Origin: Escherichia phage vB_EcoM-RPN242
Direction: 5' to 3' (one strand)
Length of the DNA: 64,000 bases
Sequence record: OL656110.1
In this document: positions 1 to 64,000 of the stretch, piece by piece
Layout of the letters: every line of letters starts with the position of its first letter
How positions within the stretch are numbered: the stretch's first letter is position 1
Made by a program: the position numbers and the translations under genes
The notes under the pieces: model-generated
Told to the model about the DNA's origin: nothing
The model's input: only the letters and a program-made list of their open reading frames with translations
Database searches by the model: none

Positions 1-2757
1 ATGAAAATGCGCAAGTCCGAGCACTTTATCCGCTCGTCGTCTTCCATTCAGGGGCAGGCGTTCAACGTGAAGATGAACGATAAGATGTTTGAGACTCTGT
101 TCTCATCATTGTATCGTTACAAAGAGGCTGCAGCCCTGCGCGAAACCGTCTGTAACGCCATCGACTCCCATGGCATGCGTGATCGTATGCACCGTATGAT
201 AGCATCCCACTACGCGCCTCTCACTCCGCCTCCTGCCCGCCATAGCAAATACCTTGCACCGAAGGGTAAGCAGGTTGTTGTGCATCTACCTGATGACTTT
301 GAACCATGGCTGGAAATCCGTGATTACGGCATCGGTCTGCCACTCGAGAAGATCATTGGCGAGCCTATCCCAGCGCAGGAAGATGAGGTGCTGCTGGAAG
401 GCAACATGGTGGTCAAGGAAGACGAGATCCCTGACTCAGCTGAGGTCATCGGTGTGCCTGCGTTCTATAATGGTGGTCTAGTGTTCCGTCGCGAAGATGG
501 TGAAATCATTCGTACGCCTGGGTTGTATACCACTCTCTTCCACAGTACGAAGGAAGAAGATGATGATCAGATTGGGGCATTCGGTCTTGGCTCCAAATCA
601 CCATTTGCGGTATCGGATTCGTTCACAGTGGAAAGCCGCATGGACGGTAAACTCCATCGCTTCCTGATGTACCTGAATGCCAAGCGCATCCCGACTGTTG
701 ATCTGATCACCAAAGATCTTGAAACCCGTGATCCTAAGCCGGAAGACACCGATGAGTTCAACGGCATGACGGTGAAGATCCCGGTGAAGAACGCTCGCTT
801 CTCCGCATTCTCTGATGAGCTGGTTCGCCTTGGTCGCGTTATGCGCCCTGAACAACGTCCAATTGTTGAGAACGCTTCATACCGCTTCAGCTGGGAAGAT
901 ATCAGTTATGATTTCAAGGTCAACAACACGTACATCCAACCGAAAGGCCAGGGGAACACCCATTACGCTGTAATGGGTGGTGTGTCGTACCCGATTGACC
1001 TGGACCAGCTGGACCCGGACACTGCTTCCATCATGAGCAAGTTTCCATCGTCCTATACGTTCTTCGAACTTGGCTCGCTGAACGTACCACCGTCGCGTGA
1101 AGACCTGTCGTATGACGAATTCACGCGTGAGACGCTCTCTGAGGAGTTTAAGGGCACCGCCAATGCAATCTTGACAGAAAAGATGCGTGACCTGGAGCTG
1201 GCGTGTAAGCGCGGTCCTCTTGCCCTGTATATGGAGAAGGTAAAACTGAGTGAAATGTTCGGCAGTGGGTTCCGCAAGATGGTTGAAAAGGAATACCCGG
1301 CTGACAAGCGCTTTCATGATTCATATTACCGTTACCCGCTGCCTGTTGAGATTGATCGCGATTATGACCATACCGCGCCGTTCAATGAGCTGTCATCGCC
1401 GTTCTCTATGGAGATCTTCTATGACTGGGGTGAGTCCAGTACCCTGACCATTTCAGAAATCCAGAAGTGGATTGATCGCGGCCAGCATGTTACTGTGGTG
1501 ATCGAAGATAGTGTTCGTGCTCGTAACCTGAAGATCAAGCAGCTGAAAGATACAGGGACGATAGTCATCGTGGCCAAGCCGAACACATCCTATGTCACCA
1601 AGCGCAACCAATCTAAGGACAACCCTGCGTTCAAGAATTCTCAGGCTCTCTATGATTTCTTTGAAACTTGGATTGGTAAAGAAGAAACGACGGTTGATTA
1701 TCTGTGCTTCGCTGACAAGTTCGTCGATTGGCTGAGTGCGGTGCTGGAGCCTGCTGAAGTTAAGTTCATGAACGAACTGACGTATGTCACGCCCCCGGTC
1801 ACCAAAGACCCTGGCCTGTTTCCGTTCACGCGCAGCAACTTCGACATATACCAGTCTGAAGAACTGACGGGCGACCAGATCTCAGATATCATCAACAAGG
1901 GCGAGCGCATCGTCTATATTGAGGTGTCTGGTTATGAGTGTATCCATCAGGTGATGGACAGAACGTTGACGACTGCGGCGGCGCGGGGTATTCGTAAATC
2001 TCTGTATGAGCACGCAGTCAGTGTCGACGATGAAGGCAAGCCAGTGTACATCAGCGATATGTTGAACGTTCACAACCGAATCTTCTTGGCTCGTCGTAAA
2101 TCCGTGCCAATGATGAAGAAGTTCCCAGAGGTCTTCATACCGATCGATGAAATCCTGAAGATCATGTTGGAAAACGTGAAACCTATGATGGAGCGCGATA
2201 GCGCCAGGCGCATACTGGAATCATACCGCCGCATGCGCCTTGGGGCGGATCGATTAAAATACGGGAGCCATCTGGTTCATCAGGCGTTTGGTGATGTTGA
2301 AGACGATCGTTATGGCAAATTGGTCAGCCGTTACAACAAGTTAATGAAAGTCGTGGACGATATCTTGGATGAGCAGACTGTACGTCATTACCAAAGCCTG
2401 GCGAAAGCCCCGGTTTCAATCAATGACAAGCGTCGCTTTAGCCATTTCCAGGACACAATACATTCTCTTAACGTGAATTTGTACGCCAACGAGCGTGACG
2501 AAAAGATCTTCCGTTCAGAACATCAGATGCTACAGATCTTTGAATGCGCTTCGGATGTGTTGCGGTCTCATGGATTTACACCGTTTGATATATCGAGGAC
2601 TCCGTCATTGAAAGCAAGGCGGGAAAACCGATTGACCATCGAGCGTCATCGTGTTGTCCGGTTCTTGAAAGAGAATTACAAACCAAGCGCCCTGAACCCG
2701 ATTGAAAATTCTTCGGATTACTTGGACGTTATTTCAAATTCCATTATCAGGGCATAA
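1..2757 (+). CDS. rIIA: rIIA protein (GHKL/HATPase-like ATPase fold); 5' end may lie at or beyond window start
   Basis: 918-aa ORF from ATG at position 1; GHKL motifs RETVCNAIDS (N box), IRDYGIGLP (G1), GAFGLGSKS (G2); followed directly by an rIIB-like gene as in T4-like genomes. Confidence 0.75.
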   Translation: MKMRKSEHFIRSSSSIQGQAFNVKMNDKMFETLFSSLYRYKEAAALRETVCNAIDSHGMRDRMHRMIASHYAPLTPPPARHSKYLAPKGKQVVVHLPDDFEPWLEIRDYGIGLPLEKIIGEPIPAQEDEVLLEGNMVVKEDEIPDSAEVIGVPAFYNGGLVFRREDGEIIRTPGLYTTLFHSTKEEDDDQIGAFGLGSKSPFAVSDSFTVESRMDGKLHRFLMYLNAKRIPTVDLITKDLETRDPKPEDTDEFNGMTVKIPVKNARFSAFSDELVRLGRVMRPEQRPIVENASYRFSWEDISYDFKVNNTYIQPKGQGNTHYAVMGGVSYPIDLDQLDPDTASIMSKFPSSYTFFELGSLNVPPSREDLSYDEFTRETLSEEFKGTANAILTEKMRDLELACKRGPLALYMEKVKLSEMFGSGFRKMVEKEYPADKRFHDSYYRYPLPVEIDRDYDHTAPFNELSSPFSMEIFYDWGESSTLTISEIQKWIDRGQHVTVVIEDSVRARNLKIKQLKDTGTIVIVAKPNTSYVTKRNQSKDNPAFKNSQALYDFFETWIGKEETTVDYLCFADKFVDWLSAVLEPAEVKFMNELTYVTPPVTKDPGLFPFTRSNFDIYQSEELTGDQISDIINKGERIVYIEVSGYECIHQVMDRTLTTAAARGIRKSLYEHAVSVDDEGKPVYISDMLNVHNRIFLARRKSVPMMKKFPEVFIPIDEILKIMLENVKPMMERDSARRILESYRRMRLGADRLKYGSHLVHQAFGDVEDDRYGKLVSRYNKLMKVVDDILDEQTVRHYQSLAKAPVSINDKRRFSHFQDTIHSLNVNLYANERDEKIFRSEHQMLQIFECASDVLRSHGFTPFDISRTPSLKARRENRLTIERHRVVRFLKENYKPSALNPIENSSDYLDVISNSIIRA

Positions 2758-2788
2758 TAGTCCTGTTAACCAACGTGGGAACTACAAG

Positions 2789-4351
2789 ATGAACAAGATT
2801 GACGAAAAGATCCTGAAGTATTTGAAGGAAGGCAAAAGCCAGAGCGCAATTGCTACTCTGTTGGGCATACCCCGCTCGACTGTACAACGTGTTGCAGACA
2901 CGGAACTCGGTGTCAACCCGTTATCGCTGAAATCTCTTACCACTGAAGAGATTCAGCAGATTCAGATGAAGAGCAAGGCTGGTGAAAGCAACCGTGCCCT
3001 GGCTGAGTTCTTTGCTGTAAGCGCCAAGACCATTGCTCGCGCTCTGTTGGTCCGGATTACCGAGGAGAAAAACAAGGTAACTGTGATCTCTCCTATCAAG
3101 CCGGAAGAGCAGGAAGTATTCGAGGTCCAACCGGGCGGCACGGCCAAAGACAAAGATGGCACAGAATGGTATGTTGGGGCATATCTGCCGAACCACAACA
3201 AGTATCTGTGTCTCACTAACGACGGCAATTTCAAAGGGGCTTTCTTTGAAAAGTCTGAATTGACTCCTGTGGAAGGCGATAGTCGCGATTTCGATGTTGA
3301 AGATATCGGCAAGATGGCAGAAATTTCTGTGGCGCTGTCAGAAGGTGCGGACAAAGTCCCGAGCAACGTTGAAATCAGCGTTGTGGTTGACGGGGAAACC
3401 TATCCTATCCGTGGATCCTTGGATGCCCGTCGCCGTGTTGGTTACTTTGATGGCATCCTCGGTCGCACCCTGCGCCTGGCTCTGTCTTCTGTAGAATTCG
3501 CCGTCGCTGTCAAAGACGTTGAAGAAGTGGCTGATGATAAGAAGACCAAGCAGGACTTCGGCGCGAAAGACCTGGACGTGTTCCTGAACGAACACCAGAT
3601 CCTGATTCTTCCTGACAGCGTTGTTATCGCGATTGACGGCAAGCCGGAAACGATCACCACTTCACACCCGGCCTATGACCGCATCGTACAGGCGATCAAA
3701 GACAAAGACGTGAAACTGGCATACTCGCTGATGCGCCCTCGTGAAGCCATCGCGAAGTACGCTGCTGGTCTAGTAGACGTGTCTGACAACCGTGTCCGCT
3801 GGTCTGGCCATGACATCACAGGCACATCCATCGCCAAGCGTGTACTGGCGCTGATGCTGAAGGGTGACTTCCACAACCTGGACCGCATGGCGAAGTTTAT
3901 GGACAAAATGTTCCAGAACCCGTCAGCTTCTCTGGTTCAGTCTGGGCGCATCTATGAGTTCATGGCGTACTCTGACATCGAAATTGACGACGATGGTGAC
4001 ATCATCCTCTACAAATCAGTGCGCGGCAACTACATGGACAAGCACAGCAACACGATCAGCAACGCCCCAGGCACTATCGTGCGGATGGCTCGCTCATTCG
4101 TGAACGACAACAACTCTGAACTGTGTTCATACGGTTTGCACGTTTGCTCCCTGGCCTATCTGAAACAGTGCTTCGGTTCTGTTGGCCAGCGTGTCGTTCG
4201 CTGTAAGCTGAACCCGCGTGACATCGTGTCGGTCACCGATGATTTTGGTTCAAGCAAAATCCGCTGCTGTGAATACCTGGTGTTGGATGACTACACTGCT
4301 GAGTACAATCGCCAGCACAAGTCTATTGACGTGACAGGTCTGTACAAGTAA
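2789..4351 (+). CDS. rIIB: rIIB protein
   Basis: ATG at 2789 (track ORF begins at in-frame TTG 2702); C-terminal block ...GLHVCS...NPRDIVSV... matches my recollection of the T4 rIIB C-terminus; follows rIIA. Confidence 0.75.
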   Translation: MNKIDEKILKYLKEGKSQSAIATLLGIPRSTVQRVADTELGVNPLSLKSLTTEEIQQIQMKSKAGESNRALAEFFAVSAKTIARALLVRITEEKNKVTVISPIKPEEQEVFEVQPGGTAKDKDGTEWYVGAYLPNHNKYLCLTNDGNFKGAFFEKSELTPVEGDSRDFDVEDIGKMAEISVALSEGADKVPSNVEISVVVDGETYPIRGSLDARRRVGYFDGILGRTLRLALSSVEFAVAVKDVEEVADDKKTKQDFGAKDLDVFLNEHQILILPDSVVIAIDGKPETITTSHPAYDRIVQAIKDKDVKLAYSLMRPREAIAKYAAGLVDVSDNRVRWSGHDITGTSIAKRVLALMLKGDFHNLDRMAKFMDKMFQNPSASLVQSGRIYEFMAYSDIEIDDDGDIILYKSVRGNYMDKHSNTISNAPGTIVRMARSFVNDNNSELCSYGLHVCSLAYLKQCFGSVGQRVVRCKLNPRDIVSVTDDFGSSKIRCCEYLVLDDYTAEYNRQHKSIDVTGLYK

Positions 4352-4368
4352 CCAAACCCCATCCACCA

Positions 4369-4389
4369 AGGAGGCTCCGGCCTCCTTTT
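4369..4389 (+). terminator. rho-independent terminator after rIIB
   Basis: stem GGAGGC/GCCTCC with TCCG loop followed by TTTT, 18 nt after the rIIB stop. Confidence 0.6.
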
Positions 4390-4576
4390 CAGTTCGAAGG
4401 CGAGACCAGAGAATACTCCCACAAGAACTTTCCTCCCCGTGAAGTTCATGACCAACAGTTCGTGAAATTGTTCTGTCGCTGTGGTGGTTGCGACTTCACA
4501 GACGAAGGATACGCGATGCACGTATACTGCTGCAATTGCTGTGGTAAATACGTAACAGTCTATAGGAGAACCAAAC

Positions 4577-5002
4577 ATGGCGAAGAAACCTGAAGTCAAG
4601 AAAGTTGAAATTAAAACCGAAGCCCCAGTCGATGACATCCAGGCGAAGGAGGAAGGTGTGTTGCCTACCTACCTACAACGCGCCATCGATAACATCCCTC
4701 CAGGGGGAGACGGAGGCGTCGTCTACGCTGGCGGGTACGGTTGGGTGTGCGAATACCAAGACGGCACGAAGGAACTCCTCCAGGAGCTTCCAGGGCTGGC
4801 TGCGACCCTCAAGCGTTATGGTCGCGACAAGTTCGGCAAGTCGTTTGAAACCGGGGCTGTGATTGAAACCAACATCACAGTCGAGACTCTGAACCTGTTG
4901 GGTGAAGATGATCTCAAGTTGTTGGCTGCGCCGCTGGGTATCACAGAAGAAGATCGCATTCAGCTGATTGCGAAGCTGATCGAAAAATTGCAGATTAAAT
5001 AA
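4577..5002 (+). CDS. hypothetical protein
   Basis: 141-aa ORF with strong SD (TAGGAG, 8-nt spacer) before ATG 4577. Confidence 0.6.
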   Translation: MAKKPEVKKVEIKTEAPVDDIQAKEEGVLPTYLQRAIDNIPPGGDGGVVYAGGYGWVCEYQDGTKELLQELPGLAATLKRYGRDKFGKSFETGAVIETNITVETLNLLGEDDLKLLAAPLGITEEDRIQLIAKLIEKLQIK

Positions 5003-5032
5003 GCCGGTGTACAACAGCTGAACTTATTCAAT

Positions 5033-5425
5033 ATGCCTATCGTTGACGAAAGCAACTTGATGGATTATGCACTGAGGCATTATATTGTAGATTCTGTCTC
5101 GTGGGATGAACTGCTGGTAGACATTCAGCGGATTTCGCTAATTAATCAATCATTGAAGAGATTTGTCCCTGGTAAGAGTCCTCGGTTAATTCTCAATCAA
5201 TTGATTACTGTCTTCAATACGTTCGAAACAGAGGCTGCTTGCCGCATGCTCGTTTTGAAGGTGGATAAGCCCCAGTTGCCACGCCTCAAGGCTGCTTTGT
5301 TGACATTAGGCGTATGGCGCGATGATTTATGTTCCGGTTCATACGAACCAGATAATGAGCTGATGATGGCTCTGAACAACGATTTGGATGAGTGGAGGAA
5401 ACCATGCCAACGATCACTGTATTAG
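5033..5425 (+). CDS. hypothetical protein
   Basis: 130-aa ORF in gene-dense plus-strand block; no clear SD. Confidence 0.5.
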   Translation: MPIVDESNLMDYALRHYIVDSVSWDELLVDIQRISLINQSLKRFVPGKSPRLILNQLITVFNTFETEAACRMLVLKVDKPQLPRLKAALLTLGVWRDDLCSGSYEPDNELMMALNNDLDEWRKPCQRSLY

Positions 5426-6213
5426 TAGCACCGGAAGTTGTTCGCAACAAACCGGAAACTGAGCGTCTTCACACTGTAACAGGTACTGCTCGTGGTTGGG
5501 AAAAGACCAGTCTTAACCAAGACCCAGACGAGATCCTGACTGAGTGTAAAGGTCTGGATGCACTGCTGACCAAGAGCAATTTGCAGGCCGATGGCGTCAC
5601 CAAAGTGGATCCAACCAAGCCCGTTGGCTTCCAGCTGTCTTATGAAATCCACGACCCAAGCGCTGTGCTGACCACTGGCCTGACCATCACCCCTGAAACT
5701 GCTAATGGTGAAGTCGGTCAGGTTGTTGAACTGAAGGCGGTCGTCGCTCCGGAGAACGCGACCTACCAGGGTGTCAACTGGTACTCTGGCGATCTGACCA
5801 AAGCTGTGCACATCGGTGGTGGTAAATTCAAGCTGCTGTCGCCGGGTTCAGTGACTGTTTACGGTGTAACCATCGAAGGTGACCACACCGACTCTACCGT
5901 CATCACAGTGGCTGGCGCTCTGTCTCTGTCTACCGATCTGGCCGCTTCTCAGGATGTAACAACAGGTGAATCCGCAACCTTCACCATCGCTGCTACAGGC
6001 GGCACTACCCCATACACACATACTTGGTACTTCTCTGATGTCCCTGGTGGTGAAGGTGAGGTGATCGATGCTGGCACTAACCCCACTGCTGCAACTGCGA
6101 GCCTGGTTATCACTGCAGTTGCTGCCGAAAACGAGGGTGAGTACTGGTGTGTTGTTGAAGACGCTGACGGCCACTCTGTGACCTCTACTCGTTGCGAAAT
6201 GGCTGCGGTCTAA
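5404..6213 (+). CDS. Ig-like domain protein (Big_2-like plus second Ig-like domain), possible capsid decoration/adhesin
   Basis: ATG 5404 preceded by GGAGGA; Big_2-like segment ATYQGVNWYSGD...SVTVYGVTIEGDHTDSTVITV and Ig-like EGEYWCVVEDADG; track ORF starts at in-frame GTG 5392. Confidence 0.6.
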   Translation: MPTITVLVAPEVVRNKPETERLHTVTGTARGWEKTSLNQDPDEILTECKGLDALLTKSNLQADGVTKVDPTKPVGFQLSYEIHDPSAVLTTGLTITPETANGEVGQVVELKAVVAPENATYQGVNWYSGDLTKAVHIGGGKFKLLSPGSVTVYGVTIEGDHTDSTVITVAGALSLSTDLAASQDVTTGESATFTIAATGGTTPYTHTWYFSDVPGGEGEVIDAGTNPTAATASLVITAVAAENEGEYWCVVEDADGHSVTSTRCEMAAV

Positions 6214-6215
6214 TC

Positions 6216-6449
6216 ATGAAAGGCTTCCAGGACTTCCTTGAAGACTCAGCAGCCCCTGGAACCACGACCGCCGATGTGGGGAAACCCGAAGGCGGTATGG
6301 TGAAAGAGCCTGTCAAGAAGCCCAAGGATCTTGAGGAAGAACAAGAGCAGACCTCCTTCCAAAAGATCTTTGGAAACATCTTCAAAGACCTCGACCTGAA
6401 GAATGCGCGAAAGTGGAACTTCAGGACAGGCAAATATGAAGAGGAATGA
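6216..6449 (+). CDS. hypothetical small acidic/lysine-rich protein
   Basis: 77 codons from ATG 6216, directly followed by a terminator; no obvious SD. Confidence 0.35.
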   Translation: MKGFQDFLEDSAAPGTTTADVGKPEGGMVKEPVKKPKDLEEEQEQTSFQKIFGNIFKDLDLKNARKWNFRTGKYEEE

Positions 6450-6477
6450 GCCATGAACGCGATGATCATGGGTTAAC

Positions 6478-6500
6478 AAAAGAGGCTCCGGCCTCTTTTT
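6478..6500 (+). terminator. rho-independent terminator
   Basis: stem AGAGGC/GCCTCT with TCCG loop plus TTTTT; core GAGGCTCCGGCCTC identical to the terminator at 4369-4389. Confidence 0.6.
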
Positions 6501-6518
6501 CATTTCCGGTATTCGGTG

Positions 6519-6524
6519 TATAAT
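6519..6524 (+). promoter_or_regulatory. candidate -10 element (TGTATAAT) downstream of terminator
   Basis: TATAAT at 6519-6524 preceded by TG; no convincing -35; ~40 nt upstream of SD/ATG 6568. Confidence 0.25.
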
Positions 6525-6567
6525 GGAACCGTTCCCCATGAGCGGAACCTATCTGAGGATACACCAA

Positions 6568-7068
6568 ATGAAATCCATGGTCAAACGTAAAGTCGAAATC
6601 TCCCTGACTGCCCATATTGAAATGGTCCAACAACTTATCCTGGATGCGTATGAAATCCAGAAAGATCGCCAATCGAGGGGAGGTGTGACGGACCCCACCT
6701 GTCCTGGAAACATACTGTACTATCGCATGCTGCGCCAGACTGGGCACACCGCCGCGCTGAAGAAGATTCTGTCCTATGATTTCCAGACAGAGAACAACCT
6801 CAACATCATGGGAGTCTTCCATAGCGTTAATGAACGCGATTCTTTCTTCCGCTCCCGAGCAGGCGCGGATGTATCATTGCCCGATGTAGACAAGAAACAG
6901 CACACGACAACCATCTCCCATTACATGGGCACGGGCATCGATAAAGCAAACATCATCGTGTTCTCTGATACATTGCATGACCCCAAGCGCCTTGCATCTG
7001 CGCATGAAATGCTGCGGGAAGGCCGCAGCGCCCTCACTAATTTGACTTTAGTAGTGTTTCTGGGCTAG
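6568..7068 (+). CDS. hypothetical protein
   Basis: ATG 6568 with SD GAGGA (8-nt spacer); upstream in-frame ATG 6523 overlaps the -10 element and lacks SD. Confidence 0.5.
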   Translation: MKSMVKRKVEISLTAHIEMVQQLILDAYEIQKDRQSRGGVTDPTCPGNILYYRMLRQTGHTAALKKILSYDFQTENNLNIMGVFHSVNERDSFFRSRAGADVSLPDVDKKQHTTTISHYMGTGIDKANIIVFSDTLHDPKRLASAHEMLREGRSALTNLTLVVFLG

Positions 7069-7076
7069 ATAGTTAC

Positions 7077-7100
7077 AGGGGAGGAAACTCCCCTATTTCC
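7077..7100 (+). terminator. candidate terminator (GAAA tetraloop hairpin)
   Basis: stem AGGGGAG/CTCCCCT with GAAA loop followed by ATTTCC, 9 nt after stop of upstream gene. Confidence 0.45.
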
Positions 7101-7117
7101 CTAACAGGAGGTGCGCA

Positions 7118-7315
7118 ATGTACAAGTTCAGAATTAACAGAGAACGTAATTCGTCCAAATTCGGTGTAATCGCTGGGGTGTGTTTGTTCCTGGCGCTCGA
7201 AAGCGTTATCGGCCTGCTTACAACACCACAAATGCAGGTGACTCGTTACCTTCTTGCCATTATATTTTCTGTTGTCGGTTTACTCTGCTCCTATTTGGGG
7301 TGTGTGAAGAAATAA
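7118..7315 (+). CDS. hypothetical small membrane protein
   Basis: 65-aa ORF with strong SD AGGAGG; two hydrophobic segments. Confidence 0.5.
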   Translation: MYKFRINRERNSSKFGVIAGVCLFLALESVIGLLTTPQMQVTRYLLAIIFSVVGLLCSYLGCVKK

Positions 7316-7357
7316 ACTGGCTACACACAGCAATACTTTGATTTGAGAAACTACATC

Positions 7358-7846
7358 ATGATGCTGTTAATGAGCGTTCCACAGAACAAGATGACCCCTG
7401 CAACAGAGGGTAAGAATCACTTCAACATCTACAGCCGGAGCCAGACGGAACTCGGGCGCTTCCTCTCGCATTTTACCCATCATCCAATGACTACCCATGA
7501 ACATGGTGTGTTTAACTCCATGGAGGGGTACTGGTATTGGCTGAAGTATAGGGATGACAACCTGCGCCTGCTCGACGGTTATGAGGCCAAGCAATATGGA
7601 CAGGGATTGGCGGCTTCCCGCGTCATTGTCCTGGACCCGTCTACCGAAGAATTCAAGCGCGATATCCTATTTGCAACTAGTATGAAACTCCAGACAATGC
7701 CTGAACGTCTGAAGATCAGATTGGCGTACAGTCGCCTACCCCTGATCCATGCATATGTTCAGAACGGGAAATACAGTTTTCAAAACTCTATGGACTATAT
7801 CATTGCCCACATTAATCGTCTCCGCATACAAGGAACTTTGAAATGA
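7358..7846 (+). CDS. NADAR-like (YbiA/DUF1768-like) domain protein, candidate ADP-ribosyl-nucleobase hydrolase
   Basis: motif series IYSRS, LGRFLSHF, FNSMEGYWYWLKY, YEAKQYGQG, SMKLQTMPERLKIRL matches my recollection of NADAR signature blocks (FYS.S / DFSNF / SEHYFQA.K); ATG 7358. Confidence 0.5.
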   Translation: MMLLMSVPQNKMTPATEGKNHFNIYSRSQTELGRFLSHFTHHPMTTHEHGVFNSMEGYWYWLKYRDDNLRLLDGYEAKQYGQGLAASRVIVLDPSTEEFKRDILFATSMKLQTMPERLKIRLAYSRLPLIHAYVQNGKYSFQNSMDYIIAHINRLRIQGTLK

Positions 7847-8424
7847 AATTTCTACACACTATCGTCGACACTTCTTATGACTGCACTGCTCATACCCCAG
7901 ACCGTTCGCCTGTGTTTGTTCTGAACAAACTAGGTGAAGAGATCTGTGAACTGTCTGATGTGTTTCATGGCATAGTATCTTCCGAGCCGTTGAATGGCGA
8001 AGTTGCTGATGTCATTATCTCTGCTATTGACCTTCTGTACGTCATGGATTATGACGACGTCCAAATGCGCGGCTCTCTGAACAAGGCCGAAATGATCGAC
8101 TCTGTCATCAACCACATGGCGACAGTGAACGATATTTCTTCTAATCTGTTGGAAGAAGACTGGTTCCGTCTGATTGATCGTGATCCTCAAAAGCATCTGA
8201 ATCTTATCCATCATTATCATGGCCGGATTATCCGATTGTGCAACCAACCTTATCGCAGTCAAGACAGATTGGATCATCTTGTCAATGACCTAATCAAGCA
8301 TGTTGCGCGCATGGGGTGTGGGGAAGGGGCGATCCGTGGATCCTCTTTGATGGCCACTCGCATTAAAGTGGAGCACGCTATTGAACACAAGGTTGAAAAG
8401 TGGCGTAGCAAATTTGGCTTATGA
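7843..8424 (+). CDS. MazG-like all-alpha NTP pyrophosphohydrolase (putative)
   Basis: LNKLGEEICELSDV resembles the MazG E-E-x-x-E metal-binding helix; ATG overlaps upstream stop (ATGA). Confidence 0.4.
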   Translation: MKFLHTIVDTSYDCTAHTPDRSPVFVLNKLGEEICELSDVFHGIVSSEPLNGEVADVIISAIDLLYVMDYDDVQMRGSLNKAEMIDSVINHMATVNDISSNLLEEDWFRLIDRDPQKHLNLIHHYHGRIIRLCNQPYRSQDRLDHLVNDLIKHVARMGCGEGAIRGSSLMATRIKVEHAIEHKVEKWRSKFGL

Positions 8425-9251
8425 AATACGAAATCATCTTAGACGCTCTCATACAGAGAGCAATACAGAGAGGTAAAATGGATGGCGTTTATCAAGAACG
8501 CCACCATATAATCCCTGTGTGCTTGGGTGGCACTAACCACTTCTCTAATCTTGTATGGTTGACACCAGAAGAACATTATGTCGTACATCACCTACTTTGG
8601 AGAACAAAACCACTCAACCCCGGTATCAGGAAGGCATGGACTGGGATGAACAACATGTCTAGGAACAACAAAGAGTTTGGGGAATTGAGGAGAAATAATT
8701 CCGCCAGAATGAAAGAAGTGATGTCATCTGATGAACAAAAGGAACGTTGTCGTAAGCAATCCAAGAAAAACTCATTGAACCCAGAAGTACAGAAGAAACG
8801 TGCGGATAGCTTGAGAGGTTACACTTGGAATGACGAATCAAGGCGCAGGTTGTCAAAATCCAGGAAAGGGATACCACACTCCGAAGCACACAAAGCCAAT
8901 CTTACCAAATCAGTCACCGAACGGATGAGGCGACCAGAAGAAAGGGAGAGGTATTCTGCTATGTGGCGCCAGAACAATCCCATGAATAACATACAACCTT
9001 GGGAACACCCGACTGTCGTAAAGACGGGTAAATCCCGACAATGGCTCTTGGCTGGTGAATTCTTTGAATGGTGGTATAGTAACGGTGAAGACAAAGTGAA
9101 GAACCGTTATTGTTTAATGTTGAAAGAAACCGGGTTAAGCTCTGTTTGTTCTAAGGCCACAGCTCAAACTTGTATATCTAAATTTCAGAAAGGTTGGATA
9201 CCAAAAGAAGATCCCGCCTGGTTGAAATTTTACGGAGATAATAATGGTTGA
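8421..9251 (+). CDS. HNH homing endonuclease with NUMOD-like motifs
   Basis: HNH core HHIIPVCLGGTNHFSNLVWLTPEEHYVVH; repeated SRKG.PHSE-type motifs; paralogous to ORF 24783-25382; sits immediately upstream of topoisomerase gene. Confidence 0.75.
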   Translation: MKYEIILDALIQRAIQRGKMDGVYQERHHIIPVCLGGTNHFSNLVWLTPEEHYVVHHLLWRTKPLNPGIRKAWTGMNNMSRNNKEFGELRRNNSARMKEVMSSDEQKERCRKQSKKNSLNPEVQKKRADSLRGYTWNDESRRRLSKSRKGIPHSEAHKANLTKSVTERMRRPEERERYSAMWRQNNPMNNIQPWEHPTVVKTGKSRQWLLAGEFFEWWYSNGEDKVKNRYCLMLKETGLSSVCSKATAQTCISKFQKGWIPKEDPAWLKFYGDNNG

Positions 9252-11142
9252 TGTAAACAGAAAATACAAAAAGCTCTCACACATCGAGCATATACTCCTT
9301 CGCCCAGAGCGCCATCTAGGGAGTATCCGTTCTTCTGTCGGGATGGCTTGGGTATATGATCTCAGCAAAGACAAAGTTGTGTTTAAAGACAATTTTGAAT
9401 ATAACCCCGCTCTTATCAAACAGTTTGATGAAATCATCACCAACTGTGTTGACCACAGCAAGACCCCTGAGGGTAAATCCCTGACGGAAATCACCGTCAC
9501 AGTTTCCCCGATGAACGGTCAAATCATCGTTGCTGACAACGGGGGTATCCCTGTGGTCAAACATGAATCTGGTATGTGGTTGCCAGAAATGTTATTTTCA
9601 GAATTGTTTGCGGGATCGAACTTCAACGACGAAGACGAAGAGTACAACAACCAGAAGTCCGGTGGTCAGAATGGCGAAGGGGCGTCCCTCGTCAACGTGT
9701 TCTCCAAATGGTTCCGCATCACGACTAATGACGGCAAGAAGTCTTATACTCAGACGTTTGAAGACAACATGAGCAAGAAATCTAACCCAGTCATCAGCAA
9801 CGTGAACAGTCCCGGCACATCCATCGCCTGGATCCCTGACTATGCTCGCCTGGGCGTCAAAGGACTTGACCAGAACAACCTGCTGATGATCTATCGCCGC
9901 GCGTTTGAAGTGGCTGCGTGTAACCCGCGCCTGAAGATTGTTCTCAACGGGAAGCAAATCCGGATTGACCGCTTTGGCCACTTCGTTGATTACTTCCATG
10001 CTGGTTCGGCTGTTGACGAAACCGGGGATTGGTCTGTTGCTGTAGCCCCTTCATCCGGTACGTTCATGCACGCATCATACGTGAACTCTATTGCCACCCA
10101 CATCGGTGGTCCTCACGTTGATTATGTTGCCGACCAGATCGTGGCAGCGATTCGTCCCCAGCTGGTGAAGAAGTTCAAGACCGAGCTGAAACCTGCCATG
10201 ATCAAGAACCACATGTCCTTGTTCATCGCTGCCGACATCAACAACCCGCGCTTTGACAGCCAGACCAAGGAGCGCATGACCACTCCTGTCAGCCAGTTCG
10301 GTACGTCGTACAAGCCCAGTGATAAACTGATCCGCAAGGCGCTTGAGTTCGTTACGGCTGGTCTGAGCAAAGAACTGGCTTCCCTGCGCAATGAGCAGGA
10401 CGATGCTGAGTTTGAAAAGGCCAAGAAGGACATCAGCAAGCGGGATTATCGTGAGATTGAGAAGTATTACCCGGCGACCGCCCGTGGTGACCGCAGCGGA
10501 TGCTCCCTGTTGCTGACAGAGGGTGATAGTGCCTCCAATCCTATCCTGAATGCCCGCGACACCAAGAAGATCGGGTTGTTCCCGCTTCGTGGTAAGTTCA
10601 TCAACTGCCTGAACGCCCCGCGCTCAAAGGTGATGAACAATGAAGAGTTCAAGAACCTGTGTACGATCCACGGCGGCGCAGTGCCAGGCCAGCCCCTTGA
10701 TATCACCCGTTACCCACAGACTGTTGTGGCTACCGATGCGGACGATGATGGCATCCACATCCGTGGGTTGTTGATCACCCTGTATTGCACCTACTGGCCG
10801 GAGTACGTCCGTCAGGGCAGGCTGAAGCTCCTGCGCACCCCTTACATGCGTGTGTGGTGTGGTAAGGTGATGCATGAGTTCATGAACAACGCAGAGTATG
10901 AGGAGTTCCTGAAGACGCCTGATGCCAAGAAGATCACGAAGAAGAAATATCTGAAAGGTCTGGGTGGTAACAGCACTGAAGACTTCAAACGTATTCTAAA
11001 CAACCTGGATGCGTATACTACGACGGTCACGCTGGACGATGGCTATCAACAGTCACTGAAGAATGGCTTCGGTGATGAGGCCGCCGATTACCGCAAAACC
11101 TGGTTTAGCGATGTTTGCCTGTTTGAAACTGAGGATGAATAA
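9244..11142 (+). CDS. 39: DNA topoisomerase II large subunit (GyrB-like, fused gp39+gp60 equivalent)
   Basis: 632 aa; GHKL ATPase and TOPRIM-region motifs LLLTEGDSA, PRFDSQTKER; SD GGAGA. Confidence 0.9.
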   Translation: MVDVNRKYKKLSHIEHILLRPERHLGSIRSSVGMAWVYDLSKDKVVFKDNFEYNPALIKQFDEIITNCVDHSKTPEGKSLTEITVTVSPMNGQIIVADNGGIPVVKHESGMWLPEMLFSELFAGSNFNDEDEEYNNQKSGGQNGEGASLVNVFSKWFRITTNDGKKSYTQTFEDNMSKKSNPVISNVNSPGTSIAWIPDYARLGVKGLDQNNLLMIYRRAFEVAACNPRLKIVLNGKQIRIDRFGHFVDYFHAGSAVDETGDWSVAVAPSSGTFMHASYVNSIATHIGGPHVDYVADQIVAAIRPQLVKKFKTELKPAMIKNHMSLFIAADINNPRFDSQTKERMTTPVSQFGTSYKPSDKLIRKALEFVTAGLSKELASLRNEQDDAEFEKAKKDISKRDYREIEKYYPATARGDRSGCSLLLTEGDSASNPILNARDTKKIGLFPLRGKFINCLNAPRSKVMNNEEFKNLCTIHGGAVPGQPLDITRYPQTVVATDADDDGIHIRGLLITLYCTYWPEYVRQGRLKLLRTPYMRVWCGKVMHEFMNNAEYEEFLKTPDAKKITKKKYLKGLGGNSTEDFKRILNNLDAYTTTVTLDDGYQQSLKNGFGDEAADYRKTWFSDVCLFETEDE

Positions 11143-11143
11143 G

Positions 11144-12475
11144 ATGGTTGCTAAGAGCATTACTGTAACGGACTTTGTCAACACTGACCATAAGCAGTTT
11201 TCTGTGGTCAACAGCATCCGCCAAATCCCTCAGCTGATTGACAGCCTCAAGCCAAGCCAGCGCAAGATCCTTTTCGCTGCACTTGAGTACAATAAGGAGG
11301 AGATTGTTGACCGCCTTGGTATGTTCGCCGCCGCTCGCACCAACTACAAGTCTGGTGGTGAGAACATGAGCGGCACTATCGTGAACATGGCTCAGGGGTT
11401 CCCAGGCACGAACAACATCCCGTACTTTGACCGCGATGGCCAGTTTGGTTCTATCATGGGGCGTGACGCGTCGTCGGCACGTTACATTTCGGTGGCTGTA
11501 TCTGATGTTATCCGCAAGATCTTCCGCAAGGAGGATGAGGGTATCTTGGAATACAACTACCTTGGTGAAGAAAGGCTGGAGCCGAAGTTCTTTCTGCCCA
11601 TCCTACCCATGTTCCTGGTGAATGGGATCAATGGTATCGGCACCGGATATTCCACCGACACCCCGTGTCATTGCGTTAAGTCCGTGCTGAATGCCCTGAG
11701 AGCGCTTCTCCGTGGCGAAGACCCGAAAGACTTAAAACCGTACTGGAACGGCTTCAAAGGAGAGACAGGCTATACTGAGGAAGGAAGAGCATACAGTCGT
11801 GGTATCTTCCGTCGGGTCAATGCCACGACCCTGCATATCACCGAAGTCCCAGTGGGTTGGTTCGCCAAAACCTATGAGACCAAGGTGTTGCTGCCTCTGT
11901 ACAAGGCAGGTATCCTCACCGAGTACGCCAACGACACGACGGAAGATGGCTGGGATATCACGGTTGTGTTTAAGCGCGGCGAACTCTCTAAGCTGAGTGA
12001 CGAGCAGGTTGAGCAGATGTTCAAGCTGTATTCAGCCACCAAGCCTGTTTGGACGGCCTGGGATGAAGACGGTGTTATTCATCGTTATTCTGGTTGGCGG
12101 GACATGTTGCTGCCGTTCTTCAACTATCGCCTGTCCCGGTATGAAGACCGTCGCCAGTATCTGTTGAAGGACATGGCAGACAGGATCCGCAAGCTGGGTG
12201 ACCGGGCGGTGTTCATTGAATGGGCGACGCGTGTTGATCTCCGCCAAAAGATTGACGTGCTGAAGTCTCTGTTCATGCAGGACTACCCGGACTTTGGTGG
12301 TGATCTTGACGAGTTGTTCAAGATGCCTCTGTCGTCTATTACTCTGGACGCCCGTGAGCGCCTACTCAAGCAGATAGAGAACCTTGAAGCACAGCACAAG
12401 GAATTAAGTAAGAAAGAGGACATCGATCTTTACACTGATGACCTTGATGACCTTGAAAAGGCTCTTGGTCTTTAA
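11144..12475 (+). CDS. 52: DNA topoisomerase II medium subunit (GyrA-like, gp52)
   Basis: ATG 11144 after SD GAGGA, 1 nt after gp39 stop; GyrA-like motifs GQFGS, ARYI, GIGTGYSTD. Confidence 0.85.
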   Translation: MVAKSITVTDFVNTDHKQFSVVNSIRQIPQLIDSLKPSQRKILFAALEYNKEEIVDRLGMFAAARTNYKSGGENMSGTIVNMAQGFPGTNNIPYFDRDGQFGSIMGRDASSARYISVAVSDVIRKIFRKEDEGILEYNYLGEERLEPKFFLPILPMFLVNGINGIGTGYSTDTPCHCVKSVLNALRALLRGEDPKDLKPYWNGFKGETGYTEEGRAYSRGIFRRVNATTLHITEVPVGWFAKTYETKVLLPLYKAGILTEYANDTTEDGWDITVVFKRGELSKLSDEQVEQMFKLYSATKPVWTAWDEDGVIHRYSGWRDMLLPFFNYRLSRYEDRRQYLLKDMADRIRKLGDRAVFIEWATRVDLRQKIDVLKSLFMQDYPDFGGDLDELFKMPLSSITLDARERLLKQIENLEAQHKELSKKEDIDLYTDDLDDLEKALGL

Positions 12476-12479
12476 CATA

Positions 12480-12495
12480 GGAGGGTTCGCCCTCC
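12480..12495 (+). promoter_or_regulatory. UUCG-tetraloop hairpin whose 3' arm is complementary to the downstream SD
   Basis: GGAGGG-TTCG-CCCTCC right after gp52 stop; downstream SD GGAGGG (12502-12507) can alternatively pair with CCCTCC. Confidence 0.4.
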
Positions 12496-12514
12496 TCACC
12501 TGGAGGGTTGTGCT

Positions 12515-12802
12515 ATGTTCTATCTCCGTTCTGCAGCACCTGTGGTATTCATCATTTTCCTATTTGATTTCCTGGTTCCTCGCTTTATCAAAGAGGAGGT
12601 GGCGTTTGGTCTCTATGGTGAGACGGAAGACCCAGAGGTCGATGAATATTACCCAATGTGCGCCCTGAAAGATATCGAGGAAGGGGAAGATGTTGCAATG
12701 GTCGGCACTATGCGTTCTTTCAACCTGTTCGGGATTGCACTCTTTCCGAAACTGGTTGGTGAACTGCGCCCCTACGTTCCTGAAGCCACTGTAGATGGTT
12801 GA
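12515..12802 (+). CDS. hypothetical protein with N-terminal hydrophobic segment
   Basis: 95-aa ORF, SD GGAGGG. Confidence 0.5.
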   Translation: MFYLRSAAPVVFIIFLFDFLVPRFIKEEVAFGLYGETEDPEVDEYYPMCALKDIEEGEDVAMVGTMRSFNLFGIALFPKLVGELRPYVPEATVDG

Positions 12803-12841
12803 TCATAACATAGCTTCTGAGTCCTAAACTTCTGTCTATGG

Positions 12842-13117
12842 ATGTTTCCTTGTATTTTCATTGTCCTGGGTGTGATATACTTCATCTGTATCGCATTAAG
12901 GGCGAAATCCAAGGTCTTGATGTGGATGTGGAACAACAATATTATTGAGCCTACGTTCACACCGAGCCTGCTGGTGAATACAACTGATCCAGCATCATTT
13001 TGCCATCTATTCCTGACCGACGGCAAAATACAATTCCTCGGCGACTGTTTCCATGATCTGAAGAACCAGACAGTGGATATGGTCGACATCTCTGAACCTG
13101 AAATTTGGATTGAATAG
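12842..13117 (+). CDS. hypothetical membrane-anchored protein (start uncertain)
   Basis: 91-aa ORF; N-terminal TM-like FPCIFIVLGVIYFICIAL; no SD. Confidence 0.35.
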   Translation: MFPCIFIVLGVIYFICIALRAKSKVLMWMWNNNIIEPTFTPSLLVNTTDPASFCHLFLTDGKIQFLGDCFHDLKNQTVDMVDISEPEIWIE

Positions 13118-13120
13118 ATT

Positions 13121-13531
13121 ATGAAATTACTGGGATATTTTCGTGAACTCCCAACGGGTACTGAAGGCAAGTTGTTCTCACAGGTGAAGGAGGATGACAT
13201 CGGTGATACGATGATTCCATTGTACACTCGTGAACTTCCTGTCGAAGGTGCCTGGGAGCGCCGTGTGGTCGCTGCCGCCAACAAATATGGTGATGTAATC
13301 GTCGTTGCCGACCGTCACCACAGCCGATTCATGAACAGCCAGCTCAAGATCCTGAAAGAAGCAGGCGTCATTAAATCCACCCATACCCGCGAACAGGGCT
13401 TCATCGACAACCAGGGAAACTTCCTCACTCGTGAAGAGGCGTGCATCGTAGCCCGTGAAGCTGGACAGATTAATCAGGTGCGCCTGAAGACAACCCCTTT
13501 CCGAGAACTCTTTTCCGAAGACCTCTATTGA
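13121..13531 (+). CDS. hypothetical protein
   Basis: 136-aa ORF in plus-strand early block. Confidence 0.5.
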   Translation: MKLLGYFRELPTGTEGKLFSQVKEDDIGDTMIPLYTRELPVEGAWERRVVAAANKYGDVIVVADRHHSRFMNSQLKILKEAGVIKSTHTREQGFIDNQGNFLTREEACIVAREAGQINQVRLKTTPFRELFSEDLY

Positions 13532-13581
13532 AGAAAAAGGCGGTATTATTACCGCCTCGACCTCTTGTTTGGTAACATCAA

Positions 13582-13824
13582 ATGAACCCAGAATTTGAAA
13601 ATCTGTTCGAGCGATGCTTCGAACCAGGTTCTGTGTCCGGTTACATGGACCGCCTTTGCACTGCCATTGTAATACGCCTTGCTGCCAAGGGTATCGTTGT
13701 CAACACCATTATCCGCAATGGGAACAACTTTATCATGCAGATGACTGATTATCACCACCGCACAGGCATCATCCAGGTGTCATGTGTTGACAACAGCATT
13801 ATTGAATGGAGACAGTACGCATGA
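13582..13824 (+). CDS. hypothetical protein
   Basis: 80-aa ORF; 3' end overlaps macro-domain gene start. Confidence 0.4.
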   Translation: MNPEFENLFERCFEPGSVSGYMDRLCTAIVIRLAAKGIVVNTIIRNGNNFIMQMTDYHHRTGIIQVSCVDNSIIEWRQYA

Positions 13825-14420
13825 CAACTTATGTAATCAATGGTGGTGATCTACTGAAAGCCGCCTGTAGCTTCAATCTGATCGACATCTTTGCCCACGG
13901 TGCCAACTGTTGGTCTACCATGGGCGCGGGTATTGCCCTGCACATCGGTAACAACTTCCCAGCCCTGCGTGAAGTCGATGCTAACGACCCTCGTGGTCCA
14001 GAGCAACGCCTGGGTGGCATGTCCTATGCATTTGACCACAGCAAGGGCGTTTGGGGCGCGAACCTCTACACTCAGTTTTATCCAGGTCCGAACGCTCGAA
14101 TGCCGTCAGTCATCAGTTCTGTTCAGACCCTGTTTGAGCAGGTGCATGAAATTGTGGAAGCAACTAAAGACGAAACTGTCTATGTCGGCCTGCCTGCTAT
14201 CGGCTGTGGCATTGGTGGCCTGAACCTCTACAGTGTAGTGCGCCATATCAATCGAATCTCTGAAAGCGTGTATGAAGAGACCCGCCGTCGTGTCGTCCCA
14301 GTCTTCTATATCAGGGAAGGAGACGGATTCGATGATGATCTGATGGAACTTTCTCATCTGGACACAGAAGGTATCATGATTGTCGAAGATGAGCAAGAAA
14401 TCATCGACGAGGAGGCGTAA
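13821..14420 (+). CDS. macro domain protein (ADP-ribose binding/processing)
   Basis: ATG 13821 with SD GGAGA; macro-like motifs HGANCWSTMGAGIALHI and GLPAIGCGIGGL; acidic C-terminal tail. Confidence 0.6.
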   Translation: MTTYVINGGDLLKAACSFNLIDIFAHGANCWSTMGAGIALHIGNNFPALREVDANDPRGPEQRLGGMSYAFDHSKGVWGANLYTQFYPGPNARMPSVISSVQTLFEQVHEIVEATKDETVYVGLPAIGCGIGGLNLYSVVRHINRISESVYEETRRRVVPVFYIREGDGFDDDLMELSHLDTEGIMIVEDEQEIIDEEA

Positions 14421-15053
14421 ATGTACAAGTCTAATTTCCTTGCAGTTGCCGACAGCGAAACCCTGGGGCGCTGGGATGATGCAGTCATGTTGTCCTGGGC
14501 GCACACCATCGCTGACCTGACCAAGCGTTATACTCTTCAGCAGCTGGTTGAGGAGCGCACGACGTTCATTAAGCTGAATGTCAAAGAGCAGCTCGAACTT
14601 GGTCGCGTGAAGGACGCTGGGACAGTTGAATGGTGGCTGGGCACGGGCAAGCGCAACCCGTGTGATGCGGCTCGCGCCGTCAGTCTGTACCCGACTGAGC
14701 AGGACATCTCTATCTTCCAGCTGGCCGATGAAATCCGCAAGGGTTGTCATCGTCTTGGGGTAGACCCGCGCTCGGTTGACTGGTGTGACCGTAACTTGTT
14801 CGATCTGCGCAAGGCTCAGCACATCATTGAGGTGACGTGTAAGCAGGATTCCAACGAGCCTTGGGATTACCACCACACCTTCGACATCGTGAGTTGGCTG
14901 AAGGGTGTTGGACAGCAGGATCGGTATGCTGGCATCAAGGCGTGGGAACTGGAAGGTATGGTCTATCATGACCCTCGTTATGATGCGGCGCTTGACTGGC
15001 TGCGTATTCAGAAGACCATGGAAGATCTGATGGGTCTGGAAGTGAAAGAATGA
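14421..15053 (+). CDS. dexA: DEDDh 3'-5' exonuclease (DexA-like)
   Basis: Exo I motif FLAVADSETLG and Exo III H-x4-D motif YHDPRYDAALD; SD GAGGAGG. Confidence 0.6.
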   Translation: MYKSNFLAVADSETLGRWDDAVMLSWAHTIADLTKRYTLQQLVEERTTFIKLNVKEQLELGRVKDAGTVEWWLGTGKRNPCDAARAVSLYPTEQDISIFQLADEIRKGCHRLGVDPRSVDWCDRNLFDLRKAQHIIEVTCKQDSNEPWDYHHTFDIVSWLKGVGQQDRYAGIKAWELEGMVYHDPRYDAALDWLRIQKTMEDLMGLEVKE

Positions 15054-15352
15054 TATTCTTCACAGTTATTGGCGCTATCGTAACAGCTGGGGTGTTCACA
15101 GCCATATTGGGCTACCTGTACTTCATGTTCCTTCATCCGTTATTTCAGGCGTTCAGTCTCACGAATTGGTACTTGGCCTGCCTAAAGGCCGACGGCGGCG
15201 TGAACATGGCCTCTCTTCCTTACTGGCGGCTGGTGGCGCATTACTACTCGGTCGGTGGCTGGCCTGGGGAAAGGACATGGAACTCTATCGGTGAGTGGTA
15301 TGGAATAGGTCGATGGCGTATATTCCCTGATGAAGACGATCAAGCCCCGTGA
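15050..15352 (+). CDS. hypothetical membrane protein
   Basis: 100-aa ORF with N-terminal TM segment; ATGA overlap with upstream gene. Confidence 0.45.
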   Translation: MIFFTVIGAIVTAGVFTAILGYLYFMFLHPLFQAFSLTNWYLACLKADGGVNMASLPYWRLVAHYYSVGGWPGERTWNSIGEWYGIGRWRIFPDEDDQAP

Positions 15353-15416
15353 GGGGCTTTTCTATATCCGGGATAGAGTATCATTGGTTCACCAACTAAT
15401 CCTCGGGAGAGGCGAT

Positions 15417-15758
15417 ATGAAACGTTCGGTTGTTGTAAATGACATCACGAGATTGATAAACCTTGTCAAAGATGTGTTTCCACAACAGGTGGATGTCGAG
15501 TACGTGGGGAAGAACGGGAAGTGTTACCAGGTCGCCCTGTTGTTGAAGCACGTGTATCCCCAAGCAGAGATCCATTACAGTCAGACCGAAGGTCATGTGT
15601 ATACTCTGATTGATGGGCATTACTACGACATCGAAGGCATCCACTTCAGTGTCCCACCGGACACGTGTTTGCTCGAACACAACAGAGGTCACAAACCACA
15701 TCGCTGGCATAAAGGGTTTGTGAACGTACCGATTTTAGAATGGTTGAGGAGACCATAA
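15417..15758 (+). CDS. hypothetical protein
   Basis: ATG 15417 with SD GGGAGAGG; His-rich C-terminal half. Confidence 0.45.
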
Positions 15759-16318
15759 TGGCAGGAATTGTAAAGTATCTGGGCGACACCCACCTCGGAC
15801 ACAAGAAGGTCTTCAAGCCCCGTGGGTTCGATACCCAAGAGGCACATGATGCTGCAGTCATCGACACGATCTTCCAGGGAATGAAGTCTCGAGACGTCCT
15901 TGAACTTGCAGGCGACATCTGCTTCATCGGGGCTGAGGGGTTCATTCGCCTGATGCGCGAGGGTGCCAAGCGGAATATCGATGAGTTCAAACGCCGCCCG
16001 GTTCCCGATGACTGGCGACCGAACTTTATCATCAGGGTGGCGCAAGGCAACCATGACAGATTCAAGATGTTGATGCATCTGTATCAAGAGGGATGGATTA
16101 GCTCCTTTGGTGCGATGTATGAGCGTGATACTCCGGTTGGTCGTGTGTTGACCACTCACGTTCCTTATCAATTGGACCGCTGGGCGTATAATATCCATGG
16201 TCATCTTCACAGTAAAATGCGTGAAGAACGTGAATACCTGAACTGCAGCTGGGAACAATTCAAGCGCCCTGTAACCCTGTCTGAGTTGTTATACACCAAT
16301 CTGGGGATTGAAATATGA
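15758..16318 (+). CDS. calcineurin-like metallophosphoesterase
   Basis: MPP motifs GDTHLGH, AGDICF, GNHD, HGHLH; TAATG overlap with upstream gene. Confidence 0.65.
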
Positions 16319-16632
16319 AAATTTATTTTCCTGGCCAAAAAGTGCCTTATAAAGTGCAGAAGGTCACAATCACAGGCTACCGGAAAGGGGATCCATATCT
16401 GCGCTTCTCCTCTCCATGTATCGTGAAGCAAACTAAAACGGGTTATTATATCAGGCCGATTGTGTTGATGGGCTGTGTAATGACGTTCAGAGCTTCCTGT
16501 GAACACGTTCTTATACAAGGAAGTCCGAACATCGAAGGTGGAGTAACCCACACGAACTGCAAGCCGATTATCCCGACATGGTTGATTATTGGTGTGCTTT
16601 CCGTTTTAGCCCTGAAAGGAGTATTGTCATGA
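16315..16632 (+). CDS. hypothetical protein
   Basis: 105-aa ORF, C-terminal hydrophobic segment. Confidence 0.4.
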
Positions 16633-16967
16633 AAAAGCCGCGCATCACAGGACACCAACTCTCGGTTCTCTACGGGATAGGGAACTTTGAGAAAGGTCAT
16701 TACCGTTATGGTGAATGGTACTTGCATCCCAAATCCTGGACCAATGACAAGGGCAACACCGTCTGGACGTTCCAGGTATGCCCGAACACTGGTGGTTTCA
16801 CCTCCGTCAAAGGCGACCCATGGGACACCCGCACAGGGGCTTCCCTGCTCGCCAAGGGGTTGATCGAACCAGCTGGCTCAATGGTTCATGACGGTTCTTA
16901 CGTGAACTGGCCGAACACTGAGGTGACGTTCTATCGCCTGACCGAACTCGGTAAATCTTATCTCTGA
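16629..16967 (+). CDS. hypothetical protein
   Basis: ATG 16629 after SD AAGGAG; overlaps upstream stop. Confidence 0.45.
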   Translation: MKKPRITGHQLSVLYGIGNFEKGHYRYGEWYLHPKSWTNDKGNTVWTFQVCPNTGGFTSVKGDPWDTRTGASLLAKGLIEPAGSMVHDGSYVNWPNTEVTFYRLTELGKSYL

Positions 16968-16990
16968 ATAAAGATTCAGCGGTTATTGAA

Positions 16991-17022
16991 GAAGGGGGAG
17001 TATATACTTCCCTTCGTTTATT
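16991..17022 (+). terminator. candidate terminator (imperfect GC-rich hairpin plus T-rich tail)
   Basis: GAAGGGGGAGTA...TACTTCCCTTC followed by GTTTATT. Confidence 0.4.
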
Positions 17023-17036
17023 AAGAGGAACCGGAA

Positions 17037-17351
17037 ATGACCCCATTAAAAGAAATGTATGAGCGTCTGGCTGAACTACAGGCGAAGGAAAAGCGCTTCT
17101 CAGAAGAAGAGACAGAGCTGTCCGAGCTGAACACTTTGATCGCCACTCGCGAGAAGTACCTGCAGCGCTACATTAATCACCCGCCGCGCATGGTAGACCG
17201 CGTCAGCACTATCATGGACCTGGATGAAGTTACTCCTGGCAAAGAAATCATTGCCAGGGAAGTCCACCAGATGGTCGCCATGGGTCAGATCTTTGGTCGT
17301 GCAGACCAAGACGACATGATCTTCCTCCTTGAAAAGAAACTGGTGATGTGA
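17037..17351 (+). CDS. hypothetical protein
   Basis: 104-aa ORF with SD AGAGGAA. Confidence 0.5.
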   Translation: MTPLKEMYERLAELQAKEKRFSEEETELSELNTLIATREKYLQRYINHPPRMVDRVSTIMDLDEVTPGKEIIAREVHQMVAMGQIFGRADQDDMIFLLEKKLVM

Positions 17352-17857
17352 TGGCTATCAAACCCCGTATGTTATTTGCGCATATGCGCTCGGCTCATGC
17401 ATACGCTCTGTCCAGCTATGCCCAGCGCCTGAAGGTCGGCTGTGTTATCGTTGACCCGCGTGTTGACCAGCCCCTGTCTATCGGTTGGAACGGGACTGCT
17501 CCTGGCGCTCCTAATGTCTGTGAGAAGGAAGTAGACGGTCAACTGGTATCGGTGGGTGTTATCCACGCCGAGGAGAATGCTCTGAGCAAACTCCCCCAGC
17601 ACACTGAAGACTGTTGTGGCCTGGTGATGTTTGTCACTCATAGTCCATGCCCAGAGTGCACCCGTCGTATTATCGACAGTGGCAAGATCGCTAAAGTGTT
17701 CTATGACCGACCATATCGTATCATAGACGGCATTATTGAAATGCTGGATGCTGGGATTGAAGTATATCGCATGGTCGATCAGATTGTTGTAGTCCAGCAT
17801 TCTGTGAAGAGCGGCGAACTGGTATCCACCCCTGTTTTAGTGAACCCTGACAAATAA
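17351..17857 (+). CDS. cd: dCMP deaminase
   Basis: zinc-binding deaminase motifs HAEENAL and PCPECTRRI; ATG 17351 overlaps upstream stop (TGATG). Confidence 0.85.
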   Translation: MAIKPRMLFAHMRSAHAYALSSYAQRLKVGCVIVDPRVDQPLSIGWNGTAPGAPNVCEKEVDGQLVSVGVIHAEENALSKLPQHTEDCCGLVMFVTHSPCPECTRRIIDSGKIAKVFYDRPYRIIDGIIEMLDAGIEVYRMVDQIVVVQHSVKSGELVSTPVLVNPDK

Positions 17858-17867
17858 GGAATTTATC

Positions 17868-18275
17868 ATGCGTTATGTAGATCGTATGCTCGGCAAAGAC
17901 GAGCACGTTATTGCCTTCACCCGCCCGACTTGGTGGAGTGGTTTTTGGATTTACGTTCTGGTTATTTTAACGTTTATCCCAACATTTGGATTCAGCTTGT
18001 TATTTCTGATACCAACAATTTTAAATGTATTGACAACTGAATTCGCTGTGACTAACAAGCGCGTCATCGTCAAACGTGGTTTCATCCGTCGTGATGCTGA
18101 TGAGTTGCGCATCGGTAAGGTGGAGACAGTGAAGGTTGATCAGTCCATCACAGGCCGCATCTTGGGCTTCTCAACAATCAGCGTGATCGGTACGGGCGGC
18201 ACCCACCTGCTGGCCAAGGGTTGTGCTGGTGGTAATGCGTTCCGCCAGAAGATCTACGATCACCTAGAAGACTGA
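17868..18275 (+). CDS. bacterial PH-domain (YdbT/DUF304-like) membrane protein
   Basis: two N-terminal TM helices followed by NKRVIVKRGFIRRDADELRIGKVETV-type bPH motif. Confidence 0.45.
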   Translation: MRYVDRMLGKDEHVIAFTRPTWWSGFWIYVLVILTFIPTFGFSLLFLIPTILNVLTTEFAVTNKRVIVKRGFIRRDADELRIGKVETVKVDQSITGRILGFSTISVIGTGGTHLLAKGCAGGNAFRQKIYDHLED

Positions 18276-18277
18276 TC

Positions 18278-18490
18278 ATGATCATTTCAGGTTACACCAT
18301 CGATCTTTATTGTGAATGCTCAGATTGCAAGGCATGCAGTTGGGCTTGGGAAGAGCATCACCCCAAGTGCGGGTTCAAACAATACACTGGTGAGACTTGG
18401 GGTGAGTGTGTCAAACAGGCGCGATCAGACGGCTGGCAAATTGGGCGCGACAGGCATACCTGTTACGCCCCTGGCCACAAGAGAAGTTAA
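18278..18490 (+). CDS. hypothetical Cys-rich small protein
   Basis: 70 aa with CECSDCKAC and further Cys/His. Confidence 0.45.
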   Translation: MIISGYTIDLYCECSDCKACSWAWEEHHPKCGFKQYTGETWGECVKQARSDGWQIGRDRHTCYAPGHKRS

Positions 18491-19101
18491 GGTAAGAGCA
18501 GTCCATCATCCCGCTCCGTTGGGGCGGGTTTAATCTCCTTCCGCATCTGTTCCTTCAGCACCCTGACACGTTCGGCATGTCGGCGATCTTGCATCTCCAT
18601 ATCCCGTTTCTTTTTCGACTTCAGCTCAAACTGTTTACGAACATCCGGATCTTCACCCGGAACAAGATGCTCTTCGGTCCATATAATGAACTTCCAGTTC
18701 TTCTTGGCACACAGTTCGCGGGTGGCCTCCCACTTGGCAGAGTTGACCAACCAGGTTCGCATCGCATTGTTGAATGTCGACTCCTTCATGTTCGGAGTCT
18801 TCTTCGGCTGCTTGATCTGGTCTTTGGGCTTGATCTCAATGAGGGTGACCTGTAGTTCCTCTTGCCCTTCGCGGCGCGTCCAGACCTTGAGGTCCATGAA
18901 GTAACGATGGGTGCGCCCGTCGACTGGGGAAATGTAAGGGATTACGGTCTCCTCACTAGACCACTTCACTATCGCGGAGTTCATATCACAGAACTTGAAA
19001 GCCACCAACTCCAGCGAAGAGCGGAAGATGATGTTATTCACATTCCCCTGATACTTCTTGGGATTAACTGGGGTGTACTTCCCCTGAAGATAGTTGCTCA
19101 T
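18487..19101 (-). CDS. head completion protein (T4 gp4-like), putative
   Basis: N-terminal pattern YQGNVNNIIFRSSLEL...VKWSSEETVIPY...DGRTHRYFMD...IEIKP resembles my recollection of the gp4 family; SD AGGA; diverges from the baseplate block as in T4. Confidence 0.55.
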   Translation of the reverse strand: MSNYLQGKYTPVNPKKYQGNVNNIIFRSSLELVAFKFCDMNSAIVKWSSEETVIPYISPVDGRTHRYFMDLKVWTRREGQEELQVTLIEIKPKDQIKQPKKTPNMKESTFNNAMRTWLVNSAKWEATRELCAKKNWKFIIWTEEHLVPGEDPDVRKQFELKSKKKRDMEMQDRRHAERVRVLKEQMRKEIKPAPTERDDGLLLP

Positions 19102-19151
19102 AATCTAGTCCTAAATAGCCATAACACTCTATCTATTTAAGGGCTGAGACC

Positions 19152-20120
19152 ATGGCCGACTTCAAGAAGACAATCGATAAGATCAAGGTTCTGAACACGA
19201 AGGGATTGTCCCAGGCTCAGAAGCAATTGTCTTATCCCCTGGACGTCACTGGGGGTAAGACTTTAGGACACTATGTCCTATTCAACATCAACCGTATCTC
19301 CGGTTCATCTTATGGCAACACGGCTACTCAGACTATCGAGAACCCAATACAGAACCCTCTGGGGAATACTCCTGTGGTCTATGGGTCCAAGTCTGGTTCC
19401 ATCACCAAATATGCATGGGCGCGTCACGTTCGTTCAAACGAGTCTATCGTACTTTGTATGCCCGAGTACATTACAACCAACTATGGTGTTGGCTGGAACG
19501 GTAGCGAGCTGGGGTTGGCTGGTATGGGAGCACAGTTCCTTTCCCGCGCCGCCCAAGACATGACTCAGTTTAAACTGGGTGATGCGCTCAACGTCGGGAA
19601 GGAGATGGGGCGATTCGCTGCCACCAAGGCTATCCAATCTGCGTCGGAGGCTATTCCATTCCTGCCGAGCATTAACGCCCATGACACCCTTGAGTTGTTC
19701 ACAGGCACCATGACCAACCCATATGTGGAGATGATCTTCCAGGGTGTTCGCAACCGTGAGATTCCATTTACATTCAAATTCACGCCGCGATCTCAGAAGG
19801 AAGCCAAGATGGTCCGTGAGATCATCCGCATGTTCAAGATGCACATGTACCCAGAGTACAAGTACAACAAGAATTCCAGCGCGTTTTACTTGCATCCTTC
19901 AACATTCGACATTACGTTCATGGTCAATGGGGGGCGTAACCAGTGGCTGCACCGCATCTCCACTTGTGTACTTTCCAACATGTTCGTCAACGAGACGCCG
20001 GACAGTTCATACGCGGTTCACAAAGATGATGGTATCGTGTCCACGCAGGTTGACATGACCTTCATCGAACTGGAGCCTCTACACAAAGGGCGCTTTGAAA
20101 CCGAAGGCGATAGCTTCTAA
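19152..20120 (+). CDS. baseplate structural protein (position of gp53-like wedge component), putative
   Basis: 322-aa ORF opening a plus-strand block that ends with a tape-measure-like gene; no recognisable motif. Confidence 0.4.
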   Translation: MADFKKTIDKIKVLNTKGLSQAQKQLSYPLDVTGGKTLGHYVLFNINRISGSSYGNTATQTIENPIQNPLGNTPVVYGSKSGSITKYAWARHVRSNESIVLCMPEYITTNYGVGWNGSELGLAGMGAQFLSRAAQDMTQFKLGDALNVGKEMGRFAATKAIQSASEAIPFLPSINAHDTLELFTGTMTNPYVEMIFQGVRNREIPFTFKFTPRSQKEAKMVREIIRMFKMHMYPEYKYNKNSSAFYLHPSTFDITFMVNGGRNQWLHRISTCVLSNMFVNETPDSSYAVHKDDGIVSTQVDMTFIELEPLHKGRFETEGDSF

Positions 20121-20131
20121 GAGAGGATGCC

Positions 20132-20686
20132 ATGAAATATTTTGAGAAGTTTCCACTTGTTTGGCATCAATTGCAAGATGTCCAAGAGAATGATCAGGTG
20201 CTGTTACAGAACTTAACGCGCCGGGTGATGATCTTACAGAAAATTAAGGACATCGAAGGGCTTCTCCTGCCGTATACGATCCAAGATGGGGAAACCCCAA
20301 GGTCTTTCGCAGAACGCGTTTACGGATCCTTCGAGTTGTTTTGGATACCTTGTCTGATAAACGGCATCATGGACATCAATAAGGACTGGCCGAAACCGGA
20401 ACGCCGTATTGTTGAAGAACTGACTGCAGATTACGGCATCGATGGTATGTGGGATACAGCCTATTATGTCGACCAGTTCAACAATGTGACCGACGCCCGT
20501 GCTATCAAATTTGCATATAACCTAGACCTGGATGAGCCGTCCATAATTGCTAACTATGGCCTGACGGCAGTTTCATACCATGATGATGCAATCAGTAAGA
20601 ATGAAGCCAAACGGAACATCCAAGTACTCGACCCGGATTATGTGTCTTCGTTTGTCAATCAGCTGGAGCAGGAGTTGGCGAAATGA
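20132..20686 (+). CDS. hypothetical baseplate-associated protein
   Basis: 184-aa ORF with SD GAGAGGA; in baseplate block. Confidence 0.4.
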   Translation: MKYFEKFPLVWHQLQDVQENDQVLLQNLTRRVMILQKIKDIEGLLLPYTIQDGETPRSFAERVYGSFELFWIPCLINGIMDINKDWPKPERRIVEELTADYGIDGMWDTAYYVDQFNNVTDARAIKFAYNLDLDEPSIIANYGLTAVSYHDDAISKNEAKRNIQVLDPDYVSSFVNQLEQELAK

Positions 20687-22071
20687 TCGAAAACAGAGAG
20701 ACCCAAGACGGTATTGTAACACCGTCAACAACATTTGACCTGAAGTATATGGCGATCCTCCCTCATACACCCCAGGGTGGATCACCAACGCCATATGACC
20801 TGACGGCGTTGTTTGAGGAGTTCAACGTCTTCCAGGATCTGGGTCTTGAAGGGAAGTCATCTCCATCACTTACAGCCAATGTCTTGATAAAAGAAGGGTG
20901 GGACATTCTTGACACAATGCCTATCTTGGGTGGTGAAGAAGTTGTGGTGTCATTCAAGAGTCCGGCGGCCTCGGATTACACCACTCTCTCCCTGCGCGTA
21001 GCGCGTGTTGGGCGCGTAGCTGATGAGTCCAACAGCTCGTCCAAGAAAGCATTCTGGTTGCACATGGTGACCACCGATGCCTACAAGGACAGCATGATCC
21101 GATGCTCCCTCGGTCTTGACGGTTCGTATTCTGACATGGCGAAGACAATCTTCAATCAGCTGGAGTCGCACACCAAGTTCGAAGACATCGACCCGTCGTA
21201 TGGAATTCAAGAGCGGTTCGCCACCCCGCTCTGGCCTGTGCTGCGATCTATTGATTATATGGCGAGCCGTTCTTATGACGAATTGTTCATGCCATTCGTG
21301 TTCTATGAAGACTTCAATGGCTATCACTTCAAGAGCCTGACGACGTTGTTCAACCAGGGTAGCCAGTCATTGACAGCAGAAGAGAAGCAGGAACTAGCTC
21401 AGCAGAACAAGTTGTTCCGTGATCCTCAGGACGCGCCGCTCATGCAGGATAACAACTTCAACTCTGAACGCTTTATGCGCACGATCATCAAGGCAGAGAA
21501 GAAGCTGGCGCGTGACCAGTTCATGGCAAACTACCGCGATGTCCTGGCGGTGAACGAGCGCGTCTACGACTTTGAGACCAAGACAGTCACCCCAACACAG
21601 CGCATCTATACTGAGTGGTTTGCAGAGACGGCTCACCTTGATCCGTTCCCGATGTTCTCAGATGAATTCAATCGTCAGAACGTCCGTTACATTGAAGCCC
21701 AGCCGGATGGAGCGGAGCAGATTGATTATGCTCGTCGTGTTATCAACTTCAGTCTTGCCAGCACTGTGATGCGCGTGTTGCTCGTTGGTGATAACCGCCT
21801 GAACGTCGGTCAGGTGTTCTACGTCGAAGACCAGTCCAACCGTCCTAAGAAGAACGAAAACCTGGCAGAGTTAAGTAAGCTATCGACAGGCCACTATATC
21901 GTGACCAAAGTGCGTCACAAGATTTCCCGCCTGACCAAAGATTATCAGTGCATCGCTGAGATTGCCAAGGACAGTTTGCTGGAGCAGGTGCTTCCACCTC
22001 AGACCAATCAGACAACTGCTTCCACCACTACTCATCAGGCGATTGAGAAAGGCCAAGCACAGAAGGTTTAA
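20683..22071 (+). CDS. baseplate hub-like structural protein, putative
   Basis: 462-aa ORF immediately upstream of the tape-measure-like gene; SD GGAG. Confidence 0.4.
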   Translation: MIENRETQDGIVTPSTTFDLKYMAILPHTPQGGSPTPYDLTALFEEFNVFQDLGLEGKSSPSLTANVLIKEGWDILDTMPILGGEEVVVSFKSPAASDYTTLSLRVARVGRVADESNSSSKKAFWLHMVTTDAYKDSMIRCSLGLDGSYSDMAKTIFNQLESHTKFEDIDPSYGIQERFATPLWPVLRSIDYMASRSYDELFMPFVFYEDFNGYHFKSLTTLFNQGSQSLTAEEKQELAQQNKLFRDPQDAPLMQDNNFNSERFMRTIIKAEKKLARDQFMANYRDVLAVNERVYDFETKTVTPTQRIYTEWFAETAHLDPFPMFSDEFNRQNVRYIEAQPDGAEQIDYARRVINFSLASTVMRVLLVGDNRLNVGQVFYVEDQSNRPKKNENLAELSKLSTGHYIVTKVRHKISRLTKDYQCIAEIAKDSLLEQVLPPQTNQTTASTTTHQAIEKGQAQKV

Positions 22072-22082
22072 CGAGGTGACCC

Positions 22083-24029
22083 ATGGCACAGGAAGCAACG
22101 AACAATGATGTTGTCAAAGTTCTAGACAAGATCAAGGCGGAGATGATGCAGCGCAAACAACTCCGTGCTCAGAATGAAACCAACAAACAGCTTGACCGGA
22201 TGAACAAGAATCTGGCCAAGCTGGAATCTGCCACCAAACAGGGCACCAAGGCCGAGTCCAAGCCATTTGAAATCCGTATCCCGACAGTCAATGAGATCGT
22301 CATGGGATTCGCTCGCATGTCTCCGATCTTCACCCGCGACTTCAGCGTATGGATGAAGGATACTGTCGATGTGGGTAACGAAGGCAATCGGGAACTGGAG
22401 AATATCGCAGGCAAGATTGACCGCCTCGGTGAGATCACCCGCATGCCAACAGATGACACGTCCCTGGAGTATCTTAACCTGATCTCAGACCAGCTGAAGT
22501 CTGCCAATGATGACACCCTCAAGCGCATGGACGAGCAGAGTGTGTCTCTGATCCGCGTGGGATCATTCTTGAACATGATCGACGGAGTGATAATCGAGGT
22601 TCGTGACGATGTTGCTGAACTGAAAAAGAACTCCGATGACACCCTTACTCGCTTGTCTAGCATTGAAAACAAGATTGGGCGCACGGGCGGTCATATCGTT
22701 GGAGTGCTGACACGCATCTTTGATGAAGACCAGAAGTGGCGTGAGAAGGACGAGATGCGCCGTGGGGAAACCGACAAAGAAACGGGTGGTCATCCTCAGG
22801 CGGGTTCTGTTATACCCAAAGACGATGACCAGAAAGACGATTCCTCCGGTATCGGGGCTGCTGTGGCGGCCATGCTTGGCCTGAATGCACTGAAGGGCTT
22901 CTTGCTCAAGCCGTTCAAGATCATCGGTGGTGTTGTCGGGACTTTCCTCGGCATGTTTTCCAAGCTGGGAGAAGGTATCACCAAACTTCTGGGTCCATTT
23001 GGGAAGGTGTTCAAGTTCCTGAAAGTCGGCCCACTGGCTCTCCTGTCTATGATCTGGGACTTCGGTAAAGGCTTCATTGATGCGAAGGAGATCCTGGGTA
23101 AAGGTGCTGTCACGATAGTTGACCGAGTACGGGCGGGGATATCAGAACTGGTTGGTGGATTTGGTGATCTATTTGACTGGGTGTCCAAGATCTTTGGCTT
23201 TGATACCAAGGCGGGAGAAACCCTGCGCAAATACACCCTCATGATCACTGAGGCTCCCGCTCGTTGGCTGAATGGTATTATCGACTGGATTAGCAACGAC
23301 TTGTTTGCAGGGATCGGGAGAGACACGTCTCTTACTGATATCCCTGGCAAGTTAGCAGACAACCTACAGTCCGAGTTGACAAAGCTGGTAGACTGGATCA
23401 CAGGGGGTATCAGTAGTGTGATCGACGATGGCATGGGTGTGGCCAACAAGGTCATTGACGATATCAAGAAGGGATTTGCCGAAAATGTGAAGAAACCTTT
23501 CTTCAACATGCTGAACACAATCACCAATGCGATGTTCGATATCGTTGACAAGTTCGTCAGCATCATCCCTGACGCTCTGGGTGGACAGGCTGCGAAGCAG
23601 AAGATGGATGAGGCTCGCCAGTCTATGCTGATTGACACTGATGAGAATCCGTCTCCTAATGTGACAGAGACCCAGCAGCCACAGACGCCAGCACAACCGA
23701 ACATCGATCCACAAACGCTGACTCCAATACCTTCTGGTGCGTCTTCGGATGACAAGAATATGACTAATGACCGCACCTCTCAGCTGAAAGCTGCGTATGG
23801 TTCTATCGGGGGCGGTACTCTGGGCGGGGCCATGCCATCACAAGGTAGGGCGCTGTCTAATATTGAGCAAGTACAAGGCGGCTATTCACCGCCTCCAGCC
23901 AGCGTCGTGATGCCAGTACAGCAGAATGTGGATGCTTCTAAGAGGATCAACACGACCAATAACTTCAACAGCTCATATCTTGAGCCTGAGAACAAAACAG
24001 ATAATTCCCGCATCCTGTGGGAATGGTAA
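22083..24029 (+). CDS. tail length tape-measure/baseplate hub protein (gp29-like), putative
   Basis: 648 aa; N-terminal coiled-coil-like region, central Gly-rich hydrophobic stretch (GIGAAVAAMLGLNALKGFLL...), Pro/Gln-rich C-terminal region. Confidence 0.5.
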   Translation: MAQEATNNDVVKVLDKIKAEMMQRKQLRAQNETNKQLDRMNKNLAKLESATKQGTKAESKPFEIRIPTVNEIVMGFARMSPIFTRDFSVWMKDTVDVGNEGNRELENIAGKIDRLGEITRMPTDDTSLEYLNLISDQLKSANDDTLKRMDEQSVSLIRVGSFLNMIDGVIIEVRDDVAELKKNSDDTLTRLSSIENKIGRTGGHIVGVLTRIFDEDQKWREKDEMRRGETDKETGGHPQAGSVIPKDDDQKDDSSGIGAAVAAMLGLNALKGFLLKPFKIIGGVVGTFLGMFSKLGEGITKLLGPFGKVFKFLKVGPLALLSMIWDFGKGFIDAKEILGKGAVTIVDRVRAGISELVGGFGDLFDWVSKIFGFDTKAGETLRKYTLMITEAPARWLNGIIDWISNDLFAGIGRDTSLTDIPGKLADNLQSELTKLVDWITGGISSVIDDGMGVANKVIDDIKKGFAENVKKPFFNMLNTITNAMFDIVDKFVSIIPDALGGQAAKQKMDEARQSMLIDTDENPSPNVTETQQPQTPAQPNIDPQTLTPIPSGASSDDKNMTNDRTSQLKAAYGSIGGGTLGGAMPSQGRALSNIEQVQGGYSPPPASVVMPVQQNVDASKRINTTNNFNSSYLEPENKTDNSRILWEW

Positions 24030-24695
24030 TCAGATTCCGTGGGCTTGTATTAGCTCACGGAGTCTCTGTTTTGAATATGTGGTATCCTCATCCGGAACCA
24101 CAGCATTCGTCTTCCTGAGCAAGAACGCCTCTGAGTTCCAGTAGATGTCATCACGCAGAATCGTATCGTATAGATGAATGAAACCAACGATCTTGTTCAG
24201 ACCGACAAGGAACCAAATCGGGAACTTCTTGACGATGATGTCTGTCAGCAACGGTGGATGACCTGTACCCGTCCCCTTGATGTACTCAATGAAGGTGCAG
24301 TTGCGCTCCCTTATGGCAGGGATCATTTCCCGTTCGAACTCCTCAAGGAAGTTATATGTGAAGTTCTCGTACAACTTACGGTATTCATCATAATTGGCCT
24401 GAGCCTGGCGTGTAAGCAATGTCGTCACCCAGGTCTTGGGTGATTTGATGAAGTTGGCAATGATGTAGTTCTCTACCACTTCACCCTGTGATGACTCGAA
24501 TCGACGGGCAAGGCGAGCAAACTGTTTGCACACGGCCTCCTTCGCCAAGAACGTCTCGAACTTGTAATTCATCGGTCCATACAAGCTGTAATCGAAGTCC
24601 TTAGTGGTGAAGTGCAGCTTGATCGCCATGAAGACACAGTAAACGTTGAACGCCCGCTCGAACTGCATTTTTTCCCAATCGGTATACTCACGCAT
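24030..24695 (-). CDS. helicase loader (gp59-like), putative
   Basis: 221 aa (T4 gp59 is ~217 aa); N-terminal VYCVFMAIKLHF...FARLARRF pattern resembles recalled gp59; strong SD GAGGAA. Confidence 0.4.
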   Translation of the reverse strand: MREYTDWEKMQFERAFNVYCVFMAIKLHFTTKDFDYSLYGPMNYKFETFLAKEAVCKQFARLARRFESSQGEVVENYIIANFIKSPKTWVTTLLTRQAQANYDEYRKLYENFTYNFLEEFEREMIPAIRERNCTFIEYIKGTGTGHPPLLTDIIVKKFPIWFLVGLNKIVGFIHLYDTILRDDIYWNSEAFLLRKTNAVVPDEDTTYSKQRLRELIQAHGI

Positions 24696-24782
24696 TTTTC
24701 ATTTCCTCGAAAAACTTAACCCAATTCTCATCATTGTACGGCACCCATCCTTTTTGAAATCTTTGTATGCAACTTTTGGCGG

Positions 24783-25382
24783 TCATTTCGGCGCGATCCA
24801 CCCCAATTCCTTGACCATCGTTACATTTCGACATATGCCTAACCTGGCACCATCGGCTACCCACCAATCATAGAATATTCCTGCCAAAGCCCAATATTTG
24901 CGGGTATGCGTCGCATTTGGACTTTCCCAAGGCTTTGAATGGATTTGTTTTAATTTGGAACGTTGTGAATCTGATTTGGGTCTGCCCATCAGCGAATCGG
25001 AAATTTTCGATCTGTGTTCACGGGATAACGCCACCCCCTTGAATCTTTCACTGCATTTTTGTTTAAACTCTGGAGTGCTGTTAGCTGTCTTCACCCTTTC
25101 CCATTTTCTGAGAGCGAACTCTTCGTATTGGCGTGAAGTTTGTGATTTTGATATATTTCTCATCAAAGAAAAGATTTTCACGTATGCAGGAGACATACTG
25201 AATATCTTGGCCAAAAGTTTGTGAACTATGAAATGTTCCCGAGCAGTTAGAACAGCAATATTCTCCGCAGTATCAGCCCCTCCCAAGCTCCTGGGTTCTT
25301 TATGGTGTCTTTCTGAATACCCAATCAGATTGCGAGAATAAGACCTTTCAAGGATAGAAACCAACGCTCGGGTATAGTTCAT
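24783..25382 (-). CDS. HNH homing endonuclease with NUMOD-like motifs
   Basis: HNH core ERHHKEPRSLGGADTAENIAVLTAREHFIVH; C-terminal PWESP...YWALAGIFYDWW parallels ORF 8421-9251. Confidence 0.75.
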   Translation of the reverse strand: MNYTRALVSILERSYSRNLIGYSERHHKEPRSLGGADTAENIAVLTAREHFIVHKLLAKIFSMSPAYVKIFSLMRNISKSQTSRQYEEFALRKWERVKTANSTPEFKQKCSERFKGVALSREHRSKISDSLMGRPKSDSQRSKLKQIHSKPWESPNATHTRKYWALAGIFYDWWVADGARLGICRNVTMVKELGWIAPK

Positions 25383-25397
25383 TTGCGTTCCTCTTCT

Positions 25398-25631
25398 TTA
25401 ATAAATTGCAATAACTCTTCCATCAGCCCTTTCTTCTTGATGAACTGTAACACCAGGATGAAGCGACGGAAGGAGCGGGGGGACAACACGATAACCCTTC
25501 GCCCAGTAGTTCACAACATTAGAACAATCCAATAAACGAGCCAGCCCAGATTGTGACACCCCGAGGCTCAGCAGAACCTTGTACATGTACTTCTTGTCAT
25601 TTACCGGAAGCTCTTTCATTCTTAAACTCAT
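25398..25631 (-). CDS. small HTH (XRE-like) DNA-binding protein, possibly degenerate
   Basis: HTH-like LSLGVSQSGLARLLDCSNVVNYWAKG; low-complexity C-terminal tail; 15 nt upstream of HNH gene. Confidence 0.35.
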   Translation of the reverse strand: MSLRMKELPVNDKKYMYKVLLSLGVSQSGLARLLDCSNVVNYWAKGYRVVPPLLPSLHPGVTVHQEERADGRVIAIY

Positions 25632-25854
25632 GATACTTGTCCGCTAATGTCTTGTAATATTTGTTAGGATTATACTCCTGTTTGGAATAGTGAAGAGTAA
25701 GGGAAGCACTCAGACCTAAGATGATCACGACAACGAGCGCCTTGTGGTTATTGATCTCGGGAATAGCTATCCACACCAGCAACAACACAAGCGAGCTGAT
25801 AATCAAGGACAGTAAGAACGTTAATGCAATCACCAATGCGAATAGCTCGTCCAT
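25597..25854 (-). CDS. hypothetical two-TM membrane protein
   Basis: 85-aa ORF with two hydrophobic helices; SD AAGGGG; overlaps HTH ORF by 35 nt in another frame. Confidence 0.35.
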   Translation of the reverse strand: MDELFALVIALTFLLSLIISSLVLLLVWIAIPEINNHKALVVVIILGLSASLTLHYSKQEYNPNKYYKTLADKYHEFKNERASGK

Positions 25855-25858
25855 CAGA

Positions 25859-26074
25859 TCACCCCTTCAGTTCGATTTTCAGGTCATCAACATAACAACC
25901 CGTCTCTGTGTCCCAGATCTCAATACTGAAATGCTGGGTCGCCACTTTTGGGGTAAATCCCCAGGCCTCTGCTTTCTCAAGAAAGGAGTTTTGGGCGTCC
26001 TCTGGCGTCCCGGACACGGATTGAACCTGTAGACCGTCACACCCATCATGATACTGCAGCAAATACACTTTCAT
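25859..26074 (-). CDS. hypothetical protein
   Basis: 71-aa ORF; ATG overlaps ligase stop (TAATG). Confidence 0.45.
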   Translation of the reverse strand: MKVYLLQYHDGCDGLQVQSVSGTPEDAQNSFLEKAEAWGFTPKVATQHFSIEIWDTETGCYVDDLKIELKG

Positions 26075-27498
26075 TATGCAGACTCCAGCAGGAATACAAT
26101 GTTTTCGATGTATGCTTTCTGAATCGCATAGACTTCATCCAGTGTGTTGGCCACTTTCTTGTCAATGCGGACTTCTACAAGGCGAGGTAGGAACAAAGAC
26201 TTCATCGCATCATCTGTCTTATCCTGTACGCCATTGGAGAGCACTGCGGCGATCTTGCCAATGTAGTCGCCCTGGTTCTCCCACATATGGCGTCTCAGCT
26301 CATCTGAGATCCCTGATACACCAACAACAAGCAAGCCATCGGAAGTTTTACAAATCAGTGAGCCAAAAGTCTTGGCGTGTTTACCCTTCTTGTCGGCCTC
26401 GTTGAAGCCCACGATTTCAAGGTCACACTCAACCTCCATCTTCAGCTTCAGACCTTCAGAAGAAGTCCCATCTTCCCAAGGCATGTCGGCGGCCTTACAT
26501 ATCGTGCCTTCTTCTTTGCGAGCCAGCGCGTCTTTGAAGTGGTCGACGGCTTCGGCAAATGAGTGAACAACGCGGGTTTCTTGAACCTGAACCAGACCGT
26601 CGTCTTCATCAAACAGTTGCTGGATAATATCGAAGCGGCGCTCATACGGGGTGTCCACGCGCTGGGCGTTGAACCAGTTGTCGTACGGGATAACATCCCA
26701 CACCCGGTAGATCACCCGATAACGATCTTCCAGGGGTTCTCCTGTCTGAATCACGCTGTTGAGTTTACCGTTACCGACAGCACGAGGCAGGATGGTATTC
26801 GACTTGAGGTCAACAACGAGAAGTTCACCATGGAACACACTCTCACCAATCCCCGCATCGTAGATCAGGTCTTTGAACACCAGTGAAAGGTTATCAACCG
26901 AACCACCTGCGATAAGGGAACCGGAGCGAGAGCGAATCTCAGGCTCTTTATTGTACCGACATATGATGTTGGCGAACATACCGTCTGACTTCAGCTGGCT
27001 GTAGACGCCGCGCTTGAAGTCCATCTTCTTCAGCAGGTCAATCGTCATGTTGTCATAACGATGATACGGAAGAATGTTGATCAGGCGTCCAGTGCCTCCG
27101 GCGGCGTTGAATGCAGCGTTGATGCCCTTCTCTGCGATACCCGCCTTGATATCACGGTCTAGGATCATCTGAATGAGTTCGTGGTATTGGGGATCCATCT
27201 TCAGGGCGACAGAGGCCAACAGGGCATCAGCCTTTTGGCCACCGACAAGGCGCTGTGCCATCTGGTCGAGGACGTCATAGACTTCGCTGATGTCATCAGT
27301 CTTCTCACGGACGAGCATGCGAGGGTACGCGCTGAGCTTCAACTCAGTCCGATAGAACGACGTCATTGGGTCATAGACATATTGCAGGAAGTCTGCCAAG
27401 TCTGGGTTGTTCTTGAATGCTTCGGTCAGCACAGCTTTCTTCGCATTGCTGCCTTTGGTTTCGCGAAGTCGGTGGACTATTTCAAGGATAGGGATCAT
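26074..27498 (-). CDS. 30: ATP-dependent DNA ligase (gp30-like)
   Basis: 474 aa; adenylation motif I LKSDGMFANI (KxDG); N-terminus resembles T4 ligase; SD GGAGG. Confidence 0.85.
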   Translation of the reverse strand: MIPILEIVHRLRETKGSNAKKAVLTEAFKNNPDLADFLQYVYDPMTSFYRTELKLSAYPRMLVREKTDDISEVYDVLDQMAQRLVGGQKADALLASVALKMDPQYHELIQMILDRDIKAGIAEKGINAAFNAAGGTGRLINILPYHRYDNMTIDLLKKMDFKRGVYSQLKSDGMFANIICRYNKEPEIRSRSGSLIAGGSVDNLSLVFKDLIYDAGIGESVFHGELLVVDLKSNTILPRAVGNGKLNSVIQTGEPLEDRYRVIYRVWDVIPYDNWFNAQRVDTPYERRFDIIQQLFDEDDGLVQVQETRVVHSFAEAVDHFKDALARKEEGTICKAADMPWEDGTSSEGLKLKMEVECDLEIVGFNEADKKGKHAKTFGSLICKTSDGLLVVGVSGISDELRRHMWENQGDYIGKIAAVLSNGVQDKTDDAMKSLFLPRLVEVRIDKKVANTLDEVYAIQKAYIENIVFLLESA

Positions 27499-27505
27499 GT
27501 GGTGC

Positions 27506-27542
27506 CTCCAGGGTTATATGTGCTGCTATTATAACCCTGGAG
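27506..27542 (-). promoter_or_regulatory. 13-bp perfect hairpin sequestering the ligase SD
   Basis: CTCCAGGGTTATA / TATAACCCTGGAG arms with 11-nt loop; CTCC arm is the complement of the ligase SD GGAG on the mRNA. Confidence 0.45.
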
Positions 27543-27621
27543 ACTTCAATATATTATCAGGGAACGGATCCCAGCACTCAGCGACGGTATACAGAACAAC
27601 CAGTTGATAAACTTTATCATG

Positions 27622-27834
27622 TCACTTCCTCATCAGTGAGAGCAGATTGACCGTAGCCGGACGCGCATCAGGGGCGTAGAAGACGTCCTGAGAGTGCCTC
27701 TTACAGCACGGGCAATCCTTCGTGGCGATTACACAGGGAGCCTTGTCCACGGCAAATCCAGCGGCTTCGGCTTCCTTCACAGTGGTGAATGGCAGGTAAG
27801 CACTTGTGCCCTGCCCTCCGCATGAACATTCCAT
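27622..27834 (-). CDS. hypothetical Cys-rich small protein
   Basis: ATG 27834 (track start is in-frame TTG 27837); SD AGAGGA; CSCGG...CPCCKRH. Confidence 0.45.
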   Translation of the reverse strand: MECSCGGQGTSAYLPFTTVKEAEAAGFAVDKAPCVIATKDCPCCKRHSQDVFYAPDARPATVNLLSLMRK

Positions 27835-27950
27835 CAACGTTTCCTCTTAAAGGGGATGACCAGGGCTATGATGAGAAGCATAGCTGTAATCATCCCACAT
27901 GCTATCAGACCAAAGGCGAACGACTTCAGAACAAACTCAATCAAATTCAT
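27834..27950 (-). CDS. small hydrophobic peptide (38 aa), not in ORF track
   Basis: own translation MNLIEFVLKSFAFGLIACGMITAMLLIIALVIPFKRKR; SD GAGGA; ATGA overlap upstream and TGATG overlap downstream. Confidence 0.35.
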   Translation of the reverse strand: MNLIEFVLKSFAFGLIACGMITAMLLIIALVIPFKRKR

Positions 27951-29140
27951 AATTTCCTCAATTTGGCTCTGGTGACCTGAGTTTGTTTAACGCCGTTGTA
28001 CTCAGTCAGTTCTTTGACACGACCACGGATGATCATATCGCCCTGCAAGAACTCTGTATCCATATAAGAGGTCTTCCAGGTAATTGTATTGCCTTCTGCT
28101 GTTTTGAAAGTAAACAGGTAGCTATCACCATATTCATTGGAGAAGAGGAAGGTGCGCTTGTCGAACCTGACTTGCACTTCCAGCATTTCACCGACTTCTC
28201 CCACCCATTTGTTCTCCGCCTTGCGGTCAGTACGAGGACGATGGATGTAATCGTAATACTTCTTGGCACCCCAGCGGACTGTGTTGTTATCCTTGATGAG
28301 GTGATAGCCGGGTTCACACATGCGTTTCAGGCGAACATTGAACTCATTAGATTCAGACAGTGCACTGATGAAGAGCTTCATATGGTACATTTCCGACTCG
28401 GCGTCTTCACGGTATTCGTGTGCCTTGTTTACGAAATACTCTTCATCGGAACCTGCTTTTGGTTTCTGGTGAGACCGGACATAGCCCAGTACTTTGTCAA
28501 ACAGTTCAGACTTGATATCCACGCCTGCCAGCATCACCTGGAAGCATGCGCGCAGGAAACTGTGGGTGTCGACGAAGCGCTCATTTTGGACGCGATATAT
28601 ACCCTCTGGGTCGTCCTCGTCTGGCATGAAGAACTCTTGGATTTCCAGATAGTAAGACATAATCGCATCAAGCGATTTCTGATGAGGCACATAATGATGC
28701 ATACAGGTGCTACCAATCAGCATCTGGGTATGCGTTTCCTCATTTTCAATCACATACGTGTTCTTGCGACGGATGGCTAGATTGCAATGCTGACACCAAG
28801 AGACGTTCTCTGTCTCGAAGCGACGGATGAAGTCAGGATTGATGTTGTCGGACAGGCGGTTAAGAATAACCTTTGGATATTCGTGATTGAACTGACCGAT
28901 GATCTTCCAGCCACCATAAGAGATGGGGCGGTCAATGCCTTCGCCTTCGAGAGTAACAGGTTTCCACCAGTGAGTAAGGATCTCACCAGTGAAGTCGCGG
29001 GTGTGGGTTTTGAAGGGTTCACCATAAGTCACAGTCGGAAACGGAACACCCAACCTTTCGGCAGTGCGCTCGAGCTTCTTCAGTCGCTCAACTACCAACC
29101 CTTCATTGTCGATCGGAATATTGAATGTTTTGACGTTCAT
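27947..29140 (-). CDS. hypothetical protein (397 aa)
   Basis: ATG 29140 with SD GAGG (track start 29173 is TTG); lies downstream of gp41 where T4 has primase, but no primase motifs seen. Confidence 0.5.
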   Translation of the reverse strand: MNVKTFNIPIDNEGLVVERLKKLERTAERLGVPFPTVTYGEPFKTHTRDFTGEILTHWWKPVTLEGEGIDRPISYGGWKIIGQFNHEYPKVILNRLSDNINPDFIRRFETENVSWCQHCNLAIRRKNTYVIENEETHTQMLIGSTCMHHYVPHQKSLDAIMSYYLEIQEFFMPDEDDPEGIYRVQNERFVDTHSFLRACFQVMLAGVDIKSELFDKVLGYVRSHQKPKAGSDEEYFVNKAHEYREDAESEMYHMKLFISALSESNEFNVRLKRMCEPGYHLIKDNNTVRWGAKKYYDYIHRPRTDRKAENKWVGEVGEMLEVQVRFDKRTFLFSNEYGDSYLFTFKTAEGNTITWKTSYMDTEFLQGDMIIRGRVKELTEYNGVKQTQVTRAKLRKL

Positions 29141-29221
29141 TTCCAGCCTCATGATGTAGTTGTAACTCTTCAATACAGATTAAATATTAGGCGATTATTT
29201 CTTGAAAGTAAAGTTATTGAA

Positions 29222-29248
29222 GTAAAAGCCCAGTACTTGACTGGGCTT
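29222..29248 (-). terminator. rho-independent terminator
   Basis: 9-bp stem AAGCCCAGT/ACTGGGCTT, 5-nt loop, U-rich on minus strand; 18 nt after stop of ORF 29266-29580. Confidence 0.45.
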
Positions 29249-29265
29249 CTTGGTGTTCGATTGAC

Positions 29266-29580
29266 TTATTCGCCACTGGCATTCGGATCTCGATCGGGCT
29301 TGGCGTTCGGGAATAGAGACTCGTATAAGTCTTGATATTTCTCGCTCGTTTCGATCGTCTTATGGTAAGTTCCATTGGCGCGGTCGGATACAACCTTGCG
29401 CAAGTCGCTGGCCTTGATACCCGTGTCTTTCGCCAGCTCGGCCAGAGTCTCAGTAATGAAAGTCTGTTCCGACTTGATGCGGACCTGGGCGGCACGACAG
29501 TTTTCAATTGCACCTATCAGCTTGCGACGGGATTCAGGATCAGATGGTAGTACATAAAAGCCGATTTGTTCTACAGACAT
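29266..29580 (-). CDS. hypothetical protein
   Basis: 104-aa ORF, SD AGAGGAA. Confidence 0.5.
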   Translation of the reverse strand: MSVEQIGFYVLPSDPESRRKLIGAIENCRAAQVRIKSEQTFITETLAELAKDTGIKASDLRKVVSDRANGTYHKTIETSEKYQDLYESLFPNAKPDRDPNASGE

Positions 29581-29595
29581 TTGGTGTTCCTCTTG

Positions 29596-29931
29596 TTAAG
29601 ATCTCATACCTTGTGGGATCAGATTAGTCCCGCAACGGCGTAAAAAGAAGTTTACGATTGAGTGATACTGGAACTTCGGGATGATCTCTACACCATCTTC
29701 CGTCGTATACCATTCCACTGTGTTGGTGCGCACTGGAAGGGGGAATGACGGCAGATCTAGCTGTACGAGTTCACCCTCTTGGCATATCATACCAATTCCA
29801 TATTCCTCCCAGATTTTACGATTGTTGAAGAACTCCAGAGTCTGCTCCGGACTCAGCTCAATCGCTTGTTTGGTGTGGCACACCTGTTTGGCGGCCTGCA
29901 CCAGGCCAGCCATAAAATCATTGTGTGACAT
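29596..29931 (-). CDS. hypothetical protein
   Basis: 111-aa ORF, SD AGGAG. Confidence 0.5.
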   Translation of the reverse strand: MSHNDFMAGLVQAAKQVCHTKQAIELSPEQTLEFFNNRKIWEEYGIGMICQEGELVQLDLPSFPLPVRTNTVEWYTTEDGVEIIPKFQYHSIVNFFLRRCGTNLIPQGMRS

Positions 29932-29995
29932 GATGTGCTCCTGGTTTACATTCAGATCATAGAATTATACCCTATGACCCGCCTTATTGAATTGC

Positions 29996-31420
29996 CTAGA
30001 ATTTCCAATTATTGACCGTTTGGGCTTTCTGCTCATCGCTGGCAGCAGCCCCGGACTTGTTGAGGTCATGTTTGATGTGTACGTTTTCGACATATTTGGC
30101 CTCAGCCTCAGTCAGGTCCTTCTTAACTTCATTCCAGTCCAGGTCAAACAGGATCTGTTTGTCTTGGTCCATACCAAACAGGAATGATTTCAGCTTCTGC
30201 TTGTTGGCATAACGGTTCTTGAGTATTGAGGCTCGGGCTTTCTTGACCGCCGCCAGTTCGTCAGGAGCATAGAATGCCATGATGAAGTCGGCCACCTTCG
30301 GAATACCGATAGCATCTGCCAAATCACTGATTCCACCATCAGTGCTATTCTGATTCTCACGATTGAACTGCATACCAGTCCATACAGGGACATCAAACTC
30401 AAATCCCAGCGCACGAAACTCACGAGCCACAGACGTGTAATAGACGTTCGTGTTCTGCATCAGGTGGGCAGGCAGGCGCGAGGAAGCAGCTTCGCCAAGA
30501 TAGTCAATAACGATAACATCAGGAGCACGACCAGTTGCCTGGATGTACTCAAGGATATCGCGGCGGAATAAACCTGTGTGTCCAGTACCGGAAGGATATT
30601 CCTTGATGACGATATCACCCTTGGGCGCACCATCTTGGCGACTGCGGAGCTTCTCTATCGTTGCAATATACTCGTGCCTTGTGAGTTTCTCTAAAGACTC
30701 AAAGTCGCGACGCATGATACGGGCATCAAGACGGTGTCGCCAGACGTTCTCAGCCACTTCAAGGGTGAAGACAAAGACGTTCAGCCCCTGCTCAGAGTAC
30801 CCTGCGGTCAGGTCAATCAGCGTTGTGGTCTTACCTGCGTTGATCGCACCTGTTACGATGTTCAGTGTCTTCTTACCAACGCCACCACGTGTCGCCTTAT
30901 TGAATATCTCAACTGCGAACGGGATCTTGGCCTCGTTGGAGTTCATGTGGTCATACTGCTCTGCCGCCATCTCCCAATAGATGTGACCGAGGTATGAATC
31001 AAACCGGATCGCCAGGGCTTCCTGCAACATGGTCGGGATGTTGTTCATCTCGTCCTTGCGCTTCTCGTCACCGTAGATGTTAACGGCGGTCTTGATTGCG
31101 TTGTGTACGGCCTTTTGCCGCGCCCAAGCCTCGGTTTCCTTCGCCAGCCACTCTTCATTGAAGGTGTTGTCGTTGATGTTCTCTAGGGCAGATACCGCCT
31201 GGTCAAACACATATTCGTTCAGCTTTGTCCGTTCAAGAATTATAGATAGTGCTTCGACAGACGGGCGGGCATTGTACTCTGAGGTATAACTGTCAATCAG
31301 ACCAAAGATGACCTTTTCGCCTTCGTTGTCAAAATAATCGGCTTTCAGGTACGGCAGGATCTTTCTTTGGTAATCTTCATTGTAAATCAACTGTGAAAGC
31401 ACGACAGATTCGAGTAACAT
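29996..31420 (-). CDS. 41: replicative DNA helicase (gp41, DnaB-like)
   Basis: ATG 31420 gives 475 aa (T4 gp41 is 475 aa); N-terminus LLESVVLSQLIYNEDYQRKILPYLKADYF parallels T4 gp41; Walker A GAINAGKTT. Confidence 0.9.
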   Translation of the reverse strand: MLLESVVLSQLIYNEDYQRKILPYLKADYFDNEGEKVIFGLIDSYTSEYNARPSVEALSIILERTKLNEYVFDQAVSALENINDNTFNEEWLAKETEAWARQKAVHNAIKTAVNIYGDEKRKDEMNNIPTMLQEALAIRFDSYLGHIYWEMAAEQYDHMNSNEAKIPFAVEIFNKATRGGVGKKTLNIVTGAINAGKTTTLIDLTAGYSEQGLNVFVFTLEVAENVWRHRLDARIMRRDFESLEKLTRHEYIATIEKLRSRQDGAPKGDIVIKEYPSGTGHTGLFRRDILEYIQATGRAPDVIVIDYLGEAASSRLPAHLMQNTNVYYTSVAREFRALGFEFDVPVWTGMQFNRENQNSTDGGISDLADAIGIPKVADFIMAFYAPDELAAVKKARASILKNRYANKQKLKSFLFGMDQDKQILFDLDWNEVKKDLTEAEAKYVENVHIKHDLNKSGAAASDEQKAQTVNNWKF

Positions 31421-31427
31421 TGGCCAC

Positions 31428-31757
31428 TTACCCCACCAAAAATTTATTATATTCCTGAGCATTACGCTGCATGAGGTCTACAAGGATATCCCCTGACACC
31501 TCAGTGAACAAGTCATTTTCTTTCAAATTCACAAACATCAGACGCAATGGTTTATTCAATATATCAGTCACGAAAGACAGGCGGGGTTCGCCGTCCACTT
31601 CGTTGATGGCCACCTTGCCGAACCGGAATTGAACACCACGGAATTTGCCAGAAGTGATCTTGATGATCGCCAGCTGATCAGCACCAGGGTCGATGATTGT
31701 GTAGTTATTGGGGGAGTCTCCTCCCCCTCCACTGTTATTCGCTTGTGTTAATAACAT
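31428..31757 (-). CDS. hypothetical protein at the T4 gp40 position
   Basis: ATG 31757 (aa 18 of track ORF); Gly-rich N-terminus; between uvsX and gp41. Confidence 0.4.
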   Translation of the reverse strand: MLLTQANNSGGGGDSPNNYTIIDPGADQLAIIKITSGKFRGVQFRFGKVAINEVDGEPRLSFVTDILNKPLRLMFVNLKENDLFTEVSGDILVDLMQRNAQEYNKFLVG

Positions 31758-32820
31758 GGTCCATTTGCTCCAGCATGTTACCAGGCATAACAGTACCGTT
31801 AGAAACACCGAACATTTTCTTCACGTCATCGGCGAAGTTGACATTCTCCAGCAGCGGATACCAGAAATCATCATCCATCTGACGCTTCTGATATTTCTTT
31901 TCCTTCTCAGGATCGAAACCACCCTTGGCTGTACGCACATACCAACCGGAAGACGGCATATCAACATAACCCAGAGCACGAGCGATCTCAAGCAGGCCGC
32001 TCCAGCGATCAATACCACCGTTGTACAGTACCGTCACAGGGAGCTTGGCTTTCTCTTTGACATGGCGACCTTTCATGATGCTTATGTTGAAGTTCCAACC
32101 CAGCAGATCTTTGTCTTCCTTCACCTGAGAACGGGTGATAAACCAGATCAAGTTGGAGGATAAGAAGCCCTGTTTGCCGCCTTTGATGTTAGGCTCGGCA
32201 TATTGGTTGCCGATCTCATCGTAATAGGAGTTGATCCAAACACACACGAGATTTTTGCTGTTGATTTCGGGAGTCATGACACGCCAGAAGCTGTTAAGGG
32301 CACGGGCGCGGGTCATGTCCTGAGTGTCGTTCCCTTTGATCGCATCTTCAACTTCCTTGGTGGAGGGAAGTTGGCTGATAGAGTCGATGAAGATTATAAC
32401 ATGGTCGCCTTTCTTGACTTCCTGTAGGATCTGCAGCAAGCGGATCTTGGTCTGTTCAACGTTGTCGATCGGTACGTACAGGACGCGGTCCATGTCAATG
32501 CCCATAGAGGTCCAGTAATCGGCGTTGGCACCCTTTTCTGAGTCAGCAAATACACAGATAGCGTCAGGGAACTTGTCCATGTACGCCTTGACGTCCACCA
32601 GACCGAACATCGTTTTGAAGGTACGGGAATCACCCACCATCATCTTGATACCGGAGATCAGACCGCCGTCAATACGCCCAGACCATGCGATATCGATCAG
32701 GGGAATACCAGTAGAACAGATGATAGACGGTTCCAGAGCGTCGGATTTGGACAGCACTGAAGCCTGGTCATCGTGTTTCTTAGCAACCTTCAGCATGCGG
32801 TCCATTAATGAACTGGCCAT
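31735..32820 (-). CDS. uvsX: RecA-like recombinase UvsX
   Basis: 361 aa; clear similarity pattern to T4 UvsX (DSRTFKTMFGL, VIIFIDSISQL, KGRHVKEKAKL); SD GAGGAA. Confidence 0.9.
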   Translation of the reverse strand: MASSLMDRMLKVAKKHDDQASVLSKSDALEPSIICSTGIPLIDIAWSGRIDGGLISGIKMMVGDSRTFKTMFGLVDVKAYMDKFPDAICVFADSEKGANADYWTSMGIDMDRVLYVPIDNVEQTKIRLLQILQEVKKGDHVIIFIDSISQLPSTKEVEDAIKGNDTQDMTRARALNSFWRVMTPEINSKNLVCVWINSYYDEIGNQYAEPNIKGGKQGFLSSNLIWFITRSQVKEDKDLLGWNFNISIMKGRHVKEKAKLPVTVLYNGGIDRWSGLLEIARALGYVDMPSSGWYVRTAKGGFDPEKEKKYQKRQMDDDFWYPLLENVNFADDVKKMFGVSNGTVMPGNMLEQMDHVINTSE

Positions 32821-33347
32821 TTCACTTCCTCTTTATTGTTGATCGTCGTTAATAATTCTACACCCATAACCTTCTGGGACAAAATGTTAACCGCCTCTTG
32901 GATGCTCTTCAGGGACATTGTCTCAACAAGTGACGATGCGTCATTATGCCGGTCGGTTAGGTACATATTGCGCAGATTGTTGTAGTTCGTGCGGTTGATG
33001 CACGCAGTGTTCAGTGCTATATTCAGGATATACATCATCTGTTCAATGGTTACATCCTTTGGCATAGCGTGGATGTAATAGATCGAGCCTTCAAAATAGA
33101 CGTCTACCAGTTCATCTGGTATCTTGATGCCACCACCGGCATACTCTTCGATCATCCTGAACAGAGACTCTGGTTGCTCGCTGGCGATCTTATGCGTAAC
33201 AGTCGCCGAAAGACCGTCGCCTGGTTTAACAGGCCTGTTGTATTCAGTAAGGAATACATTATGTCCGCCGCCGATGATGTGCTCGGCGAATTTGGAGGAT
33301 GCCTGAGCAGCGTTCTCCGCATGGTATGAAACGACGACTGTAAACAT
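32805..33347 (-). CDS. hypothetical protein at the T4 beta-glucosyltransferase position
   Basis: 180-aa ORF; TAATG-coupled to the downstream nucleotide-modification operon. Confidence 0.5.
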   Translation of the reverse strand: MFTVVVSYHAENAAQASSKFAEHIIGGGHNVFLTEYNRPVKPGDGLSATVTHKIASEQPESLFRMIEEYAGGGIKIPDELVDVYFEGSIYYIHAMPKDVTIEQMMYILNIALNTACINRTNYNNLRNMYLTDRHNDASSLVETMSLKSIQEAVNILSQKVMGVELLTTINNKEEVKWPVH

Positions 33348-33901
33348 TAGAACTCCAGGGTCAGAGGGGTTTCTGCGGACTTATCGTAATCCGCGCCACC
33401 AGCAGCACGCAGGCGATTGCGATCGTTCTTGCGTTTGTGTGCCAATATGTAAGTCTCAATGTCGATCTCCATATAAGAACACGCAGACGACAGGAAGAAC
33501 ATGAGAGTCTCAACGCAAGGATCGTTCATGAATTGCCCAAGGCGGTACGTAACATTGCGATGCCCTACAACACCCAAAGCAGATGGGGTGAATTCGCGAT
33601 TACTAAGGACTTCAAATTCTTCTTCGATCTCACCTTTGGTGCGGTCCACAAGGATGAAGCACAACATGAAGTGTACCACGTCCACCAGTTCATAAACTGC
33701 GTTCGTATGGTCAAACCCGATGTCGTTGCCATAGACCTTCCAGTCACGGGTGGTTTCATCAAGGAACTCTGCCCACTCACGATAGATGGAGTTGATGACT
33801 GCGTTCTGACTCCATACATTCTTCCACTCTTCCCCAAAGTAGGCCACGTTGGTGGCCTTTTGGAGTTCGAGCAGGCTTTTGATATGTCCTGCTGTGATCA
33901 T
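33347..33901 (-). CDS. all-alpha dimeric dUTPase/dCTPase-family NTP pyrophosphatase (gp56-like), putative
   Basis: 184 aa; conserved acidic/aromatic helix segments typical of dimeric dUTPase family as recalled; ATGA-coupled upstream of dNMP kinase. Confidence 0.5.
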   Translation of the reverse strand: MITAGHIKSLLELQKATNVAYFGEEWKNVWSQNAVINSIYREWAEFLDETTRDWKVYGNDIGFDHTNAVYELVDVVHFMLCFILVDRTKGEIEEEFEVLSNREFTPSALGVVGHRNVTYRLGQFMNDPCVETLMFFLSSACSYMEIDIETYILAHKRKNDRNRLRAAGGADYDKSAETPLTLEF

Positions 33902-34467
33902 TTACGTTCTCCGTAGAATTTAACGAACGGTTCCCAACCATCAAATGGATTGAGGAATTCGTAGTCCACTTTCATTTGGTCAATGAAAGCCTCTATATCG
34001 TCCTCTATGATACCAGCACGGTCGGCCTTTGAAATACGGGTGATAGGACATTTCGTACTCAGCGCCCATTCATATTCCTGAGGGGTACGCAGATCGCTCA
34101 CGATATAATGGACGTGGGGGTTCTGCTCTACCAGAGGAAGCTGGAAGCGCTTGAAGAATGCCAGGAACAGATCGGGTTGTACGTAACGCAAGCCCGTATC
34201 GCTGCCTAGATGAAGCCAGATCTGCCGTGGAGTTAAGCCCTTGGGGTTATCAGGGTGGGTGTAAGGAACGTCCTTCACGGCATCCTCTACCTCCGCTGGG
34301 AGCCATGGGTAGATGTAGTTGGCTACACGGCGCAGTTCATCAGAGAAAGAAAGGCGCTGTATGTCCATATCACCCTGTAAGTGGTGATAACTGATCAGGG
34401 ACTCCAAACAGAAGTCCTTACCGGAGCGTTTGCGCCCCGTAAAGAATTCAAGATTTGGGTACATCAT
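33898..34467 (-). CDS. 1: deoxynucleoside monophosphate kinase (T4 gp1-like)
   Basis: P-loop FTGRKRSGKD matches T4 gp1 LSGVKRSGKD. Confidence 0.8.
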   Translation of the reverse strand: MMYPNLEFFTGRKRSGKDFCLESLISYHHLQGDMDIQRLSFSDELRRVANYIYPWLPAEVEDAVKDVPYTHPDNPKGLTPRQIWLHLGSDTGLRYVQPDLFLAFFKRFQLPLVEQNPHVHYIVSDLRTPQEYEWALSTKCPITRISKADRAGIIEDDIEAFIDQMKVDYEFLNPFDGWEPFVKFYGERK

Positions 34468-35510
34468 ACTACACCTTCCAGGAACTTAGGATCAACGATC
34501 TTGCGGTCAACCGGAGAATGGGTGAGCGCGGTGTTCAAGCCATGATCCTGAATCAGGTCCAGGTTAATGAGCTTTTCGTTCAGTTTGCAGTGCAGACAGT
34601 ACGCCATCTGTACAATCAGGCCGCGATCCGCATCGTATTCCTTCAGGTGGGCGACCACAGTTTCCCAAGGGCTGCCGATATCACAGTGATGAAGCACGCC
34701 AGTGAACAGATTGCGGATATGGTTCTGGTTGGTCACGTTCTTGAAGTGAATCATGGAGTTGATGAACCCAGCTTCTACTTTGGTGTCCTTCGTGATCTTT
34801 CCCAGCTGCTTCTGGCTGACTTCATTGTTGTAGTAATGAAGATTGTTAGAGAATAGCTTGTACTGACCGACATCAACATCCAGCACCCGAGCAATCACTT
34901 CCTGAAGAATAGAGAACTCAATGAAGTTGATTGAACTCATCCCCCACAGAACATCCTGTGAGCGATTGATGACCGTCAGGTTCAGACGACCTTCAACGAT
35001 GGCGAACAACAGAGCCAGGTTACACACCATGTCCTTAGTCTTCGCTTCGCCGCTCTCGCTGAACTTCGCCAGACCAGCATCCGAATCTAGAGCCGGGTCA
35101 TAGATGGTGAGGTACGCCTGGCGAGTGTTTGGGTTCTTGCGCAGGCGGTTAATAACGCTATCCAGCTGGCCATGGGCGTACAGACGCGGACCATAAGCAG
35201 CTCGCCATGTTACCCCATCATCCGAAAAGTTAGCAGCGCGAGGCAATACGCGTGACAGGAACTTTATGTCGTTGCGGCCTGACAACACCCAGAAGGTCTC
35301 GCCGATGGCAGCGATAGCCGATGAGTTGCGACCTTCAATAGAGAGCCAGCGGTCACGGATGTCGGCGACGGTTATGGTCACGCCATCAAGGAAGCGGGTG
35401 CTATCAGTATTGATTTCAGCATTACCAGGATCAGATTCGATCCCGAATTCACGGATAGCCAAGACAGCCTGCTTCAGCATGTCATTGTTGTTAATTGCTT
35501 TGATTTCCAT
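34464..35510 (-). CDS. thymidylate synthase-family enzyme, uracil-type (TS or dUMP hydroxymethylase)
   Basis: TS motifs GETFWVLSGRND, NPNTRQAYLTIYDP, catalytic Cys in KDMVCNLALLF, RSQDVLWGMSSINFIEFSIL, LHYYNNE (Asn as in dUMP-specific enzymes); ~80-aa C-terminal extension. Confidence 0.8.
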   Translation of the reverse strand: MEIKAINNNDMLKQAVLAIREFGIESDPGNAEINTDSTRFLDGVTITVADIRDRWLSIEGRNSSAIAAIGETFWVLSGRNDIKFLSRVLPRAANFSDDGVTWRAAYGPRLYAHGQLDSVINRLRKNPNTRQAYLTIYDPALDSDAGLAKFSESGEAKTKDMVCNLALLFAIVEGRLNLTVINRSQDVLWGMSSINFIEFSILQEVIARVLDVDVGQYKLFSNNLHYYNNEVSQKQLGKITKDTKVEAGFINSMIHFKNVTNQNHIRNLFTGVLHHCDIGSPWETVVAHLKEYDADRGLIVQMAYCLHCKLNEKLINLDLIQDHGLNTALTHSPVDRKIVDPKFLEGVV

Positions 35511-36169
35511 CAGATACTCCCAAAATCACGACAGAGGAATGCCATCACAGCCTGGTCTACTGTTAGGCCGTGAGACTTCATCATACCCGCAGCCACCGTA
35601 GGGAACAAGTCTTTATGTCGTTGACGATGGTCATGAACTCTCTCCCACTTCTCGACCACCAGACTTTCATTGAAGTCCACACCACCGTTACGTGATTTAA
35701 CGCGGGAGATACACGTTTCAAGGGGAGTGTCCATAAAGAGCACAACCAATTCACGTGGTGGGCGTGTCAGGCGGGGGATCCAAGAACTCAATAATGTTGA
35801 TGGAATGATACCTTCGAAAATCACATCATATTTCAAGTATTCTGGTTGGTCAGCAATAGACAACGCGAACAACATCTGCTCAGTGTCCTTCAGGGAATCA
35901 ACCCCCTTGGACTTCGACTTGTCATATTTACCGATACAGACCACGTTGAACGAAGGACAGACAGTCAGCATGACCTTGCCGTTATGGGTCACGACATACG
36001 CCTGAGGATCCCTCTCCGCCAGCTGAGAAGGCACAGTGGATTTACCGCTACCATTGGAGCCTTTGACGTAGTAGATTTGCCCTCGTGCTGGGTAGATCCC
36101 CTTTACGACGGGTGGTTTAAAGAATGTGTGGACGGGGCGCTTCATCAGCCCCTTCAGGGAGTAGGACAT
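35510..36169 (-). CDS. P-loop kinase, candidate 5-hydroxymethyl-dU DNA kinase
   Basis: ATG 36169 with SD GGAG (track start is TTG); Walker A GSNGSGKST; stop overlaps TS-family start (TGATG). Confidence 0.55.
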   Translation of the reverse strand: MSYSLKGLMKRPVHTFFKPPVVKGIYPARGQIYYVKGSNGSGKSTVPSQLAERDPQAYVVTHNGKVMLTVCPSFNVVCIGKYDKSKSKGVDSLKDTEQMLFALSIADQPEYLKYDVIFEGIIPSTLLSSWIPRLTRPPRELVVLFMDTPLETCISRVKSRNGGVDFNESLVVEKWERVHDHRQRHKDLFPTVAAGMMKSHGLTVDQAVMAFLCRDFGSI

Positions 36170-36244
36170 AAACTGCTCCAATAAACAAAAGGAGCTGCTA
36201 TTATAGCAGCCCCTTCATCTATTGAACAGTTTCTGAACTTAAAT

Positions 36245-37081
36245 CTACACAGCTTTCGCTTCAGCCAGAGCCTGTGGAAGCCATTCATTGATCGCCTTAA
36301 CCAGAGACTCAGCATCAGACTCTTTGATCTTCTGACGTTTGGTGAAGGACTTACCGTTCACGTACAGACTGAAGCCCCAGCCACCGGAAACGATAGGCGC
36401 AACGTCGACATACGTATTGGTGCGGGCGTGAAGGTTTTCAGGGTTAGCCAGTTCGGTGACCGGGAACTGGAACCAACGCATGTCTGGGTTCACGTAGCTC
36501 AGGAACACGCCGGGAACAACACCAGCTTCAATCGCCGCCAAGACCGGACCGTGATTAGAAGCGCGAGCCAAGTCAACCATTTCCTCACGTTTGGTGTGAC
36601 GGCGTTTACGCTCTACCAGCGCCGCCTGCGGGGTCAGGGTCTTACCCTTCGATGCTTCTTTCAACATAGAAGACGCCAAGGAACCGATTTTCGCGTCGGA
36701 CGGCTGATTGCCTTCTTCCAGCGCCGCGTTGACTGCATCTTCAACCGCGTCTACCGGGGCGTCGGACACTGGGGCTTCACATGCATCGGCAGAGATCGGT
36801 GCTTCAGCATCAATGGTTTCAGCGACTTTCAGCGATACTTCAGCTTGGGCTTGCTCTTGGGCTTGCGCCAGAGCCTGCTGAGTTTCTTCCTTCTCTTCGG
36901 CGCTCAGACCTTCAATCAGTTCGAAGCCGTTGGCAGCCTGAAGAACACCTTCAACCATACGGCGCAGGGTAACGTTTCCGATGATCAGACCTGCTTCTTT
37001 GATTTCAGCCTGAATAGCAGCAACGTCTTTGCCTTCAATTTCAATTTTGGTTCCAGAATCCACATGAAGAATATATGACAT
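36245..37081 (-). CDS. hypothetical protein with acidic Ala/Glu-rich linker
   Basis: 278-aa ORF; low-complexity central region; conserved-looking C-terminal domain. Confidence 0.5.
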   Translation of the reverse strand: MSYILHVDSGTKIEIEGKDVAAIQAEIKEAGLIIGNVTLRRMVEGVLQAANGFELIEGLSAEEKEETQQALAQAQEQAQAEVSLKVAETIDAEAPISADACEAPVSDAPVDAVEDAVNAALEEGNQPSDAKIGSLASSMLKEASKGKTLTPQAALVERKRRHTKREEMVDLARASNHGPVLAAIEAGVVPGVFLSYVNPDMRWFQFPVTELANPENLHARTNTYVDVAPIVSGGWGFSLYVNGKSFTKRQKIKESDAESLVKAINEWLPQALAEAKAV

Positions 37082-37151
37082 AATAAAAACCCTTTCGTTA
37101 TTAAGACCGTATCCGCGGCATATTGTTGTTCTGACTGTGTAGTGAGAACAT

Positions 37152-37179
37152 AATATACTGCATTTTCATAGATGTAAAC
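37152..37179 (-). promoter_or_regulatory. candidate sigma70-like promoter (GTTTAC, 16-nt spacer, TATATT)
   Basis: minus-strand -35 at 37174-37179 and -10 at 37152-37157 in a 176-bp intergenic region. Confidence 0.2.
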
Positions 37180-37257
37180 TACTTTTTATTGAAAAGAAAG
37201 TTAACACCTAAGTGTTATAAGGTGCGCGACCAAGCGGAGCGCGAACTTGCGTGAATA

Positions 37258-45260: not shown

Positions 45261-46871
45261 ATGTTAGACAATATGAGATGGTTTTACGGCACCGTTGAAG
45301 ATGTCAACGATCCAGACCAAAATGGGCGAGTTGCTGTTCGCATATATGGCGTACACACCGACGATCCCGTCCTCCTGCCTACGGACAAACTCCCATGGGC
45401 GAAGGTACTGATGCCTGCTTCAAATGCCTCCTCTGCTGGTTTAGGTTGGTCTCCAACGGGTATCATTCCTGGTACTGAGGTTATGGGGTTCGCCCTTGAC
45501 GAAGCATACCAGAATTTACGCATCACCTGGACTTGGACTGGTTCAAGCCCTACTGATGGTGCCGACACAAACCCACTGGCTCTCGGGCAGGTCGTTCAAT
45601 CTGTAGAACGTCAGGCGTACAACGCTGTCACTGACGTTCCTGTGAAACAAGAAGACGAACCACAACCAGATCCACAACCACCTGTTGGTGGGTATGATCC
45701 AGAGAAGTGGATGACAATCGCTCGTGGCGAATTGGGTATCAAGGAGTACGCCGGAAAGTTCAACAACAACCCGCGCATTATAGAATATCACAAGACAACC
45801 TCCCTTGGTGCTTCTGAAGATGAAGTGTCGTGGTGTGCGGCGTTCGTGGGTTGGGTTATGATACAGGCTGGATACACGTCTACACGCTCCGCTCTTGCCC
45901 GATCTTACCTTACATGGGGCACTCCACTGTCAGCACCACAATATGGCGCTATCGTAGTCTTCCGGCGTGGTAACAACCCTACATTTGGACACGTAGCGTT
46001 TGTGCAGAAGTTCGATGCAAACTATGTCTGGTGTATTGGTGGCAACCAATCCGATTCAGTGAAGGTCAGTCGTTTCAGACGTTCTTCGGTCTTGGGATAT
46101 CGTTGGCCTGGTCCTGCTAACACAGCCACAGCCGCGCCTGCGCAGCAGAATGGTAAATGGTCAGAACCTATCCCAGATCGTACTCCAAAGGAACAACCGA
46201 CTCCGGCTCCTACTGGGCGAGTACAGGATATTGACAACACTGGAGAGACCATGGTTCCGGCTGCGGGTGGCTCCAAATACCCGTACAATAACGTCATGGT
46301 GTCCCGAGCTGGGCATATTATGGAAGTGGATGACACCCCTGGTGGTGAACGTCTTCACTGGATGCATAAGTCTGGGTCTTACAAGCAAATGTTGCCGGAT
46401 GGTGATGTGGTCAACAAGTCCGTCAAAGACCACTATGACCTGACGATGTTCAACAAGCGTTATTATGTCGGCGGGGACCACAACCTGACGGTCAAAGGAA
46501 CTGAAGTTCAGCGCAAGACAGGTGAGGTCTATCATTTGCATTCCAACAACTACTCAAATGTGGTTGCGGGCACAGCGCTGATGAAATTCAGTGACCTAGC
46601 GGAAATGCAAGCGCAGAATATTCTGCGCATTATCTGCGAGACTCTGGAGGTCGGTGGGACATTGAAGGTTCCTAAGATTCTAACGACTGAGATAATCGCT
46701 GACAAACTGACTGTCGCTCAGACGATCAATGGTAACATCATATATGCCGAAGGTGCTGGTCGCGCTTCTTCTCTGTCAGGTGCAACCCCTGCATCCCCTA
46801 CGGGTCCGGGTGAGATTGACATCAAGGCAGAATTAAAAGACAATGGTGGTAATTTCGGCACCAAAGAGTAA
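45261..46871 (+). CDS. baseplate central spike protein (gp5-like) with CHAP-type cell-wall hydrolase domain
   Basis: N-terminal RWFYGTVEDVNDPDQNGRVAVRIYGVHTDD (gp5/VgrG-like OB domain); central SWCAAFVGWV ... GHVAFV (CHAP-like Cys/His); C-terminal repetitive region. Confidence 0.65.
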   Translation: MLDNMRWFYGTVEDVNDPDQNGRVAVRIYGVHTDDPVLLPTDKLPWAKVLMPASNASSAGLGWSPTGIIPGTEVMGFALDEAYQNLRITWTWTGSSPTDGADTNPLALGQVVQSVERQAYNAVTDVPVKQEDEPQPDPQPPVGGYDPEKWMTIARGELGIKEYAGKFNNNPRIIEYHKTTSLGASEDEVSWCAAFVGWVMIQAGYTSTRSALARSYLTWGTPLSAPQYGAIVVFRRGNNPTFGHVAFVQKFDANYVWCIGGNQSDSVKVSRFRRSSVLGYRWPGPANTATAAPAQQNGKWSEPIPDRTPKEQPTPAPTGRVQDIDNTGETMVPAAGGSKYPYNNVMVSRAGHIMEVDDTPGGERLHWMHKSGSYKQMLPDGDVVNKSVKDHYDLTMFNKRYYVGGDHNLTVKGTEVQRKTGEVYHLHSNNYSNVVAGTALMKFSDLAEMQAQNILRIICETLEVGGTLKVPKILTTEIIADKLTVAQTINGNIIYAEGAGRASSLSGATPASPTGPGEIDIKAELKDNGGNFGTKE

Positions 46872-46944
46872 GTTGGTATAAGTTTAGTGGCAGAGGGACA
46901 GCACGTCTCTCTGCTCCTTATAGGCATCCTGAGAGGATCGCGAA

Positions 46945-47325
46945 ATGAAAGAGTATAAAGATGTCGATCTGAAGTTCGGCATGCATCCAGTGACCAAAGA
47001 TGTCACCATGAAATCAGGCGTATACGCTGTCTTGCAATCTGTGCGGAATATCGTCATGTCTTCAGTCGGGGACTGGCCCACTTATCCTGGGATCGGCGCG
47101 GGGCTTTATGGGTTGCTGGGTGAAAACACGACACCGACTATCCAGGTAGATGTGAAGAACAAAGTAGAGGACGCCATCGCCCTGTATGAACCCAGAGCAG
47201 AGGTAGAAGAAGTCACGGTGAGTCTGTCAGAGGATTACCATTCTCTGGGCGTGACCATCACATTCTATGTGGTCAACAATCCAGATCCAATAACAGACAC
47301 CGTGTGGTTGAAAAGGACGAATTAG
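46945..47325 (+). CDS. 25: baseplate wedge protein (gp25/GPW-like)
   Basis: AVLQSVRNIVMSSVGDWPTYPGIGAGLYGLLGEN matches gp25/GPW family signature. Confidence 0.7.
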   Translation: MKEYKDVDLKFGMHPVTKDVTMKSGVYAVLQSVRNIVMSSVGDWPTYPGIGAGLYGLLGENTTPTIQVDVKNKVEDAIALYEPRAEVEEVTVSLSEDYHSLGVTITFYVVNNPDPITDTVWLKRTN

Positions 47326-47672
47326 AATTTCGTCCTGAATGCCGGAGCCACGACTAACATGAAGTGGCTCAATAACCTGAACATCTCTTTACCGTTGAAT
47401 TGGTAGAGGATAATCATCGGCCTGACGTCAACCACTGATCCCTCCAGCTTCTTGTTCAACACAAATCTGGAACCCACACTGACCTGTCCGCGCTCTTCGT
47501 CTCCTGGTTTGTCGTAGACCACGCAACTGGTGGCATAACCGATCTGAGATCCATCCTCAGACCGCAAGGGCAGCATATGCCCTTCAGACATCAGATGATG
47601 CAGGTTTTGGTATAAACCTTTGTCTGGTATGGGGACTGCCAGCTGCATTCTCAACTCTTTGTAATCTTGCAT
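47322..47672 (-). CDS. hypothetical protein
   Basis: 116-aa ORF; stop codon overlaps gp25 stop on opposite strand. Confidence 0.45.
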   Translation of the reverse strand: MQDYKELRMQLAVPIPDKGLYQNLHHLMSEGHMLPLRSEDGSQIGYATSCVVYDKPGDEERGQVSVGSRFVLNKKLEGSVVDVRPMIILYQFNGKEMFRLLSHFMLVVAPAFRTKF

Positions 47673-47677
47673 GAGGA

Positions 47678-48139
47678 CTACTCCGCCAGGGTGATCACAA
47701 CCATATTTAAGACTGTGTCGATAGCTCGGCCTGTTTCCTCTTCATGGAGGGTTTCGGCGCGGAGGTGCACGTCGGTGATGAAATTGTCGATGTGCATTGA
47801 AGTCAGATACGGGCGGTGTTGACTGACCGGGCGGTTGACCAGAACATAATTGCGCAATGTGTTGAAGTCCTGATGAGAGCACCCCGTTGTATCGATACGA
47901 AGGAAGCGTTCGTTGTGGCTTGTCTTCAGTTCAGTTACCTTGCCGAGGTAGACCAGAGGTCCATTGCGACCGATACGGAACATAACATCAACAACAGACT
48001 TGAAGATTTCGCGTTCAATTAGTGCGGTGGGTGACCAGCAGATCTCTTCTTTGTCATCGGCGTACAGGGTGTCGATCACCAGAGGGAGTTGAATGTAACC
48101 GAAGTTGTGCATTGGGTTGGTGAGTACTTTGTTTGTCAT
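47678..48139 (-). CDS. hypothetical protein
   Basis: 153-aa ORF; 16-nt leader GGAACTATATCATGAC shared with ORF 60916-61251. Confidence 0.45.
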   Translation of the reverse strand: MTNKVLTNPMHNFGYIQLPLVIDTLYADDKEEICWSPTALIEREIFKSVVDVMFRIGRNGPLVYLGKVTELKTSHNERFLRIDTTGCSHQDFNTLRNYVLVNRPVSQHRPYLTSMHIDNFITDVHLRAETLHEEETGRAIDTVLNMVVITLAE

Positions 48140-48150
48140 GATATAGTTCC
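48135..48150 (-). repeat. 16-nt start-region motif GGAACTATATCATGAC (copy 1)
   Basis: identical 16-mer at 61247-61262; related leaders at 55194 and 7358. Confidence 0.5.
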
Positions 48151-48210
48151 CGCTTTCAATTTGTGGCGAATGCCAATGAATTACTGGGAAGTATAAGCGC
48201 AGGGATTATA

Positions 48211-48237
48211 GAAGTAAAGCCCCTCAATGAGGGGCTT
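48211..48237 (-). terminator. rho-independent terminator after nrdH
   Basis: 9-bp stem AAGCCCCTC/GAGGGGCTT with AAT loop, 8 nt after nrdH stop. Confidence 0.55.
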
Positions 48238-48244
48238 TGGCTTG

Positions 48245-48469
48245 TCAGCGTTTAAGGCTGGCGGCGAGTCCATTAACGTCGGTCACGGTCTGGTCAGCGA
48301 GGACGATTACAGGCATCGACACGCGCGGCTTACCCGTCAACTGCTGAAGTTCTTCCAGCCGGTAATCTTTGTCCAGCTTGAGGATCTTGTGTTCCAGCCC
48401 TTTCATTTTGCACAGATTTTCGGCTGTTACACACTGAGCGCAACCTTGTTTGGAATAGATCGTAATCAT
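48245..48469 (-). CDS. nrdH: NrdH-like glutaredoxin
   Basis: 74 aa; N-terminal redox motif CAQC after beta strand ITIYSK. Confidence 0.7.
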   Translation of the reverse strand: MITIYSKQGCAQCVTAENLCKMKGLEHKILKLDKDYRLEELQQLTGKPRVSMPVIVLADQTVTDVNGLAASLKR

Positions 48470-48478
48470 TTCTCACCT

Positions 48479-49582
48479 TTAAGCGAATTTGAGGCCATCG
48501 GATACCGAACCAGTCAGTACACCCATCAGATAATCAGGAGCTTCCGCTTCCTGCAACGCGTACTGCATTGCCTTATTATCTAGCCAGTCATTAATCCATG
48601 GGACTGGGTTCTCCTTGCGAGGTTCACCGGGATATGGATGCCCGATAGCGCCCATTCGGTGGGTTGCCAGCCAGTCTACCATCTGATGAAGGATCTTGGC
48701 GTTCAGCCCCAGGATGGAACCGTCTTTGAATAGGTAGTTCGCCCACTCCTTCTCCTGATGGACCACGTCCAGGAACATCTGGGTCATCTCACCACGCAGT
48801 TCCTCACGGATGATTGCAAAGTCGGGGTCCATACCAGGCAGGCGGTTTAGCAGCGTCTGGGTCAGGATCAGGTGATCCTGCTCATCACGGGCGATCTGTC
48901 GAATGATTTTGGCATTGCCTTCCATCTTCTTCTGGAACTGTGTGAATGCCCAAGAGCATGCAAAGGACACGTAGAAGCGAATGCCTTCCAGTGTGTTGGC
49001 AGCAAACAGAGCACGCCAGAATGCGCGTTTGGCATTCATCAGATCTTCTCGGGTGAAGATGCGTCCGGCCATACGCATGCCACTGTACTGTACCATGTCA
49101 TCGTAGTACACACTGATCTGGTGAGCGCAGTCCACGATCTCTACAACATCCAGTACGTGGTCAAACACGATACCTGGATCGTTCACAGTATTGCGCAAAA
49201 TGTGGGTGTACGATAAAGAGTGAATGGCTTCCTGACGCGTCCATTCAAGGACAGCAAACTGCATTTCAGGGGTAGACGCCCACGGACCAAACGCCTCGAA
49301 CGGAGCCGCACCCTGGATAGAGTCCAGCATGGTCTGGCGCTTCAGGTTGCTGAAGTAGACATGTTTCTCTGCTTCGTTCAGAGTAGCGAAGTCTGCCTTG
49401 TCCTTGGTGATGTCCACCTCTTCAGGACGCCAGAACTGACTGAGACCTTTCTCATACCACTTCTGTACGAATGGCCAGGCCACGACATCGTAACGCTGGA
49501 TGCTCACTGGGTCGCCGAAGAACGGTAGACCAGTGTTGTCCGAGCTTGGGTCGAATACGGAGAATTGTTTCTGTTCGCTCAT
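48479..49582 (-). CDS. nrdB: ribonucleotide reductase small subunit
   Basis: di-iron/tyrosyl radical protein features; ATG 49582; downstream of nrdA. Confidence 0.9.
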   Translation of the reverse strand: MSEQKQFSVFDPSSDNTGLPFFGDPVSIQRYDVVAWPFVQKWYEKGLSQFWRPEEVDITKDKADFATLNEAEKHVYFSNLKRQTMLDSIQGAAPFEAFGPWASTPEMQFAVLEWTRQEAIHSLSYTHILRNTVNDPGIVFDHVLDVVEIVDCAHQISVYYDDMVQYSGMRMAGRIFTREDLMNAKRAFWRALFAANTLEGIRFYVSFACSWAFTQFQKKMEGNAKIIRQIARDEQDHLILTQTLLNRLPGMDPDFAIIREELRGEMTQMFLDVVHQEKEWANYLFKDGSILGLNAKILHQMVDWLATHRMGAIGHPYPGEPRKENPVPWINDWLDNKAMQYALQEAEAPDYLMGVLTGSVSDGLKFA

Positions 49583-49583
49583 G

Positions 49584-49877
49584 TTATGCCTTGCCTTCGT
49601 GGAGTTTGATCTGTTCAGTGGTGATGTAATTCTTGATGTTAACAACAAAATCCTGGCGTTTGTCTGCAGGTAATTTGCTGAGGTCTAGAAGGATGTGAGT
49701 ACGGTTCACAGTATCCATTGGATCCGTGTAATTCAACGGGATAGCCGTGACTTCGCCGCCGTTGTGCCAAGCAGTGGCCACCTTCACGTTGCGGAGAACA
49801 TTCTCCGCTTCCATTTTGCTGTTGTGTTCGAGCAAGATACCTGGTTGGCCAGGGACTAACAATAACGTTTGGAACAT
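49584..49877 (-). CDS. hypothetical protein between nrdA and nrdB
   Basis: 97-aa ORF; ATG 49877 with SD AGGAG. Confidence 0.4.
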   Translation of the reverse strand: MFQTLLLVPGQPGILLEHNSKMEAENVLRNVKVATAWHNGGEVTAIPLNYTDPMDTVNRTHILLDLSKLPADKRQDFVVNIKNYITTEQIKLHEGKA

Positions 49878-49946
49878 ATAGAACTCCTGATGAATAGGGG
49901 TGATCTCTCACCCCTGATGATATAACGGTAGTAGGTTTAGACCAAT

Positions 49947-52229
49947 TTATACAACACAGCTGTCGCACTGAGTTTCCTCAGCCTGTTTCAGCTCTTCGTC
50001 TTCCTTGGCGTCCTTGTTTGTGTTGTAATACAGAGTCTTGCCACCCCACATATAGAACGACAGGATATCCTGCATCATCTTGGCGCGAGGGATCTTGCTG
50101 TCAGGGTACTTCTCTGGGTCATACCACGTGTTGGTACTGATGGACTGGTCAACCCAGCGCTGGATGACAGCAGCGGTCTTCAGGTACTCAATACAGTCCA
50201 GGTCCCACTTGAGGTCATACATCGGTCCAAGGGTCTCAACGTCCGGGACGACCTGCTTATAAGTGCCGTCCTTGCTACCCTTGATGCTCACCAAGCCCTT
50301 CGGTGGCTCAATGCCGTTCGTTGCGTTGAGGACCTGTGAGGAGCTTTCGGTAGGGGCTACTGCCAGCAGGGTGGCGTTTCGGATACCATAGGTCTTCAGA
50401 TTATCCTTCAACCCATCCCAATCCAGCCCGTATGCCATCCCTTCTGGCTTCTTGCCATTTGGTAGGATATCAAGTGGAAGCGGCTGAAGGTCGGCGGTGA
50501 CCTGCCCATTATTGTGGATGGTTCCGCGTTTACACGCCCCGAACTTCATAGCCAGACGGTTGGACGCCTTGACCAGATAGAAGTGCAGGTGTGCCATCCA
50601 CGCATCCAGCATTTCAAGACCAGCTGGTGAGCCATAGCCCGTGAAGTTCTTGGCCAAGAAGTGAGCCACATTCACGATACCAACACCCAGAGGACGATAG
50701 TCTTCAACAGCTTTACGAGCCTGAATCGCTGGATAGTCCTGATATTCCAACAGCATGTCCAGCGCAGACACCAACACGAACGCCACGTCTTCCATTTCCG
50801 TAGGATCTTCGAACGCTGTCAGGTTGAAGGAAGCCAGGGTGCACAGAGCCACGCGCCCGTTTTCATCGTTGTACTGCTCAAACTCACGGGTCGGCAGGGC
50901 GATTTCTAAACAAAGATTTGAAGAATAAATCGTGTCTAGGTTGAATGGACTGTACTCATTCATGTGATCGACAAACGCGATGTAGATGCGGCCTGTGTCT
51001 GAACGCTGGTCTAACAGCATCTGGAACACCTCTTCTGCCTGCAACTTTTTAGCACGAACCAAACCAGCATCGGCGGCCTTGATCATGTTCTCATACAGAG
51101 TACGGAACTTGTCAACGTCAGCGAAGTATGCTTCATACATTTCGCGGTTGTCTTTCGGGTCGAACAGATACAGAGGCTGCTTGGCAACCAGGCGCTCAAA
51201 CATCACGCGGTTGATCTGAATGCCATAGTCGATACGGCGTTCGCGGTTTTCTTCAGTACCACGGTTGTTCTTCAGAACAACAACGTCATCGAACTGGTAA
51301 TGCCACAGAGGGATGTACGCTGTTGCTGCACCACCACGAATGCCGCCCTGAGAGCAAGATTTGAGTGCCCCAGTGAGATACTTGATGAATGGGATCAGGC
51401 CTGTGTGAACCATCTCTCCGCCGCGAATAGGACTACCAATCCCACGGATTGCCCCGACATCGAAGCCGATACCCGCACGTTTGGACACATAGTCAACGAT
51501 GGTCTTGGCTGTTGCGTTGATAGAGTTCAGGGTGTCATCAGTCTTGATTAACACACAGGAACTGAACTGACGGGTAGGAGTACGAACACCTGCCATAATC
51601 GGGGTGGGAAGACTGAACTTGCCTGTGCTGGCATATTCATAGAACTTTTTCACCATCTCCAGGCGGCTGGCTTTGTCCCAGTTAGAGAACAACGCCATGG
51701 CGATGCCCATGTACATGACCTGAGGGGTTTCGTAGAAGATCTTGCTGTCTTTCTTGGAACGGTCGCGCAACAGGTACTTCTCAGTCAGCTGACCCATGGC
51801 CGCCCACGTGAAGTTCTTATCGCGTTTGTGATTGATGACATCGTTCAGCTCGTTGAACTCTTCGGTCGTGTAGAGATCAAGGAACTCACGATCATACACG
51901 CGCTGTTTGATGTTCTTGACGAAGATGTCCAGCAGGTGAGGCGGCTTGTACTGACCGTAGACAGCCTTGCGCAGATCATACGACTTCAGACGAGCAGCCA
52001 CATACTGGTAATTGGGTTTGTCTACAGAGATCAGTGAAGCCGCAGCCTGGATGAGGATATCCTGAATGCGATCTGTTCTCATGTTGTCGGTGAACTGAAT
52101 CTTCGATGCAGCGATCACCTCTGACATTGACACACCAGACAGGCCATCACAGGCGCGGTCTACGACTGCGTGTAGTTTCTCAATATCAAATGGGACAGAA
52201 GATCCGTCACGTTTTATAACGTTAATCAT
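49947..52229 (-). CDS. nrdA: ribonucleotide reductase large subunit (class Ia)
   Basis: 760 aa; N-terminal ATP-cone (VIKRDGSSVPFDIEKL), catalytic-domain Cys motifs; SD GAGGA. Confidence 0.9.
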   Translation of the reverse strand: MINVIKRDGSSVPFDIEKLHAVVDRACDGLSGVSMSEVIAASKIQFTDNMRTDRIQDILIQAAASLISVDKPNYQYVAARLKSYDLRKAVYGQYKPPHLLDIFVKNIKQRVYDREFLDLYTTEEFNELNDVINHKRDKNFTWAAMGQLTEKYLLRDRSKKDSKIFYETPQVMYMGIAMALFSNWDKASRLEMVKKFYEYASTGKFSLPTPIMAGVRTPTRQFSSCVLIKTDDTLNSINATAKTIVDYVSKRAGIGFDVGAIRGIGSPIRGGEMVHTGLIPFIKYLTGALKSCSQGGIRGGAATAYIPLWHYQFDDVVVLKNNRGTEENRERRIDYGIQINRVMFERLVAKQPLYLFDPKDNREMYEAYFADVDKFRTLYENMIKAADAGLVRAKKLQAEEVFQMLLDQRSDTGRIYIAFVDHMNEYSPFNLDTIYSSNLCLEIALPTREFEQYNDENGRVALCTLASFNLTAFEDPTEMEDVAFVLVSALDMLLEYQDYPAIQARKAVEDYRPLGVGIVNVAHFLAKNFTGYGSPAGLEMLDAWMAHLHFYLVKASNRLAMKFGACKRGTIHNNGQVTADLQPLPLDILPNGKKPEGMAYGLDWDGLKDNLKTYGIRNATLLAVAPTESSSQVLNATNGIEPPKGLVSIKGSKDGTYKQVVPDVETLGPMYDLKWDLDCIEYLKTAAVIQRWVDQSISTNTWYDPEKYPDSKIPRAKMMQDILSFYMWGGKTLYYNTNKDAKEDEELKQAEETQCDSCVV

Positions 52230-52312
52230 GGTGTTCCTCGGGTTTGTTTACGCAGGTTTTATTATACGCCGCCATCGTAGATTGAAGGCGGCAGGGAGGG
52301 TTGGCGAGTTAC

Positions 52313-53155
52313 TTAAATGTCATACAGATCGTTGACTTCCAGCATCAGGCGGGTGAAGTCGCCGCGCCCGTTGCGGTCAGACTTGTCGAACTCGATGATA
52401 CTGAACGGCTGAACCCATTCAGGGTACTCATCACCGACGCCAACACCATCGATCTTCAGGGTTCCGGCCTCCAACTTGGCGTTGAAGTCGCGGAAGGAAC
52501 TGACGTACTTTTCAAGGGCGCTGTCGCGCAGGCGCTTGTTGGACTGTTTGATGTCACCGTTGACGAAGATGTAAGTCGAGTCGGATGCGCGGGTCAGTAG
52601 GTTCTTCAGCTGCTCCATATCACATTCCTGCGCTTCTTCAATGATCAGGAAGGTGTCGTCGAAGGTCATCCCCTTGATGGTCTCCAGATCCTGGATCTCA
52701 ATAATCCGCTTCTCCCACAGATAGTTGAAGAAACCGTCGCTACCTGTGTCGGTCTTCAGCACCTTCTTCAGCGTCTGAATCAGGGGCATCAGATATGGCA
52801 TCAGCTTTTCGTATGTGTCGCCAGGACGGAAGCCTGCAGTCTGGCCTGTTGGCAGCGGAGAGCGCGTGATGACGATCTTACTGACCACTTTATCGATCAG
52901 GAGCTTGGCGGCGGCTGAGGCACCACAATACGATTTACCTGTGCCTGCCGGGCCGATTGCGATGGTGAGGTTTTCTTCAAGAGCAGATTGATACGCGAGG
53001 TTCTGATTTTCTGAGAGGCCATTGAACGGAGCGATTCTGAAGTCACCTTTAGAGAACTTCATCCAGTCATCTTCTTTCTGGATTGTCTCTTTCTTACGTG
53101 CTGACTTGGTCTTGCCCGCTGGCTTCTTACTTACAACTTTGGTGGCAGATTGCAT
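52313..53155 (-). CDS. phoH: PhoH-like ATPase
   Basis: Walker A GPAGTGKS and PhoH-family C-terminal region; SD AGGAAGG. Confidence 0.85.
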   Translation of the reverse strand: MQSATKVVSKKPAGKTKSARKKETIQKEDDWMKFSKGDFRIAPFNGLSENQNLAYQSALEENLTIAIGPAGTGKSYCGASAAAKLLIDKVVSKIVITRSPLPTGQTAGFRPGDTYEKLMPYLMPLIQTLKKVLKTDTGSDGFFNYLWEKRIIEIQDLETIKGMTFDDTFLIIEEAQECDMEQLKNLLTRASDSTYIFVNGDIKQSNKRLRDSALEKYVSSFRDFNAKLEAGTLKIDGVGVGDEYPEWVQPFSIIEFDKSDRNGRGDFTRLMLEVNDLYDI

Positions 53156-53228
53156 GGGAACCTTCCTATATCTCAGGGTGTCATCACCTCTAATTAAGGT
53201 GACAACCCCAGCATACCTGAGGATTGGA

Positions 53229-53254
53229 TAAAGAAAAGGCCGTTTCCGGCCTTT
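53229..53254 (-). terminator. rho-independent terminator after endolysin gene
   Basis: 7-bp stem AAGGCCG/CGGCCTT with TTTC loop; U-rich TTTCTTTA on minus strand; 4 nt after endolysin stop. Confidence 0.6.
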
Positions 53255-53257
53255 GAG

Positions 53258-54052
53258 TTAACTGAAACTCTTGTATGCTGCTGCGAGCTTCGTGTCGTAC
53301 TGGTTCTTGGCATACGCCGGACCATTATAGCGCCGCGCAAACTCAGCCCAGTTCTTGTCCTTCAGAGCCTGCCAGAGCTTGGCGTCAGCCTTGATGAACT
53401 TCACGAATGCCATCAAATGAGCACGTTCTCCTGTCAGGAAGTCGTTGAACATCTCCTTGGCGTTGGCATATCCACAGACCTGGCAGTTGAATCCCATGAT
53501 CTGGAAGAGACCGTAAGAGGCGCTCTCGTACGCACAATCCTCATCAATGTTGATGGCCGCATGAAGTCGATCCAACTCCGCGTCGCCGCCCGTGTACCCG
53601 CCTGCAGAAGGGTTGACCAACGTCGGGTACATATGTCCCATGGCATTCGCCCGAGCCTGTCCGAACTTCGCCATCAGCTTTTTATACATGATGTGGCGCT
53701 CAAATAATGTCTTGATCTTACCTGACTTGGTGAAGCCCGTGCCGCGCGACTCAACCTGATTCACCGCCTTGACAGAGGCAAGGTCAACACCCAGATCGTT
53801 AGCAGCATCAATCAGGTCTGACTCAGTTAGATGATCCTGATGGGCGTCTCCGGCGTTGCGAATAGCATAGGAGGTCTTTGGACCCACGATACCATCAATG
53901 ACAAGCCCCGCACCCGCCTGAACAGTCTTGACGGCGTTCTCTGTTGCCTTGCCAAAGATACCATCAGCGACGAGGGTGAAGCCGATTTTGTTGAGGCTAT
54001 CCTGAAGTGCCTTCACTTCAGTACCACGGTTGCCAAATTTTAGAATGGCCAT
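53258..54052 (-). CDS. endolysin (N-terminal peptidoglycan-binding domain plus C-terminal muramidase-like domain)
   Basis: ATG 54052 with SD GGAGG; PG-binding-like LKFGNRGTEVKALQDSLNKIGF...DGIFGKATENAVKTVQ; C-terminal VESRGTGF...YGLFQIMG glycosidase-like motifs. Confidence 0.7.
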   Translation of the reverse strand: MAILKFGNRGTEVKALQDSLNKIGFTLVADGIFGKATENAVKTVQAGAGLVIDGIVGPKTSYAIRNAGDAHQDHLTESDLIDAANDLGVDLASVKAVNQVESRGTGFTKSGKIKTLFERHIMYKKLMAKFGQARANAMGHMYPTLVNPSAGGYTGGDAELDRLHAAINIDEDCAYESASYGLFQIMGFNCQVCGYANAKEMFNDFLTGERAHLMAFVKFIKADAKLWQALKDKNWAEFARRYNGPAYAKNQYDTKLAAAYKSFS

Positions 54053-54121
54053 AAGAAAATACCTCCACAATGAATGCAGAGGTATTTAAAGTGAAAGTGA
54101 ACTACTTGAGGGAGTGGTGTA

Positions 54122-54457
54122 CTACATTTCTTTGAGCAGCGTTGCCATAAATTCCACCTTCTGGCGCAAACTGATATACGCTTCCGGAGCCGATTTGCCA
54201 CGCCCTTCTAATGAATCCCACCCGATGATTTTCGCCGACCAAAGTTTCTCATACTGATGGTAGGTCATCAAAAACGACTTACGACACATTTTGATGTCTG
54301 CGCCTTCTATGTTTCTGAGTATTTCCCAGTCCACCTGGCCCAAAGAAATTTTGAGTTCATACAGAGCCAATCTTGACAATTCCAAGTTATTCTTTGGAGT
54401 GCCTTCTGGTTTACCTGGCTCTGTTATGGCCAAAGCCTCTTGTTTTGTTAGTTTCAT
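54122..54457 (-). CDS. hypothetical protein
   Basis: ATG 54457 (aa 68 of track ORF) overlapping upstream small ORF stop. Confidence 0.4.
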   Translation of the reverse strand: MKLTKQEALAITEPGKPEGTPKNNLELSRLALYELKISLGQVDWEILRNIEGADIKMCRKSFLMTYHQYEKLWSAKIIGWDSLEGRGKSAPEAYISLRQKVEFMATLLKEM

Positions 54458-54642
54458 CTTGCTATCACCACTGGCATAACTTCGCTGAAGGACGTACGAA
54501 CTTCGGCGTCGTACCCGTATTTTTCCAGGACTGCCAACATCGCCTGCTCGAGTTCCTCTTGGAACTGAGGGAAGACTTTGTTCGGAATGCGGTCGGCAAC
54601 CCAGAGAGCGCCTGCTGAGGCTTGGATGACTGCGCGGGGCAT
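54454..54642 (-). CDS. hypothetical small protein
   Basis: 62-aa ORF with SD GGAGA. Confidence 0.4.
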   Translation of the reverse strand: MPRAVIQASAGALWVADRIPNKVFPQFQEELEQAMLAVLEKYGYDAEVRTSFSEVMPVVIAR

Positions 54643-54705
54643 GGTAATCTCCTACCAAAAATCTGAATGGGAGGGGAGGTAACTCCCCTTTGTTACACGT
54701 CGGGA

Positions 54706-55194
54706 TTAGGCCAGTTTGCTCACCAGAGCTTCAACTGCGTCGGCGCTCAGTTTACCCATTTTGACGTACTGAGCTTTTGCTTCACCACCAGCCGCTTTCA
54801 CGATGTCGGTGTTGTCGTACCCCTTCTTAGGGAATACCATCACAGAGAAGGAACCGTTGTTCAGCGGGTTCAGCTGGATGCGACCTTTACCGACTACGAT
54901 GGTGCCGTAAGTTTCGGTGTTTGCTTCGACAATGTGGATGTCGTGACCCAGGTTTTTCAGCATACCAACTTTGTCGGCAGTCTTAGCAACCACAGCTTTG
55001 TCAACCACAACCTGCTCTACCAGGGTGAAGCCGTTAGTCGATTTCACTTTACCGTTCAGCAGGTTCATGAAGGAAGTTTTGCCACCAGTGAAGCCAGCCG
55101 CCTGAGCGATGCGGAACATTTCAACTTTAGCAACTTCGGTGTTCAGTTCGAAAGAGATGGTGCCGTTGGTGATCAGAGTTTTGGTAGTAGCCAT
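54706..55194 (-). CDS. hypothetical protein (K/A/V/T-rich)
   Basis: ATG 55194 with SD GAGGA; leader contains GGCGG/CCGCC hairpin; antisense 220-aa ORF judged spurious. Confidence 0.5.
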   Translation of the reverse strand: MATTKTLITNGTISFELNTEVAKVEMFRIAQAAGFTGGKTSFMNLLNGKVKSTNGFTLVEQVVVDKAVVAKTADKVGMLKNLGHDIHIVEANTETYGTIVVGKGRIQLNPLNNGSFSVMVFPKKGYDNTDIVKAAGGEAKAQYVKMGKLSADAVEALVSKLA

Positions 55195-55333
55195 GATGTA
55201 ATTCCTCATAATGTAGTTGGTTCATTTCACTTTTCATTCGGCGGTGTGTTGCCGCCCTATGTGAACTATAATAGTGCATCATTATTGAAGAGTAAAGTCT
55301 TTTTCAATAATTTTTTAAAATATTTTTGAAGTA

Positions 55334-55361
55334 TTTTAAAAGGCCTCATTCGACGAGGCCT
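55334..55361 (-). terminator. candidate terminator downstream of primase operon
   Basis: 7-bp stem AGGCCTC/GAGGCCT with 7-nt loop, followed on minus strand by TTTAAAA. Confidence 0.4.
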
Positions 55362-55435
55362 GGAGGGAGGTGATGTGAAGTAAAAAGTTTTAGCTCGGGC
55401 GAAATCTTACAAACTCGCGAGCCAATTCGGCCTGT

Positions 55436-55597
55436 TCAGCACTGATTGGTTCCCCATGGAAGTCCACCTGACCATTCTTCCAGCCGTGGATGAAACTCGG
55501 AGACTCTTCCCCAGATAGGACATACCCCTTCACGAGATTTCAAGTACCCCCGCACGACCTCTCCGTCGTCCAGTTTGTTCAGTTCTTCTAACGTCAT
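55436..55597 (-). CDS. small ORF (53 aa) coupled to primase, not in ORF track
   Basis: ATG 55597 overlaps primase stop (ATGA); own translation MTLEELNKLDDGEVVRGYLK... Confidence 0.25.
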   Translation of the reverse strand: MTLEELNKLDDGEVVRGYLKSREGVCPIWGRVSEFHPRLEEWSGGLPWGTNQC

Positions 55598-56652
55598 CGC
55601 ACTTTCCTCAGTTCAGCGAATTGTAATGATGCGGCCATACCTTGGTAAACGTTCTTGGCGATTAGCTTCAGGAGGTCTTGTATGGACATGTTGCCCTTTG
55701 ATGGCATGACCATGTCGTTGATATCCTTCCAAGGAACGTCTGGTGGGAACAGTACAACCTTGACACCTTTATCTATCATCTTCTGAATACCGTCACACAC
55801 CTGTGGGTTCCGGTACTGATTATCAGGGATATAAATGTCTCCCTTCACGCTCAGTAGATCAGCGTCGGCCGATGCAAGACAGTTGGGTAGGAACAGGCTG
55901 TCAATCGGACCTTCCACAACCAGCTTGGTCTTGTGAATGTTTACCCGGTCTTCACCATACACCTTAGTGTCTTCATCCTTGGGCTTGACTGTTGCGTAGC
56001 GCAGTGTCGCATTCTTGTCGAATGCACGCCCCTGAACGATCTTCATCCGCCCATCTTGCGTCCAGAATGGGATTACCAGGCGCTCGTCATCGGGAATTTT
56101 CAGTTGCTTCTCAGGGTTCGTTTCGAACTGGAGTAGATCCTGGCGGAAGTGTTGTGTGTAATACAGGAGGGACAAAGTGCTCTCCGGCAGTCCACGCCAC
56201 TGTACGTACTGTCGAGCCTTATGGTCAGGCGGTAGCAGATCAAGCCGTAGCATATTGCCGAGGAGGCTCTCGTCGCGTTTCGCCGCCACTGAGCCAATAC
56301 GGGCGGTCTGTGTCAGCTTTGGCAGCGGCTTCAGGGAAGGAAGTGGTCTGTCCGACGTATCACCCAGCAGACGGAACTTCTCCATGTTGTACTCTGTTGA
56401 GAGGCGTTCGTCGAACTTCTTCAGCCAGAACTCAAATGACCAGCCATTCATCTGGTTGCAGTTGTGGCATTTGAACCGGAAGCAGTCATGATCCCGATCA
56501 TAGAAGAAGTATCCACGGCGCTTGTTAGCAGACTTCGTGGAGTCACCACACAGGGGACAACGGAAGTTCGCAACAGAACCCACGCGCTCCCACTTGAACT
56601 TGTCAAGGCGGGGCGATACGTTGTTGATAAATTGCTCGTCAAGAAATTTCAT
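55594..56652 (-). CDS. 61: DNA primase (gp61-like)
   Basis: ATG 56652 gives 352 aa; zinc ribbon FRCPLCGDSTKSANKRRGYFFYDRDHDCFRFKCHNC parallels T4 gp61; TOPRIM-like VVEGPIDSLFL and ADADLL. Confidence 0.8.
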   Translation of the reverse strand: MKFLDEQFINNVSPRLDKFKWERVGSVANFRCPLCGDSTKSANKRRGYFFYDRDHDCFRFKCHNCNQMNGWSFEFWLKKFDERLSTEYNMEKFRLLGDTSDRPLPSLKPLPKLTQTARIGSVAAKRDESLLGNMLRLDLLPPDHKARQYVQWRGLPESTLSLLYYTQHFRQDLLQFETNPEKQLKIPDDERLVIPFWTQDGRMKIVQGRAFDKNATLRYATVKPKDEDTKVYGEDRVNIHKTKLVVEGPIDSLFLPNCLASADADLLSVKGDIYIPDNQYRNPQVCDGIQKMIDKGVKVVLFPPDVPWKDINDMVMPSKGNMSIQDLLKLIAKNVYQGMAASLQFAELRKVR

Positions 56653-57263
56653 TAGATCTTCGGCCTCTGGAACACTTCGGTCACAGTATAGTCTACACCA
56701 CGACTTTGAGCTATACACAGTTGACGCCAAGCCCCATACAGGATATTCTGCTCCCCGGCAGTGTTGCGCTCAAAGTGGGCGAAGCCGTCGAGGAGTTCCA
56801 TGTAGCTACGCATATGCCGGGTAACGGTTCTTCCTCTCTTGATCTGTTCATCAAGGTACTTCTGATAATGCTCTGGTGATGACAATGAAGAGTACTGCAT
56901 GTCTGGCACATGAACTGGCATCAGGGACTTGCGGGGTGTGAAGTAGAACAACCCCCACTTTGGTGGCAGGTCTTCAACCCTGATCACGTCCTGAGGGCAG
57001 ACATAAAAGCGGTATGCGCCCATCCCTGTTGTGGGGTCCATCCGATGGGGCTTCTTCTTGTCGGTAAGGAAATCAGAGCGAGACACCTTCACTTCCATCA
57101 GGATAGAGCAACCGCCGGAACGGAACCCGATGGCATCAGGTGATTCTTTGTTGTCAAACGAATTTGGCTCGATGAAGACAGCGCCGCAGTTCATGCGACC
57201 GCGCAGGTAGTTGGCCGCGATTTCACATCCTTCGCGGTGTGACGGGATAAAGATTTTGCTCAT
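56652..57263 (-). CDS. PD-(D/E)xK-family nuclease, putative
   Basis: ATG 57263; motif PDAIGFRSGGCSILMEVKVS (D ... E-x-K) typical of Hjc/RecB-like nucleases; TAATG overlap with primase start. Confidence 0.45.
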   Translation of the reverse strand: MSKIFIPSHREGCEIAANYLRGRMNCGAVFIEPNSFDNKESPDAIGFRSGGCSILMEVKVSRSDFLTDKKKPHRMDPTTGMGAYRFYVCPQDVIRVEDLPPKWGLFYFTPRKSLMPVHVPDMQYSSLSSPEHYQKYLDEQIKRGRTVTRHMRSYMELLDGFAHFERNTAGEQNILYGAWRQLCIAQSRGVDYTVTEVFQRPKI

Positions 57264-57319
57264 TGTCCTTTCCTTTCGGTGAATAATGAGCAAATTATAT
57301 GCCTTTATTTCGTATTGAC

Positions 57320-57673
57320 TTACGACAGCTGCTTCAGTTTGTAGATCGTCTGATAACACAGTGTCTTGATATCGTCAAGAGTGCTCTGAAGGTGGGAGTC
57401 ACACTGCTTGTAGATGCCATCGACGTCTATCACCACACTATTAATATAGGAGATAGGGTCTGGGTTGTACAATTTGATATTCTCGAATGATGGAACATAC
57501 TGACCACCCGCACCGATGTATGCTTCGGTAAACGTGTCCAGCAAGTCCTCTAGACCCCCGTAGAACTCCCCGAGTGCCTTGTGCTTGGCATAGGACGTTG
57601 TAACGAAGTGTAAGGCATGAGAGTGGGCTATAGCAAGCAGTCCACGGTTGATGAAAATACTCGCATTGACCAT
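57320..57673 (-). CDS. hypothetical protein
   Basis: ATG 57673 with SD GAGGAA (track start 57727 is GTG). Confidence 0.45.
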   Translation of the reverse strand: MVNASIFINRGLLAIAHSHALHFVTTSYAKHKALGEFYGGLEDLLDTFTEAYIGAGGQYVPSFENIKLYNPDPISYINSVVIDVDGIYKQCDSHLQSTLDDIKTLCYQTIYKLKQLS

Positions 57674-57685
57674 GATTTGTTTCCT

Positions 57686-57719
57686 CAGAAAAAGAAATCC
57701 CCCTGTATTTAGGGGGATT
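57686..57719 (-). terminator. rho-independent terminator
   Basis: 9-bp stem AATCCCCCT/AGGGGGATT, 6-nt loop, followed on minus strand by TTCTTTTTCTG. Confidence 0.55.
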
Positions 57720-57758
57720 GTAATCACTGTTTGACCAGAGTCATCTTGATAGTTTCAC

Positions 57759-58064
57759 TTAGTCTTTGTCGGCAGACTTGCCAAAGAAGAATTCGAAACC
57801 GTCATGGACAACAACGACTTCCTGACCTTGGGAGATACCGTGAGTCTGGTCTGGGGTCAGTTTCACCTTGATAGTGTTGCCGTTGGTTAACTCCAGGTTG
57901 TAGACATCCGCCTGATTGTCAGGGGTGATCTGGGTCACGGTAGCACCGGAGCACCACTGAGTGCCGTCAGCTTGCTTGGTGATGGATACGGTCTTACCCT
58001 GGACACCAGCATGGGTCTGAGGTTTAGCGGCTTGTTCTTTAAAATATTCGATAAACGGTTTCAT
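57759..58064 (-). CDS. hypothetical protein expressed from a late promoter
   Basis: 101-aa ORF with SD GAGGAG; TATAAATA 24 nt upstream on minus strand. Confidence 0.5.
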   Translation of the reverse strand: MKPFIEYFKEQAAKPQTHAGVQGKTVSITKQADGTQWCSGATVTQITPDNQADVYNLELTNGNTIKVKLTPDQTHGISQGQEVVVVHDGFEFFFGKSADKD

Positions 58065-58087
58065 CTTAATCTCCTCGGGATTTCAGT

Positions 58088-58095
58088 TATTTATA
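58088..58095 (-). promoter_or_regulatory. T4-type late promoter (TATAAATA)
   Basis: plus-strand TATTTATA = minus-strand TATAAATA, 24 nt upstream of ATG 58064. Confidence 0.45.
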
Positions 58096-58119
58096 AGCCC
58101 CCGAAGGGGCTTTCGATGA

Positions 58120-60840
58120 TCAGATCTTAATCTGCATGTTGCCACCCAGGGACTGCTCGTACTCGCTGTATGCGCCTTCCCCGTAGTCTCGTGCCCACTG
58201 GTCAGACTGCTGGGCGCTATCCAGAGTCATCAGGTTTGGTTCAGTCGGGTTGTAACCCTTGGACTTCGCATCCCGGTACAGAGTCTGCAGGTACTGGTTG
58301 GCGCGGTCAATCTGAGATTTGAACTCGCGATATGCCCCTTCAGTTGTGTTGCGGCGGAAGGTGATATCCCAGTCCACGTTCAGAGTCTGACCATCACGGC
58401 TTGCATAGATCTGCCAATCCAGGTCGCGGCCTTTTGGTGCGTTGTCGCGGATGGAGTCGGCGTATGCCGCAAGGTCGGCACCAGTCTTCTTCGCAGTACT
58501 CGACTCTTTCTCCAGTCTCTCGGTTTCTTTGGACAGGATACCCAACATAAATTCATTAGTGCGGCGATCCGCCATGTCGTACCCGCGCCAAAGGACTGAA
58601 CCGTTGTTGTCAACAGAAATGTCGTCCAAAAATACTTGTTTCGGATTATACGACGTGCTTTTCAGAGTTTGTATATTCCGAGATATCATTTCCATTTTAG
58701 AAGAAATTTCATCGATCACGGCCTGAACAATATCTTTCTTCAAAGTAAGTTCATATGTCTTCGGATTGTTCAGGGTACGACCTTTATTGGATACAATAGG
58801 CGTGATCGCCACTTTGCCTTTGTCGTAGTAATAGGTCACATTCGTGGTCAATACAGCACCATCATACTTCCCAGTTTTCGGGAAATTGACGCCAGACCAA
58901 GTGATGGACATACCGTTGACAGTCTCACCAAACACCATGGCGTTGCTTGGTATATTCAGGGTTCCAGAGTTGACCAGATCAGCGCCTTGGGCATTCAGGT
59001 CGATAGAACCATAGATGGCCCCGGTAATACGATCTTTCAGCATCAGGGTCTTGTCGCCCTTCTCTGGGATGATTTCCAGCGGGTGCTTGCCACGCGGAGG
59101 TTCTTTGATGAGTTCCAGTAGAGCAGTTTTCCCTGGCTTCACACGATTCAGGACAGCGTCGGACACTGTCAGAGTCCAGTTTGCGGTTTCCACATAACCC
59201 CAGCCCCGAGAACGGCGAATGGCTTTGATAGGATATGGAGCGCTTGTTGGCACTGCGCTAATTTCCCATTTGCCAGTGTACTGGGTCTTGGCAACCTCAA
59301 AGATGGACGCAATTACCGCATTGGCGACGTCACGGGCGCTACCTTTGGCCACGTTCTCCTCTTCAGCAATTTCGCTGAAAACTGAGTATTGAACGAAACC
59401 AGCGAGGACGTTTGTGAAGTTGACAACGATAACCAACCCGCCTGCTGTCGTGTAACGACCAGCGCCCACACGACGGATGTTTTCACCAGGAAGAATAGAA
59501 GTGTCCAGCCCAACGTTGGTATCAATGATACCCAGAACACGAGCGATGAAACCACTGTTACGTAATTGATCAACACTGGTTGCACCCTCGGTCGAATCCG
59601 ATGCGGATTTAGACACTTTGTTCAACTTGATAGAGACAAGGGTTTCCCCGTTGACACCGATGATATCCCATTCAGTACCCTGCTCGTTCGAGATGCGAGC
59701 AGTCTTGCGCTTTGAATTGATGGCACCTTCGTAACGCCCGTTCTTGACTACAACAGAGGCTGTGGCAGCATCAGTAGCACTTGCTGCATTTGAAAAGTCT
59801 GGGTCAGAAATACTGATGTCGACGTCACCGTTTTGAGAACGCATGCGAACGCCGTTTTTGAATCGTTCCACGTTTACTTCTCGAGCACCAAGTCGTTTGG
59901 CATCAATAACAGCAGTTCCAGAACCGATAATGTTGGCTGGGTTATTTCTGTCTGAACTGTTTTGAGAACCTTTCCAAAATTTTGTGGACGCTGTGGTGAA
60001 ATCATTCAGGATACTGATAGGGACTTGTGGTAATTTCAACTGACGAGCAATGAAATCAGCACTTTGCCCACGCACAGGTTTCTCATTCATGTATGCGCCA
60101 ACATACACACCCGGCTCATTGTAGTGGGGAGCGATATTTGCCGTGTTCATGCGGCCTCTCTCCTTACCAGCCCATAACAACATGGGCTGATCTCCGTTTG
60201 AAGTTAATTTCCATCCGTTGGAATTATCAACAGAAGATGACACACCCACATCCGGAGTATTGTTCTGAACCGGAACGTCACCGACCTTGTCTGGATCATC
60301 CCAGGTGATACCCTGCATCTTCGGACCGTCGAATACCTGAGCCGGATCTTTACCCTTGCGGACCAGCCACACATAACCACGGTCAGGGACAGGCGCGTAG
60401 GTCAGGTCCATGACATTCAGTTTCTGTTTCAGGCCGGACTGGCGGATGATCTTAGGAATCAGGGTCATACCGCGATCCAGCGCTTTCTTCGAGAAGTTGA
60501 CAGCAAAGCCATCGATGGTTTTGCCCAGAGGAGTCGCCATGAATTGTTTGGTCGCTTCGATCATGGAAGCGATAACGCGCATTGGGTTCTTGAAGCGAGC
60601 GATGGCGTCAGGATAGACGGAGCCGCGCTTCTGGCCGATGAAAACCTGACGAACACTCTTACCCAGCCCCTGAGGGGTATAGAACTGAATACGGTATTCC
60701 TTTTCATCTTCGTCGACGAAGGTGAAGAACACATCGCCTGCGTTCTTCTTACCCATGGTCAGCTCATACGGAGCGGAGTTGAACGCTTCGTCCAACTGAT
60801 CTCTTTCCTGCATGAACTGGAGGAAACTTAGCTTTGACAT
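58120..60840 (-). CDS. large hypothetical protein (906 aa)
   Basis: long ORF with SD AGGAGA; no recognisable catalytic motif. Confidence 0.6.
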   Translation of the reverse strand: MSKLSFLQFMQERDQLDEAFNSAPYELTMGKKNAGDVFFTFVDEDEKEYRIQFYTPQGLGKSVRQVFIGQKRGSVYPDAIARFKNPMRVIASMIEATKQFMATPLGKTIDGFAVNFSKKALDRGMTLIPKIIRQSGLKQKLNVMDLTYAPVPDRGYVWLVRKGKDPAQVFDGPKMQGITWDDPDKVGDVPVQNNTPDVGVSSSVDNSNGWKLTSNGDQPMLLWAGKERGRMNTANIAPHYNEPGVYVGAYMNEKPVRGQSADFIARQLKLPQVPISILNDFTTASTKFWKGSQNSSDRNNPANIIGSGTAVIDAKRLGAREVNVERFKNGVRMRSQNGDVDISISDPDFSNAASATDAATASVVVKNGRYEGAINSKRKTARISNEQGTEWDIIGVNGETLVSIKLNKVSKSASDSTEGATSVDQLRNSGFIARVLGIIDTNVGLDTSILPGENIRRVGAGRYTTAGGLVIVVNFTNVLAGFVQYSVFSEIAEEENVAKGSARDVANAVIASIFEVAKTQYTGKWEISAVPTSAPYPIKAIRRSRGWGYVETANWTLTVSDAVLNRVKPGKTALLELIKEPPRGKHPLEIIPEKGDKTLMLKDRITGAIYGSIDLNAQGADLVNSGTLNIPSNAMVFGETVNGMSITWSGVNFPKTGKYDGAVLTTNVTYYYDKGKVAITPIVSNKGRTLNNPKTYELTLKKDIVQAVIDEISSKMEMISRNIQTLKSTSYNPKQVFLDDISVDNNGSVLWRGYDMADRRTNEFMLGILSKETERLEKESSTAKKTGADLAAYADSIRDNAPKGRDLDWQIYASRDGQTLNVDWDITFRRNTTEGAYREFKSQIDRANQYLQTLYRDAKSKGYNPTEPNLMTLDSAQQSDQWARDYGEGAYSEYEQSLGGNMQIKI

Positions 60841-60915
60841 TTTATATCTCCTGACTGAATTAACGGCGGTTTCTTCTAATTAGCGAAACCAAAAGGGAGC
60901 GTCAGCCCCCTTATC

Positions 60916-61251
60916 TTATTTTTGAACTTGGGCTACAGACATCGCCCAGAGCGGGAGGGTGTGGGGGTCCAGGGCTTCCAGTAGATATTCGACGCGCTCT
61001 GACATGATACCTTCAGGGAAGTTTACTTCTTCTGGTTCGTTGTTGGCCGTCCAACCCAAGGTCAGTCCTTCAGCGTGATGGATGATATAAACGAAGTCGC
61101 CCGATTCGTAGTCCTTTTCCATCAGGGAGAAGAAATCTTCCATTTCTTCGTCGGAGAAGTAGTAGATGCGAGGTACGGAGCCGTCAGCAAAGTGCTCAGC
61201 ACCCTGGAAGGCAAACATGTCATCGGCGGTGAAGTTCTTGAGTTGTGTCAT
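60916..61251 (-). CDS. hypothetical acidic protein
   Basis: ATG 61251 preceded by the 16-nt motif GGAACTATATCATGAC. Confidence 0.45.
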   Translation of the reverse strand: MTQLKNFTADDMFAFQGAEHFADGSVPRIYYFSDEEMEDFFSLMEKDYESGDFVYIIHHAEGLTLGWTANNEPEEVNFPEGIMSERVEYLLEALDPHTLPLWAMSVAQVQK

Positions 61252-61262
61252 GATATAGTTCC
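61247..61262 (-). repeat. 16-nt start-region motif GGAACTATATCATGAC (copy 2)
   Basis: identical to 48135-48150. Confidence 0.5.
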
Positions 61263-61326
61263 TGCTATTCAAGTTGGTGTCGTACTGCTTATGGAATGAA
61301 GTATAGGGAAGGATATTGAAGAAGTA

Positions 61327-61349
61327 AAGGGGCGAAAGCCCCTTTTATT
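61327..61349. terminator. GNRA-loop hairpin terminator
   Basis: 7-bp stem AAGGGGC/GCCCCTT with GAAA loop; TTTTATT on plus strand, TTTACTTC on minus. Confidence 0.5.
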
Positions 61350-61357
61350 GAATTATT

Positions 61358-61996
61358 TTACGGCGTCGGATTCACAACCGGAATGTGGGATCGAATACCT
61401 GCGATGATGTCCTTCAGCTGAGGCTTCCATCCATCCACCAAACGGGGTAGAGCGATAGCACCAGGCTGAACTAAAATGATGTCGCTGCCTGTGATATTGT
61501 GCTGAGGGAACTGGGCAAGGTACTGCTCCATGGTGACACCCTCATCAATCAGAACCGCACCGACGTCAGACGATGCGTAGGTTGCACCCAGACCGTCAAC
61601 ACCCCACGCCAAAATACCCCAGTCAGGGATGTTGGCTTCAGATGTGATAGTGAATCCAAACACGGTGTTCAGTGATGTAAAGGAGTAGACATCGTGGGTG
61701 ATGTCATACACCAGATACCCCTTGGTCAGCATATCGGCAAAGATCGCGTCCGTATCGCCAGCAGTCGGAGTCGGTACAGTAAACAACAGCTCGCCATCAG
61801 GAGGAGCAGGGTATGTGCTGAGGGCATAGAGGCACCATGCGTCAATACACTTCTTGATAAATGCCTCCGGTGCGACATAATCAGCAAGGCGAACCGTACC
61901 TGAGTACTCGGATACGATGATGCCTTCCTTCGCACCCTGTAGAGCAATGAAGACCAAGATATGTTCATATCCGGCCTGAGATGGAGTGATGTTCAT
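61358..61996 (-). CDS. hypothetical protein
   Basis: ATG 61996 (aa 33 of track ORF) overlapping upstream stop by 1 nt. Confidence 0.45.
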   Translation of the reverse strand: MNITPSQAGYEHILVFIALQGAKEGIIVSEYSGTVRLADYVAPEAFIKKCIDAWCLYALSTYPAPPDGELLFTVPTPTAGDTDAIFADMLTKGYLVYDITHDVYSFTSLNTVFGFTITSEANIPDWGILAWGVDGLGATYASSDVGAVLIDEGVTMEQYLAQFPQHNITGSDIILVQPGAIALPRLVDGWKPQLKDIIAGIRSHIPVVNPTP

Positions 61997-62610
61997 TATC
62001 TTGTCCTCTTCAGTTTCTCTATTGTGTGCTTGTTCATGGTGATCACCTGAGGATCTACCTCGGAGATGGTCCGGCCTTCGAAGGACACACATTTCTGAAG
62101 ATATTTAGCTTTCTTCACGACGTCGGCAGCATAAGCGTTCGATGCAGGATTACGGGCGAAGCCAGCATTGTAAGAGGAGAGGGATTTGCGGATATTCTGA
62201 TTGTGATAGGTCAGCCAGAACTGCATCTCATCGAGGGCGGCTTGCGCGGCATATTCTTGGTCGGTCAGCAACTTTATAGCGACATTGGCATAGCACTTGC
62301 GATTCTTACAACCTTCGCGATCACCAACTGTCTTCACCTTGTTCTGAAAGGCTCCCATGTTGGCCGCCTTGAGGTCGTATCGCATTGACACTACATCTTC
62401 ACCAGCGCGGCTCTCTCGCCAAGATATGGCGGCCAGAGTGTAGCCAAGATCTTGTGTCTTGCCTACGTGATAGGCGGTTGCCAGCGTATTAAGTTGTTGC
62501 TCGGAGAAATTATAATCGCATTGGGTGGTACTTTGGGAAGCGTGCACATTCCCGCTGGCAATGGTAAAGGTCACGGACAAGGCCATGGCCTTCAACGTTG
62601 TCATCGTCAT
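61996..62610 (-). CDS. secreted lytic transglycosylase-like (SLT) protein with signal peptide
   Basis: signal-peptide-like N-terminus MTMTTLKAMALSVTFTIASGNVHA; SLT-like motifs ISWRESRAG, MGAFQ, SYNAGFA; SD AAGGAA. Confidence 0.55.
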   Translation of the reverse strand: MTMTTLKAMALSVTFTIASGNVHASQSTTQCDYNFSEQQLNTLATAYHVGKTQDLGYTLAAISWRESRAGEDVVSMRYDLKAANMGAFQNKVKTVGDREGCKNRKCYANVAIKLLTDQEYAAQAALDEMQFWLTYHNQNIRKSLSSYNAGFARNPASNAYAADVVKKAKYLQKCVSFEGRTISEVDPQVITMNKHTIEKLKRTR

Positions 62611-62667
62611 GATGGCGTTCCTTATGTTTTGTCGACTTGCAGCTCGCTTGAGCCTCCTGACAGGGGT

Positions 62668-62702
62668 TAAAAGATAAAGGGCACGTGGTATTTAGTGCCC
62701 TT
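62668..62702 (-). terminator. rho-independent terminator
   Basis: 8-bp stem AAGGGCAC/GTGCCCTT with 10-nt loop, followed on minus strand by TTATCTTTT. Confidence 0.55.
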
Positions 62703-62707
62703 CAGCC

Positions 62708-62992
62708 TCATTCGTAGATGAGGTGGTAGGATTCCTCGATACACTCCAGCCAGCCGTAGACGAACTGTAGAGGGTCATCCCATGCCGTCTTGGTCGCGAC
62801 GGTAAAGTTGCCGTCCAGGATCTGCATATCTTGGTACTTGTTGAAAGCGAGTACAGCATCAACCACAATCAGGCCGCCCTGCTCAAGATAACGATTCGGA
62901 GTGACGGTCACTTGGTAATGAGGATTCCTGCGATTCCATATCTCCACAGCAATGTCACAGGATTCCTGAATTTCATCTTTGTTTTCTGACAT
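62708..62992 (-). CDS. hypothetical protein
   Basis: 94-aa ORF. Confidence 0.4.
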   Translation of the reverse strand: MSENKDEIQESCDIAVEIWNRRNPHYQVTVTPNRYLEQGGLIVVDAVLAFNKYQDMQILDGNFTVATKTAWDDPLQFVYGWLECIEESYHLIYE

Positions 62993-63302
62993 ACGTTTGT
63001 CTCAGATGTTCGGTAAAGGATTTACCCAGCTTGCGGAATAGTTTAATACGACCAATGACTTTGACGTAAACATCTCCGTGGCAGGGGCGCGGCTTACACC
63101 AGCACCCCAATACCTTCCCGTCAAGATCAAGGAGTTCATCCTCAGTGATATCCCCTTTAATCAGGCGCACATACAGGTCGTCCTCAAACAGTTCGATACA
63201 GACGCCTCGTCCATGGTCTTTGACCTCAAACGGGTTCCCCCATTTACCAGGCCGACCAATGTAGACGTCATATGGCTCCTTCTTGAAGTGGACGACTTTC
63301 AT
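62973..63302 (-). CDS. hypothetical Cys/His-motif protein (DUF4326-like by recollection)
   Basis: YDVYIGRPGKWGNPF ... LGCWCKPRPCHGDVYV pattern. Confidence 0.4.
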   Translation of the reverse strand: MKVVHFKKEPYDVYIGRPGKWGNPFEVKDHGRGVCIELFEDDLYVRLIKGDITEDELLDLDGKVLGCWCKPRPCHGDVYVKVIGRIKLFRKLGKSFTEHLRQTYVRKQR

Positions 63303-63463
63303 TTCAGGATTTGACCTGCAAGTAGATAACAGAACCAGACAGAGAACCCGAGATACCCCAGTGCTTTCAGGTAGTTTTTCCTTTCGACTTCACGAGAAAA
63401 CGCAACGATGTCAATGATGCATGCAAAGACCAGGATTGCGAGTTTAATTTGTTCGTAGTCCAT
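63299..63463 (-). CDS. small two-TM membrane peptide (54 aa), not in ORF track
   Basis: own translation MDYEQIKLAILVFACIIDIVAF...; SD AAGGA; ATGA overlap with downstream gene. Confidence 0.3.
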   Translation of the reverse strand: MDYEQIKLAILVFACIIDIVAFSREVERKNYLKALGYLGFSVWFCYLLAGQILK

Positions 63464-63465
63464 GA

Positions 63466-64000
63466 TCAATCCTTCTTGATAACTTCAGTCAGGCCGTTTC
63501 GCAGGCCGTAGCGAATGTTGTGTTGGAAGTATTCCTGGAACTCCTGTTCGCGCTGGCTAATAACAAACAGGTTGTTCCCGCCGAACTTATGCTTCAACAT
63601 CTCAACAGATTCCTGCACCCCGCGCTCGCTCATGTTCTCAAGGATCTCGTCCAGCACGAACAGGTTACATTGTACAGACGCCTTGAGGTTAGCCACATCG
63701 CGCAGAGCTAATGTTACAGCCAGGTTCAGACGACTGCGCTGGCCAGTAGACAGGGAGAAGATACTCTGTCCTTTGCGACCTGCTGCGCTCATGGTGATCT
63801 CAAAGGTATCGTCAACAACGATGTCCAAGAACATGTTGAGGGCTTCAAGATACTCGTTGATCTTGCTATTGAGGAATGGCAAGTACAGGGCGATGATACG
63901 CGCCTTGGTCTGGTCATCCTTCAAGAAGAACAGCAGGTGCTGTAAGTCCTGGAGTTCCTCATCTGCATCTTCACGGAGTTCATACAGAGCCTCCAGTTCA
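63466..64000 (-). CDS. SbcC/Rad50-like ABC ATPase (gp46-like), C-terminal part; 5' end beyond window
   Basis: ABC signature LSTGQRSRLNLAVTLAL and Walker B LFVLDE; reading frame appears to stay open to the window edge. Confidence 0.55.
   Translation of the reverse strand, partial: ELEALYELREDADEELQDLQHLLFFLKDDQTKARIIALYLPFLNSKINEYLEALNMFLDIVVDDTFEITMSAAGRKGQSIFSLSTGQRSRLNLAVTLALRDVANLKASVQCNLFVLDEILENMSERGVQESVEMLKHKFGGNNLFVISQREQEFQEYFQHNIRYGLRNGLTEVIKKD

What the first reader, a model, noticed from the sequence alone, without database searches (positions are those of the whole stretch)
24783..25631. Second HNH homing endonuclease with adjacent degenerate HTH ORF
The HNH gene is preceded (15-nt gap) by a 77-aa ORF with an XRE-like HTH followed by a low-complexity tail that looks like frameshifted remnant sequence. 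This could be a decayed DNA-binding module of the endonuclease or a separate small regulator. The cassette lies between gp59-like and ligase genes, another typical insertion hotspot.
Basis: seen in the sequence. Interest (0 to 1): 0.45.

Follow-up and report, generated by a model that had tools for sequence, protein, structure and literature searches.

The report
Two frameshifted genes: HTH regulator, HNH endonuclease
This is an ordinary mobile HNH "homing" nuclease gene sitting next to an unrelated small DNA-binding gene, and in this phage genome each is broken by a one-base change in a run of identical bases, which is either recent decay or a sequencing error.

Summary
The ORFs are real, on the minus strand, at the stated coordinates. 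The window is Escherichia phage vB_EcoM-RPN242 (Ackermannviridae, Agtrevirus-like).

The 77-aa ORF's odd tail is out-of-frame sequence. The window has G6 at 25477-25482, where all 16 close phage records have G5. Removing one base gives an 83-aa protein identical to relatives (phrog_4600), whose TGA overlaps the HNH ATG.

This HTH gene is a conserved standalone gene. It is present in relatives that lack the HNH, and no HNH homologue carries it fused.

C4 at 24801-24804 (C5 in all 9 HNH-bearing records) truncates the endonuclease from 231 to 199 aa and removes a conserved C-terminal motif.

The HNH is a free-standing homing endonuclease inserted exactly at the gp59 start codon. It is present in 9 of 44 related records. 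A recoded gp59 5' end co-segregates with it.

Reads are needed to decide whether the two indels are real mutations or record errors. Their placement in dispensable genes mildly favours real mutations. The finding is ordinary and of low interest.

The parts
25379..25631 (-). Small standalone XRE-like HTH gene (phrog_4600 family). It is frameshifted here. The open 77-aa ORF is 25631..25398. The original reading frame, after removing one base, runs to the TGA at 25381-25379, which overlaps the HNH ATG.
   Evidence: repaired protein is 100% identical to the CECAV_050 and PC3 proteins. (phrog_4600, residues 1-83 of an 86-position profile, E 2.3e-42). (homologues of 71-90 aa; the RPN242 record annotates the broken ORF as gp036, 73 aa).
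25477..25482 (.). G6 run on the + strand (C6 on the coding strand). It is one base longer than in all relatives. The frameshift falls right after ...GYRVVP, at the end of the predicted recognition helix, and removes predicted helices 4 and 5.
   Evidence: (16 of 16 records have G5). (the only IMG/VR and metagenome matches are the 37-nt G5 form). (helices at 52-66 and 70-83). (one of only two G/C runs of 6 or more in the 64-kb window).
24688..25382 (-). Footprint of the free-standing HNH homing endonuclease gene (231 aa in relatives). The open 199-aa ORF is 25382..24783. The out-of-frame C-terminal remnant continues to the TGA at 24690-24688, which overlaps the gp59 start.
   Evidence: (phrog_655 'homing endonuclease', E 2.7e-52). 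(invariant H26, H27, N41, H50, H54). (all nine copies at 95% identity or more align 1-231 in a single piece).
24801..24804 (.). C4 run on the + strand (G4 on the coding strand). It is one base shorter than in all HNH-bearing relatives. It shifts the frame after residue 194 and removes the conserved F-x-K-G-W-x-P-x-x-D-x-x-W C-terminal motif.
   Evidence: (9 of 9 records span 107 nt against 106 query nt). (the motif is conserved in homologues at 36-51% identity).
24657..24695 (-). Recoded 5' end of gp59 (MREYTDWEKMQ... instead of MLTEWQKME...). It co-segregates with the HNH gene. The probable meaning is a disrupted or immunised homing target, or a co-conversion tract.
   Evidence: mismatches to HNH-less fGh-Ecl02 cluster at 24657-24686. 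(identical in 6 of 6 HNH+ genomes; the other form is in 3 of 3 HNH- genomes).
24030..24695 (-). gp59-like DNA helicase loader, intact. This is the resident gene immediately downstream of the insertion. It has its own GAGGA Shine-Dalgarno sequence 8 nt upstream of the ATG.
   Evidence: phrog_269, E 1.6e-62. (99.5% identical to PC3, single frame). (sequence).

Best explanation
The locus holds two unrelated genes in one minus-strand operon: ligase, 71-aa ORF, 85-aa membrane protein, HTH, HNH, gp59.

**Gene 1: the HTH gene.**
- It is a resident, standalone, roughly 83-aa XRE-like helix-turn-helix protein conserved across Aglimvirinae.
- Its DNA target is unknown. It is presumed to be a small DNA-binding regulator.

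**Gene 2: the HNH gene.**
- It is a free-standing HNH homing endonuclease with an H-N-H core and a NUMOD3-like linker, of the Mob/F-Lim type common in Ackermannviridae.
- It is inserted precisely after the ATG of gp59. It took over gp59's ribosome-binding site and supplies a new one.
- Inferred mechanism: in a mixed infection it cuts HNH-less genomes near the HTH/gp59 junction, and recombinational repair copies in the HNH ORF together with the recoded gp59 5' end.

**State in this genome (phage RPN242).**
- Each gene carries a one-base length change in a G/C homopolymer that no other sequenced relative has.
- A +1 base change in the HTH gene removes predicted helices 4 and 5.
- A -1 base change in the HNH gene removes the last 37 residues, including a conserved motif.
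- The catalytic HNH core is still encoded. The enzyme is probably impaired in target binding, which is an inference.

**Cause.** I judge it somewhat more likely than not (about 0.55-0.6) that these are genuine slippage mutations tolerated in dispensable genes. That would mean a homing endonuclease and a small accessory gene caught in early decay, rather than sequencing errors.

**Shown:** the anatomy, the two indels and their uniqueness, the independence of the HTH gene, and the presence/absence polymorphism with its junction.

**Inferred:** homing activity, the target site, loss of function, and a real rather than artefactual origin.
For: **Anatomy and indels.**

**Uniqueness of the two alleles.**
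- 16 of 16 records have G5.
- 9 of 9 records have C5.
- the other 10 members of the HNH cluster are all 231 aa, and the 199-aa form occurs only in UHS65612.1 of RPN242.
- the only IMG/VR and metagenome matches carry G5.

**Independence of the HTH gene.**

**Mobility of the HNH gene.**
- It is present in 9 of 44 otherwise collinear records.
- The junction is exact, and the recoded gp59 5' end co-segregates with the HNH.
- A 47%-identical homologue occupies the same position, overlapping the gp59 start, in Erwinia phage Bue1 of another genus.

**Real mutation rather than random error.**
- About 90 PC3 genes were mapped onto the window. The only frame-breaking changes hit the HNH gene, the HTH gene and a 68-aa hypothetical gene. 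A fourth change alters only the last 2 residues of a 91-aa gene.
- None hits the 65 larger genes, which hold 84% of the coding homopolymer sites of 4 nt or more. Under random placement p is about 0.004 for three hits and 0.0006 for four.
- In phage A221, the only broken gene in the same 50 kb is the other HNH endonuclease.
- A nearby window-specific double indel at 12485/12489 shortens both arms of a hairpin by one base, which points to real evolution.
Against: - Both changes are plus or minus one base in G/C homopolymers. This is also the classic signature of homopolymer sequencing or assembly error.
- Both are singletons seen in one GenBank record only.
- The HTH gene is otherwise well conserved (mean column identity 79%), so its loss is unexpected.
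- The sequencing platform of RPN242 could not be established, because the describing paper is not held.
- The 'dispensable gene' class used in the placement test was defined after seeing the data.
- Homing activity, the cleavage site and DNA binding by the HTH protein are untested.
- The Pfam HNH score (17.2 bits) is below the gathering cut-off of 21.4.
- Fold searches were not statistically significant.
Confidence: 0.6

Rival explanations
1. Sequencing or assembly artefact. Both genes are intact in the real phage (83-aa HTH, 231-aa HNH). The deposited RPN242 sequence miscounts two G/C homopolymers (G5 read as G6, C5 read as C4).
For: - Both indels are single-base length changes in homopolymers.
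- Both are unique to this one record among all relatives, and the G6 allele is also absent from the IMG/VR and metagenome scans.
- Repair restores proteins about 99.6-100% identical to PC3 and CECAV_050, together with the overlapping stop/start codons used by all relatives.
- The record has two further window-specific one-base differences that affect small CDSs (37279 and 55530).
- CECAV_050 has none in the same region.
- G6 is one of only two G/C runs of 6 or more in the window.
Against: - Random errors should mostly hit the large essential genes, which hold 84% of coding homopolymer sites. None is affected.
- An independent genome (A221) likewise has its only frameshift in an HNH gene.
- Several other window-specific indels are intergenic or compensatory, as real evolution would give.
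- The sequencing platform is unknown.
Confidence: 0.36
2. The HTH ORF is the decayed, once-fused DNA-binding module of the HNH endonuclease, so the two ORFs form one degenerating cassette.
For: - The two ORFs are adjacent, and in relatives they are translationally coupled by an ATGA overlap.
- Both are frameshifted in this genome.
- In Erwinia phage Bue1, an HTH-like ORF also precedes the HNH homologue.
Against: - The HTH gene is present and intact in HNH-less relatives, where it directly overlaps gp59.
- It is a separate PHROG family.
- All homologues are short standalone proteins.
- No HNH homologue among the 120 listed has an XRE HTH domain.
- The left boundary of the insertion lies after the HTH gene.
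Confidence: 0.02
3. Recoding or phase variation. The C6 tract on the coding strand (GUC CCC CCG) is a programmed +1 frameshift site or a contingency tract that tunes expression of the HTH protein.
For: - CCC-C sequences are known +1-slippage-prone sites for tRNA-Pro in bacteria. This is my own knowledge and was not tested here.
- A +1 shift at this site would restore the full conserved C-terminus.
Against: - The frameshift is not conserved. Every relative encodes the protein in a single frame with C5.
- No stimulatory element was looked for or seen.
- Six bases is short for transcriptional slippage or efficient phase variation.
Confidence: 0.02

Closest known systems
Free-standing HNH homing endonucleases of T4-like and ViI-like phages (T4 MobA-E; the F-Lim enzymes of Dickeya phage LIMEstone1, PMC3296691; Ag3 orf00042, annotated as 'similar to MobE')
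   Same: - An intergenic, free-standing ORF inserted immediately upstream of a conserved replication gene.
- An H-N-H catalytic motif plus a NUMOD3-like region.
- Patchy presence among otherwise collinear genomes.
- Sequence differences in the flanking target gene that co-segregate with the endonuclease.
- Variation in homing nuclease content among Agtrevirus genomes is already reported (PMC10791037).
   Different: - This copy is truncated by a frameshift (199 aa against 231 aa).
- Cleavage and homing have not been demonstrated for this subfamily.
- Identity to other Ackermannviridae HNH paralogues is only about 30%.
Defunct or truncated homing endonucleases, such as T4 I-TevIII (from my own knowledge: a truncated HNH enzyme of the nrdB intron compared with the full-length RB3 version)
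   Same: An HNH homing endonuclease gene that has lost its C-terminal part while the element stays in the genome. This is the decay phase of the homing-endonuclease life cycle.
   Different: - The lesion here is a single-base homopolymer change in one isolate, not an old deletion.
- It may be a sequence-record error.
XRE/Cro-CI family helix-turn-helix proteins (Pfam HTH_3/HTH_31), including small phage regulators such as Aca proteins and R-M controller C-proteins
   Same: - A size of about 80 aa and a predicted five-helix bundle.
- The sequence pattern LG-x-SQ-x-GLA-x-L-x-CS-x-x-V-x-x-W-x-x-G-x-x-x-P, which resembles HTH_3 repeats of P0161.
- Top structural neighbours are Aca7, Aca2, HigA2, MqsA and C.BclI.
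   Different: - No Pfam HTH model matches, even at E <= 1.
- Structural matches are not significant (E >= 2.7).
- The family is tiny and restricted to Ackermannviridae-like phages.
- No operator or target is known.

Membership tests
HNH endonuclease superfamily (beta-beta-alpha-Me; Pfam PF01844) | Catalytic H-N-H residues in the conserved spacing | tested here: met
   The motif ERHHKEPRSLGG-x5-N-x-AVLTAREH-x3-H is present. H26, H27, N41, H50 and H54 are invariant in alignments of 12 and 40 homologues. The residues lie in the intact part of the window ORF.
HNH endonuclease superfamily (beta-beta-alpha-Me; Pfam PF01844) | Score above the Pfam gathering threshold | tested here: not met
   The score is 17.2 bits (E 0.006) against a cut-off of 21.4. 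Some homologues in the same family do carry precomputed PF01844 hits. A profile of the family hits the McrA HNH region at E 0.0025.
HNH endonuclease superfamily (beta-beta-alpha-Me; Pfam PF01844) | Beta-beta-alpha-metal fold | tested here: inconclusive
   The AlphaFold model has pLDDT of about 94 or more over residues 1-120 and 89 up to about 140, with E24-27, E42-45 and H47-60. Most top Foldseek matches are HNH nucleases (colicin E9 at rmsd 0.8 A over 34 residues, Cas8-HNH, McrA), but all have E >= 0.75.
Free-standing homing endonuclease gene | Presence/absence polymorphism at one precise site in otherwise collinear genomes | tested here: met
   It is present in 9 of 44 related records. The junction lies exactly after the gp59 ATG. 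The same position is occupied in Erwinia phage Bue1.
Free-standing homing endonuclease gene | Target-site differences in the flanking gene that co-segregate with the endonuclease | tested here: met
   The first 33 nt or so of gp59 are recoded in 6 of 6 HNH+ genomes and are in the other form in 3 of 3 HNH- genomes.
Free-standing homing endonuclease gene | Site-specific cleavage of the endonuclease-less allele and super-Mendelian inheritance | not testable with these tools
   This needs in vitro cleavage mapping and mixed-infection crosses.
XRE-family HTH (Pfam HTH_3/HTH_31) | Match to a curated HTH model | tested here: not met
   Pfam gives no hit at E <= 1 for either the 77-aa or the repaired 83-aa protein. 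There are no meaningful PDB sequence hits.
XRE-family HTH (Pfam HTH_3/HTH_31) | Five-helix lambda-repressor-like fold with a helix 2-turn-helix 3 motif | tested here: inconclusive
   Five helices are predicted at mean pLDDT 68. Nearly all top Foldseek matches are XRE-type but non-significant. The family profile hits the multi-HTH_3 protein P0161 at E 5e-5.
phrog_4600 (phage protein family of unknown function) | Full-length match to the family profile | tested here: met
   The repaired protein matches positions 1-83 of the 86-position profile at E 2.3e-42. The unrepaired ORF shares only residues 1-51 with the family.
Programmed ribosomal frameshift | Frameshift site and two-frame organisation conserved among homologues | tested here: not met
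   All relatives encode the protein in one frame with a 5-base run.

The most novel reading that the evidence does not exclude
The two frameshifts are real and functionally linked. For example, the HTH protein might regulate the ligase-to-gp59 operon into which the HNH inserted, so that loss of one gene selected for loss of the other. In that case this isolate records a homing endonuclease and its neighbour being inactivated together at slippage-prone G/C tracts. A weaker variant is that the G5/G6 tract acts as a population-level on/off switch for the regulator.
Probability: 0.07. Interest if true: 0.35.

Novelty: already known. Interest (0 to 1): 0.1.

Why it matters
The biological interest is small. 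Free-standing HNH homing endonucleases, and their patchy distribution in Ackermannviridae, are already documented, and both genes are annotated in GenBank.

Three practical points follow.
1. The RPN242 record carries two adjacent broken genes, gp036 and the HNH gene, that should be checked against the reads.
2. The exact junction and the recoded gp59 5' end give a ready-made, testable prediction for the homing target of this HNH subfamily.
3. The small phrog_4600 protein can be described as a probable XRE-like DNA-binding protein that is independent of the endonuclease.

Tried and rejected
- **Pfam on the HTH protein.** No hit for the 77-aa or the repaired 83-aa protein.
- **PDB sequence search with the HTH family profile.** Only spurious designed-repeat and other hits.
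- **Foldseek on both AlphaFold models.** The matches fit thematically (XRE proteins; HNH nucleases) but none is significant, so I use them only as weak support.
- **Promoter and terminator scan of 23900-27700.** Counts are at or below shuffle expectation (3 against 4.3, and 3 against 3.4). No separate promoter for the HNH can be claimed.
- **Exact-pattern scans of IMG/VR and metagenome contigs, allowing G5 or G6.** One match in each collection, both the 37-nt G5 form. There is no independent sighting of the G6 allele.
- **The paper describing RPN242 (PMID 35598209).** It is not held, so the sequencing platform is unknown. A later paper that cites RPN242 used Illumina for a different phage, which does not carry over.
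- **The Bue1 upstream 96-aa ORF as a homologue of the HTH family.** hhalign gives only E 0.004 and probability 8.5% over 29 columns. This is suggestive only.
- **Programmed frameshifting.** Considered and rejected, because the two-frame arrangement is not conserved.

Full report
**Source and layout.** The window is an Ackermannviridae (Aglimvirinae, Agtrevirus-like) phage. The region 24000-26100 is 99.3% identical to Escherichia phages PC3 and PH4, and it matches 44 phage records in all. The exact 199-aa HNH protein is UHS65612.1 of Escherichia phage vB_EcoM-RPN242. The broken HTH ORF is annotated there as RPN242_gp036, 73 aa. All the genes concerned lie on the minus strand. In order they are:
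- ligase (27498..26074)
- a 71-aa ORF
- an 85-aa membrane protein (25854..25597)
- the 77-aa ORF (25631..25398)
- the HNH ORF (25382..24783)
- the gp59-like helicase loader (24695..24030)

**Observation.** The 'low-complexity tail' really is out-of-frame sequence. The neighbouring frame reads ...SPRSFRRFILVLQFIKKKGLMEELLQFIKEEERK*, and its TGA overlaps the HNH ATG in an ATGA arrangement.

**First frameshift (HTH gene).**
- Alignment with PC3, SW16-7 and A221 shows a single extra G in the run at 25477-25482, G6 against G5.
- All 16 records that match a 101-nt probe span 100 nt, so all have G5.
- Deleting one G yields an 83-aa protein identical to that of CECAV_050, and to PC3 from its annotated start.
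- The first ATG (25631) is the conserved start, because PP35 and other homologues have Leu at the second Met position.

- A 59-aa ORF in another frame (24867..24688) ends with ...FQKGWVPYNDENWVKFFEEMKNA*, and its stop overlaps the gp59 start.
- Alignment shows C4 at 24801-24804 where PC3, SW16-7, A221 and Ag3 have C5.
- All 9 HNH-bearing records span 107 nt against 106 query nt.
- Adding the base gives a 231-aa protein 99.6% identical to PC3.
- The other ten members of its 90% cluster are all 231 aa.
- The lost segment contains the motif F-x-K-G-W-x-P-x-x-D-x-x-W, which is conserved in homologues of only 36-51% identity.

**The HTH gene is independent of the endonuclease.**
- In HNH-less relatives (SKML-39, PP35, fGh-Ecl02) the same 80-84 aa gene directly overlaps the gp59 start.
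- The repaired protein matches phrog_4600 from end to end at E 2.3e-42.
- All homologues are 71-113 aa standalone proteins.
- The 120 best HNH homologues are 144-386 aa, and their only precomputed Pfam domains are NUMOD3, HNH, PF22083 or PF14279. None has an XRE HTH.

**Is it an HTH?**
- Pfam gives nothing.
- The family profile reaches a protein made of tandem HTH_3/HTH_31 domains at E 5e-5 in a search of 1.84 billion representatives. The repeats align as LG-x-(T/S)QSGL...CS...V..W..G.
- The AlphaFold model (pLDDT 68) has five helices.
- Nearly all Foldseek neighbours are XRE-type proteins (Aca7, Aca2, HigA2, MqsA, C.BclI), but at E >= 2.7.
- I accept 'XRE-like HTH' as probable but not proven.
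- The frameshift falls right after the predicted recognition helix and removes helices 4 and 5.

**The HNH is a free-standing homing endonuclease.**
- It matches phrog_655 'homing endonuclease' at E 2.7e-52.
- H26, H27, N41, H50 and H54 are invariant.
- The Pfam HNH score is below the gathering threshold, 17.2 against 21.4 bits.
- The structural model is confident over residues 1-150, and its nearest matches are HNH nucleases, though not significantly.
- It is present in 9 of 44 related records.

**The insertion junction is exact.**
- HNH-less genomes read ...GAGGAACGCAAATG|CTGACAGAGTGGCAGAAGATGGAG..., where the HTH stop overlaps the gp59 start.
- HNH+ genomes read ...GAGGAACGCAAATG|AACTAT...(HNH)...GAGGAAATGAAAAATGCGTGAGTATACCGATTGGGAAAAAATGCAG....
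- The endonuclease therefore uses the old gp59 start codon and ribosome-binding site, and it brings a new GAGGA for gp59.
- The first 33 nt or so of gp59 are recoded (MREYTDWEKMQ against MLTEWQKME).
- The recoded form is identical in 6 of 6 HNH+ genomes from two clades, and the other form is in 3 of 3 HNH- genomes from two genera.
- Against the 98%-identical HNH-less phage fGh-Ecl02, mismatches cluster at 24657-24686.
- A 47%-identical homologue sits in the same position, overlapping the gp59 start, in Erwinia phage Bue1 of genus Nezavisimistyvirus.
- These are the usual signatures of a homing element whose target spans the HTH/gp59 junction. Cleavage itself is inferred and not shown.
- Homing endonuclease variability in this group is already described (PMC3296691, PMC10791037, PMC11721090).

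**Real mutations or record errors?** About 90 PC3 proteins were mapped onto the window. Only these frame disruptions appear:
- the HTH gene
- the HNH gene
- a 68-aa hypothetical gene at 55530, compared with PC3 only
- an A5-to-A4 change that alters the last two residues of a 91-aa gene (37279-37283)

Points that favour real mutations:
- All of these lie in genes of 100 aa or less, or in an HNH gene. That class holds 16% of the coding homopolymer sites of 4 nt or more, so under random placement p is about 0.004 for three hits and 0.0006 for four. The class was defined after seeing the data.
- In the same 50 kb, CECAV_050 has no broken gene. A221 has exactly one, and it is the other HNH endonuclease.
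- A window-specific double indel shortens both arms of a hairpin.
- These points suggest indels filtered by selection, meaning real slippage mutations tolerated in dispensable genes.

Points that favour record errors:
- Both changes are plus or minus one base in G/C homopolymers.
- Both are singletons in one record.
- The G6 allele is absent from IMG/VR and metagenome contigs.
- The HTH gene is otherwise conserved.
- The sequencing platform is unknown.

I put real mutation at about 0.55-0.6 and artefact at about 0.35-0.4. Only the reads can decide.

**Consequences if the mutations are real (inferred).**
- The HTH product would lack two of its five helices and would probably be non-functional. 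Rare +1 slippage at CCC-CCG could restore a trace of full-length protein. That is my own knowledge of tRNA-Pro slippage and is untested here.
- The HNH product would keep its catalytic core and NUMOD3-like region but would lose a conserved C-terminal module, so targeting would probably be impaired.
- gp59 keeps its own Shine-Dalgarno sequence and is intact.

**Verdict.** The feature is ordinary and already annotated. Interest is low.

Noticed in passing
window 8421-9248 (+): This is the 'first' HNH homing endonuclease (276 aa), between a MazG-like gene and the topoisomerase II large subunit. It is intact here and is a 26-30% identical paralogue of the gp59-adjacent HNH. In phage A221 this copy is frameshifted near residues 195-203 and is left unannotated.
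   Followed up: partly
window 37279-37283; ORF 37258..37551 (-): A window-specific A4 against A5 in PC3, CECAV_050 and A221. It changes the last two residues of a 91-aa hypothetical protein and extends it to 97 aa.
   Followed up: partly
window 55390-55597 (-), indel at 55530: The 68-aa hypothetical gene just downstream of the primase gene (PC3_000082) is split into 53-aa and 47-aa ORFs by a one-base insertion relative to PC3. The region is relatively divergent, and the comparison was made with PC3 only.
   Followed up: partly
window 58120-60840 (-), extra segment about 59957-60272: This 906-aa ORF corresponds to the 800-aa PC3_000077, but it has an in-frame segment of about 99 codons that does not align with PC3. 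The nature of the extra segment was not examined.
   Followed up: no
window 12480-12503: An intergenic hairpin, GAGGG-TTCG-CCCTC, has both arms one base shorter than in PC3 and A221 (GAGGGG-TTCG-CCCCTC). This is a compensatory double indel, and it suggests that at least some window-specific homopolymer differences are genuine.
   Followed up: no
L015:1214-1504 (+) (Erwinia phage Bue1, MG973030.1): An unannotated 96-aa ORF overlaps the start of the Bue1 HNH homologue. It carries an HTH-like motif at the same residue positions as the Agtrevirus HTH family. The hhalign result is weak (E 0.004, probability 8.5%).
   Followed up: partly
L003:2189-2884 (Escherichia phage A221, ON862890.1): A221 carries an intact 231-aa copy of the gp59-adjacent HNH gene, but its GenBank record has no CDS annotated there.
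   Followed up: yes
window 24032-24065: A 14-bp stem-loop lies between the convergent tape-measure-like gene and gp59, and it is annotated as a stem_loop in Ag3. It is likely a bidirectional terminator. The overall scan count for the region was at chance level.
   Followed up: no
window 27557-27595 and 54101-54453: Two PC3 genes have no counterpart in the window: PC3_000123 (113 aa, next to the ligase gene) and PC3_000085 (113 aa). These are small gene-content differences among near-identical Agtrevirus genomes.
   Followed up: no

What the first reader, a model, noticed from the sequence alone, without database searches (positions are those of the whole stretch)
27499..27542. 13-bp perfect hairpin sequestering the DNA ligase ribosome-binding site
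The arms CTCCAGGGTTATA/TATAACCCTGGAG form a 13-bp stem whose CTCC is the complement of the ligase SD GGAG on the mRNA, ending 7 nt from the start codon. There is no U-tract, so it is unlikely to be a simple terminator. This looks like a translational repression or RNA-processing element controlling ligase expression.
Basis: seen in the sequence. Interest (0 to 1): 0.55.

Follow-up and report, generated by a model that had tools for sequence, protein, structure and literature searches.

The report
Promoter-bearing hairpin masking ligase ribosome site
A conserved RNA hairpin hides the ribosome-binding site of a phage DNA ligase gene, but it also carries a promoter-like TATAAT whose transcripts would start inside the hairpin and escape it, as in a switch long known from phage T4.

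Summary
The window is an Ackermannviridae (ViI-like, Agtrevirus-type) phage, and a perfect 13-bp stem lies directly upstream of the DNA ligase gene (26074..27498, minus strand). It is 15 bp if a U.G and a G-C pair are counted. It buries the GGAGG Shine-Dalgarno sequence and has no U-tract.

The hairpin is conserved in five phage lineages, even where the upstream DNA is unrelated. Formal covariation is weak.

It is invariant in all 15 distinct relatives, including two unpaired loop bases, and an invariant A-C follows 7-8 nt later, while the rest of the loop varies. In this window TATAAT is strongly enriched in non-coding DNA, and six copies lie 29-32 nt before a start codon.

Best reading:
- Read-through transcripts fold the hairpin and are poorly translated (13-18 kcal/mol to open the site).
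- Transcripts from the embedded promoter, which has no -35 element, would start in the loop with a 23-nt leader and be translatable (about 4-6 kcal/mol).

This is the logic of T4 genes e, 49, soc and I-TevI. Similar hairpins carrying a promoter-like motif precede the endolysin, resolvase and 5-hmdU kinase genes here. I score it as a new member of a known kind, of moderate interest. No start site was measured.

The parts
27530..27544 (-). 5' arm of the RNA hairpin (5'-GUCUCCAGGGUUAUA-3'). Its last four bases are the first four of the TATAAT hexamer.
   Evidence: RNAalifold predicts the same helix on 15 relatives.
27519..27529 (-). 11-nt loop (AUAGCAGCACA). Its first two bases complete TATAAT. 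The rest varies between lineages except an invariant A-C.
   Evidence: Alignment A2: loop columns 37-42 and 45 vary; columns 35-36 (AT) and 43-44 (AC) are invariant.
27504..27518 (-). 3' arm of the RNA hairpin (5'-UAUAACCCUGGAGGC-3'), which contains the Shine-Dalgarno sequence.
   Evidence: AUAACCC and GGAG are invariant in 15 distinct sequences, while the flanking loop and the SD-AUG spacer vary.
27505..27509 (-). Shine-Dalgarno GGAGG of the ligase gene, 6 nt before the AUG and fully base-paired in the hairpin.
27528..27533 (-). Consensus -10-type hexamer TATAAT, the putative promoter of the ligase gene, with no -35 element.
   Evidence: The hexamer is invariant in all relatives, including its two unpaired bases. 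TATAAT is intergenic in 14 of 32 copies (P = 6e-7), and 6 copies lie 29-32 nt before a start codon; this one is 29 nt before it. No -35 with at least 4 of 6 matches lies at 16-18 nt.
27521..27521 (-). Predicted transcription start (A, the 7th nt after the hexamer), giving a 23-nt leader ACAUAUAACCCUGGAGGCACCAC-AUG. This is inferred, not measured.
   Evidence: The A-C at this spacing is invariant and the leader is 23 nt in six lineages.
27542..27551 (-). Conserved box TATTGAAGTC at about -30..-21 from the predicted start. Its last 3 nt form the base of the stem. Its role is unknown.
   Evidence: The box is near-invariant in relatives. Homology with relatives begins at 27551-27557, just 5' of it. 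The genome-wide analysis was ambiguous.
26074..27498 (-). ATP-dependent DNA ligase gene (474 aa), the regulated gene.
   Evidence: Pfam PF01068 at 1.4e-15 and PHROG 114 at 7e-134. Relatives annotate it as DNA ligase.
27546..27620 (-). 24-codon ORF whose stop TGA (27548-27546) lies inside the box. It looks like a decayed remnant of the upstream ORF, which in relatives ends at a TAA 5-6 nt (in one lineage, L006, a TAG 11 nt) before the box.

Best explanation
The element is a combined promoter and leader module with two states.

(1) Shown from sequence: on the ligase-sense RNA a stable 15-bp hairpin pairs the whole GGAGG Shine-Dalgarno sequence and ends 5 nt before the AUG.

(2) Inferred: transcripts that enter from upstream genes contain both arms, fold the hairpin and are translated poorly for ligase. 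No terminator-like site lies between the upstream genes and the hairpin.

(3) Inferred from comparative sequence patterns: a sigma-70-type -10 hexamer TATAAT sits at the 5' arm/loop junction. RNA polymerase starting about 7 nt downstream, at the invariant A at 27521 in the loop, makes an mRNA with a 23-nt unstructured leader. This mRNA lacks the 5' arm, so its ribosome-binding site is open.

Ligase synthesis would then depend on firing of its own promoter and not on read-through. The promoter has no -35 element and belongs to a class that here mostly precedes replication, nucleotide-metabolism and DNA-modification genes.
For: Structure:
- The stem is 13 bp perfect, 15 bp with wobble, at -24.6 kcal/mol.
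- A hairpin of -17.7 to -24.6 kcal/mol is kept in Agtrevirus, Limestonevirus, Kuttervirus, Taipeivirus and Serratia phage IME250, although the upstream flank is unrelated between them.
- Homology to relatives starts just 5' of the box (27551-27557).
- RNAalifold recovers the helix independently.
- 92.9% of pair cells are standard pairs, against 25-55% when the partner is slid.
- Pair 26-54 occurs as A-U, G-U and G-C.

Promoter:
- TATAAT is invariant, including two unpaired loop bases, and the A-C 7-8 nt downstream is invariant, while the other loop columns and the SD-AUG spacer vary.
- 14 of 32 TATAAT copies lie in the 9.8% of non-coding DNA (P = 6e-7), and 6 lie 29-32 nt before a same-strand ATG.
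- Four of those six copies precede replication, nucleotide-metabolism, DNA-modification or repair-like genes: ligase, NrdA, the 5-hmdU kinase and a weak DNA-repair-like match. One precedes an unknown gene and one a baseplate hub. TAAATA precedes tail, lysis and resolvase genes.

Energetics: opening SD-2..AUG costs 13.4-18.5 kcal/mol in the long RNA and 3.6-5.8 in the RNA started at the predicted site, in six lineages.

Parallels in the same genome: after the ligase, the next three gene starts by the strength of masking each have a -10-like motif in the 5' arm or at the apex and the SD or AUG in the 3' arm, and so does a fourth ranked seventh. They are the 5-hmdU kinase (TATAAT), the RuvC-like resolvase, the endolysin and the tail-tube cap (TAAATA). 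The first three are conserved in relatives, and the resolvase hairpin shows a compensatory A-U to U-A change and a paired indel.

Precedent: in T4 genes e, soc, 49 and I-TevI, a late promoter lies in the DNA that encodes the 5' strand of an inhibitory helix (review PMC3014915).
Against: - No transcription start site or expression data exist for any Ackermannviridae phage in the searched literature, so the start in the loop is a prediction.
- The promoter has no -35 element and, except in the Serratia phage, no TGn extended -10. With sigma-70 alone it might be weak or need an unknown activator. ViI-like phages lack MotA and AsiA (PMC3184105).
- Covariation is not statistically significant. No pair has a double-sided change relative to its commonest pair, and 144 of 500 shuffles reach the observed score.
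- One Agtrevirus sub-lineage has a C.A mismatch and the Serratia phage has two mismatches.
- The invariant loop bases could instead be RNA contacts for a protein.
- The LIMEstone1 annotators, who searched for T4-like promoters, marked none here.
Confidence: 0.6

Rival explanations
1. Stand-alone translational repressor hairpin. All ligase mRNAs contain the hairpin. Translation is kept low constitutively, or is opened by a trans-acting factor such as a protein, a helicase, or ribosomes terminating on the upstream ORF. The TATAAT is only stem and loop sequence.
For: The hairpin and its masking of the SD are solid. In most relatives an upstream ORF stops 5-6 nt (in one lineage, L006, 11 nt) before the box, about 10-15 nt before the stem, so some coupling is conceivable. 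The conserved loop bases AU...AC could be a protein contact.
Against: This reading does not explain three things: why exactly the consensus hexamer is invariant, including two unpaired bases; why an invariant A follows at the canonical 7-nt spacing; and why TATAAT copies in this genome cluster 29-32 nt before start codons. A stem of -20 to -25 kcal/mol with no escape route would nearly silence a replication gene. In the window phage the upstream ORF has decayed, yet the element is intact.
Confidence: 0.14
2. Promoter only. The conserved block is the ligase promoter plus its 5' UTR. The inverted repeat has no function as RNA, because most ligase mRNA starts inside it.
For: Covariation is statistically insignificant. 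The 5' arm overlaps promoter positions -23..-9, and the 3' arm contains the SD, which is constrained in any case.
Against: AUAACCC in the 3' arm is invariant, although it is neither SD nor promoter and its neighbours vary. The hairpin stays at or below -17.7 kcal/mol in all lineages, and the antisense fold varies more (-12.4 to -24.9). A perfect 13-bp repeat is about 100-fold rarer than chance allows. Four other gene starts in the window show the same architecture, and three of them are conserved in relatives, one (the resolvase) with a compensatory change.
Confidence: 0.1
3. DNA-level operator. The inverted repeat is bound by a dimeric phage or host regulator that overlaps -10 to +18 and represses, or times, the ligase promoter.
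For: The two 13-bp half-sites are perfect in the window. The position over -10 and +1 is typical of repressor operators. Covariation cannot discriminate between the readings.
Against: The centre-to-centre distance of the half-sites is 24 bp, which is unusual. In Limestonevirus and Kuttervirus the half-sites differ at 2 of 12 positions in a way that keeps G.U pairing in sense RNA but breaks DNA symmetry. The arm sequence recurs nowhere else in the window, so a dedicated regulator would have a single site.
Confidence: 0.07
4. RNA-processing site. The hairpin is cut by RNase III or another endonuclease, as at the RNase III site R1.3 upstream of the T7 ligase gene 1.3 (from memory). Cutting would free the ribosome-binding site or stabilise the upstream or downstream mRNA.
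For: It is a double-stranded stem directly upstream of a ligase gene in a polycistronic unit. A hairpin without a U-tract could also act as a 3' exonuclease barrier.
Against: The stem is 15 bp with no internal loop, shorter than the roughly two helical turns of typical E. coli RNase III substrates (established knowledge). No Rfam family matches; the best hit scores 20 bits against a gathering score of 45-62. This reading does not explain the TATAAT and +1 pattern.
Confidence: 0.06
5. Intrinsic terminator or attenuator for the upstream genes.
For: Other palindromes in this genome are terminator-like and overlap promoters, for example at the 5-hmdU kinase gene.
Against: No U-tract follows on either strand. 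The terminator scan does not report the site.
Confidence: 0.03

Closest known systems
T4 gene e (lysozyme), 49 (endonuclease VII), soc and I-TevI leaders: an inhibitory hairpin over the translation initiation region, with a promoter inside its 5' strand (review PMC3014915)
   Same: The SD is buried in a stable helix of read-through transcripts. A -10-only promoter element lies in the DNA that encodes the 5' strand, so its own transcripts lack that strand and are translatable. The leader is short. The same genome applies the design with TAAATA motifs to its endolysin and resolvase, the functional counterparts of T4 e and 49.
   Different: The embedded element is TATAAT (sigma-70 type), not the gp55 late motif TATAAATA. 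The gene is a DNA ligase, a replication function. The host phage is in the Ackermannviridae, not a T-even phage. Transcript 5' ends are mapped for T4 e (PMC3014915); here nothing is measured.
Aeromonas phage Aeh1 mobE and T4 segB hairpins that sequester the ribosome-binding site (cited in PMC3014915)
   Same: [quoted passage not shown]
   Different: Those genes are homing endonucleases. The ligase element is linked to a core replication gene and is conserved across at least four genera and an additional Serratia phage.
T4 middle promoters (MotA box at -30 plus a sigma-70 -10)
   Same: There is a -10 hexamer without a -35, a conserved box near -30, and the promoter drives a replication gene.
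   Different: The box TATTGAAGTC does not match the MotA box (a/t)(a/t)(a/t)TGCTTtA, and it lies 8-10 bp from the -10 instead of about 12. ViI-like phages have no MotA or AsiA (PMC3184105).
T7 RNase III site R1.3 upstream of ligase gene 1.3 (from memory)
   Same: A stem-loop without a U-tract lies directly upstream of a phage ligase gene.
   Different: T7 sites are longer, with an internal loop, and are cleaved. This stem is 15 bp and continuous, it carries the SD and a -10 hexamer, and there is no evidence of cleavage.

Membership tests
T4-type promoter-embedded hairpin masking the translation initiation region (e, 49, soc, I-TevI) | The SD and/or AUG is base-paired in a stable helix in transcripts that start upstream | tested here: met
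   The 15-bp stem contains GGAGG. Folding energy is -24.6 kcal/mol. Opening costs 13-18.5 kcal/mol in six lineages. It is the most strongly masked of 88 gene starts.
T4-type promoter-embedded hairpin masking the translation initiation region (e, 49, soc, I-TevI) | A promoter -10 element lies in the DNA encoding the 5' strand of the helix | tested here: met
   TATAAT at 27533-27528 spans the last 4 nt of the 5' arm and the first 2 nt of the loop, and it is invariant in 15 relatives. The hexamer class is enriched in non-coding DNA and lies at a fixed distance from start codons.
T4-type promoter-embedded hairpin masking the translation initiation region (e, 49, soc, I-TevI) | Mapped 5' ends of the promoter's transcripts fall inside the helix, and those transcripts are translated better | not testable with these tools
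   There is only a prediction: the invariant A at 27521, a 23-nt leader and an opening cost of 3.6-5.8 kcal/mol. No transcript data for this phage family were found.
T4-type promoter-embedded hairpin masking the translation initiation region (e, 49, soc, I-TevI) | The embedded promoter is a gp55-type late promoter (TATAAATA-like) | tested here: not met
   The hexamer is TATAAT and the next base varies (A or T). The late-like motif of this genome is TAAATA. The element works like the family but uses a different promoter class.
T4-type promoter-embedded hairpin masking the translation initiation region (e, 49, soc, I-TevI) | Read-through transcription from upstream genes reaches the element | tested here: inconclusive
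   The genes are co-oriented and the scan found no terminator-like site on the minus strand between 27545 and 29150. This is a sequence inference only.
Canonical sigma-70 promoter | A -35 hexamer 16-18 bp upstream of the -10, or a TGn extended -10 | tested here: not met
   The scan, which requires at least 4 of 6 matches in each hexamer, does not list this site. Positions -15 and -14 are GG. Only Serratia phage IME250 has TGgTATAAT.
T4 middle (MotA-dependent) promoter | A MotA box (a/t)(a/t)(a/t)TGCTTtA centred at -30, and MotA and AsiA encoded by the phage | tested here: not met
   The box is TATTGAAGTC. Kutter et al. 2011 report no MotA or AsiA in ViI-like phages (PMC3184105).
Intrinsic (rho-independent) terminator | A G+C-rich stem followed directly by a U-tract | tested here: not met
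   The stem is followed by GCACCACAUG. The terminator scan does not report it.
RNase III processing site (T7 R-site type) | About 20 bp or more of helix, often with an internal loop, and cleavage in vivo | tested here: inconclusive
   The stem is 15 bp, continuous, with an 11-nt loop, which is shorter than typical substrates. Cleavage cannot be tested here.
Any curated RNA family (Rfam 15) | A covariance-model match at the gathering score | tested here: not met
   The best matches score 20 bits against gathering scores of 45-100. All are chance hairpin hits.

The most novel reading that the evidence does not exclude
The ligase element may be one instance of a family-wide strategy in Ackermannviridae, which lack MotA and AsiA and whose early and middle promoters were reported as unidentified in 2011. 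In this reading, TATAAT promoters without a -35, placed about 30 nt before start codons, are the missing prereplicative promoter class. Many of them, like the late TAAATA promoters, sit inside hairpins that mask the ribosome-binding site, so each such gene is translated only from its own promoter and is insulated from read-through. For ligase, this tight dosage control could matter because unsealed nicks are loading sites for the sliding clamp that activates gp55-type late transcription. That link is T4 biology recalled from memory.
Probability: 0.2. Interest if true: 0.6.

Novelty: new member of a known kind. Interest (0 to 1): 0.4.

Why it matters
If correct, the result has four consequences.
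- The T4 device of a promoter inside a hairpin that masks the ribosome site is not confined to T-even late genes. It would also be used, with a different promoter class, for a replication gene in a different phage family.
- It gives a concrete, testable candidate for the prereplicative promoters of ViI-like phages: TATAAT about 30 nt before the start codon, with no -35. Kutter et al. 2011 could not identify these promoters by informatics.
- It flags similar modules at the endolysin, resolvase and 5-hmdU kinase genes.
- It is useful for annotation and for engineering Kuttervirus and Agtrevirus reporter or therapeutic phages. An insertion next to such a module would change both transcription and translation of the neighbouring gene.

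Tried and rejected
- **Repeated element.** The arm sequence occurs only at this site in the window, so it is not a dispersed repeat.
- **More relatives.** A metagenome scan with a ligase alignment gave only two loci, one near-identical and one too distant. Six more GenBank relatives added no new arm variants.
- **Distant relatives.** In the Vibrio phage K469 and Aeromonas phage phiA8-29 the ligase gene abuts the upstream gene, so there is no element. VAP7 has a different hairpin with TATAAT that does not mask the SD.
- **Covariation.** The formal test is not significant. I therefore do not claim covariation support, only conservation, thermodynamics and the A-U/G-U/G-C series at one pair.
- **The box TATTGAAG as a -30 promoter element.** Three sense copies are followed 10-11 nt later by a -10-like hexamer. 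However, most other intergenic copies are the reverse complement (CTTCAATA) of the spacer of a separate promoter family, TTTACT-N17-TATACT. The role of the box is left open.
- **Antisense promoter on the plus strand.** No -10 lies at a usable spacing (sequence inspection).
- **Rfam.** There is no match.
- **Literature.** I found no transcriptome or start-site data for Ackermannviridae. The LIMEstone1 record annotates no promoter at this site.
- **TATAAT as a gp55-type late motif.** Rejected, because the base after the hexamer varies and the late-like motif here is TAAATA.

Full report
**Observation**

- The arms are CTCCAGGGTTATA (27506-27518) and TATAACCCTGGAG (27530-27542), a perfect 13-bp inverted repeat with an 11-nt loop.
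- The ligase gene is 26074..27498 on the minus strand. It matches Pfam PF01068 and PHROG 114.
- In mRNA sense the region reads ...AAUAUAUUGAAGUCUCCAGGGUUAUAAUAGCAGCACAUAUAACCCUGGAGGCACCACAUG.
- RNAfold adds a U.G and a G-C pair at the base, giving 15 bp and -24.6 kcal/mol.
- GGAGG is entirely inside the 3' arm. The stem ends 5 nt (15-bp version) or 7 nt (13-bp version) before the AUG. No U-tract follows.
- The window has two perfect repeats of this size, against 0.017 expected.
- The ligase start is the most strongly masked of 88 gene starts in the window: 18.7 kcal/mol to free positions -14..+3, against a median of 4.3.

**Context**

The window is 98% identical to Escherichia phages PC3, PH4 and A221, and about 89-92% identical to Agtrevirus and Limestonevirus phages such as SKML-39, MK-13 and LIMEstone1. 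It is therefore an Ackermannviridae (ViI-like) phage.

The ligase lies in a long run of co-oriented minus-strand replication genes: a DnaB-like helicase, the ligase and a helicase loader. The terminator scan found no terminator-like site on that strand between the upstream genes and the hairpin.

**Conservation**

I retrieved ligase loci without reference to the hairpin. Nineteen IMG/VR loci came from Ackermannviridae relatives. A metagenome contig and six GenBank records were added.
- All carry the element. They represent Agtrevirus, Limestonevirus, Kuttervirus, Taipeivirus and Serratia phage IME250, and they give 15 distinct sequences.
- DNA upstream of the element is unrelated between lineages. 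BLAST homology with relatives begins at 27551-27557, just 5' of a conserved box TATTGAAGTC.
- In most relatives an upstream ORF stops 5-6 nt (in one lineage, L006, 11 nt) before that box, so box plus hairpin fill almost the entire 55-60-nt intergenic gap. In the window phage that ORF has decayed to a 24-codon remnant.
- Distant Ackermannviridae from Vibrio and Aeromonas hosts have the ligase gene abutting its neighbour, and they lack the element.

**Is it an RNA structure?**

Evidence for:
- Every lineage keeps a hairpin of -17.7 to -24.6 kcal/mol on the sense strand. The antisense fold varies more, from -12.4 to -24.9.
- RNAalifold predicts the same helix.
- 92.9% of pair cells are standard pairs, against 25-55% when the partners are slid.
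- The stretch AUAACCC of the 3' arm is invariant, although it is neither SD nor promoter. The loop next to it and the SD-AUG spacer are variable.
- One pair runs A-U, G-U, G-C across lineages.

Evidence against:
- No pair shows a double-sided change relative to its commonest type. The shuffle control is not significant, with 144 of 500 shuffles reaching the observed score.
- One Agtrevirus sub-lineage has a C.A mismatch and IME250 has two mismatches.

I therefore rest the structural claim on conservation and stability, not on covariation.

The last four bases of the 5' arm and the first two of the loop spell TATAAT (27533-27528).
- The hexamer is invariant in all 15 sequences, including the two unpaired bases.
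- An A-C 7-8 nt downstream (27521-27520) is also invariant. The loop bases in between differ: AGCAGC, AACAAG, TGGATT, ATAACG, AGCATG.
- This is the pattern expected of a -10 element, a free discriminator and a +1 purine. The predicted leader is 23 nt in all six lineages examined.
- In the window, 14 of 32 TATAAT copies lie in the 9.8% of non-coding DNA (P = 6e-7). Six of these lie 29-32 nt before a same-strand start codon, and the ligase copy is 29 nt before it.
- Four of those six copies precede replication, nucleotide-metabolism, DNA-modification or repair-like genes: the ligase, the ribonucleotide reductase large subunit, the 5-hmdU DNA kinase and a gene with a weak DNA-repair-like match. 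One precedes an unknown gene and one a baseplate hub.
- A second hexamer, TAAATA, is intergenic in 14 of 17 copies (P = 4e-12) and mostly lies 23-38 nt before a start codon. It precedes tail, lysis and resolvase genes, so it looks like the gp55-type late motif.
- The ligase promoter has no -35 and, except in IME250, no TGn. Kutter et al. 2011 (PMC3184105) state that ViI-like phages encode gp55, gp33 and gp45 but not MotA or AsiA, and that their early and middle promoters could not be identified.

**Model**

Read-through RNA contains both arms, and opening SD-2..AUG costs 13.4-18.5 kcal/mol. RNA started at the predicted +1 lacks the 5' arm, and the same opening costs 3.6-5.8 kcal/mol. Ligase would then be made mainly from its own promoter.

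What is shown: the hairpin, its conservation, the hexamer and its comparative signature. What is inferred: that the hexamer is an active promoter, where transcription starts, that read-through occurs, and the size of the translational effect.

**Parallels in the same genome**

After the ligase, the next three gene starts by the strength of masking have the same architecture, as does a fourth ranked seventh.
- The 5-hmdU kinase has TATAAT at the apex of a roughly 25-bp hairpin whose 3' arm holds GGAG.
- The RuvC-like resolvase carries the window's other perfect 13-bp hairpin, with cATAAATAgccc in the 5' arm and the 3' arm ending 1 nt before the AUG.
- The endolysin has tTTAAATAcc in the 5' arm and GGAGG in the 3' arm.
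- The tail-tube cap has cCTAAATAgcc in the 5' arm.

The first three are conserved in relatives. The resolvase hairpin shows a true A-U to U-A compensatory change and a paired one-base deletion in both arms.

Endolysin and resolvase are the functional counterparts of T4 e and 49. Those are the textbook cases in which a late promoter lies in the 5' strand of an inhibitory helix, so that only late transcripts are translated (PMC3014915). This makes the same reading of the ligase element much more plausible.

**Rival explanations**

- A stand-alone repressor hairpin does not explain the hexamer and +1 signature.
- 'Promoter only' does not explain the invariant AUAACCC or the maintained stability.
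- A DNA operator cannot be excluded, but it fits poorly with changes that keep wobble pairing while breaking DNA symmetry, and with a unique site.
- RNase III processing is unlikely for a 15-bp continuous stem, and there is no Rfam match.
- An intrinsic terminator is excluded, because there is no U-tract.

**Comparison and novelty**

The element works like the T4 e/49/soc/I-TevI leaders. It meets the structural criteria of that class: a masked initiation region and a -10 element in the 5' strand. It differs in promoter type (TATAAT, not TATAAATA), in gene class (a replication enzyme) and in phage family, and it lacks any experimental mapping. I found no description of it in the literature I could search. 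I rate it a new member of a known kind, of moderate interest.

**What led nowhere**

- The metagenome scan added nothing useful.
- Extra GenBank relatives added no new variants.
- The TATTGAAG box remains ambiguous.
- No transcript data for Ackermannviridae were found.

Noticed in passing
window 42849-42891 (minus strand), upstream of 42257..42847: This is the window's only other perfect 13-bp hairpin (TAAATAGCCCATA / TATGGGCTATTTA, 17-nt loop). Its 5' arm carries a T4-late-like cATAAATAgccc and its 3' arm ends 1 nt before the AUG of a RuvC-like resolvase, the functional counterpart of T4 gp49. It is conserved in 16 relatives, with an A-U to U-A compensatory change and a paired 1-nt deletion in both arms.
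   Followed up: partly
window 54057-54087 (minus strand), upstream of 53258..54052: A hairpin with tTTAAATAcc in its 5' arm and GGAGG in its 3' arm, followed by a T-run, precedes the endolysin (muramidase), the counterpart of T4 gene e. It is conserved in the 7 close relatives retrieved (absent in one 47%-identical locus), with exchanges between wobble and Watson-Crick pairs.
   Followed up: partly
window 36170-36232 (minus strand), upstream of 35510..36169: A roughly 25-bp hairpin has TATAAT (36205-36200) at its apex, a U-run after the upper stem (terminator-like), and the GGAG of the 5-hmdU DNA kinase gene in the lower 3' arm. It is conserved in 20 relatives; LIMEstone1 has TATTAT. It shares the 12-mer TATAATAGCAGC with the ligase element.
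   Followed up: partly
window about 19104-19149 (plus strand), upstream of 19152..20120: A hairpin with cCTAAATAgcc in its 5' arm and the initiation region of the tail-tube cap (gp48-like) gene in its 3' arm. Freeing the start site costs 10.6 kcal/mol.
   Followed up: no
whole window: Two -10-type hexamers behave as promoter classes. TATAAT is intergenic in 14 of 32 copies, and 6 copies lie 29-32 nt before an ATG, four of them at replication, nucleotide-metabolism, DNA-modification or repair-like genes. TAAATA is intergenic in 14 of 17 copies, mostly 23-38 nt before an ATG, at tail, lysis and resolvase genes. Neither class has a recognisable -35.
   Followed up: partly
window 48139-48245, 61252-61357 and 29153-29265 (minus strand); L035 21619, 44597; L037 15540: A separate promoter-like family sits directly after terminator hairpins: TTTACT-N17-TATACT, with a conserved spacer TCTTCAATA. 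Its reverse complement accounts for most intergenic copies of the 8-mer TATTGAAG, which also forms the conserved box 5' of the ligase hairpin.
   Followed up: partly
window 13526-13560 and 16984-17024 (plus strand): At two more sites, TATTGAAG is followed 10-11 nt later by a -10-like hexamer (TATTAT, TATACT) that sits in a G+C-rich hairpin. Both lie 53-56 nt before a plus-strand start codon, the same spacing as at the ligase gene.
   Followed up: no
window 27546-27620 (minus strand): A 24-codon ORF (MIKFINWLFCIPSLSAGIRSLIIY) ends in the TGA inside the conserved box. The DNA resembles the 3' end of an ORF that in relatives ends ...SQARSRTRQ* just before the box, so it is probably a decayed remnant.
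   Followed up: partly
window 24783..25382 (minus strand): A 199-aa ORF between the helicase-loader gene and the small genes downstream of the ligase shows an HNH-like motif by eye (HHKEPRSLGG...N...H). It may be a homing endonuclease. Relatives differ in gene content around the ligase.
   Followed up: no
literature (PMC3296691, Table 2) and L035 42216-42392: The LIMEstone1 paper lists the DNA ligase among proteins detected in purified virions by mass spectrometry. The A221 record annotates a short regA-like translational repressor gene. Neither was examined further.
   Followed up: no

What the first reader, a model, noticed from the sequence alone, without database searches (positions are those of the whole stretch)
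27622..29140. Three-gene translationally coupled cassette with a 38-aa membrane peptide
A 397-aa unknown protein, an unannotated 38-aa hydrophobic peptide and a 70-aa Cys-rich protein are linked by ATGA and TGATG overlaps, each with its own SD. Tight coupling suggests a stoichiometric complex, possibly a membrane-associated module.
Basis: seen in the sequence. Interest (0 to 1): 0.5.

Follow-up and report, generated by a model that had tools for sequence, protein, structure and literature searches.

The report
Phage replication-operon segment with split ligase domain
The three overlapping genes are real, conserved genes in the DNA replication/repair operon of an Ackermannviridae phage. They encode a DNA-binding-type protein of a very large uncharacterised family, a tiny membrane peptide, and a zinc-binding mini-protein that other phages carry as the front end of their DNA ligase. 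This is an ordinary operon segment with one useful new functional link, not a demonstrated three-protein membrane complex.

Summary
On the minus strand, a 397-aa gene (29140-27947), a 38-aa gene (27950-27834) and a 70-aa gene (27834-27622) are joined by ATGA and TGATG overlaps, each with a GAGG Shine-Dalgarno sequence. The window is an Ackermannviridae phage, about 98% identical to Escherichia phage A221.

All three genes are conserved. The peptide is annotated in many relatives and is under strong purifying selection (dN/dS 0.08).

Coupling is not special here: 21 of 61 same-strand gene pairs in this genome region overlap or abut.

The 70-aa protein has an invariant Cys4 site (CxC...CxxC). 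It is homologous to residues 1-72 of the 565-aa DNA ligase of Miltonvirus phages. It is also fused to the ligase in Kujavirus and Vibrio phage SUMAE, and lies just upstream of the ligase elsewhere. It is therefore a detached ligase accessory domain.

The 397-aa protein belongs to a huge family with no Pfam model (8,519 clusters). It has a zinc site and a C-terminal OB fold, and it sits in replication/recombination modules. Distant members lack both small partners.

A membrane ORF follows the 397-aa gene in every Ackermannviridae genus examined, for unknown reasons.

Verdict: an ordinary operon segment with modestly novel parts. Biochemical functions are inferred, not shown.

The parts
27947..29140 (-). 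397-aa protein of PHROG 2319: N-terminal alpha/beta domain, zinc site (C116, C119, C146, H149; H118 and R125 also conserved), helical domain, and a C-terminal OB fold (about residues 315-397).
27834..27950 (-). 38-aa single-pass membrane peptide (MNLIEFVLKSFAFGLIACGMITAMLLIIALVIPFKRKR). ATGA-coupled to the 397-aa gene.
   Evidence: PHROG 6569, E 1.5e-26. Hydropathy 2.74. dN/dS 0.08 against CBA120. Positional equivalents in Taipeivirus, Kuttervirus, Miltonvirus and Nezavisimistyvirus.
27622..27834 (-). 70-aa Cys4 zinc-binding mini-protein (C3, C5, C41, C44 invariant). It is a free-standing copy of the N-terminal extension of Ackermannviridae ATP-dependent DNA ligases.
   Evidence: PHROG 4789, E 1e-44, plus a weak hit to positions 1-67 of PHROG 114 'ATP-dependent DNA ligase'. 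44% identity, E 9e-22, to residues 1-72 of the phiMAM1 ligase. Also fused in phage 3M, Kuja and SUMAE/VPALA. Invariant residues. dN/dS 0.11-0.21.
27546..27620 (-). 24-codon remnant of a fourth coupled gene (124 aa in A221). It was truncated by a deletion of about 740 bp that also removed a 113-aa gene.
   Evidence: Alignment with A221. Translations of the intact relatives.
27504..27544 (-). 15-bp stem-loop just upstream of the ligase start. Its 3' arm contains the ligase Shine-Dalgarno sequence GGAGG.
   Evidence: RNA fold: dG -24.6 kcal/mol, z -4.55. Contains TATAATAGC, found only twice in the window.
26074..27498 (-). 474-aa ATP-dependent DNA ligase (T4 gp30-like). It is the likely functional partner of the 70-aa protein and corresponds to residues 87-558 of the fused phiMAM1 ligase.
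   Evidence: Pfam DNA_ligase_A_M, E 1.4e-15. 53% identity to phiMAM1 ligase residues 87-558.
29224..29250 (-). Terminator-like hairpin followed by UUUUACUU. It lies between the upstream 104-aa regulator gene and the 397-aa gene and may mark the 5' boundary of the transcription unit.
   Evidence: dG -16.1 kcal/mol, z -4.27.

Best explanation
The cassette is a stretch of the phage's DNA replication/recombination/repair operon. The gene order is UvsX-like recombinase, gp41-like helicase, two small genes, the 397-aa gene, the 38-aa gene, the 70-aa gene, [two genes deleted here], DNA ligase, then the helicase loader. It is packed with the stop/start overlaps that are routine in this genome. The three products are best read as two separate functional units.

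(a) The 70-aa protein is a Cys4 zinc module. In sister lineages it is the N-terminal domain of the ATP-dependent DNA ligase. Here it is made as a separate polypeptide and most likely works with the ligase encoded downstream, as a DNA- or partner-binding accessory subunit.

(b) The 397-aa protein is a non-enzymatic nucleic-acid-binding factor, with a zinc site plus a C-terminal OB fold, from a very large uncharacterised phage family. It probably binds single-stranded or branched DNA during replication or recombination.

In Ackermannviridae only, the 397-aa gene is followed by a coupled membrane ORF whose role is unknown.

**Shown:** gene reality, conservation, purifying selection, the split-versus-fused ligase relationship, the OB fold in the model, the invariant Cys pattern, and the gene context.

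**Inferred:** zinc binding, DNA binding, cooperation of the 70-aa protein with the ligase, and any role of the peptide.
For: - **Identity and context.** The window is 98% identical to Ackermannviridae phage A221 and has the same gene order.
- **Split versus fused ligase.** The 70-aa protein aligns to residues 1-72 of the phiMAM1 ligase (44% identity, E 9e-22). The window ligase aligns to residues 87-558 (53% identity).
- **Other fusions.** The same domain is fused in Serratia phage 3M, in Kujavirus Kuja (574 aa; residues 96-574 match the window ligase, E 5e-64), and in Vibrio phages SUMAE and VPALA.
- **Free-standing but adjacent.** It is directly upstream of the ligase in Erwinia phage Bue1 (40 nt) and Vibrio phage K471 (2 nt).
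- **Database and literature traces.** There is a weak hit to the first 67 positions of PHROG 114 'ATP-dependent DNA ligase'. FrontPhageNews annotators labelled the homolog 'DNA ligase', and Operon-mapper placed the 397-aa gene through the ligase in one operon (PMC10892097, supplementary file 4).
- **Cys4 site.** C3, C5, C41 and C44 are invariant across all lineages.
- **397-aa protein.** The model is confident (pLDDT 89). Its C-terminal OB fold matches RPA, SSB and the RecG wedge. C116, C119 and C146 are invariant; H118, R125, W355, K376, Q386, T387 and R391 are nearly invariant; no acidic residue is invariant.
- **Neighbours in 30 distant loci.** These are Cro/CI-type regulators, SNF2 helicases, NAD-dependent DNA ligases (3 loci), DnaB and a topoisomerase.
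- **Shorter structural relatives** are annotated as ssDNA-binding proteins.
- **Coupling is the genomic default**.
- **Purifying selection** acts on both small genes.
Against: - No biochemical or interaction data exist for any of the three proteins.
- Residues 1-310 of the 397-aa protein match nothing in the PDB above the OB-fold hits. The 'non-enzymatic binder' reading rests only on the absence of conserved acidic residues.
- There is a weak PADLOC hit of the zinc region to the HNH nuclease PtuB (E 0.007).
- The phage already has a gp32-type single-stranded DNA-binding protein, so a second single-strand binder needs a distinct role.
- The recurrent membrane ORF after the 397-aa gene is not explained by this model. 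A second membrane ORF precedes the Cys domain in Miltonvirus, Bue1 and K471 and is likewise unexplained. Both would fit a membrane-linked function.
- The Cys domain matches no known zinc-finger family, so its role with the ligase rests on guilt by fusion only.
Confidence: 0.6

Rival explanations
1. One reading: the 397-aa, 38-aa and 70-aa products assemble in fixed stoichiometry into one membrane-associated complex, and translational coupling sets the ratios.
For: The overlaps and individual Shine-Dalgarno sequences are real. The exact trio with the same overlaps is kept in Aglimvirinae and in Taipeivirus. Membrane ORFs flank both soluble partners in several genera.
Against: Coupling is common in this genome: 21 of 61 pairs. 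The trio is broken in Kuttervirus by an inserted gene, and in Miltonvirus, Kujavirus and Nezavisimistyvirus the Cys domain travels with the ligase. None of 30 distant family loci has either partner. The peptide has only about 6 non-membrane residues at its C-terminus.
Confidence: 0.08
2. Two-component reading: the 397-aa protein and the membrane peptide form a lineage-specific functional pair, for example by anchoring or regulating the DNA-binding protein at the inner membrane. The Cys protein belongs to the ligase.
For: A membrane ORF is ATGA-coupled or lies within 30 nt of the 3' end of the 397-aa homolog in six Ackermannviridae lineages, although the membrane-ORF sequences are unrelated between genera. 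Sizes are 38 aa (Aglimvirinae, Kuttervirus, Taipeivirus), 30 aa (Miltonvirus), 105 aa (Bue1) and 129 aa (K471). Purifying selection acts on the peptide.
Against: Conserved gene order within one virus family can be plain inheritance. Small membrane ORFs are abundant throughout these early regions. No distant family member has one.
Confidence: 0.17
3. The 397-aa protein is not a replication factor. It is instead a host-takeover or counter-defence protein, or a nuclease, that happens to sit in the early region.
For: Distant homologs are often solitary genes among small early ORFs, on the opposite strand to their neighbours. There is a weak hit of the zinc region to the Septu HNH protein PtuB (E 0.007). 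The family has no characterised member.
Against: No invariant acidic or His-Asn-His catalytic pattern is present. The OB fold is most similar to RPA, SSB and the RecG wedge. Neighbours are enriched for helicases, ligases and replication regulators.
Confidence: 0.12
4. The 38-aa ORF is a chance open frame, or merely a spacer that passes ribosomes from the 397-aa gene to the 70-aa gene, and its peptide has no function.
For: It is very short, and several GenBank records do not annotate it.
Against: dN/dS is 0.08 with pS 0.62 against CBA120. Length, hydrophobic core and basic tail are retained at only 45% identity in Taipeivirus. It has a dedicated PHROG.
Confidence: 0.03

Closest known systems
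ATP-dependent DNA ligase of Miltonvirus/Kujavirus phages (phiMAM1 gp164, 3M_170, Kuja gp124): T4 gp30-type ligases with an N-terminal Cys4 extension
   Same: The 70-aa protein is homologous to their first ~72 residues (44% identity, E 9e-22). The window's 474-aa ligase is homologous to the remainder (53% identity).
   Different: Here the domain is a separate polypeptide encoded upstream in the operon. It has no nucleotidyltransferase or OB domain and so is not itself a ligase. The function of the extension is unknown even in the fused enzymes.
Zinc fingers of cellular DNA ligases (the PARP-like zinc finger of eukaryotic DNA ligase III; the Cys4 finger of NAD-dependent LigA). Recalled from general knowledge; used as an analogy only.
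   Same: A small zinc-binding module attached to a DNA ligase, plausibly helping with DNA or nick engagement.
   Different: No sequence or profile similarity was detected to any Pfam or PDB zinc finger. The Cys spacing (CxC...CxxC) and the N-terminal position on a T4-type ligase differ.
OB-fold single-strand or branched-DNA binders (RPA DNA-binding domains, bacterial SSB/PriB, RecG wedge domain)
   Different: There is no sequence-level membership in any Pfam OB family. It is unrelated to the phage's own gp32-type protein (hhalign probability 0.15). About 310 additional residues (alpha/beta domain, zinc site, helical domain) have no structural match.
PHROG 2319, 6569 and 4789 (hypothetical proteins of Ackermannviridae, e.g. 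AG3 gp050/049/048 and CBA120 gp046/-/gp044)
   Same: Full-length, high-scoring members. The trio is already present in more than 270 deposited phage genomes.
   Different: No difference in kind. In this window two downstream genes are deleted, which brings the 70-aa gene to within about 125 nt of the ligase gene.

Membership tests
   ATGA at 27950-27947 and TGATG at 27836-27832. GAGG lies 5-8 nt upstream of each start.
   21 of 61 co-directional pairs overlap or abut in the equivalent 50 kb of A221. These include unrelated enzymes such as thymidylate synthase, dNMP kinase and dUTPase.
   The trio is kept in Aglimvirinae and Taipeivirus. It is interrupted in Kuttervirus. The Cys domain is fused or adjacent to the ligase in Miltonvirus, Kujavirus and Nezavisimistyvirus. 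In 30 distant loci neither partner is present.
   Needs co-purification, two-hybrid assays or multimer structure prediction.
ATP-dependent DNA ligase (70-aa protein as part of it) | Homology to a segment of bona fide ligase polypeptides | tested here: met
   E 9e-22 to residues 1-72 of the phiMAM1 ligase. The same domain heads the 3M, Kuja and SUMAE/VPALA ligases.
ATP-dependent DNA ligase (70-aa protein as part of it) | Nucleotidyltransferase domain with the catalytic lysine motif | tested here: not met
   The 70-aa protein has no Pfam DNA_ligase_A_M match. The catalytic domain lies in the separate 474-aa gene. The 70-aa protein is therefore an accessory module, not a ligase.
ATP-dependent DNA ligase (70-aa protein as part of it) | Encoded next to, or in the same operon as, the ligase | tested here: met
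   Same strand, about 125 nt upstream in this window. It is 2-40 nt upstream in K471 and Bue1. An operon prediction appears in PMC10892097.
Cys4 zinc finger / zinc ribbon | Four invariant metal-ligand residues in two short pairs | tested here: met
   C3, C5, C41 and C44 are invariant across 12 sequences from 6 lineages.
Cys4 zinc finger / zinc ribbon | Match to a described zinc-finger family or solved structure | tested here: not met
   No Pfam hit. The best PDB profile hit is the PerR zinc site at E 0.1. The NCBIfam 'sunset' hit scores 14 bits, below its cutoff of 27.
Cys4 zinc finger / zinc ribbon | Actual zinc binding | not testable with these tools
   Needs metal analysis of purified protein.
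OB-fold nucleic-acid-binding proteins (397-aa protein) | Five-stranded OB barrel | tested here: met
OB-fold nucleic-acid-binding proteins (397-aa protein) | Sequence membership in a curated OB/SSB family, or relationship to phage gp32 | tested here: not met
   No Pfam or NCBIfam hit. hhalign against the window's gp32-like protein gives probability 0.15.
OB-fold nucleic-acid-binding proteins (397-aa protein) | Binding of ssDNA or RNA | not testable with these tools
   Needs gel-shift (EMSA) or fluorescence-anisotropy assays.
HNH / His-Me finger nuclease (397-aa protein, zinc region) | Conserved catalytic His...Asn...His/Asn on a beta-beta-alpha metal finger | tested here: inconclusive
   There is a weak PADLOC PtuB hit (E 0.007, 14 bits). 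H118 is nearly invariant, but no conserved Asn/His/Asp triad and no invariant acidic residue appear in 102 sequences.
Small phage membrane proteins (38-aa peptide) | One hydrophobic span long enough to cross the membrane, with flanking basic residues | tested here: met
   19-residue Kyte-Doolittle mean of 2.74 and a C-terminal KRKR. The same design occurs in four genera.
Small phage membrane proteins (38-aa peptide) | Evidence that the ORF is translated and selected | tested here: met
   dN/dS is 0.08 at pS 0.62 against CBA120. This shows selection only. Translation itself was not observed.

The most novel reading that the evidence does not exclude
The phage makes a two-piece DNA ligase, in which the free 70-aa Cys4 protein is a trans-acting subunit. 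The 397-aa zinc/OB protein and its coupled membrane peptide form a previously unrecognised accessory system that brings nick sealing or recombination intermediates to membrane-associated replication sites. The 8,500-cluster family would then be a new, widespread class of phage replication/repair factor that partners with ligases; both ATP- and NAD-dependent ligases occur as neighbours.
Probability: 0.12. Interest if true: 0.6.

Novelty: new variant of a known kind. Interest (0 to 1): 0.35.

Why it matters
Two things are useful beyond this window.

1. **A function lead for a small protein.** A 70-aa 'hypothetical protein' present in about 280 Ackermannviridae genomes can now be tied to the DNA ligase. 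It is the same domain that heads the ligase in Miltonvirus, Kujavirus and some vibriophages, and no Pfam or PDB family covers it. This gives a testable accessory-subunit hypothesis for T4-type ligases, which are important biotechnology enzymes.

2. **A large unstudied family.** The 397-aa protein belongs to one of the larger uncharacterised phage families (8,519 clusters at 50% identity). It has a confident model, a zinc site, an OB fold and a replication-module context, which makes it a good candidate for experimental work.

The translational coupling itself, the core of the original finding, is ordinary for this genome.

Tried and rejected
- **Family libraries.** Pfam, NCBIfam and PADLOC scans of all three proteins gave nothing above threshold. 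Pfam on ten longer or distant family members also gave nothing.
- **PDB sequence searches.** Searches with the single sequences and with profiles A4 and A5 gave only insignificant hits: L36-like CxxC, PerR, thioredoxin.
- **Foldseek.** Against BFVD it returned only uncharacterised proteins, plus two shorter proteins annotated 'ssDNA binding protein'. The AFDB50 library was unavailable.
- **gp32 paralog hypothesis.** Rejected (hhalign probability 0.15).
- **Word-indexed protein search.** Using the deep alignment, it added only 5 distant proteins, none named.
- **The search for related loci.** It failed on A4 and A6 because no conserved stretch was found. I replaced it with a degenerate DNA motif scan. 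With A5 it recovered only close Ackermannviridae relatives.
- **Promoter scan.** No promoter of 9/12 matches or better was found upstream of the cassette. A by-eye 8/12 candidate (TTTACT-17-TAATAT) was not pursued.
- **Literature.** Three searches found no description of either family. One paper's supplement shows only that annotators called the 70-aa homolog 'DNA ligase'.
- **Clamp-binding idea.** The hydrophobic tail after the Cys domain (VNLLSLM) might be a clamp- or partner-binding peptide. This was considered and left as untested speculation.
Full report
**1. Observation**

- The 397-aa ORF starts at ATG 29140 and ends at TGA 27949-27947. GAGG sits 6 nt upstream of the start.
- The 38-aa ORF starts at ATG 27950, inside an ATGA overlap, and is preceded by GAGGAA.
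- The stop of the 38-aa ORF (TGA 27836-27834) shares its last base with the ATG of the 70-aa ORF (27834-27622). That start is preceded by AAGAGGAA.
- The peptide MNLIEFVLKSFAFGLIACGMITAMLLIIALVIPFKRKR has a 19-residue hydropathy mean of 2.74 and a basic tail.

**2. Source and annotation**

The region is 97-98% identical to Escherichia phages A221, YX22 and AV101. It is 88-90% identical to Agtrevirus phages such as AG3 and SKML-39 (Ackermannviridae, Aglimvirinae).

All three genes are annotated in A221 and AG3, and the peptide is labelled 'putative membrane protein'. They correspond to PHROGs 2319, 6569 and 4789, all of unknown function.

The surrounding operon runs: UvsX-like recombinase, gp41-like helicase, two small genes, the cassette, DNA ligase, then a gp59-like helicase loader.

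A terminator-like hairpin (29250-29224) precedes the cassette.

**3. Is the coupling special?**

It is not. In the equivalent 50 kb of A221, 21 of 61 same-strand neighbour pairs overlap or abut. Eleven have exactly the -4 or -1 geometry, including pairs of unrelated enzymes.

A fourth gene is also coupled (GTGAcATG). In this window it is a 24-codon remnant (27620-27546). A deletion of about 740 bp removed most of it and all of the next gene, compared with A221, AG3 and CBA120.

**4. Are the small ORFs real genes?**

Both are under purifying selection.
- Against Kuttervirus CBA120, the 38-aa ORF has pS 0.62, pN 0.10 and dN/dS 0.08.
- The 70-aa ORF has dN/dS 0.11-0.21.
- In Taipeivirus (Klebsiella phage May) the same ATGA / 38-aa / 1-nt-overlap / 70-aa layout persists. 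Peptide identity is only 45%, but length, hydrophobic core and basic tail are kept, and the record does not annotate it.

**5. The 70-aa protein**

*Known families.* It matches nothing significant in Pfam or the PDB.

*First clue.* There was a weak hit to positions 1-67 of PHROG 114, 'ATP-dependent DNA ligase'.

*Split versus fused.* Translation of the Serratia phage 3M and phiMAM1 ligases (565 aa) shows an N-terminal extension: MECACGAHAKREYQRYTTIEDAEKA...VPCVVITDDCPSCRRHS.... This aligns with the 70-aa protein at 44% identity (E 9e-22). The window's 474-aa ligase aligns with residues 87-558 at 53% identity.

*Where the domain sits in other lineages:*

| Lineage | Arrangement |
|---|---|
| Miltonvirus (3M, phiMAM1) | fused to the ligase N-terminus (565 aa) |
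| Kujavirus Kuja | fused; 574-aa ligase, residues 96-574 match the window ligase at E 5e-64 |
| Vibrio phages SUMAE / VPALA | fused |
| Vibrio phage K471 | free-standing, 2 nt upstream of the ligase |
| Erwinia phage Bue1 | free-standing, 40 nt upstream of the ligase |
| Kuttervirus, Aglimvirinae, Taipeivirus | free-standing, a few genes upstream of the ligase in the same operon |

*Metal site.* Across all of these lineages C3, C5, C41 and C44 are invariant, together with G6, P33 and Y53. This defines a CxC...CxxC metal site.

*Published trace.* One annotation already labels the Kuttervirus homolog 'DNA ligase' and predicts one operon from the 397-aa gene through the ligase (PMC10892097, supplementary file 4).

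*Conclusion.* The 70-aa protein is a detached ligase accessory domain, not a partner defined by the cassette. What the domain does is inferred by analogy only. The candidates are DNA or nick engagement, or partner binding through the conserved hydrophobic tail VNLLSLM / GLLSLL / GILQLF.

**6. The 397-aa protein**

*Family size.* The word-indexed search found only 20 relatives. The exhaustive profile search found 8,519 representative clusters at E<=1e-3 and 4,351 at E<=1e-10. Nearly all are full-length, at about 370-430 aa. None has a Pfam domain.

*Distribution.* tblastn shows the family in Ackermannviridae, KVP40-like and other T4-like phages, jumbo phages, and actinobacteriophages. Annotations are almost always 'hypothetical' and once 'DNA binding domain protein'.

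*Structure model.* With a 102-sequence alignment the AlphaFold2 model reaches pLDDT 89.3 and pTM 0.71. It contains:
- an N-terminal alpha/beta domain (residues 1-110);
- a zinc knuckle, beta-hairpin and helix unit;
- a helical domain (residues 157-300);
- a C-terminal OB barrel (residues 319-396).

*Conservation over 102 sequences.* C116, C119 and C146 are invariant. H118, R125, G143, W355, K376, Q386, T387 and R391 are nearly invariant. No acidic residue is invariant. This argues for a binding protein rather than a metal-dependent enzyme. The fourth zinc ligand is probably H149 here and Asp in the family consensus (CLKD). This is my inference from the CxxH/D spacing at the start of a helix.

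*Other tests.* It is not a gp32 paralog. A weak PtuB/HNH hit (E 0.007) is unconfirmed.

**7. Do the partners travel with the 397-aa family?**

A degenerate DNA motif scan of IMG/VR returned 80 loci, 71 with a family ORF. I analysed 30 non-redundant ones.
- None has a short hydrophobic ORF within -10 to +25 nt of the stop.
- None of the loci contains a Cys-domain ORF (A5 HMM, E<=1).
- Their five nearest genes (139 proteins) most often encode Cro/CI-type regulators (7), SNF2 helicases (5) and NAD-dependent DNA ligases (3, including one 294 nt downstream on the same strand). DnaB, an AAA_24 ATPase and a topoisomerase also occur.
- Two further distant homologs are solitary genes on the opposite strand to their neighbours.

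The family therefore acts autonomously and sits in replication/recombination modules, with a minor recurrent link to ligases of either cofactor type.

**8. The membrane ORF**

Within Ackermannviridae, every genus examined has an ORF with an N-terminal transmembrane segment at the 3' end of the 397-aa homolog.

| Lineage | Membrane ORF | Position relative to the 397-aa homolog |
|---|---|---|
| Aglimvirinae, Kuttervirus, Taipeivirus | 38 aa | ATGA overlap |
| Miltonvirus | 30 aa | 3 nt downstream |
| Bue1 | 105 aa (unannotated) | ATGA overlap |
| Vibrio phage K471 | 129 aa | 30 nt downstream |

Sources.

A second membrane ORF precedes the Cys domain in Miltonvirus, Bue1 and K471.

This recurrence is the strongest point in favour of some membrane connection. 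It could equally be inherited gene order in regions rich in small membrane ORFs, so I leave it unexplained.

**9. Verdict**

The 'stoichiometric three-protein membrane complex' is not supported.

The best reading is an ordinary replication/repair operon segment containing:
- (i) a member of a very large uncharacterised family of zinc/OB nucleic-acid-binding proteins;
- (ii) a conserved lineage-specific membrane peptide;
- (iii) a split-off Cys4 accessory domain of the phage DNA ligase.

The ligase link is new as far as the libraries and literature searched here show, but it is modest in scope. All biochemical functions remain inferred.

Noticed in passing
window 27546-27620 (-), junction near 27555/27556: About 740 bp present in A221, AG3 and CBA120 are missing here. 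A 124-aa gene is truncated to a 24-codon remnant (MIKFINWLFCIPSLSAGIRSLIIY*) and a 113-aa gene is lost entirely. This brings the 70-aa gene close to the ligase gene.
   Followed up: partly
window 27504-27544 (-); also 36197-36205 (-): A 15-bp hairpin (dG -24.6 kcal/mol, z -4.6) buries the ligase Shine-Dalgarno sequence GGAGG in its 3' arm and carries TATAATAGC at its loop. The only other TATAATAGC in the window also sits inside a GC-rich hairpin, followed by TTTTGTTT. Miltonvirus has GGGGTATAATAGCCCCAG after its membrane peptide. This may be a recurring promoter/terminator or translational-control element.
   Followed up: partly
window 29224-29250 (-): An 11-bp hairpin followed by UUUUACUU (dG -16.1 kcal/mol, z -4.3) lies between the 104-aa 'transcriptional regulator' gene and the 397-aa gene. 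It looks like an intrinsic terminator and suggests the cassette starts a new or attenuated transcription unit.
   Followed up: partly
L008 (CBA120) ~2185-2301; L095 (Klebsiella phage May) 2691-2807; L096 (Erwinia phage Bue1) 2331-2648: The 38-aa peptide gene is unannotated in CBA120 and May. A 105-aa ORF with an N-terminal transmembrane segment, ATGA-coupled to the Bue1 homolog, is also unannotated.
   Followed up: yes
L008 (CBA120) 2301-2501: Kuttervirus has an extra 66-aa, very basic, Cys-containing gene (orf060). It is inserted between the membrane peptide and the Cys4 protein and is coupled to both (TAATG and a shared base).
   Followed up: no
relatives of window 27947-29140 (FrontPhageNews, STP55, allotria): HNH or homing endonuclease genes are annotated immediately next to the 397-aa or 70-aa homologs in several Kuttervirus genomes. 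This intergenic spot appears to be an insertion hot spot.
   Followed up: no
window 24783-25382 (-): A 199-aa ORF downstream of the ligase region contains an HNH-like stretch (GYSERHHKEPRSLGG...NIAVLTAREHFIVH), judged from the sequence alone. It is probably a homing endonuclease.
   Followed up: no
L013 3926-5812 (IMG/VR contig, 171 kb): A distant member of the 397-aa family is followed, 294 nt downstream on the same strand, by an NAD-dependent DNA ligase. NAD-dependent ligases were among the five nearest genes in 3 of 30 distant loci.
   Followed up: partly

What the first reader, a model, noticed from the sequence alone, without database searches (positions are those of the whole stretch)
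32805..36169. Translationally coupled pyrimidine-modification operon in place of T4 beta-gt/gp42
Directly downstream of uvsX, where T4 has beta-glucosyltransferase and dCMP hydroxymethylase, five minus-strand genes are chained by 1-4 nt start/stop overlaps: an unknown 180-aa protein, a dimeric dNTPase-like protein, a gp1-type dNMP kinase, a TS-family enzyme and an unusual P-loop kinase. The TS-family enzyme keeps the catalytic Cys and an Asn-containing LHYYNNE motif (uracil-type specificity) and has an ~80-aa C-terminal extension. This layout fits a phage that replaces thymidine with a 5-hydroxymethyl-dU-derived base and modifies it further after replication. The unknown flanking genes (32805-33347 and 36245-38315) could be novel modification enzymes.
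Basis: partly seen in the sequence, partly recalled or inferred. Interest (0 to 1): 0.85.

Follow-up and report, generated by a model that had tools for sequence, protein, structure and literature searches.

The report
Known phage thymidine-hypermodification operon

Summary
Five minus-strand genes at 32805-36169 are chained by 1, 4, 4 and 1 nt start/stop overlaps. The chain continues into uvsX, a small ORF and gp41.

The window is an Agtrevirus-like Ackermannviridae phage, 98% identical to Escherichia phage vB_EcoM-ZQ1. The "unusual P-loop kinase" matches Pfam PF18748 (5-hmdU DNA kinase, E 4e-109). It is 88% identical and syntenic to Salmonella phage ViI gp67, whose activity on 5-hmdU DNA has been shown experimentally.

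The TS-family enzyme keeps the catalytic Cys163 and an invariant Asn195. It falls far below NCBIfam's cut-offs for true thymidylate synthases. Its model matches the hydroxymethylase MilA over its full length, C-terminal extension included.

The other three genes are:
- a T4 gp1-type dNMP kinase
- a dimeric all-alpha dUTPase-like hydrolase
- a small ACT-like protein (Pfam PF24021) of unknown role

The later ViI pathway enzymes (gp247, gp226, gp243, gp160) are outside the window but present in ZQ1. The likely product is therefore 5-NeOmdU, not measured here.

The upstream unknown genes are separated from the operon by a conserved terminator. Nothing marks them as enzymes.

Verdict: already known, ordinary for this phage family.

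The parts
35510..36169 (-). 5-hydroxymethyl-dU DNA kinase (5-HMUDK), orthologue of ViI gp67. Walker A motif GSNGSGKST at residues 37-45.
   Evidence: PF18748 HMUDK_HMUD1, E 3.8e-109, 363 bits against a cut-off of 27. 88% identity over 219 aa to ViI gp67, in the same position in ViI. ATG at 36169 is preceded by GGAG.
34464..35510 (-). TS-superfamily enzyme, predicted dUMP hydroxymethylase (MilA-like architecture). TS core is about residues 1-250; a helical C-terminal domain covers 262-338.
   Evidence: PF00303, E 1e-15. NCBIfam ThyA equivalogs score 58 bits or less against cut-offs of 108-427. Best PDB sequence hit is MilA CMP hydroxymethylase, E 1.4e-17, against 4e-9 or weaker for true TS. AF2 model pLDDT is 93. 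Foldseek top hit is MilA over 348 columns, TMq 0.73; true TS align over only about 244 columns, TMq about 0.53. C163, R183, D186, N195, H225 and Y227 are invariant.
33898..34467 (-). T4 gp1-type deoxynucleoside monophosphate kinase, predicted to convert 5-hmdUMP to 5-hmdUDP.
   Evidence: phrog_139, E 2e-47. T4 gp1 itself falls in phrog_139, E 2e-65. The P-loop GRKRSGKD matches T4 GVKRSGKD, and YIVSDLRTPQE matches YIVPDTRQDHE. There is no direct PDB hit.
33347..33901 (-). Dimeric all-alpha dUTPase-like nucleoside triphosphate pyrophosphohydrolase. Predicted to supply dUMP and keep dUTP, and possibly dTTP, out of DNA.
   Evidence: PF08761 dUTPase_2, 36.7 bits against a cut-off of 22.9. phrog_173, E 3e-40. 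Best PDB hit is the Campylobacter dimeric dUTPase 1w2y, with E42/E45 and E71/D74 aligned to its ExxE...ExxD acidic residues.
32805..33347 (-). ACT_phage protein, function unknown. N-terminal 110 residues are ACT/ferredoxin-like. The last 16 nt overlap the uvsX start.
36170..36235 (-). Conserved intergenic hairpin. The upper stem is a 13-bp terminator-like stem-loop at 36216-36188 followed by a U-run. The lower stem pairs with the GGAG ribosome-binding site of the kinase gene.
   Evidence: Terminator scan. RNA fold gives -35.4 kcal/mol, z = -6.4, with 0 of 200 shuffles as stable. Nearly invariant among the window, ViI, LIMEstone1 and L011. Annotated as a factor-independent terminator in LIMEstone1.
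31735..32820 (-). uvsX recombinase, the next gene in the same overlapping chain.
   Evidence: PF00154 and PF21134. 16-nt overlap with the ACT-like gene.
17351..17857 (+). dCMP deaminase, elsewhere in the window. Predicted supplier of dUMP for the hydroxymethylase.
   Evidence: PF00383, E 4e-16. The role in the hmdU pathway is as described in PMC8989533 and is an inference here.

Best explanation
The five genes are the Ackermannviridae (ViI-type) thymidine-replacement module. It combines the pre-replicative 5-hmdUTP supply line with the first post-replicative enzyme.

Proposed sequence of steps:
1. dUMP is supplied by the dUTPase-like hydrolase here and by the dCMP deaminase at 17351-17857.
2. 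The TS-family enzyme hydroxymethylates dUMP, using methylene-tetrahydrofolate and water.
3. The gp1-type kinase makes 5-hmdUDP, and host NDP kinase makes 5-hmdUTP.
4. The phage polymerase incorporates 5-hmdU in place of T.
5. The 5-HMUDK then phosphorylates the hydroxymethyl group in DNA with ATP, giving 5-PmdU.
6. Genes outside this window then act. The gp247 orthologue (an aGPT-Pplase2, serine:DNA transferase) makes O-serinyl-T. The gp226 orthologue (a PLP decarboxylase) gives 5-(2-aminoethoxy)methyl-dU (5-NeOmdU) on part of the T positions.

What is shown and what is inferred:
- Shown here: gene identities, orthology, synteny, conserved coupling and active-site residues.
- Shown elsewhere for the ViI orthologues: the kinase, transferase and decarboxylase activities, and the base itself.
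- Inferred: hydroxymethylase rather than methylase activity, the substrate of the dNMP kinase and of the dUTPase-like enzyme, the final base in this particular phage, and any role of the ACT-like protein.
For: - The region is 98.2% identical to Escherichia phage vB_EcoM-ZQ1 (Ackermannviridae, Aglimvirinae), and homologous DNA is found in 266 phage records.
- The kinase matches PF18748, E 4e-109. It is 88% identical to ViI gp67.
- ViI has the identical gene order: uvsX, 057c, dUTPase, dnk, thyA, gp67.
- ViI gp67 phosphorylates 5-hmdU DNA; gp247 and gp226 complete 5-NeOmdU (PMC8989533).
- ZQ1 carries gp247 (89%), gp226 (91%), gp243 (47%) and gp160 (82%) orthologues.
- The TS-family enzyme has invariant C163 and N195. 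It fails the ThyA equivalog cut-offs. MilA hydroxymethylase is its best sequence and structure match, including the C-terminal domain.
- Its nearest non-Ackermann phage homologues are in PaMx11/M6-like and SPO1-like phages.
- The dNMP kinase shares phrog_139 with T4 gp1.
- The dUTPase_2 family match and acidic metal ligands are present.
- The same order and overlaps are seen in a relative whose ACT protein is only 42% identical.
- The same gene set is already noted in Aglimvirinae phage SW16-7 (PMC10458263).
Against: - No chemistry was done on this phage.
- The transferase and decarboxylase genes are not in the 64-kb window. They are inferred only from a 98%-identical relative.
- No sequence signature cleanly separates hydroxymethylases from methylases. 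A one-residue insertion makes the N195 alignment slightly ambiguous.
- In ViI only about 40% of T is replaced, and about 16% in a Taipeivirus. How the remaining 5-hmdU becomes T is unknown (PMC5889632), so the scheme is incomplete.
- No promoter for the operon was identified. A terminator sits immediately upstream.
Confidence: 0.9

Rival explanations
1. Ordinary thymidine nucleotide metabolism, as many GenBank records annotate it: a true thymidylate synthase, a thymidylate kinase, a dNMP kinase and a dUTPase, making canonical dTTP.
For: GenBank labels include 'putative thymidylate synthase', 'putative thymidylate kinase' and 'tk'. PF00303 is matched. There is a weak hit to phrog_761 thymidylate kinase, E 2e-6.
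Against: The kinase scores 363 bits on PF18748 and has no significant thymidylate-kinase Pfam match. Its ViI orthologue acts on DNA, not on free nucleotides (PMC8989533). The TS-family protein scores 58 bits or less against ThyA equivalog cut-offs of 108-427 bits and resembles MilA more than any TS. Family members carry 5-NeOmdU.
Confidence: 0.03
2. The module works as described, but this phage stops at 5-hmdU or 5-PmdU, or makes a final base other than 5-NeOmdU, because its downstream enzymes differ or are missing.
For: The gp160, gp226, gp243 and gp247 orthologues are not in the window. The second kinase is only 47% identical between ZQ1 and ViI and carries an extra N-terminal 235 aa in ZQ1. 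No Aglimvirinae DNA chemistry turned up in the literature searched.
Against: ZQ1, 98% identical here, has the serine transferase and PLP decarboxylase at 89% and 91% identity to the ViI enzymes. A review states that the pathway genes are conserved across the family (PMC11721090).
Confidence: 0.06
3. One reading: the ACT-like protein and/or the upstream unknown genes (36245-38315) are additional, novel modification enzymes of the pathway.
For: The ACT-like gene is translationally coupled inside the chain, and this is conserved in all relatives seen. The step that converts 5-hmdU to T in DNA has no known enzyme (PMC5889632).
Against: ACT_phage has a generic ligand-binding fold with no catalytic match. 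It occurs in 269 phage records, all with enterobacterial-type Ackermannviridae names, whereas 5-HMUDK occurs in 404 records that also include Vibrio, Pseudomonas, Bordetella and Bacillus phages. Five ViI proteins that include none of these suffice to reconstitute 5-NeOmdU in lysates (PMC5889632). The upstream genes lie behind a terminator, the nearest has its own promoter, and none has a family or PDB match.
Confidence: 0.07
4. The 219-aa protein is a small terminase subunit, as RefSeq re-annotation says.
For: The label of phrog_800 is 'terminase small subunit', E 2e-68, and RefSeq records carry that name.
Against: The match covers only profile positions 4-220 of 511. PF18748 gives 363 bits, and kinase activity is proven for the 88%-identical ViI gp67. 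The genuine terminase small subunit sits next to the large subunit elsewhere in the genome (ViI Vi01_162c; ZQ1 gp16).
Confidence: 0.01

Closest known systems
Salmonella phage ViI (Kuttervirus) thymidine-hypermodification genes: Vi01_057c-061c (gp67 5-HMUDK cluster) plus gp160, gp226, gp243 and gp247, giving 5-NeOmdU (Lee et al. 2018, 2021)
   Same: Identical gene order and 1/4/4/1 overlap pattern. The kinase is 88% identical. The intergenic terminator is nearly identical. The remaining pathway genes are present in the 98%-identical relative ZQ1 at 47-91% identity.
   Different: The genus and subfamily differ (Aglimvirinae rather than Cvivirinae). The ACT-like protein is only 55% identical. The final base has not been measured for this lineage.
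T4 hydroxymethyl-dC module: gene 42 dCMP hydroxymethylase, beta-glucosyltransferase and gp1 dNMP kinase
   Same: The map position next to 41-40-uvsX is the same. Both use a TS-family hydroxymethylase (22% identity across the catalytic core) and a gp1-type kinase in the same PHROG. The logic is the same: modified dNTP first, then modification on DNA.
   Different: The pyrimidine is uracil (Asn195) rather than cytosine (Asp179 in T4 gp42). The DNA-level step is phosphorylation followed by amino-acid transfer, not glucosylation. The hydroxymethylase has the MilA-type C-terminal domain, which T4 gp42 (246 aa) lacks.
5-hmdU phages and their derivatives: SPO1/SP8 (hmdU), PhiW-14 (putrescinyl-T), SP10 (glutamyl-T), M6 (5-NedU), PaMx11 (N-alpha-GlyT/5-NmdU)
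   Same: All pair a dUMP hydroxymethylase with, in the hypermodifying phages, a 5-HMUDK. Homologues of the window's hydroxymethylase (33-37% identity) and kinase (27-34%) are found in these phage groups.
   Different: Their TS homologues match only the core, about 55-68% of the query. The downstream enzymes and final bases differ. The ACT_phage gene is absent from them.
MilA, CMP 5-hydroxymethylase of mildiomycin biosynthesis (PDB 5jnh, 5b6d)
   Same: It is the best sequence match (E 1.4e-17) and the best structural match over the full length, including the C-terminal helical domain (TMq 0.73, TMt 0.80). It is a proven hydroxymethylase, not a methylase.
   Different: Identity is only 20%. MilA acts on CMP and has Asp where the window protein has Asn195. 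It is a bacterial antibiotic-pathway enzyme.

Membership tests
5-HMUDK (Pfam PF18748, ViI gp67-type 5-hmdU DNA kinase) | Full-length match to the family HMM above the curated cut-off | tested here: met
   363 bits against a cut-off of 27, covering profile positions 1-195 of 196.
5-HMUDK (Pfam PF18748, ViI gp67-type 5-hmdU DNA kinase) | P-loop (Walker A) NTP-binding motif | tested here: met
   GSNGSGKST at residues 37-45 of the 219-aa protein.
5-HMUDK (Pfam PF18748, ViI gp67-type 5-hmdU DNA kinase) | Orthology and synteny with an experimentally characterised member | tested here: met
   88% identity over 219 aa to ViI gp67 (YP_004327432). It sits in the same position next to the TS-family gene. 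The activity of gp67 is reported in PMC8989533.
5-HMUDK (Pfam PF18748, ViI gp67-type 5-hmdU DNA kinase) | ATP-dependent phosphorylation of 5-hmdU within DNA | not testable with these tools
   Needs an enzyme assay on 5-hmdU DNA.
dUMP hydroxymethylase (thymidylate synthase superfamily) | TS fold and family HMM | tested here: met
   PF00303, 58 bits against a cut-off of 24.3. AF2 model pLDDT is 93, and Foldseek matches to TS and MilA have probability 1.00.
dUMP hydroxymethylase (thymidylate synthase superfamily) | Catalytic nucleophile Cys (E. coli C146 position) | tested here: met
   C163 aligns with the TS 'PCH' Cys and is invariant in 34 homologues.
dUMP hydroxymethylase (thymidylate synthase superfamily) | Asn at the pyrimidine-specificity position (Asn in uracil enzymes, Asp in dCMP/CMP hydroxymethylases) | tested here: met
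   HMMER aligns N195 to the Asn of the TS 'PFN' motif. N195 is invariant. A one-residue insertion relative to TS, T4 gp42 and MilA leaves slight ambiguity.
dUMP hydroxymethylase (thymidylate synthase superfamily) | Product is 5-hmdUMP rather than dTMP | not testable with these tools
   Only indirect evidence is available: the closest structure is the hydroxymethylase MilA, the gene sits next to 5-HMUDK, and relatives carry a 5-hmdU-derived base.
Canonical thymidylate synthase ThyA (NCBIfam equivalogs) | Score above the equivalog cut-off | tested here: not met
   Best scores are 57.9 bits against 327 and 52.8 against 174.55.
T4 gp1-type dNMP kinase | Same protein family as T4 gp1 | tested here: met
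   The window protein hits phrog_139 at E 2e-47, and T4 gp1 hits phrog_139 at E 2e-65 over the same profile region.
T4 gp1-type dNMP kinase | Direct pairwise or profile similarity to T4 gp1 | tested here: inconclusive
   BLASTP matches only the P-loop, E 0.003. hhalign gives probability 25%, E 8e-4, on the YIVxDxR motif. phmmer finds no PDB hit.
Dimeric all-alpha dUTPase (Pfam PF08761) | Family HMM above cut-off and conserved acidic metal ligands | tested here: met
   36.7 bits against 22.9. E42/E45 and E71/D74 align with the acidic pairs of the Campylobacter dUTPase 1w2y.
Dimeric all-alpha dUTPase (Pfam PF08761) | Substrate (dUTP, dTTP or both) | not testable with these tools
   The NCBIfam dUTPase equivalog scores far below its cut-off, 29.6 against 300. 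Specificity is unknown.
Complete ViI-type 5-NeOmdU pathway | aGPT-Pplase2 serine:DNA transferase and PLP decarboxylase encoded by the same phage | tested here: inconclusive
   They are absent from the 64-kb window. They are present in the 98%-identical phage ZQ1 at 89% and 91% identity to ViI gp247 and gp226. The rest of this phage's genome was not available.
Complete ViI-type 5-NeOmdU pathway | 5-NeOmdU in virion DNA | not testable with these tools
   Needs nucleoside LC-MS.
ACT_phage (Pfam PF24021) | Family HMM and an ACT-like beta-alpha-beta-beta-alpha-beta fold | tested here: met

The most novel reading that the evidence does not exclude
The small ACT-like protein (32805-33347) may be a ligand-sensing partner. 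It is wedged by start/stop overlaps between the nucleotide module and uvsX in every enterobacterial Ackermannviridae phage, but is absent from all other 5-HMUDK phages. It could set how much 5-hmdU is made, or how much of it is hypermodified rather than returned to thymidine. That would bear on the unsolved questions of partial (16-40%) replacement and of the 5-hmdU-to-T conversion. The conserved hairpin that both terminates upstream transcription and masks the kinase's ribosome-binding site could be part of the same timing control.
Probability: 0.08. Interest if true: 0.5.

Novelty: already known. Interest (0 to 1): 0.12.

Why it matters
The module explains why DNA of these therapeutically used phages (Agtrevirus, Kuttervirus, Limestonevirus, Taipeivirus) resists most restriction enzymes, and possibly other DNA-targeting defences.

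For this window the practical points are:
- The phage almost certainly carries hypermodified thymidine. This affects sequencing, cloning and restriction mapping.
- Many database records mislabel the DNA kinase as 'thymidylate kinase', 'terminase small subunit' or 'baseplate hub', and the hydroxymethylase as 'thymidylate synthase'.

Nothing here changes current understanding of the pathway.

Tried and rejected
- ViI gp160, gp226, gp243 and gp247 were searched against the window by tblastn. Only gp67 hit, so the later steps had to be checked in the relative ZQ1.
- Loci fetched by accession (ViI, LIMEstone1, L011) did not reach the Python sandbox. A sliding-window comparison of coding and intergenic conservation was therefore not done.
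- The dNMP kinase gave no PDB hit. Its homologue search found only 13 close relatives, so the profile comparison with T4 gp1 stayed weak. PHROG co-membership settled the question instead.
- PDB sequence searches for the 278-aa and 249-aa upstream proteins found nothing. Pfam and NCBIfam found nothing, and PHROGs gave only unknown-function families.
- Rfam gave no family for the window or for the conserved hairpin. One sub-threshold chance hit appeared at E 0.09.
- A promoter inside the hairpin (TATAAT in the loop) was considered. I found no acceptable -35 box or T4-type middle or late consensus by eye, and the scan reported no site there. This is left open.
- The context look-up for a bacterial TS-family homologue (P0086) failed.
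- Two apparent orphan ORFs came from my own ATG-only ORF picker. 14106-14969(-) is antisense to dexA/Tk.4 and is an artefact. 54667-55329(+) lies in well-conserved DNA annotated as hypothetical.

Full report
**What is in the sequence**

Five minus-strand ORFs occupy 32805-36169:
- 219 aa at 35510-36169
- 348 aa at 34464-35510
- 189 aa at 33898-34467
- 184 aa at 33347-33901
- 180 aa at 32805-33347

All start with ATG. Successive stop and start codons overlap by 1, 4, 4 and 1 nt.

The 180-aa gene overlaps uvsX by 16 nt, uvsX overlaps a 109-aa ORF by 23 nt, and the gp41 helicase follows 7 nt later.

The same order and the same overlap pattern occur in Salmonella phage ViI. They also occur in a metagenomic relative whose 180-aa homologue is only 42% identical. 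The arrangement is therefore a conserved feature, not a coincidence.

T4 has 41-40-uvsX-(segA)-beta-gt-42 at the equivalent place, so the positional comparison with T4 is correct. Transcriptionally, however, the five genes lie upstream of uvsX.

**What phage this is**

The region is 98.2% identical to Escherichia phage vB_EcoM-ZQ1 (Ackermannviridae, Aglimvirinae). It is 96.5-98% identical to other E. coli and Enterobacter phages of that group, about 92% to Shigella phage Ag3, and 89% to the Dickeya Limestoneviruses. In all, 266 phage records match. The window begins exactly at the rIIA start codon.

**The kinase**

The 219-aa protein matches Pfam PF18748 (5-hmdU DNA kinase) end to end, at 363 bits and E 4e-109. 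It has a Walker A motif, GSNGSGKST.

It is 88% identical over its full length to ViI gp67, which occupies the same position in ViI. Purified ViI gp67 and its homologues transfer the gamma-phosphate of ATP to 5-hmdU in DNA (PMC8989533).

The RefSeq name 'terminase small subunit' comes from the label of phrog_800 and is wrong. The real small terminase lies beside the large one elsewhere in the genome.

**The TS-family enzyme**

It matches PF00303 but falls far below every NCBIfam ThyA equivalog cut-off: 58 bits or less against 108-427.

Its best solved relative by sequence is MilA, a CMP 5-hydroxymethylase, at E 1.4e-17. True thymidylate synthases score 4e-9 or weaker.

A high-confidence AlphaFold model (pLDDT 93) superposes on MilA over all 348 columns, the helical C-terminal domain (residues 262-338) included. 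The scores are TMq 0.73 and TMt 0.80. Thymidylate synthases align over only about 244 columns, with TMq about 0.53. The 'C-terminal extension' is thus real, but it is a trait of this MilA-like clade rather than an oddity of this phage.

Across 34 homologues down to 30% identity, the invariant residues include C163, R183, D186, N195, H225 and Y227. HMMER aligns N195, in GMSSINF, with the Asn of the TS 'PFN' motif. T4 gp42 and MilA have Asp at or next to that position.

It rests on N195, not on the Asn residues of LHYYNNE (224-230), which is the H/Y motif.

The nearest non-Ackermann phage homologues are in PaMx11/M6-like Pseudomonas phages and SPO1-like Bacillus phages. These are groups known for 5-hmdU or its derivatives (PMC5889632, PMC8989533).

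Hydroxymethylase rather than methylase activity is strongly implied but not proven.

**The other three genes**

- The 189-aa protein belongs to phrog_139 (E 2e-47), and so does T4 gp1 (E 2e-65). It shares the GxKRSGKD P-loop and a YIVxDxR motif with gp1. Direct pairwise and profile comparisons are weak.
- The 184-aa protein matches PF08761 (dimeric dUTPase). It aligns its E42/E45 and E71/D74 pairs with the acidic residues of the Campylobacter enzyme. Its substrate range cannot be told from sequence.
- The 180-aa protein is not an orphan. It is Pfam PF24021 'ACT_phage'.

More on the ACT-like protein:
- Its N-terminal 110 residues model confidently as a beta-alpha-beta-beta-alpha-beta ACT/ferredoxin-like domain. 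The C-terminal helices are uncertain.
- The family is tiny: 14 clusters in 5.8 billion proteins and 18 representatives in 1.84 billion, with no informative fusion.
- It is found in 269 phage records with enterobacterial-type Ackermannviridae names, always between the dUTPase and uvsX.
- 5-HMUDK occurs in 404 records, including Vibrio, Pseudomonas, Bordetella and Bacillus phages that lack the ACT-like gene.
- It is therefore not a core part of the hypermodification chemistry. Its role remains unknown.

**The rest of the pathway**

ViI gp160, gp226, gp243 and gp247 have no counterpart in the window. This is expected from their map positions in ViI.

In ZQ1 they are present at 82%, 91%, 47% and 89% identity respectively. 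In ViI, gp247 transfers L-serine to 5-PmdU, and gp226, a PLP enzyme, decarboxylates the product to 5-NeOmdU (PMC8989533).

The base is documented for ViI and CBA120 (PMC5889632, PMC11721090) and for a Taipeivirus (bioRxiv 10.64898/2026.05.19.726188). The same gene set has been listed for the Aglimvirinae phage SW16-7 (PMC10458263).

The window also encodes a dCMP deaminase at 17351-17857 and a MazG-like pyrophosphatase at 7843-8424. Both fit the published pre-replicative scheme.

**Boundaries and expression**

A 13-bp GC-rich stem-loop followed by a U-run lies at 36216-36188, between the upstream 278-aa gene and the kinase. The full intergenic RNA folds into a longer hairpin of -35.4 kcal/mol (z -6.4), whose lower stem pairs with the kinase's GGAG.

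This 75-nt spacer is almost invariant among the window, ViI, LIMEstone1 and the divergent contig L011. The few changes convert G-U pairs to A-U pairs. LIMEstone1's curated record annotates it as a terminator and places an early promoter upstream of the 278-aa gene's homologue. The window has a 10/12 sigma-70-like site at 37178-37150.

The 278-aa gene thus looks like its own early transcription unit. The three upstream ORFs have no Pfam, NCBIfam or PDB match and fall only in unknown-function PHROGs. I found no support for the suggestion that they are modification enzymes.

How the operon itself is transcribed was not resolved. It could be by read-through of the terminator or from an unrecognised phage promoter.

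**Verdict**

The feature is the already described ViI-type thymidine-hypermodification module, in a phage nearly identical to sequenced isolates.

The remaining uncertainties are:
- the actual base in this lineage
- the origin of the residual thymidine
- the role of the ACT-like protein

These are open questions for the whole family, not discoveries of this window.

Noticed in passing
window 36170-36235 (-): The 75-nt spacer before the kinase gene is almost invariant across genera: the window, ViI, LIMEstone1 and a divergent metagenomic contig. It folds into a long hairpin (-35.4 kcal/mol, z -6.4). The top of the hairpin is an intrinsic terminator and the base pairs with the kinase's GGAG ribosome-binding site. 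TATAAT sits in the loop. It may be a timing or translation switch; no Rfam family matches it.
   Followed up: partly
window 35510-36169 (-); RefSeq records NC_015296, NC_013693, NC_019910 and others: The 5-hmdU DNA kinase is widely mislabelled in public records as 'terminase small subunit' (from the phrog_800 label), 'thymidylate kinase', 'tk' or even 'baseplate hub'. The hydroxymethylase is labelled 'thymidylate synthase'.
   Followed up: yes
window 36245-37178 (-): The 278-aa protein has an acidic, Ala/Glu-rich low-complexity middle. It has its own sigma-70-like promoter (TTTACA-17-TATTAT at 37178-37150) and the terminator at 36188-36216. It looks like a monocistronic early unit of unknown function. 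LIMEstone1 annotates the same layout.
   Followed up: partly
window 32805-32830 (-): The invariant C-terminal peptide of the ACT-like protein (…NNKEEVKWPVH) is encoded by the same nucleotides that form the uvsX ribosome-binding site and start codon (AGGAAGTGAAATGG). Its conservation may therefore reflect dual constraints.
   Followed up: partly
window 8421-9251 (+) and 24783-25382 (-): Two ORFs match homing-endonuclease PHROGs (phrog_655, E 1e-65 and 9e-43). The first lies between the MazG-like gene and topoisomerase II. ZQ1's annotated table lists no CDS in the corresponding gap.
   Followed up: partly
L008 (ZQ1) 22876-24474: In ZQ1 the orthologue of the second ViI kinase (gp243) is annotated as a 532-aa 'putative homing endonuclease'. 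Residues 238-532 are the kinase (47% identical to ViI gp243). The N-terminal 235 aa are extra, which suggests a fusion, an intein-like insertion or a mis-called start.
   Followed up: no
L008 (ZQ1) 17202-21384: The ZQ1 DNA polymerase is annotated in three pieces with an intervening 879-bp ORF. This suggests an intron or homing-endonuclease interruption just upstream of the second hypermodification gene cluster.
   Followed up: no
proteins P0071, P0078, P0085, P0086 and P0060-P0134: The MilA-like TS-family clade also has bacterial chromosomal members (Klebsiella, Rhizobium, Paenarthrobacter, Herbiconiux; about 38-46% local identity over roughly half the query) and many 470-590-aa forms in metagenomes. 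Their contexts were not examined; one look-up failed.
   Followed up: no
window 17351-17857 (+), 7843-8424 (+), 15740-16318 (+): Other nucleotide-metabolism genes are scattered through the window: a dCMP deaminase (PF00383), a MazG-like pyrophosphatase (phrog_1247) and a phosphoesterase (phrog_547). The first two fit the published hmdU supply scheme.
   Followed up: partly
window 1-2757 (+): The window starts exactly at the ATG of rIIA. It is therefore probably the first 64 kb of a deposited genome that is numbered from rIIA, as ViI is.
   Followed up: no
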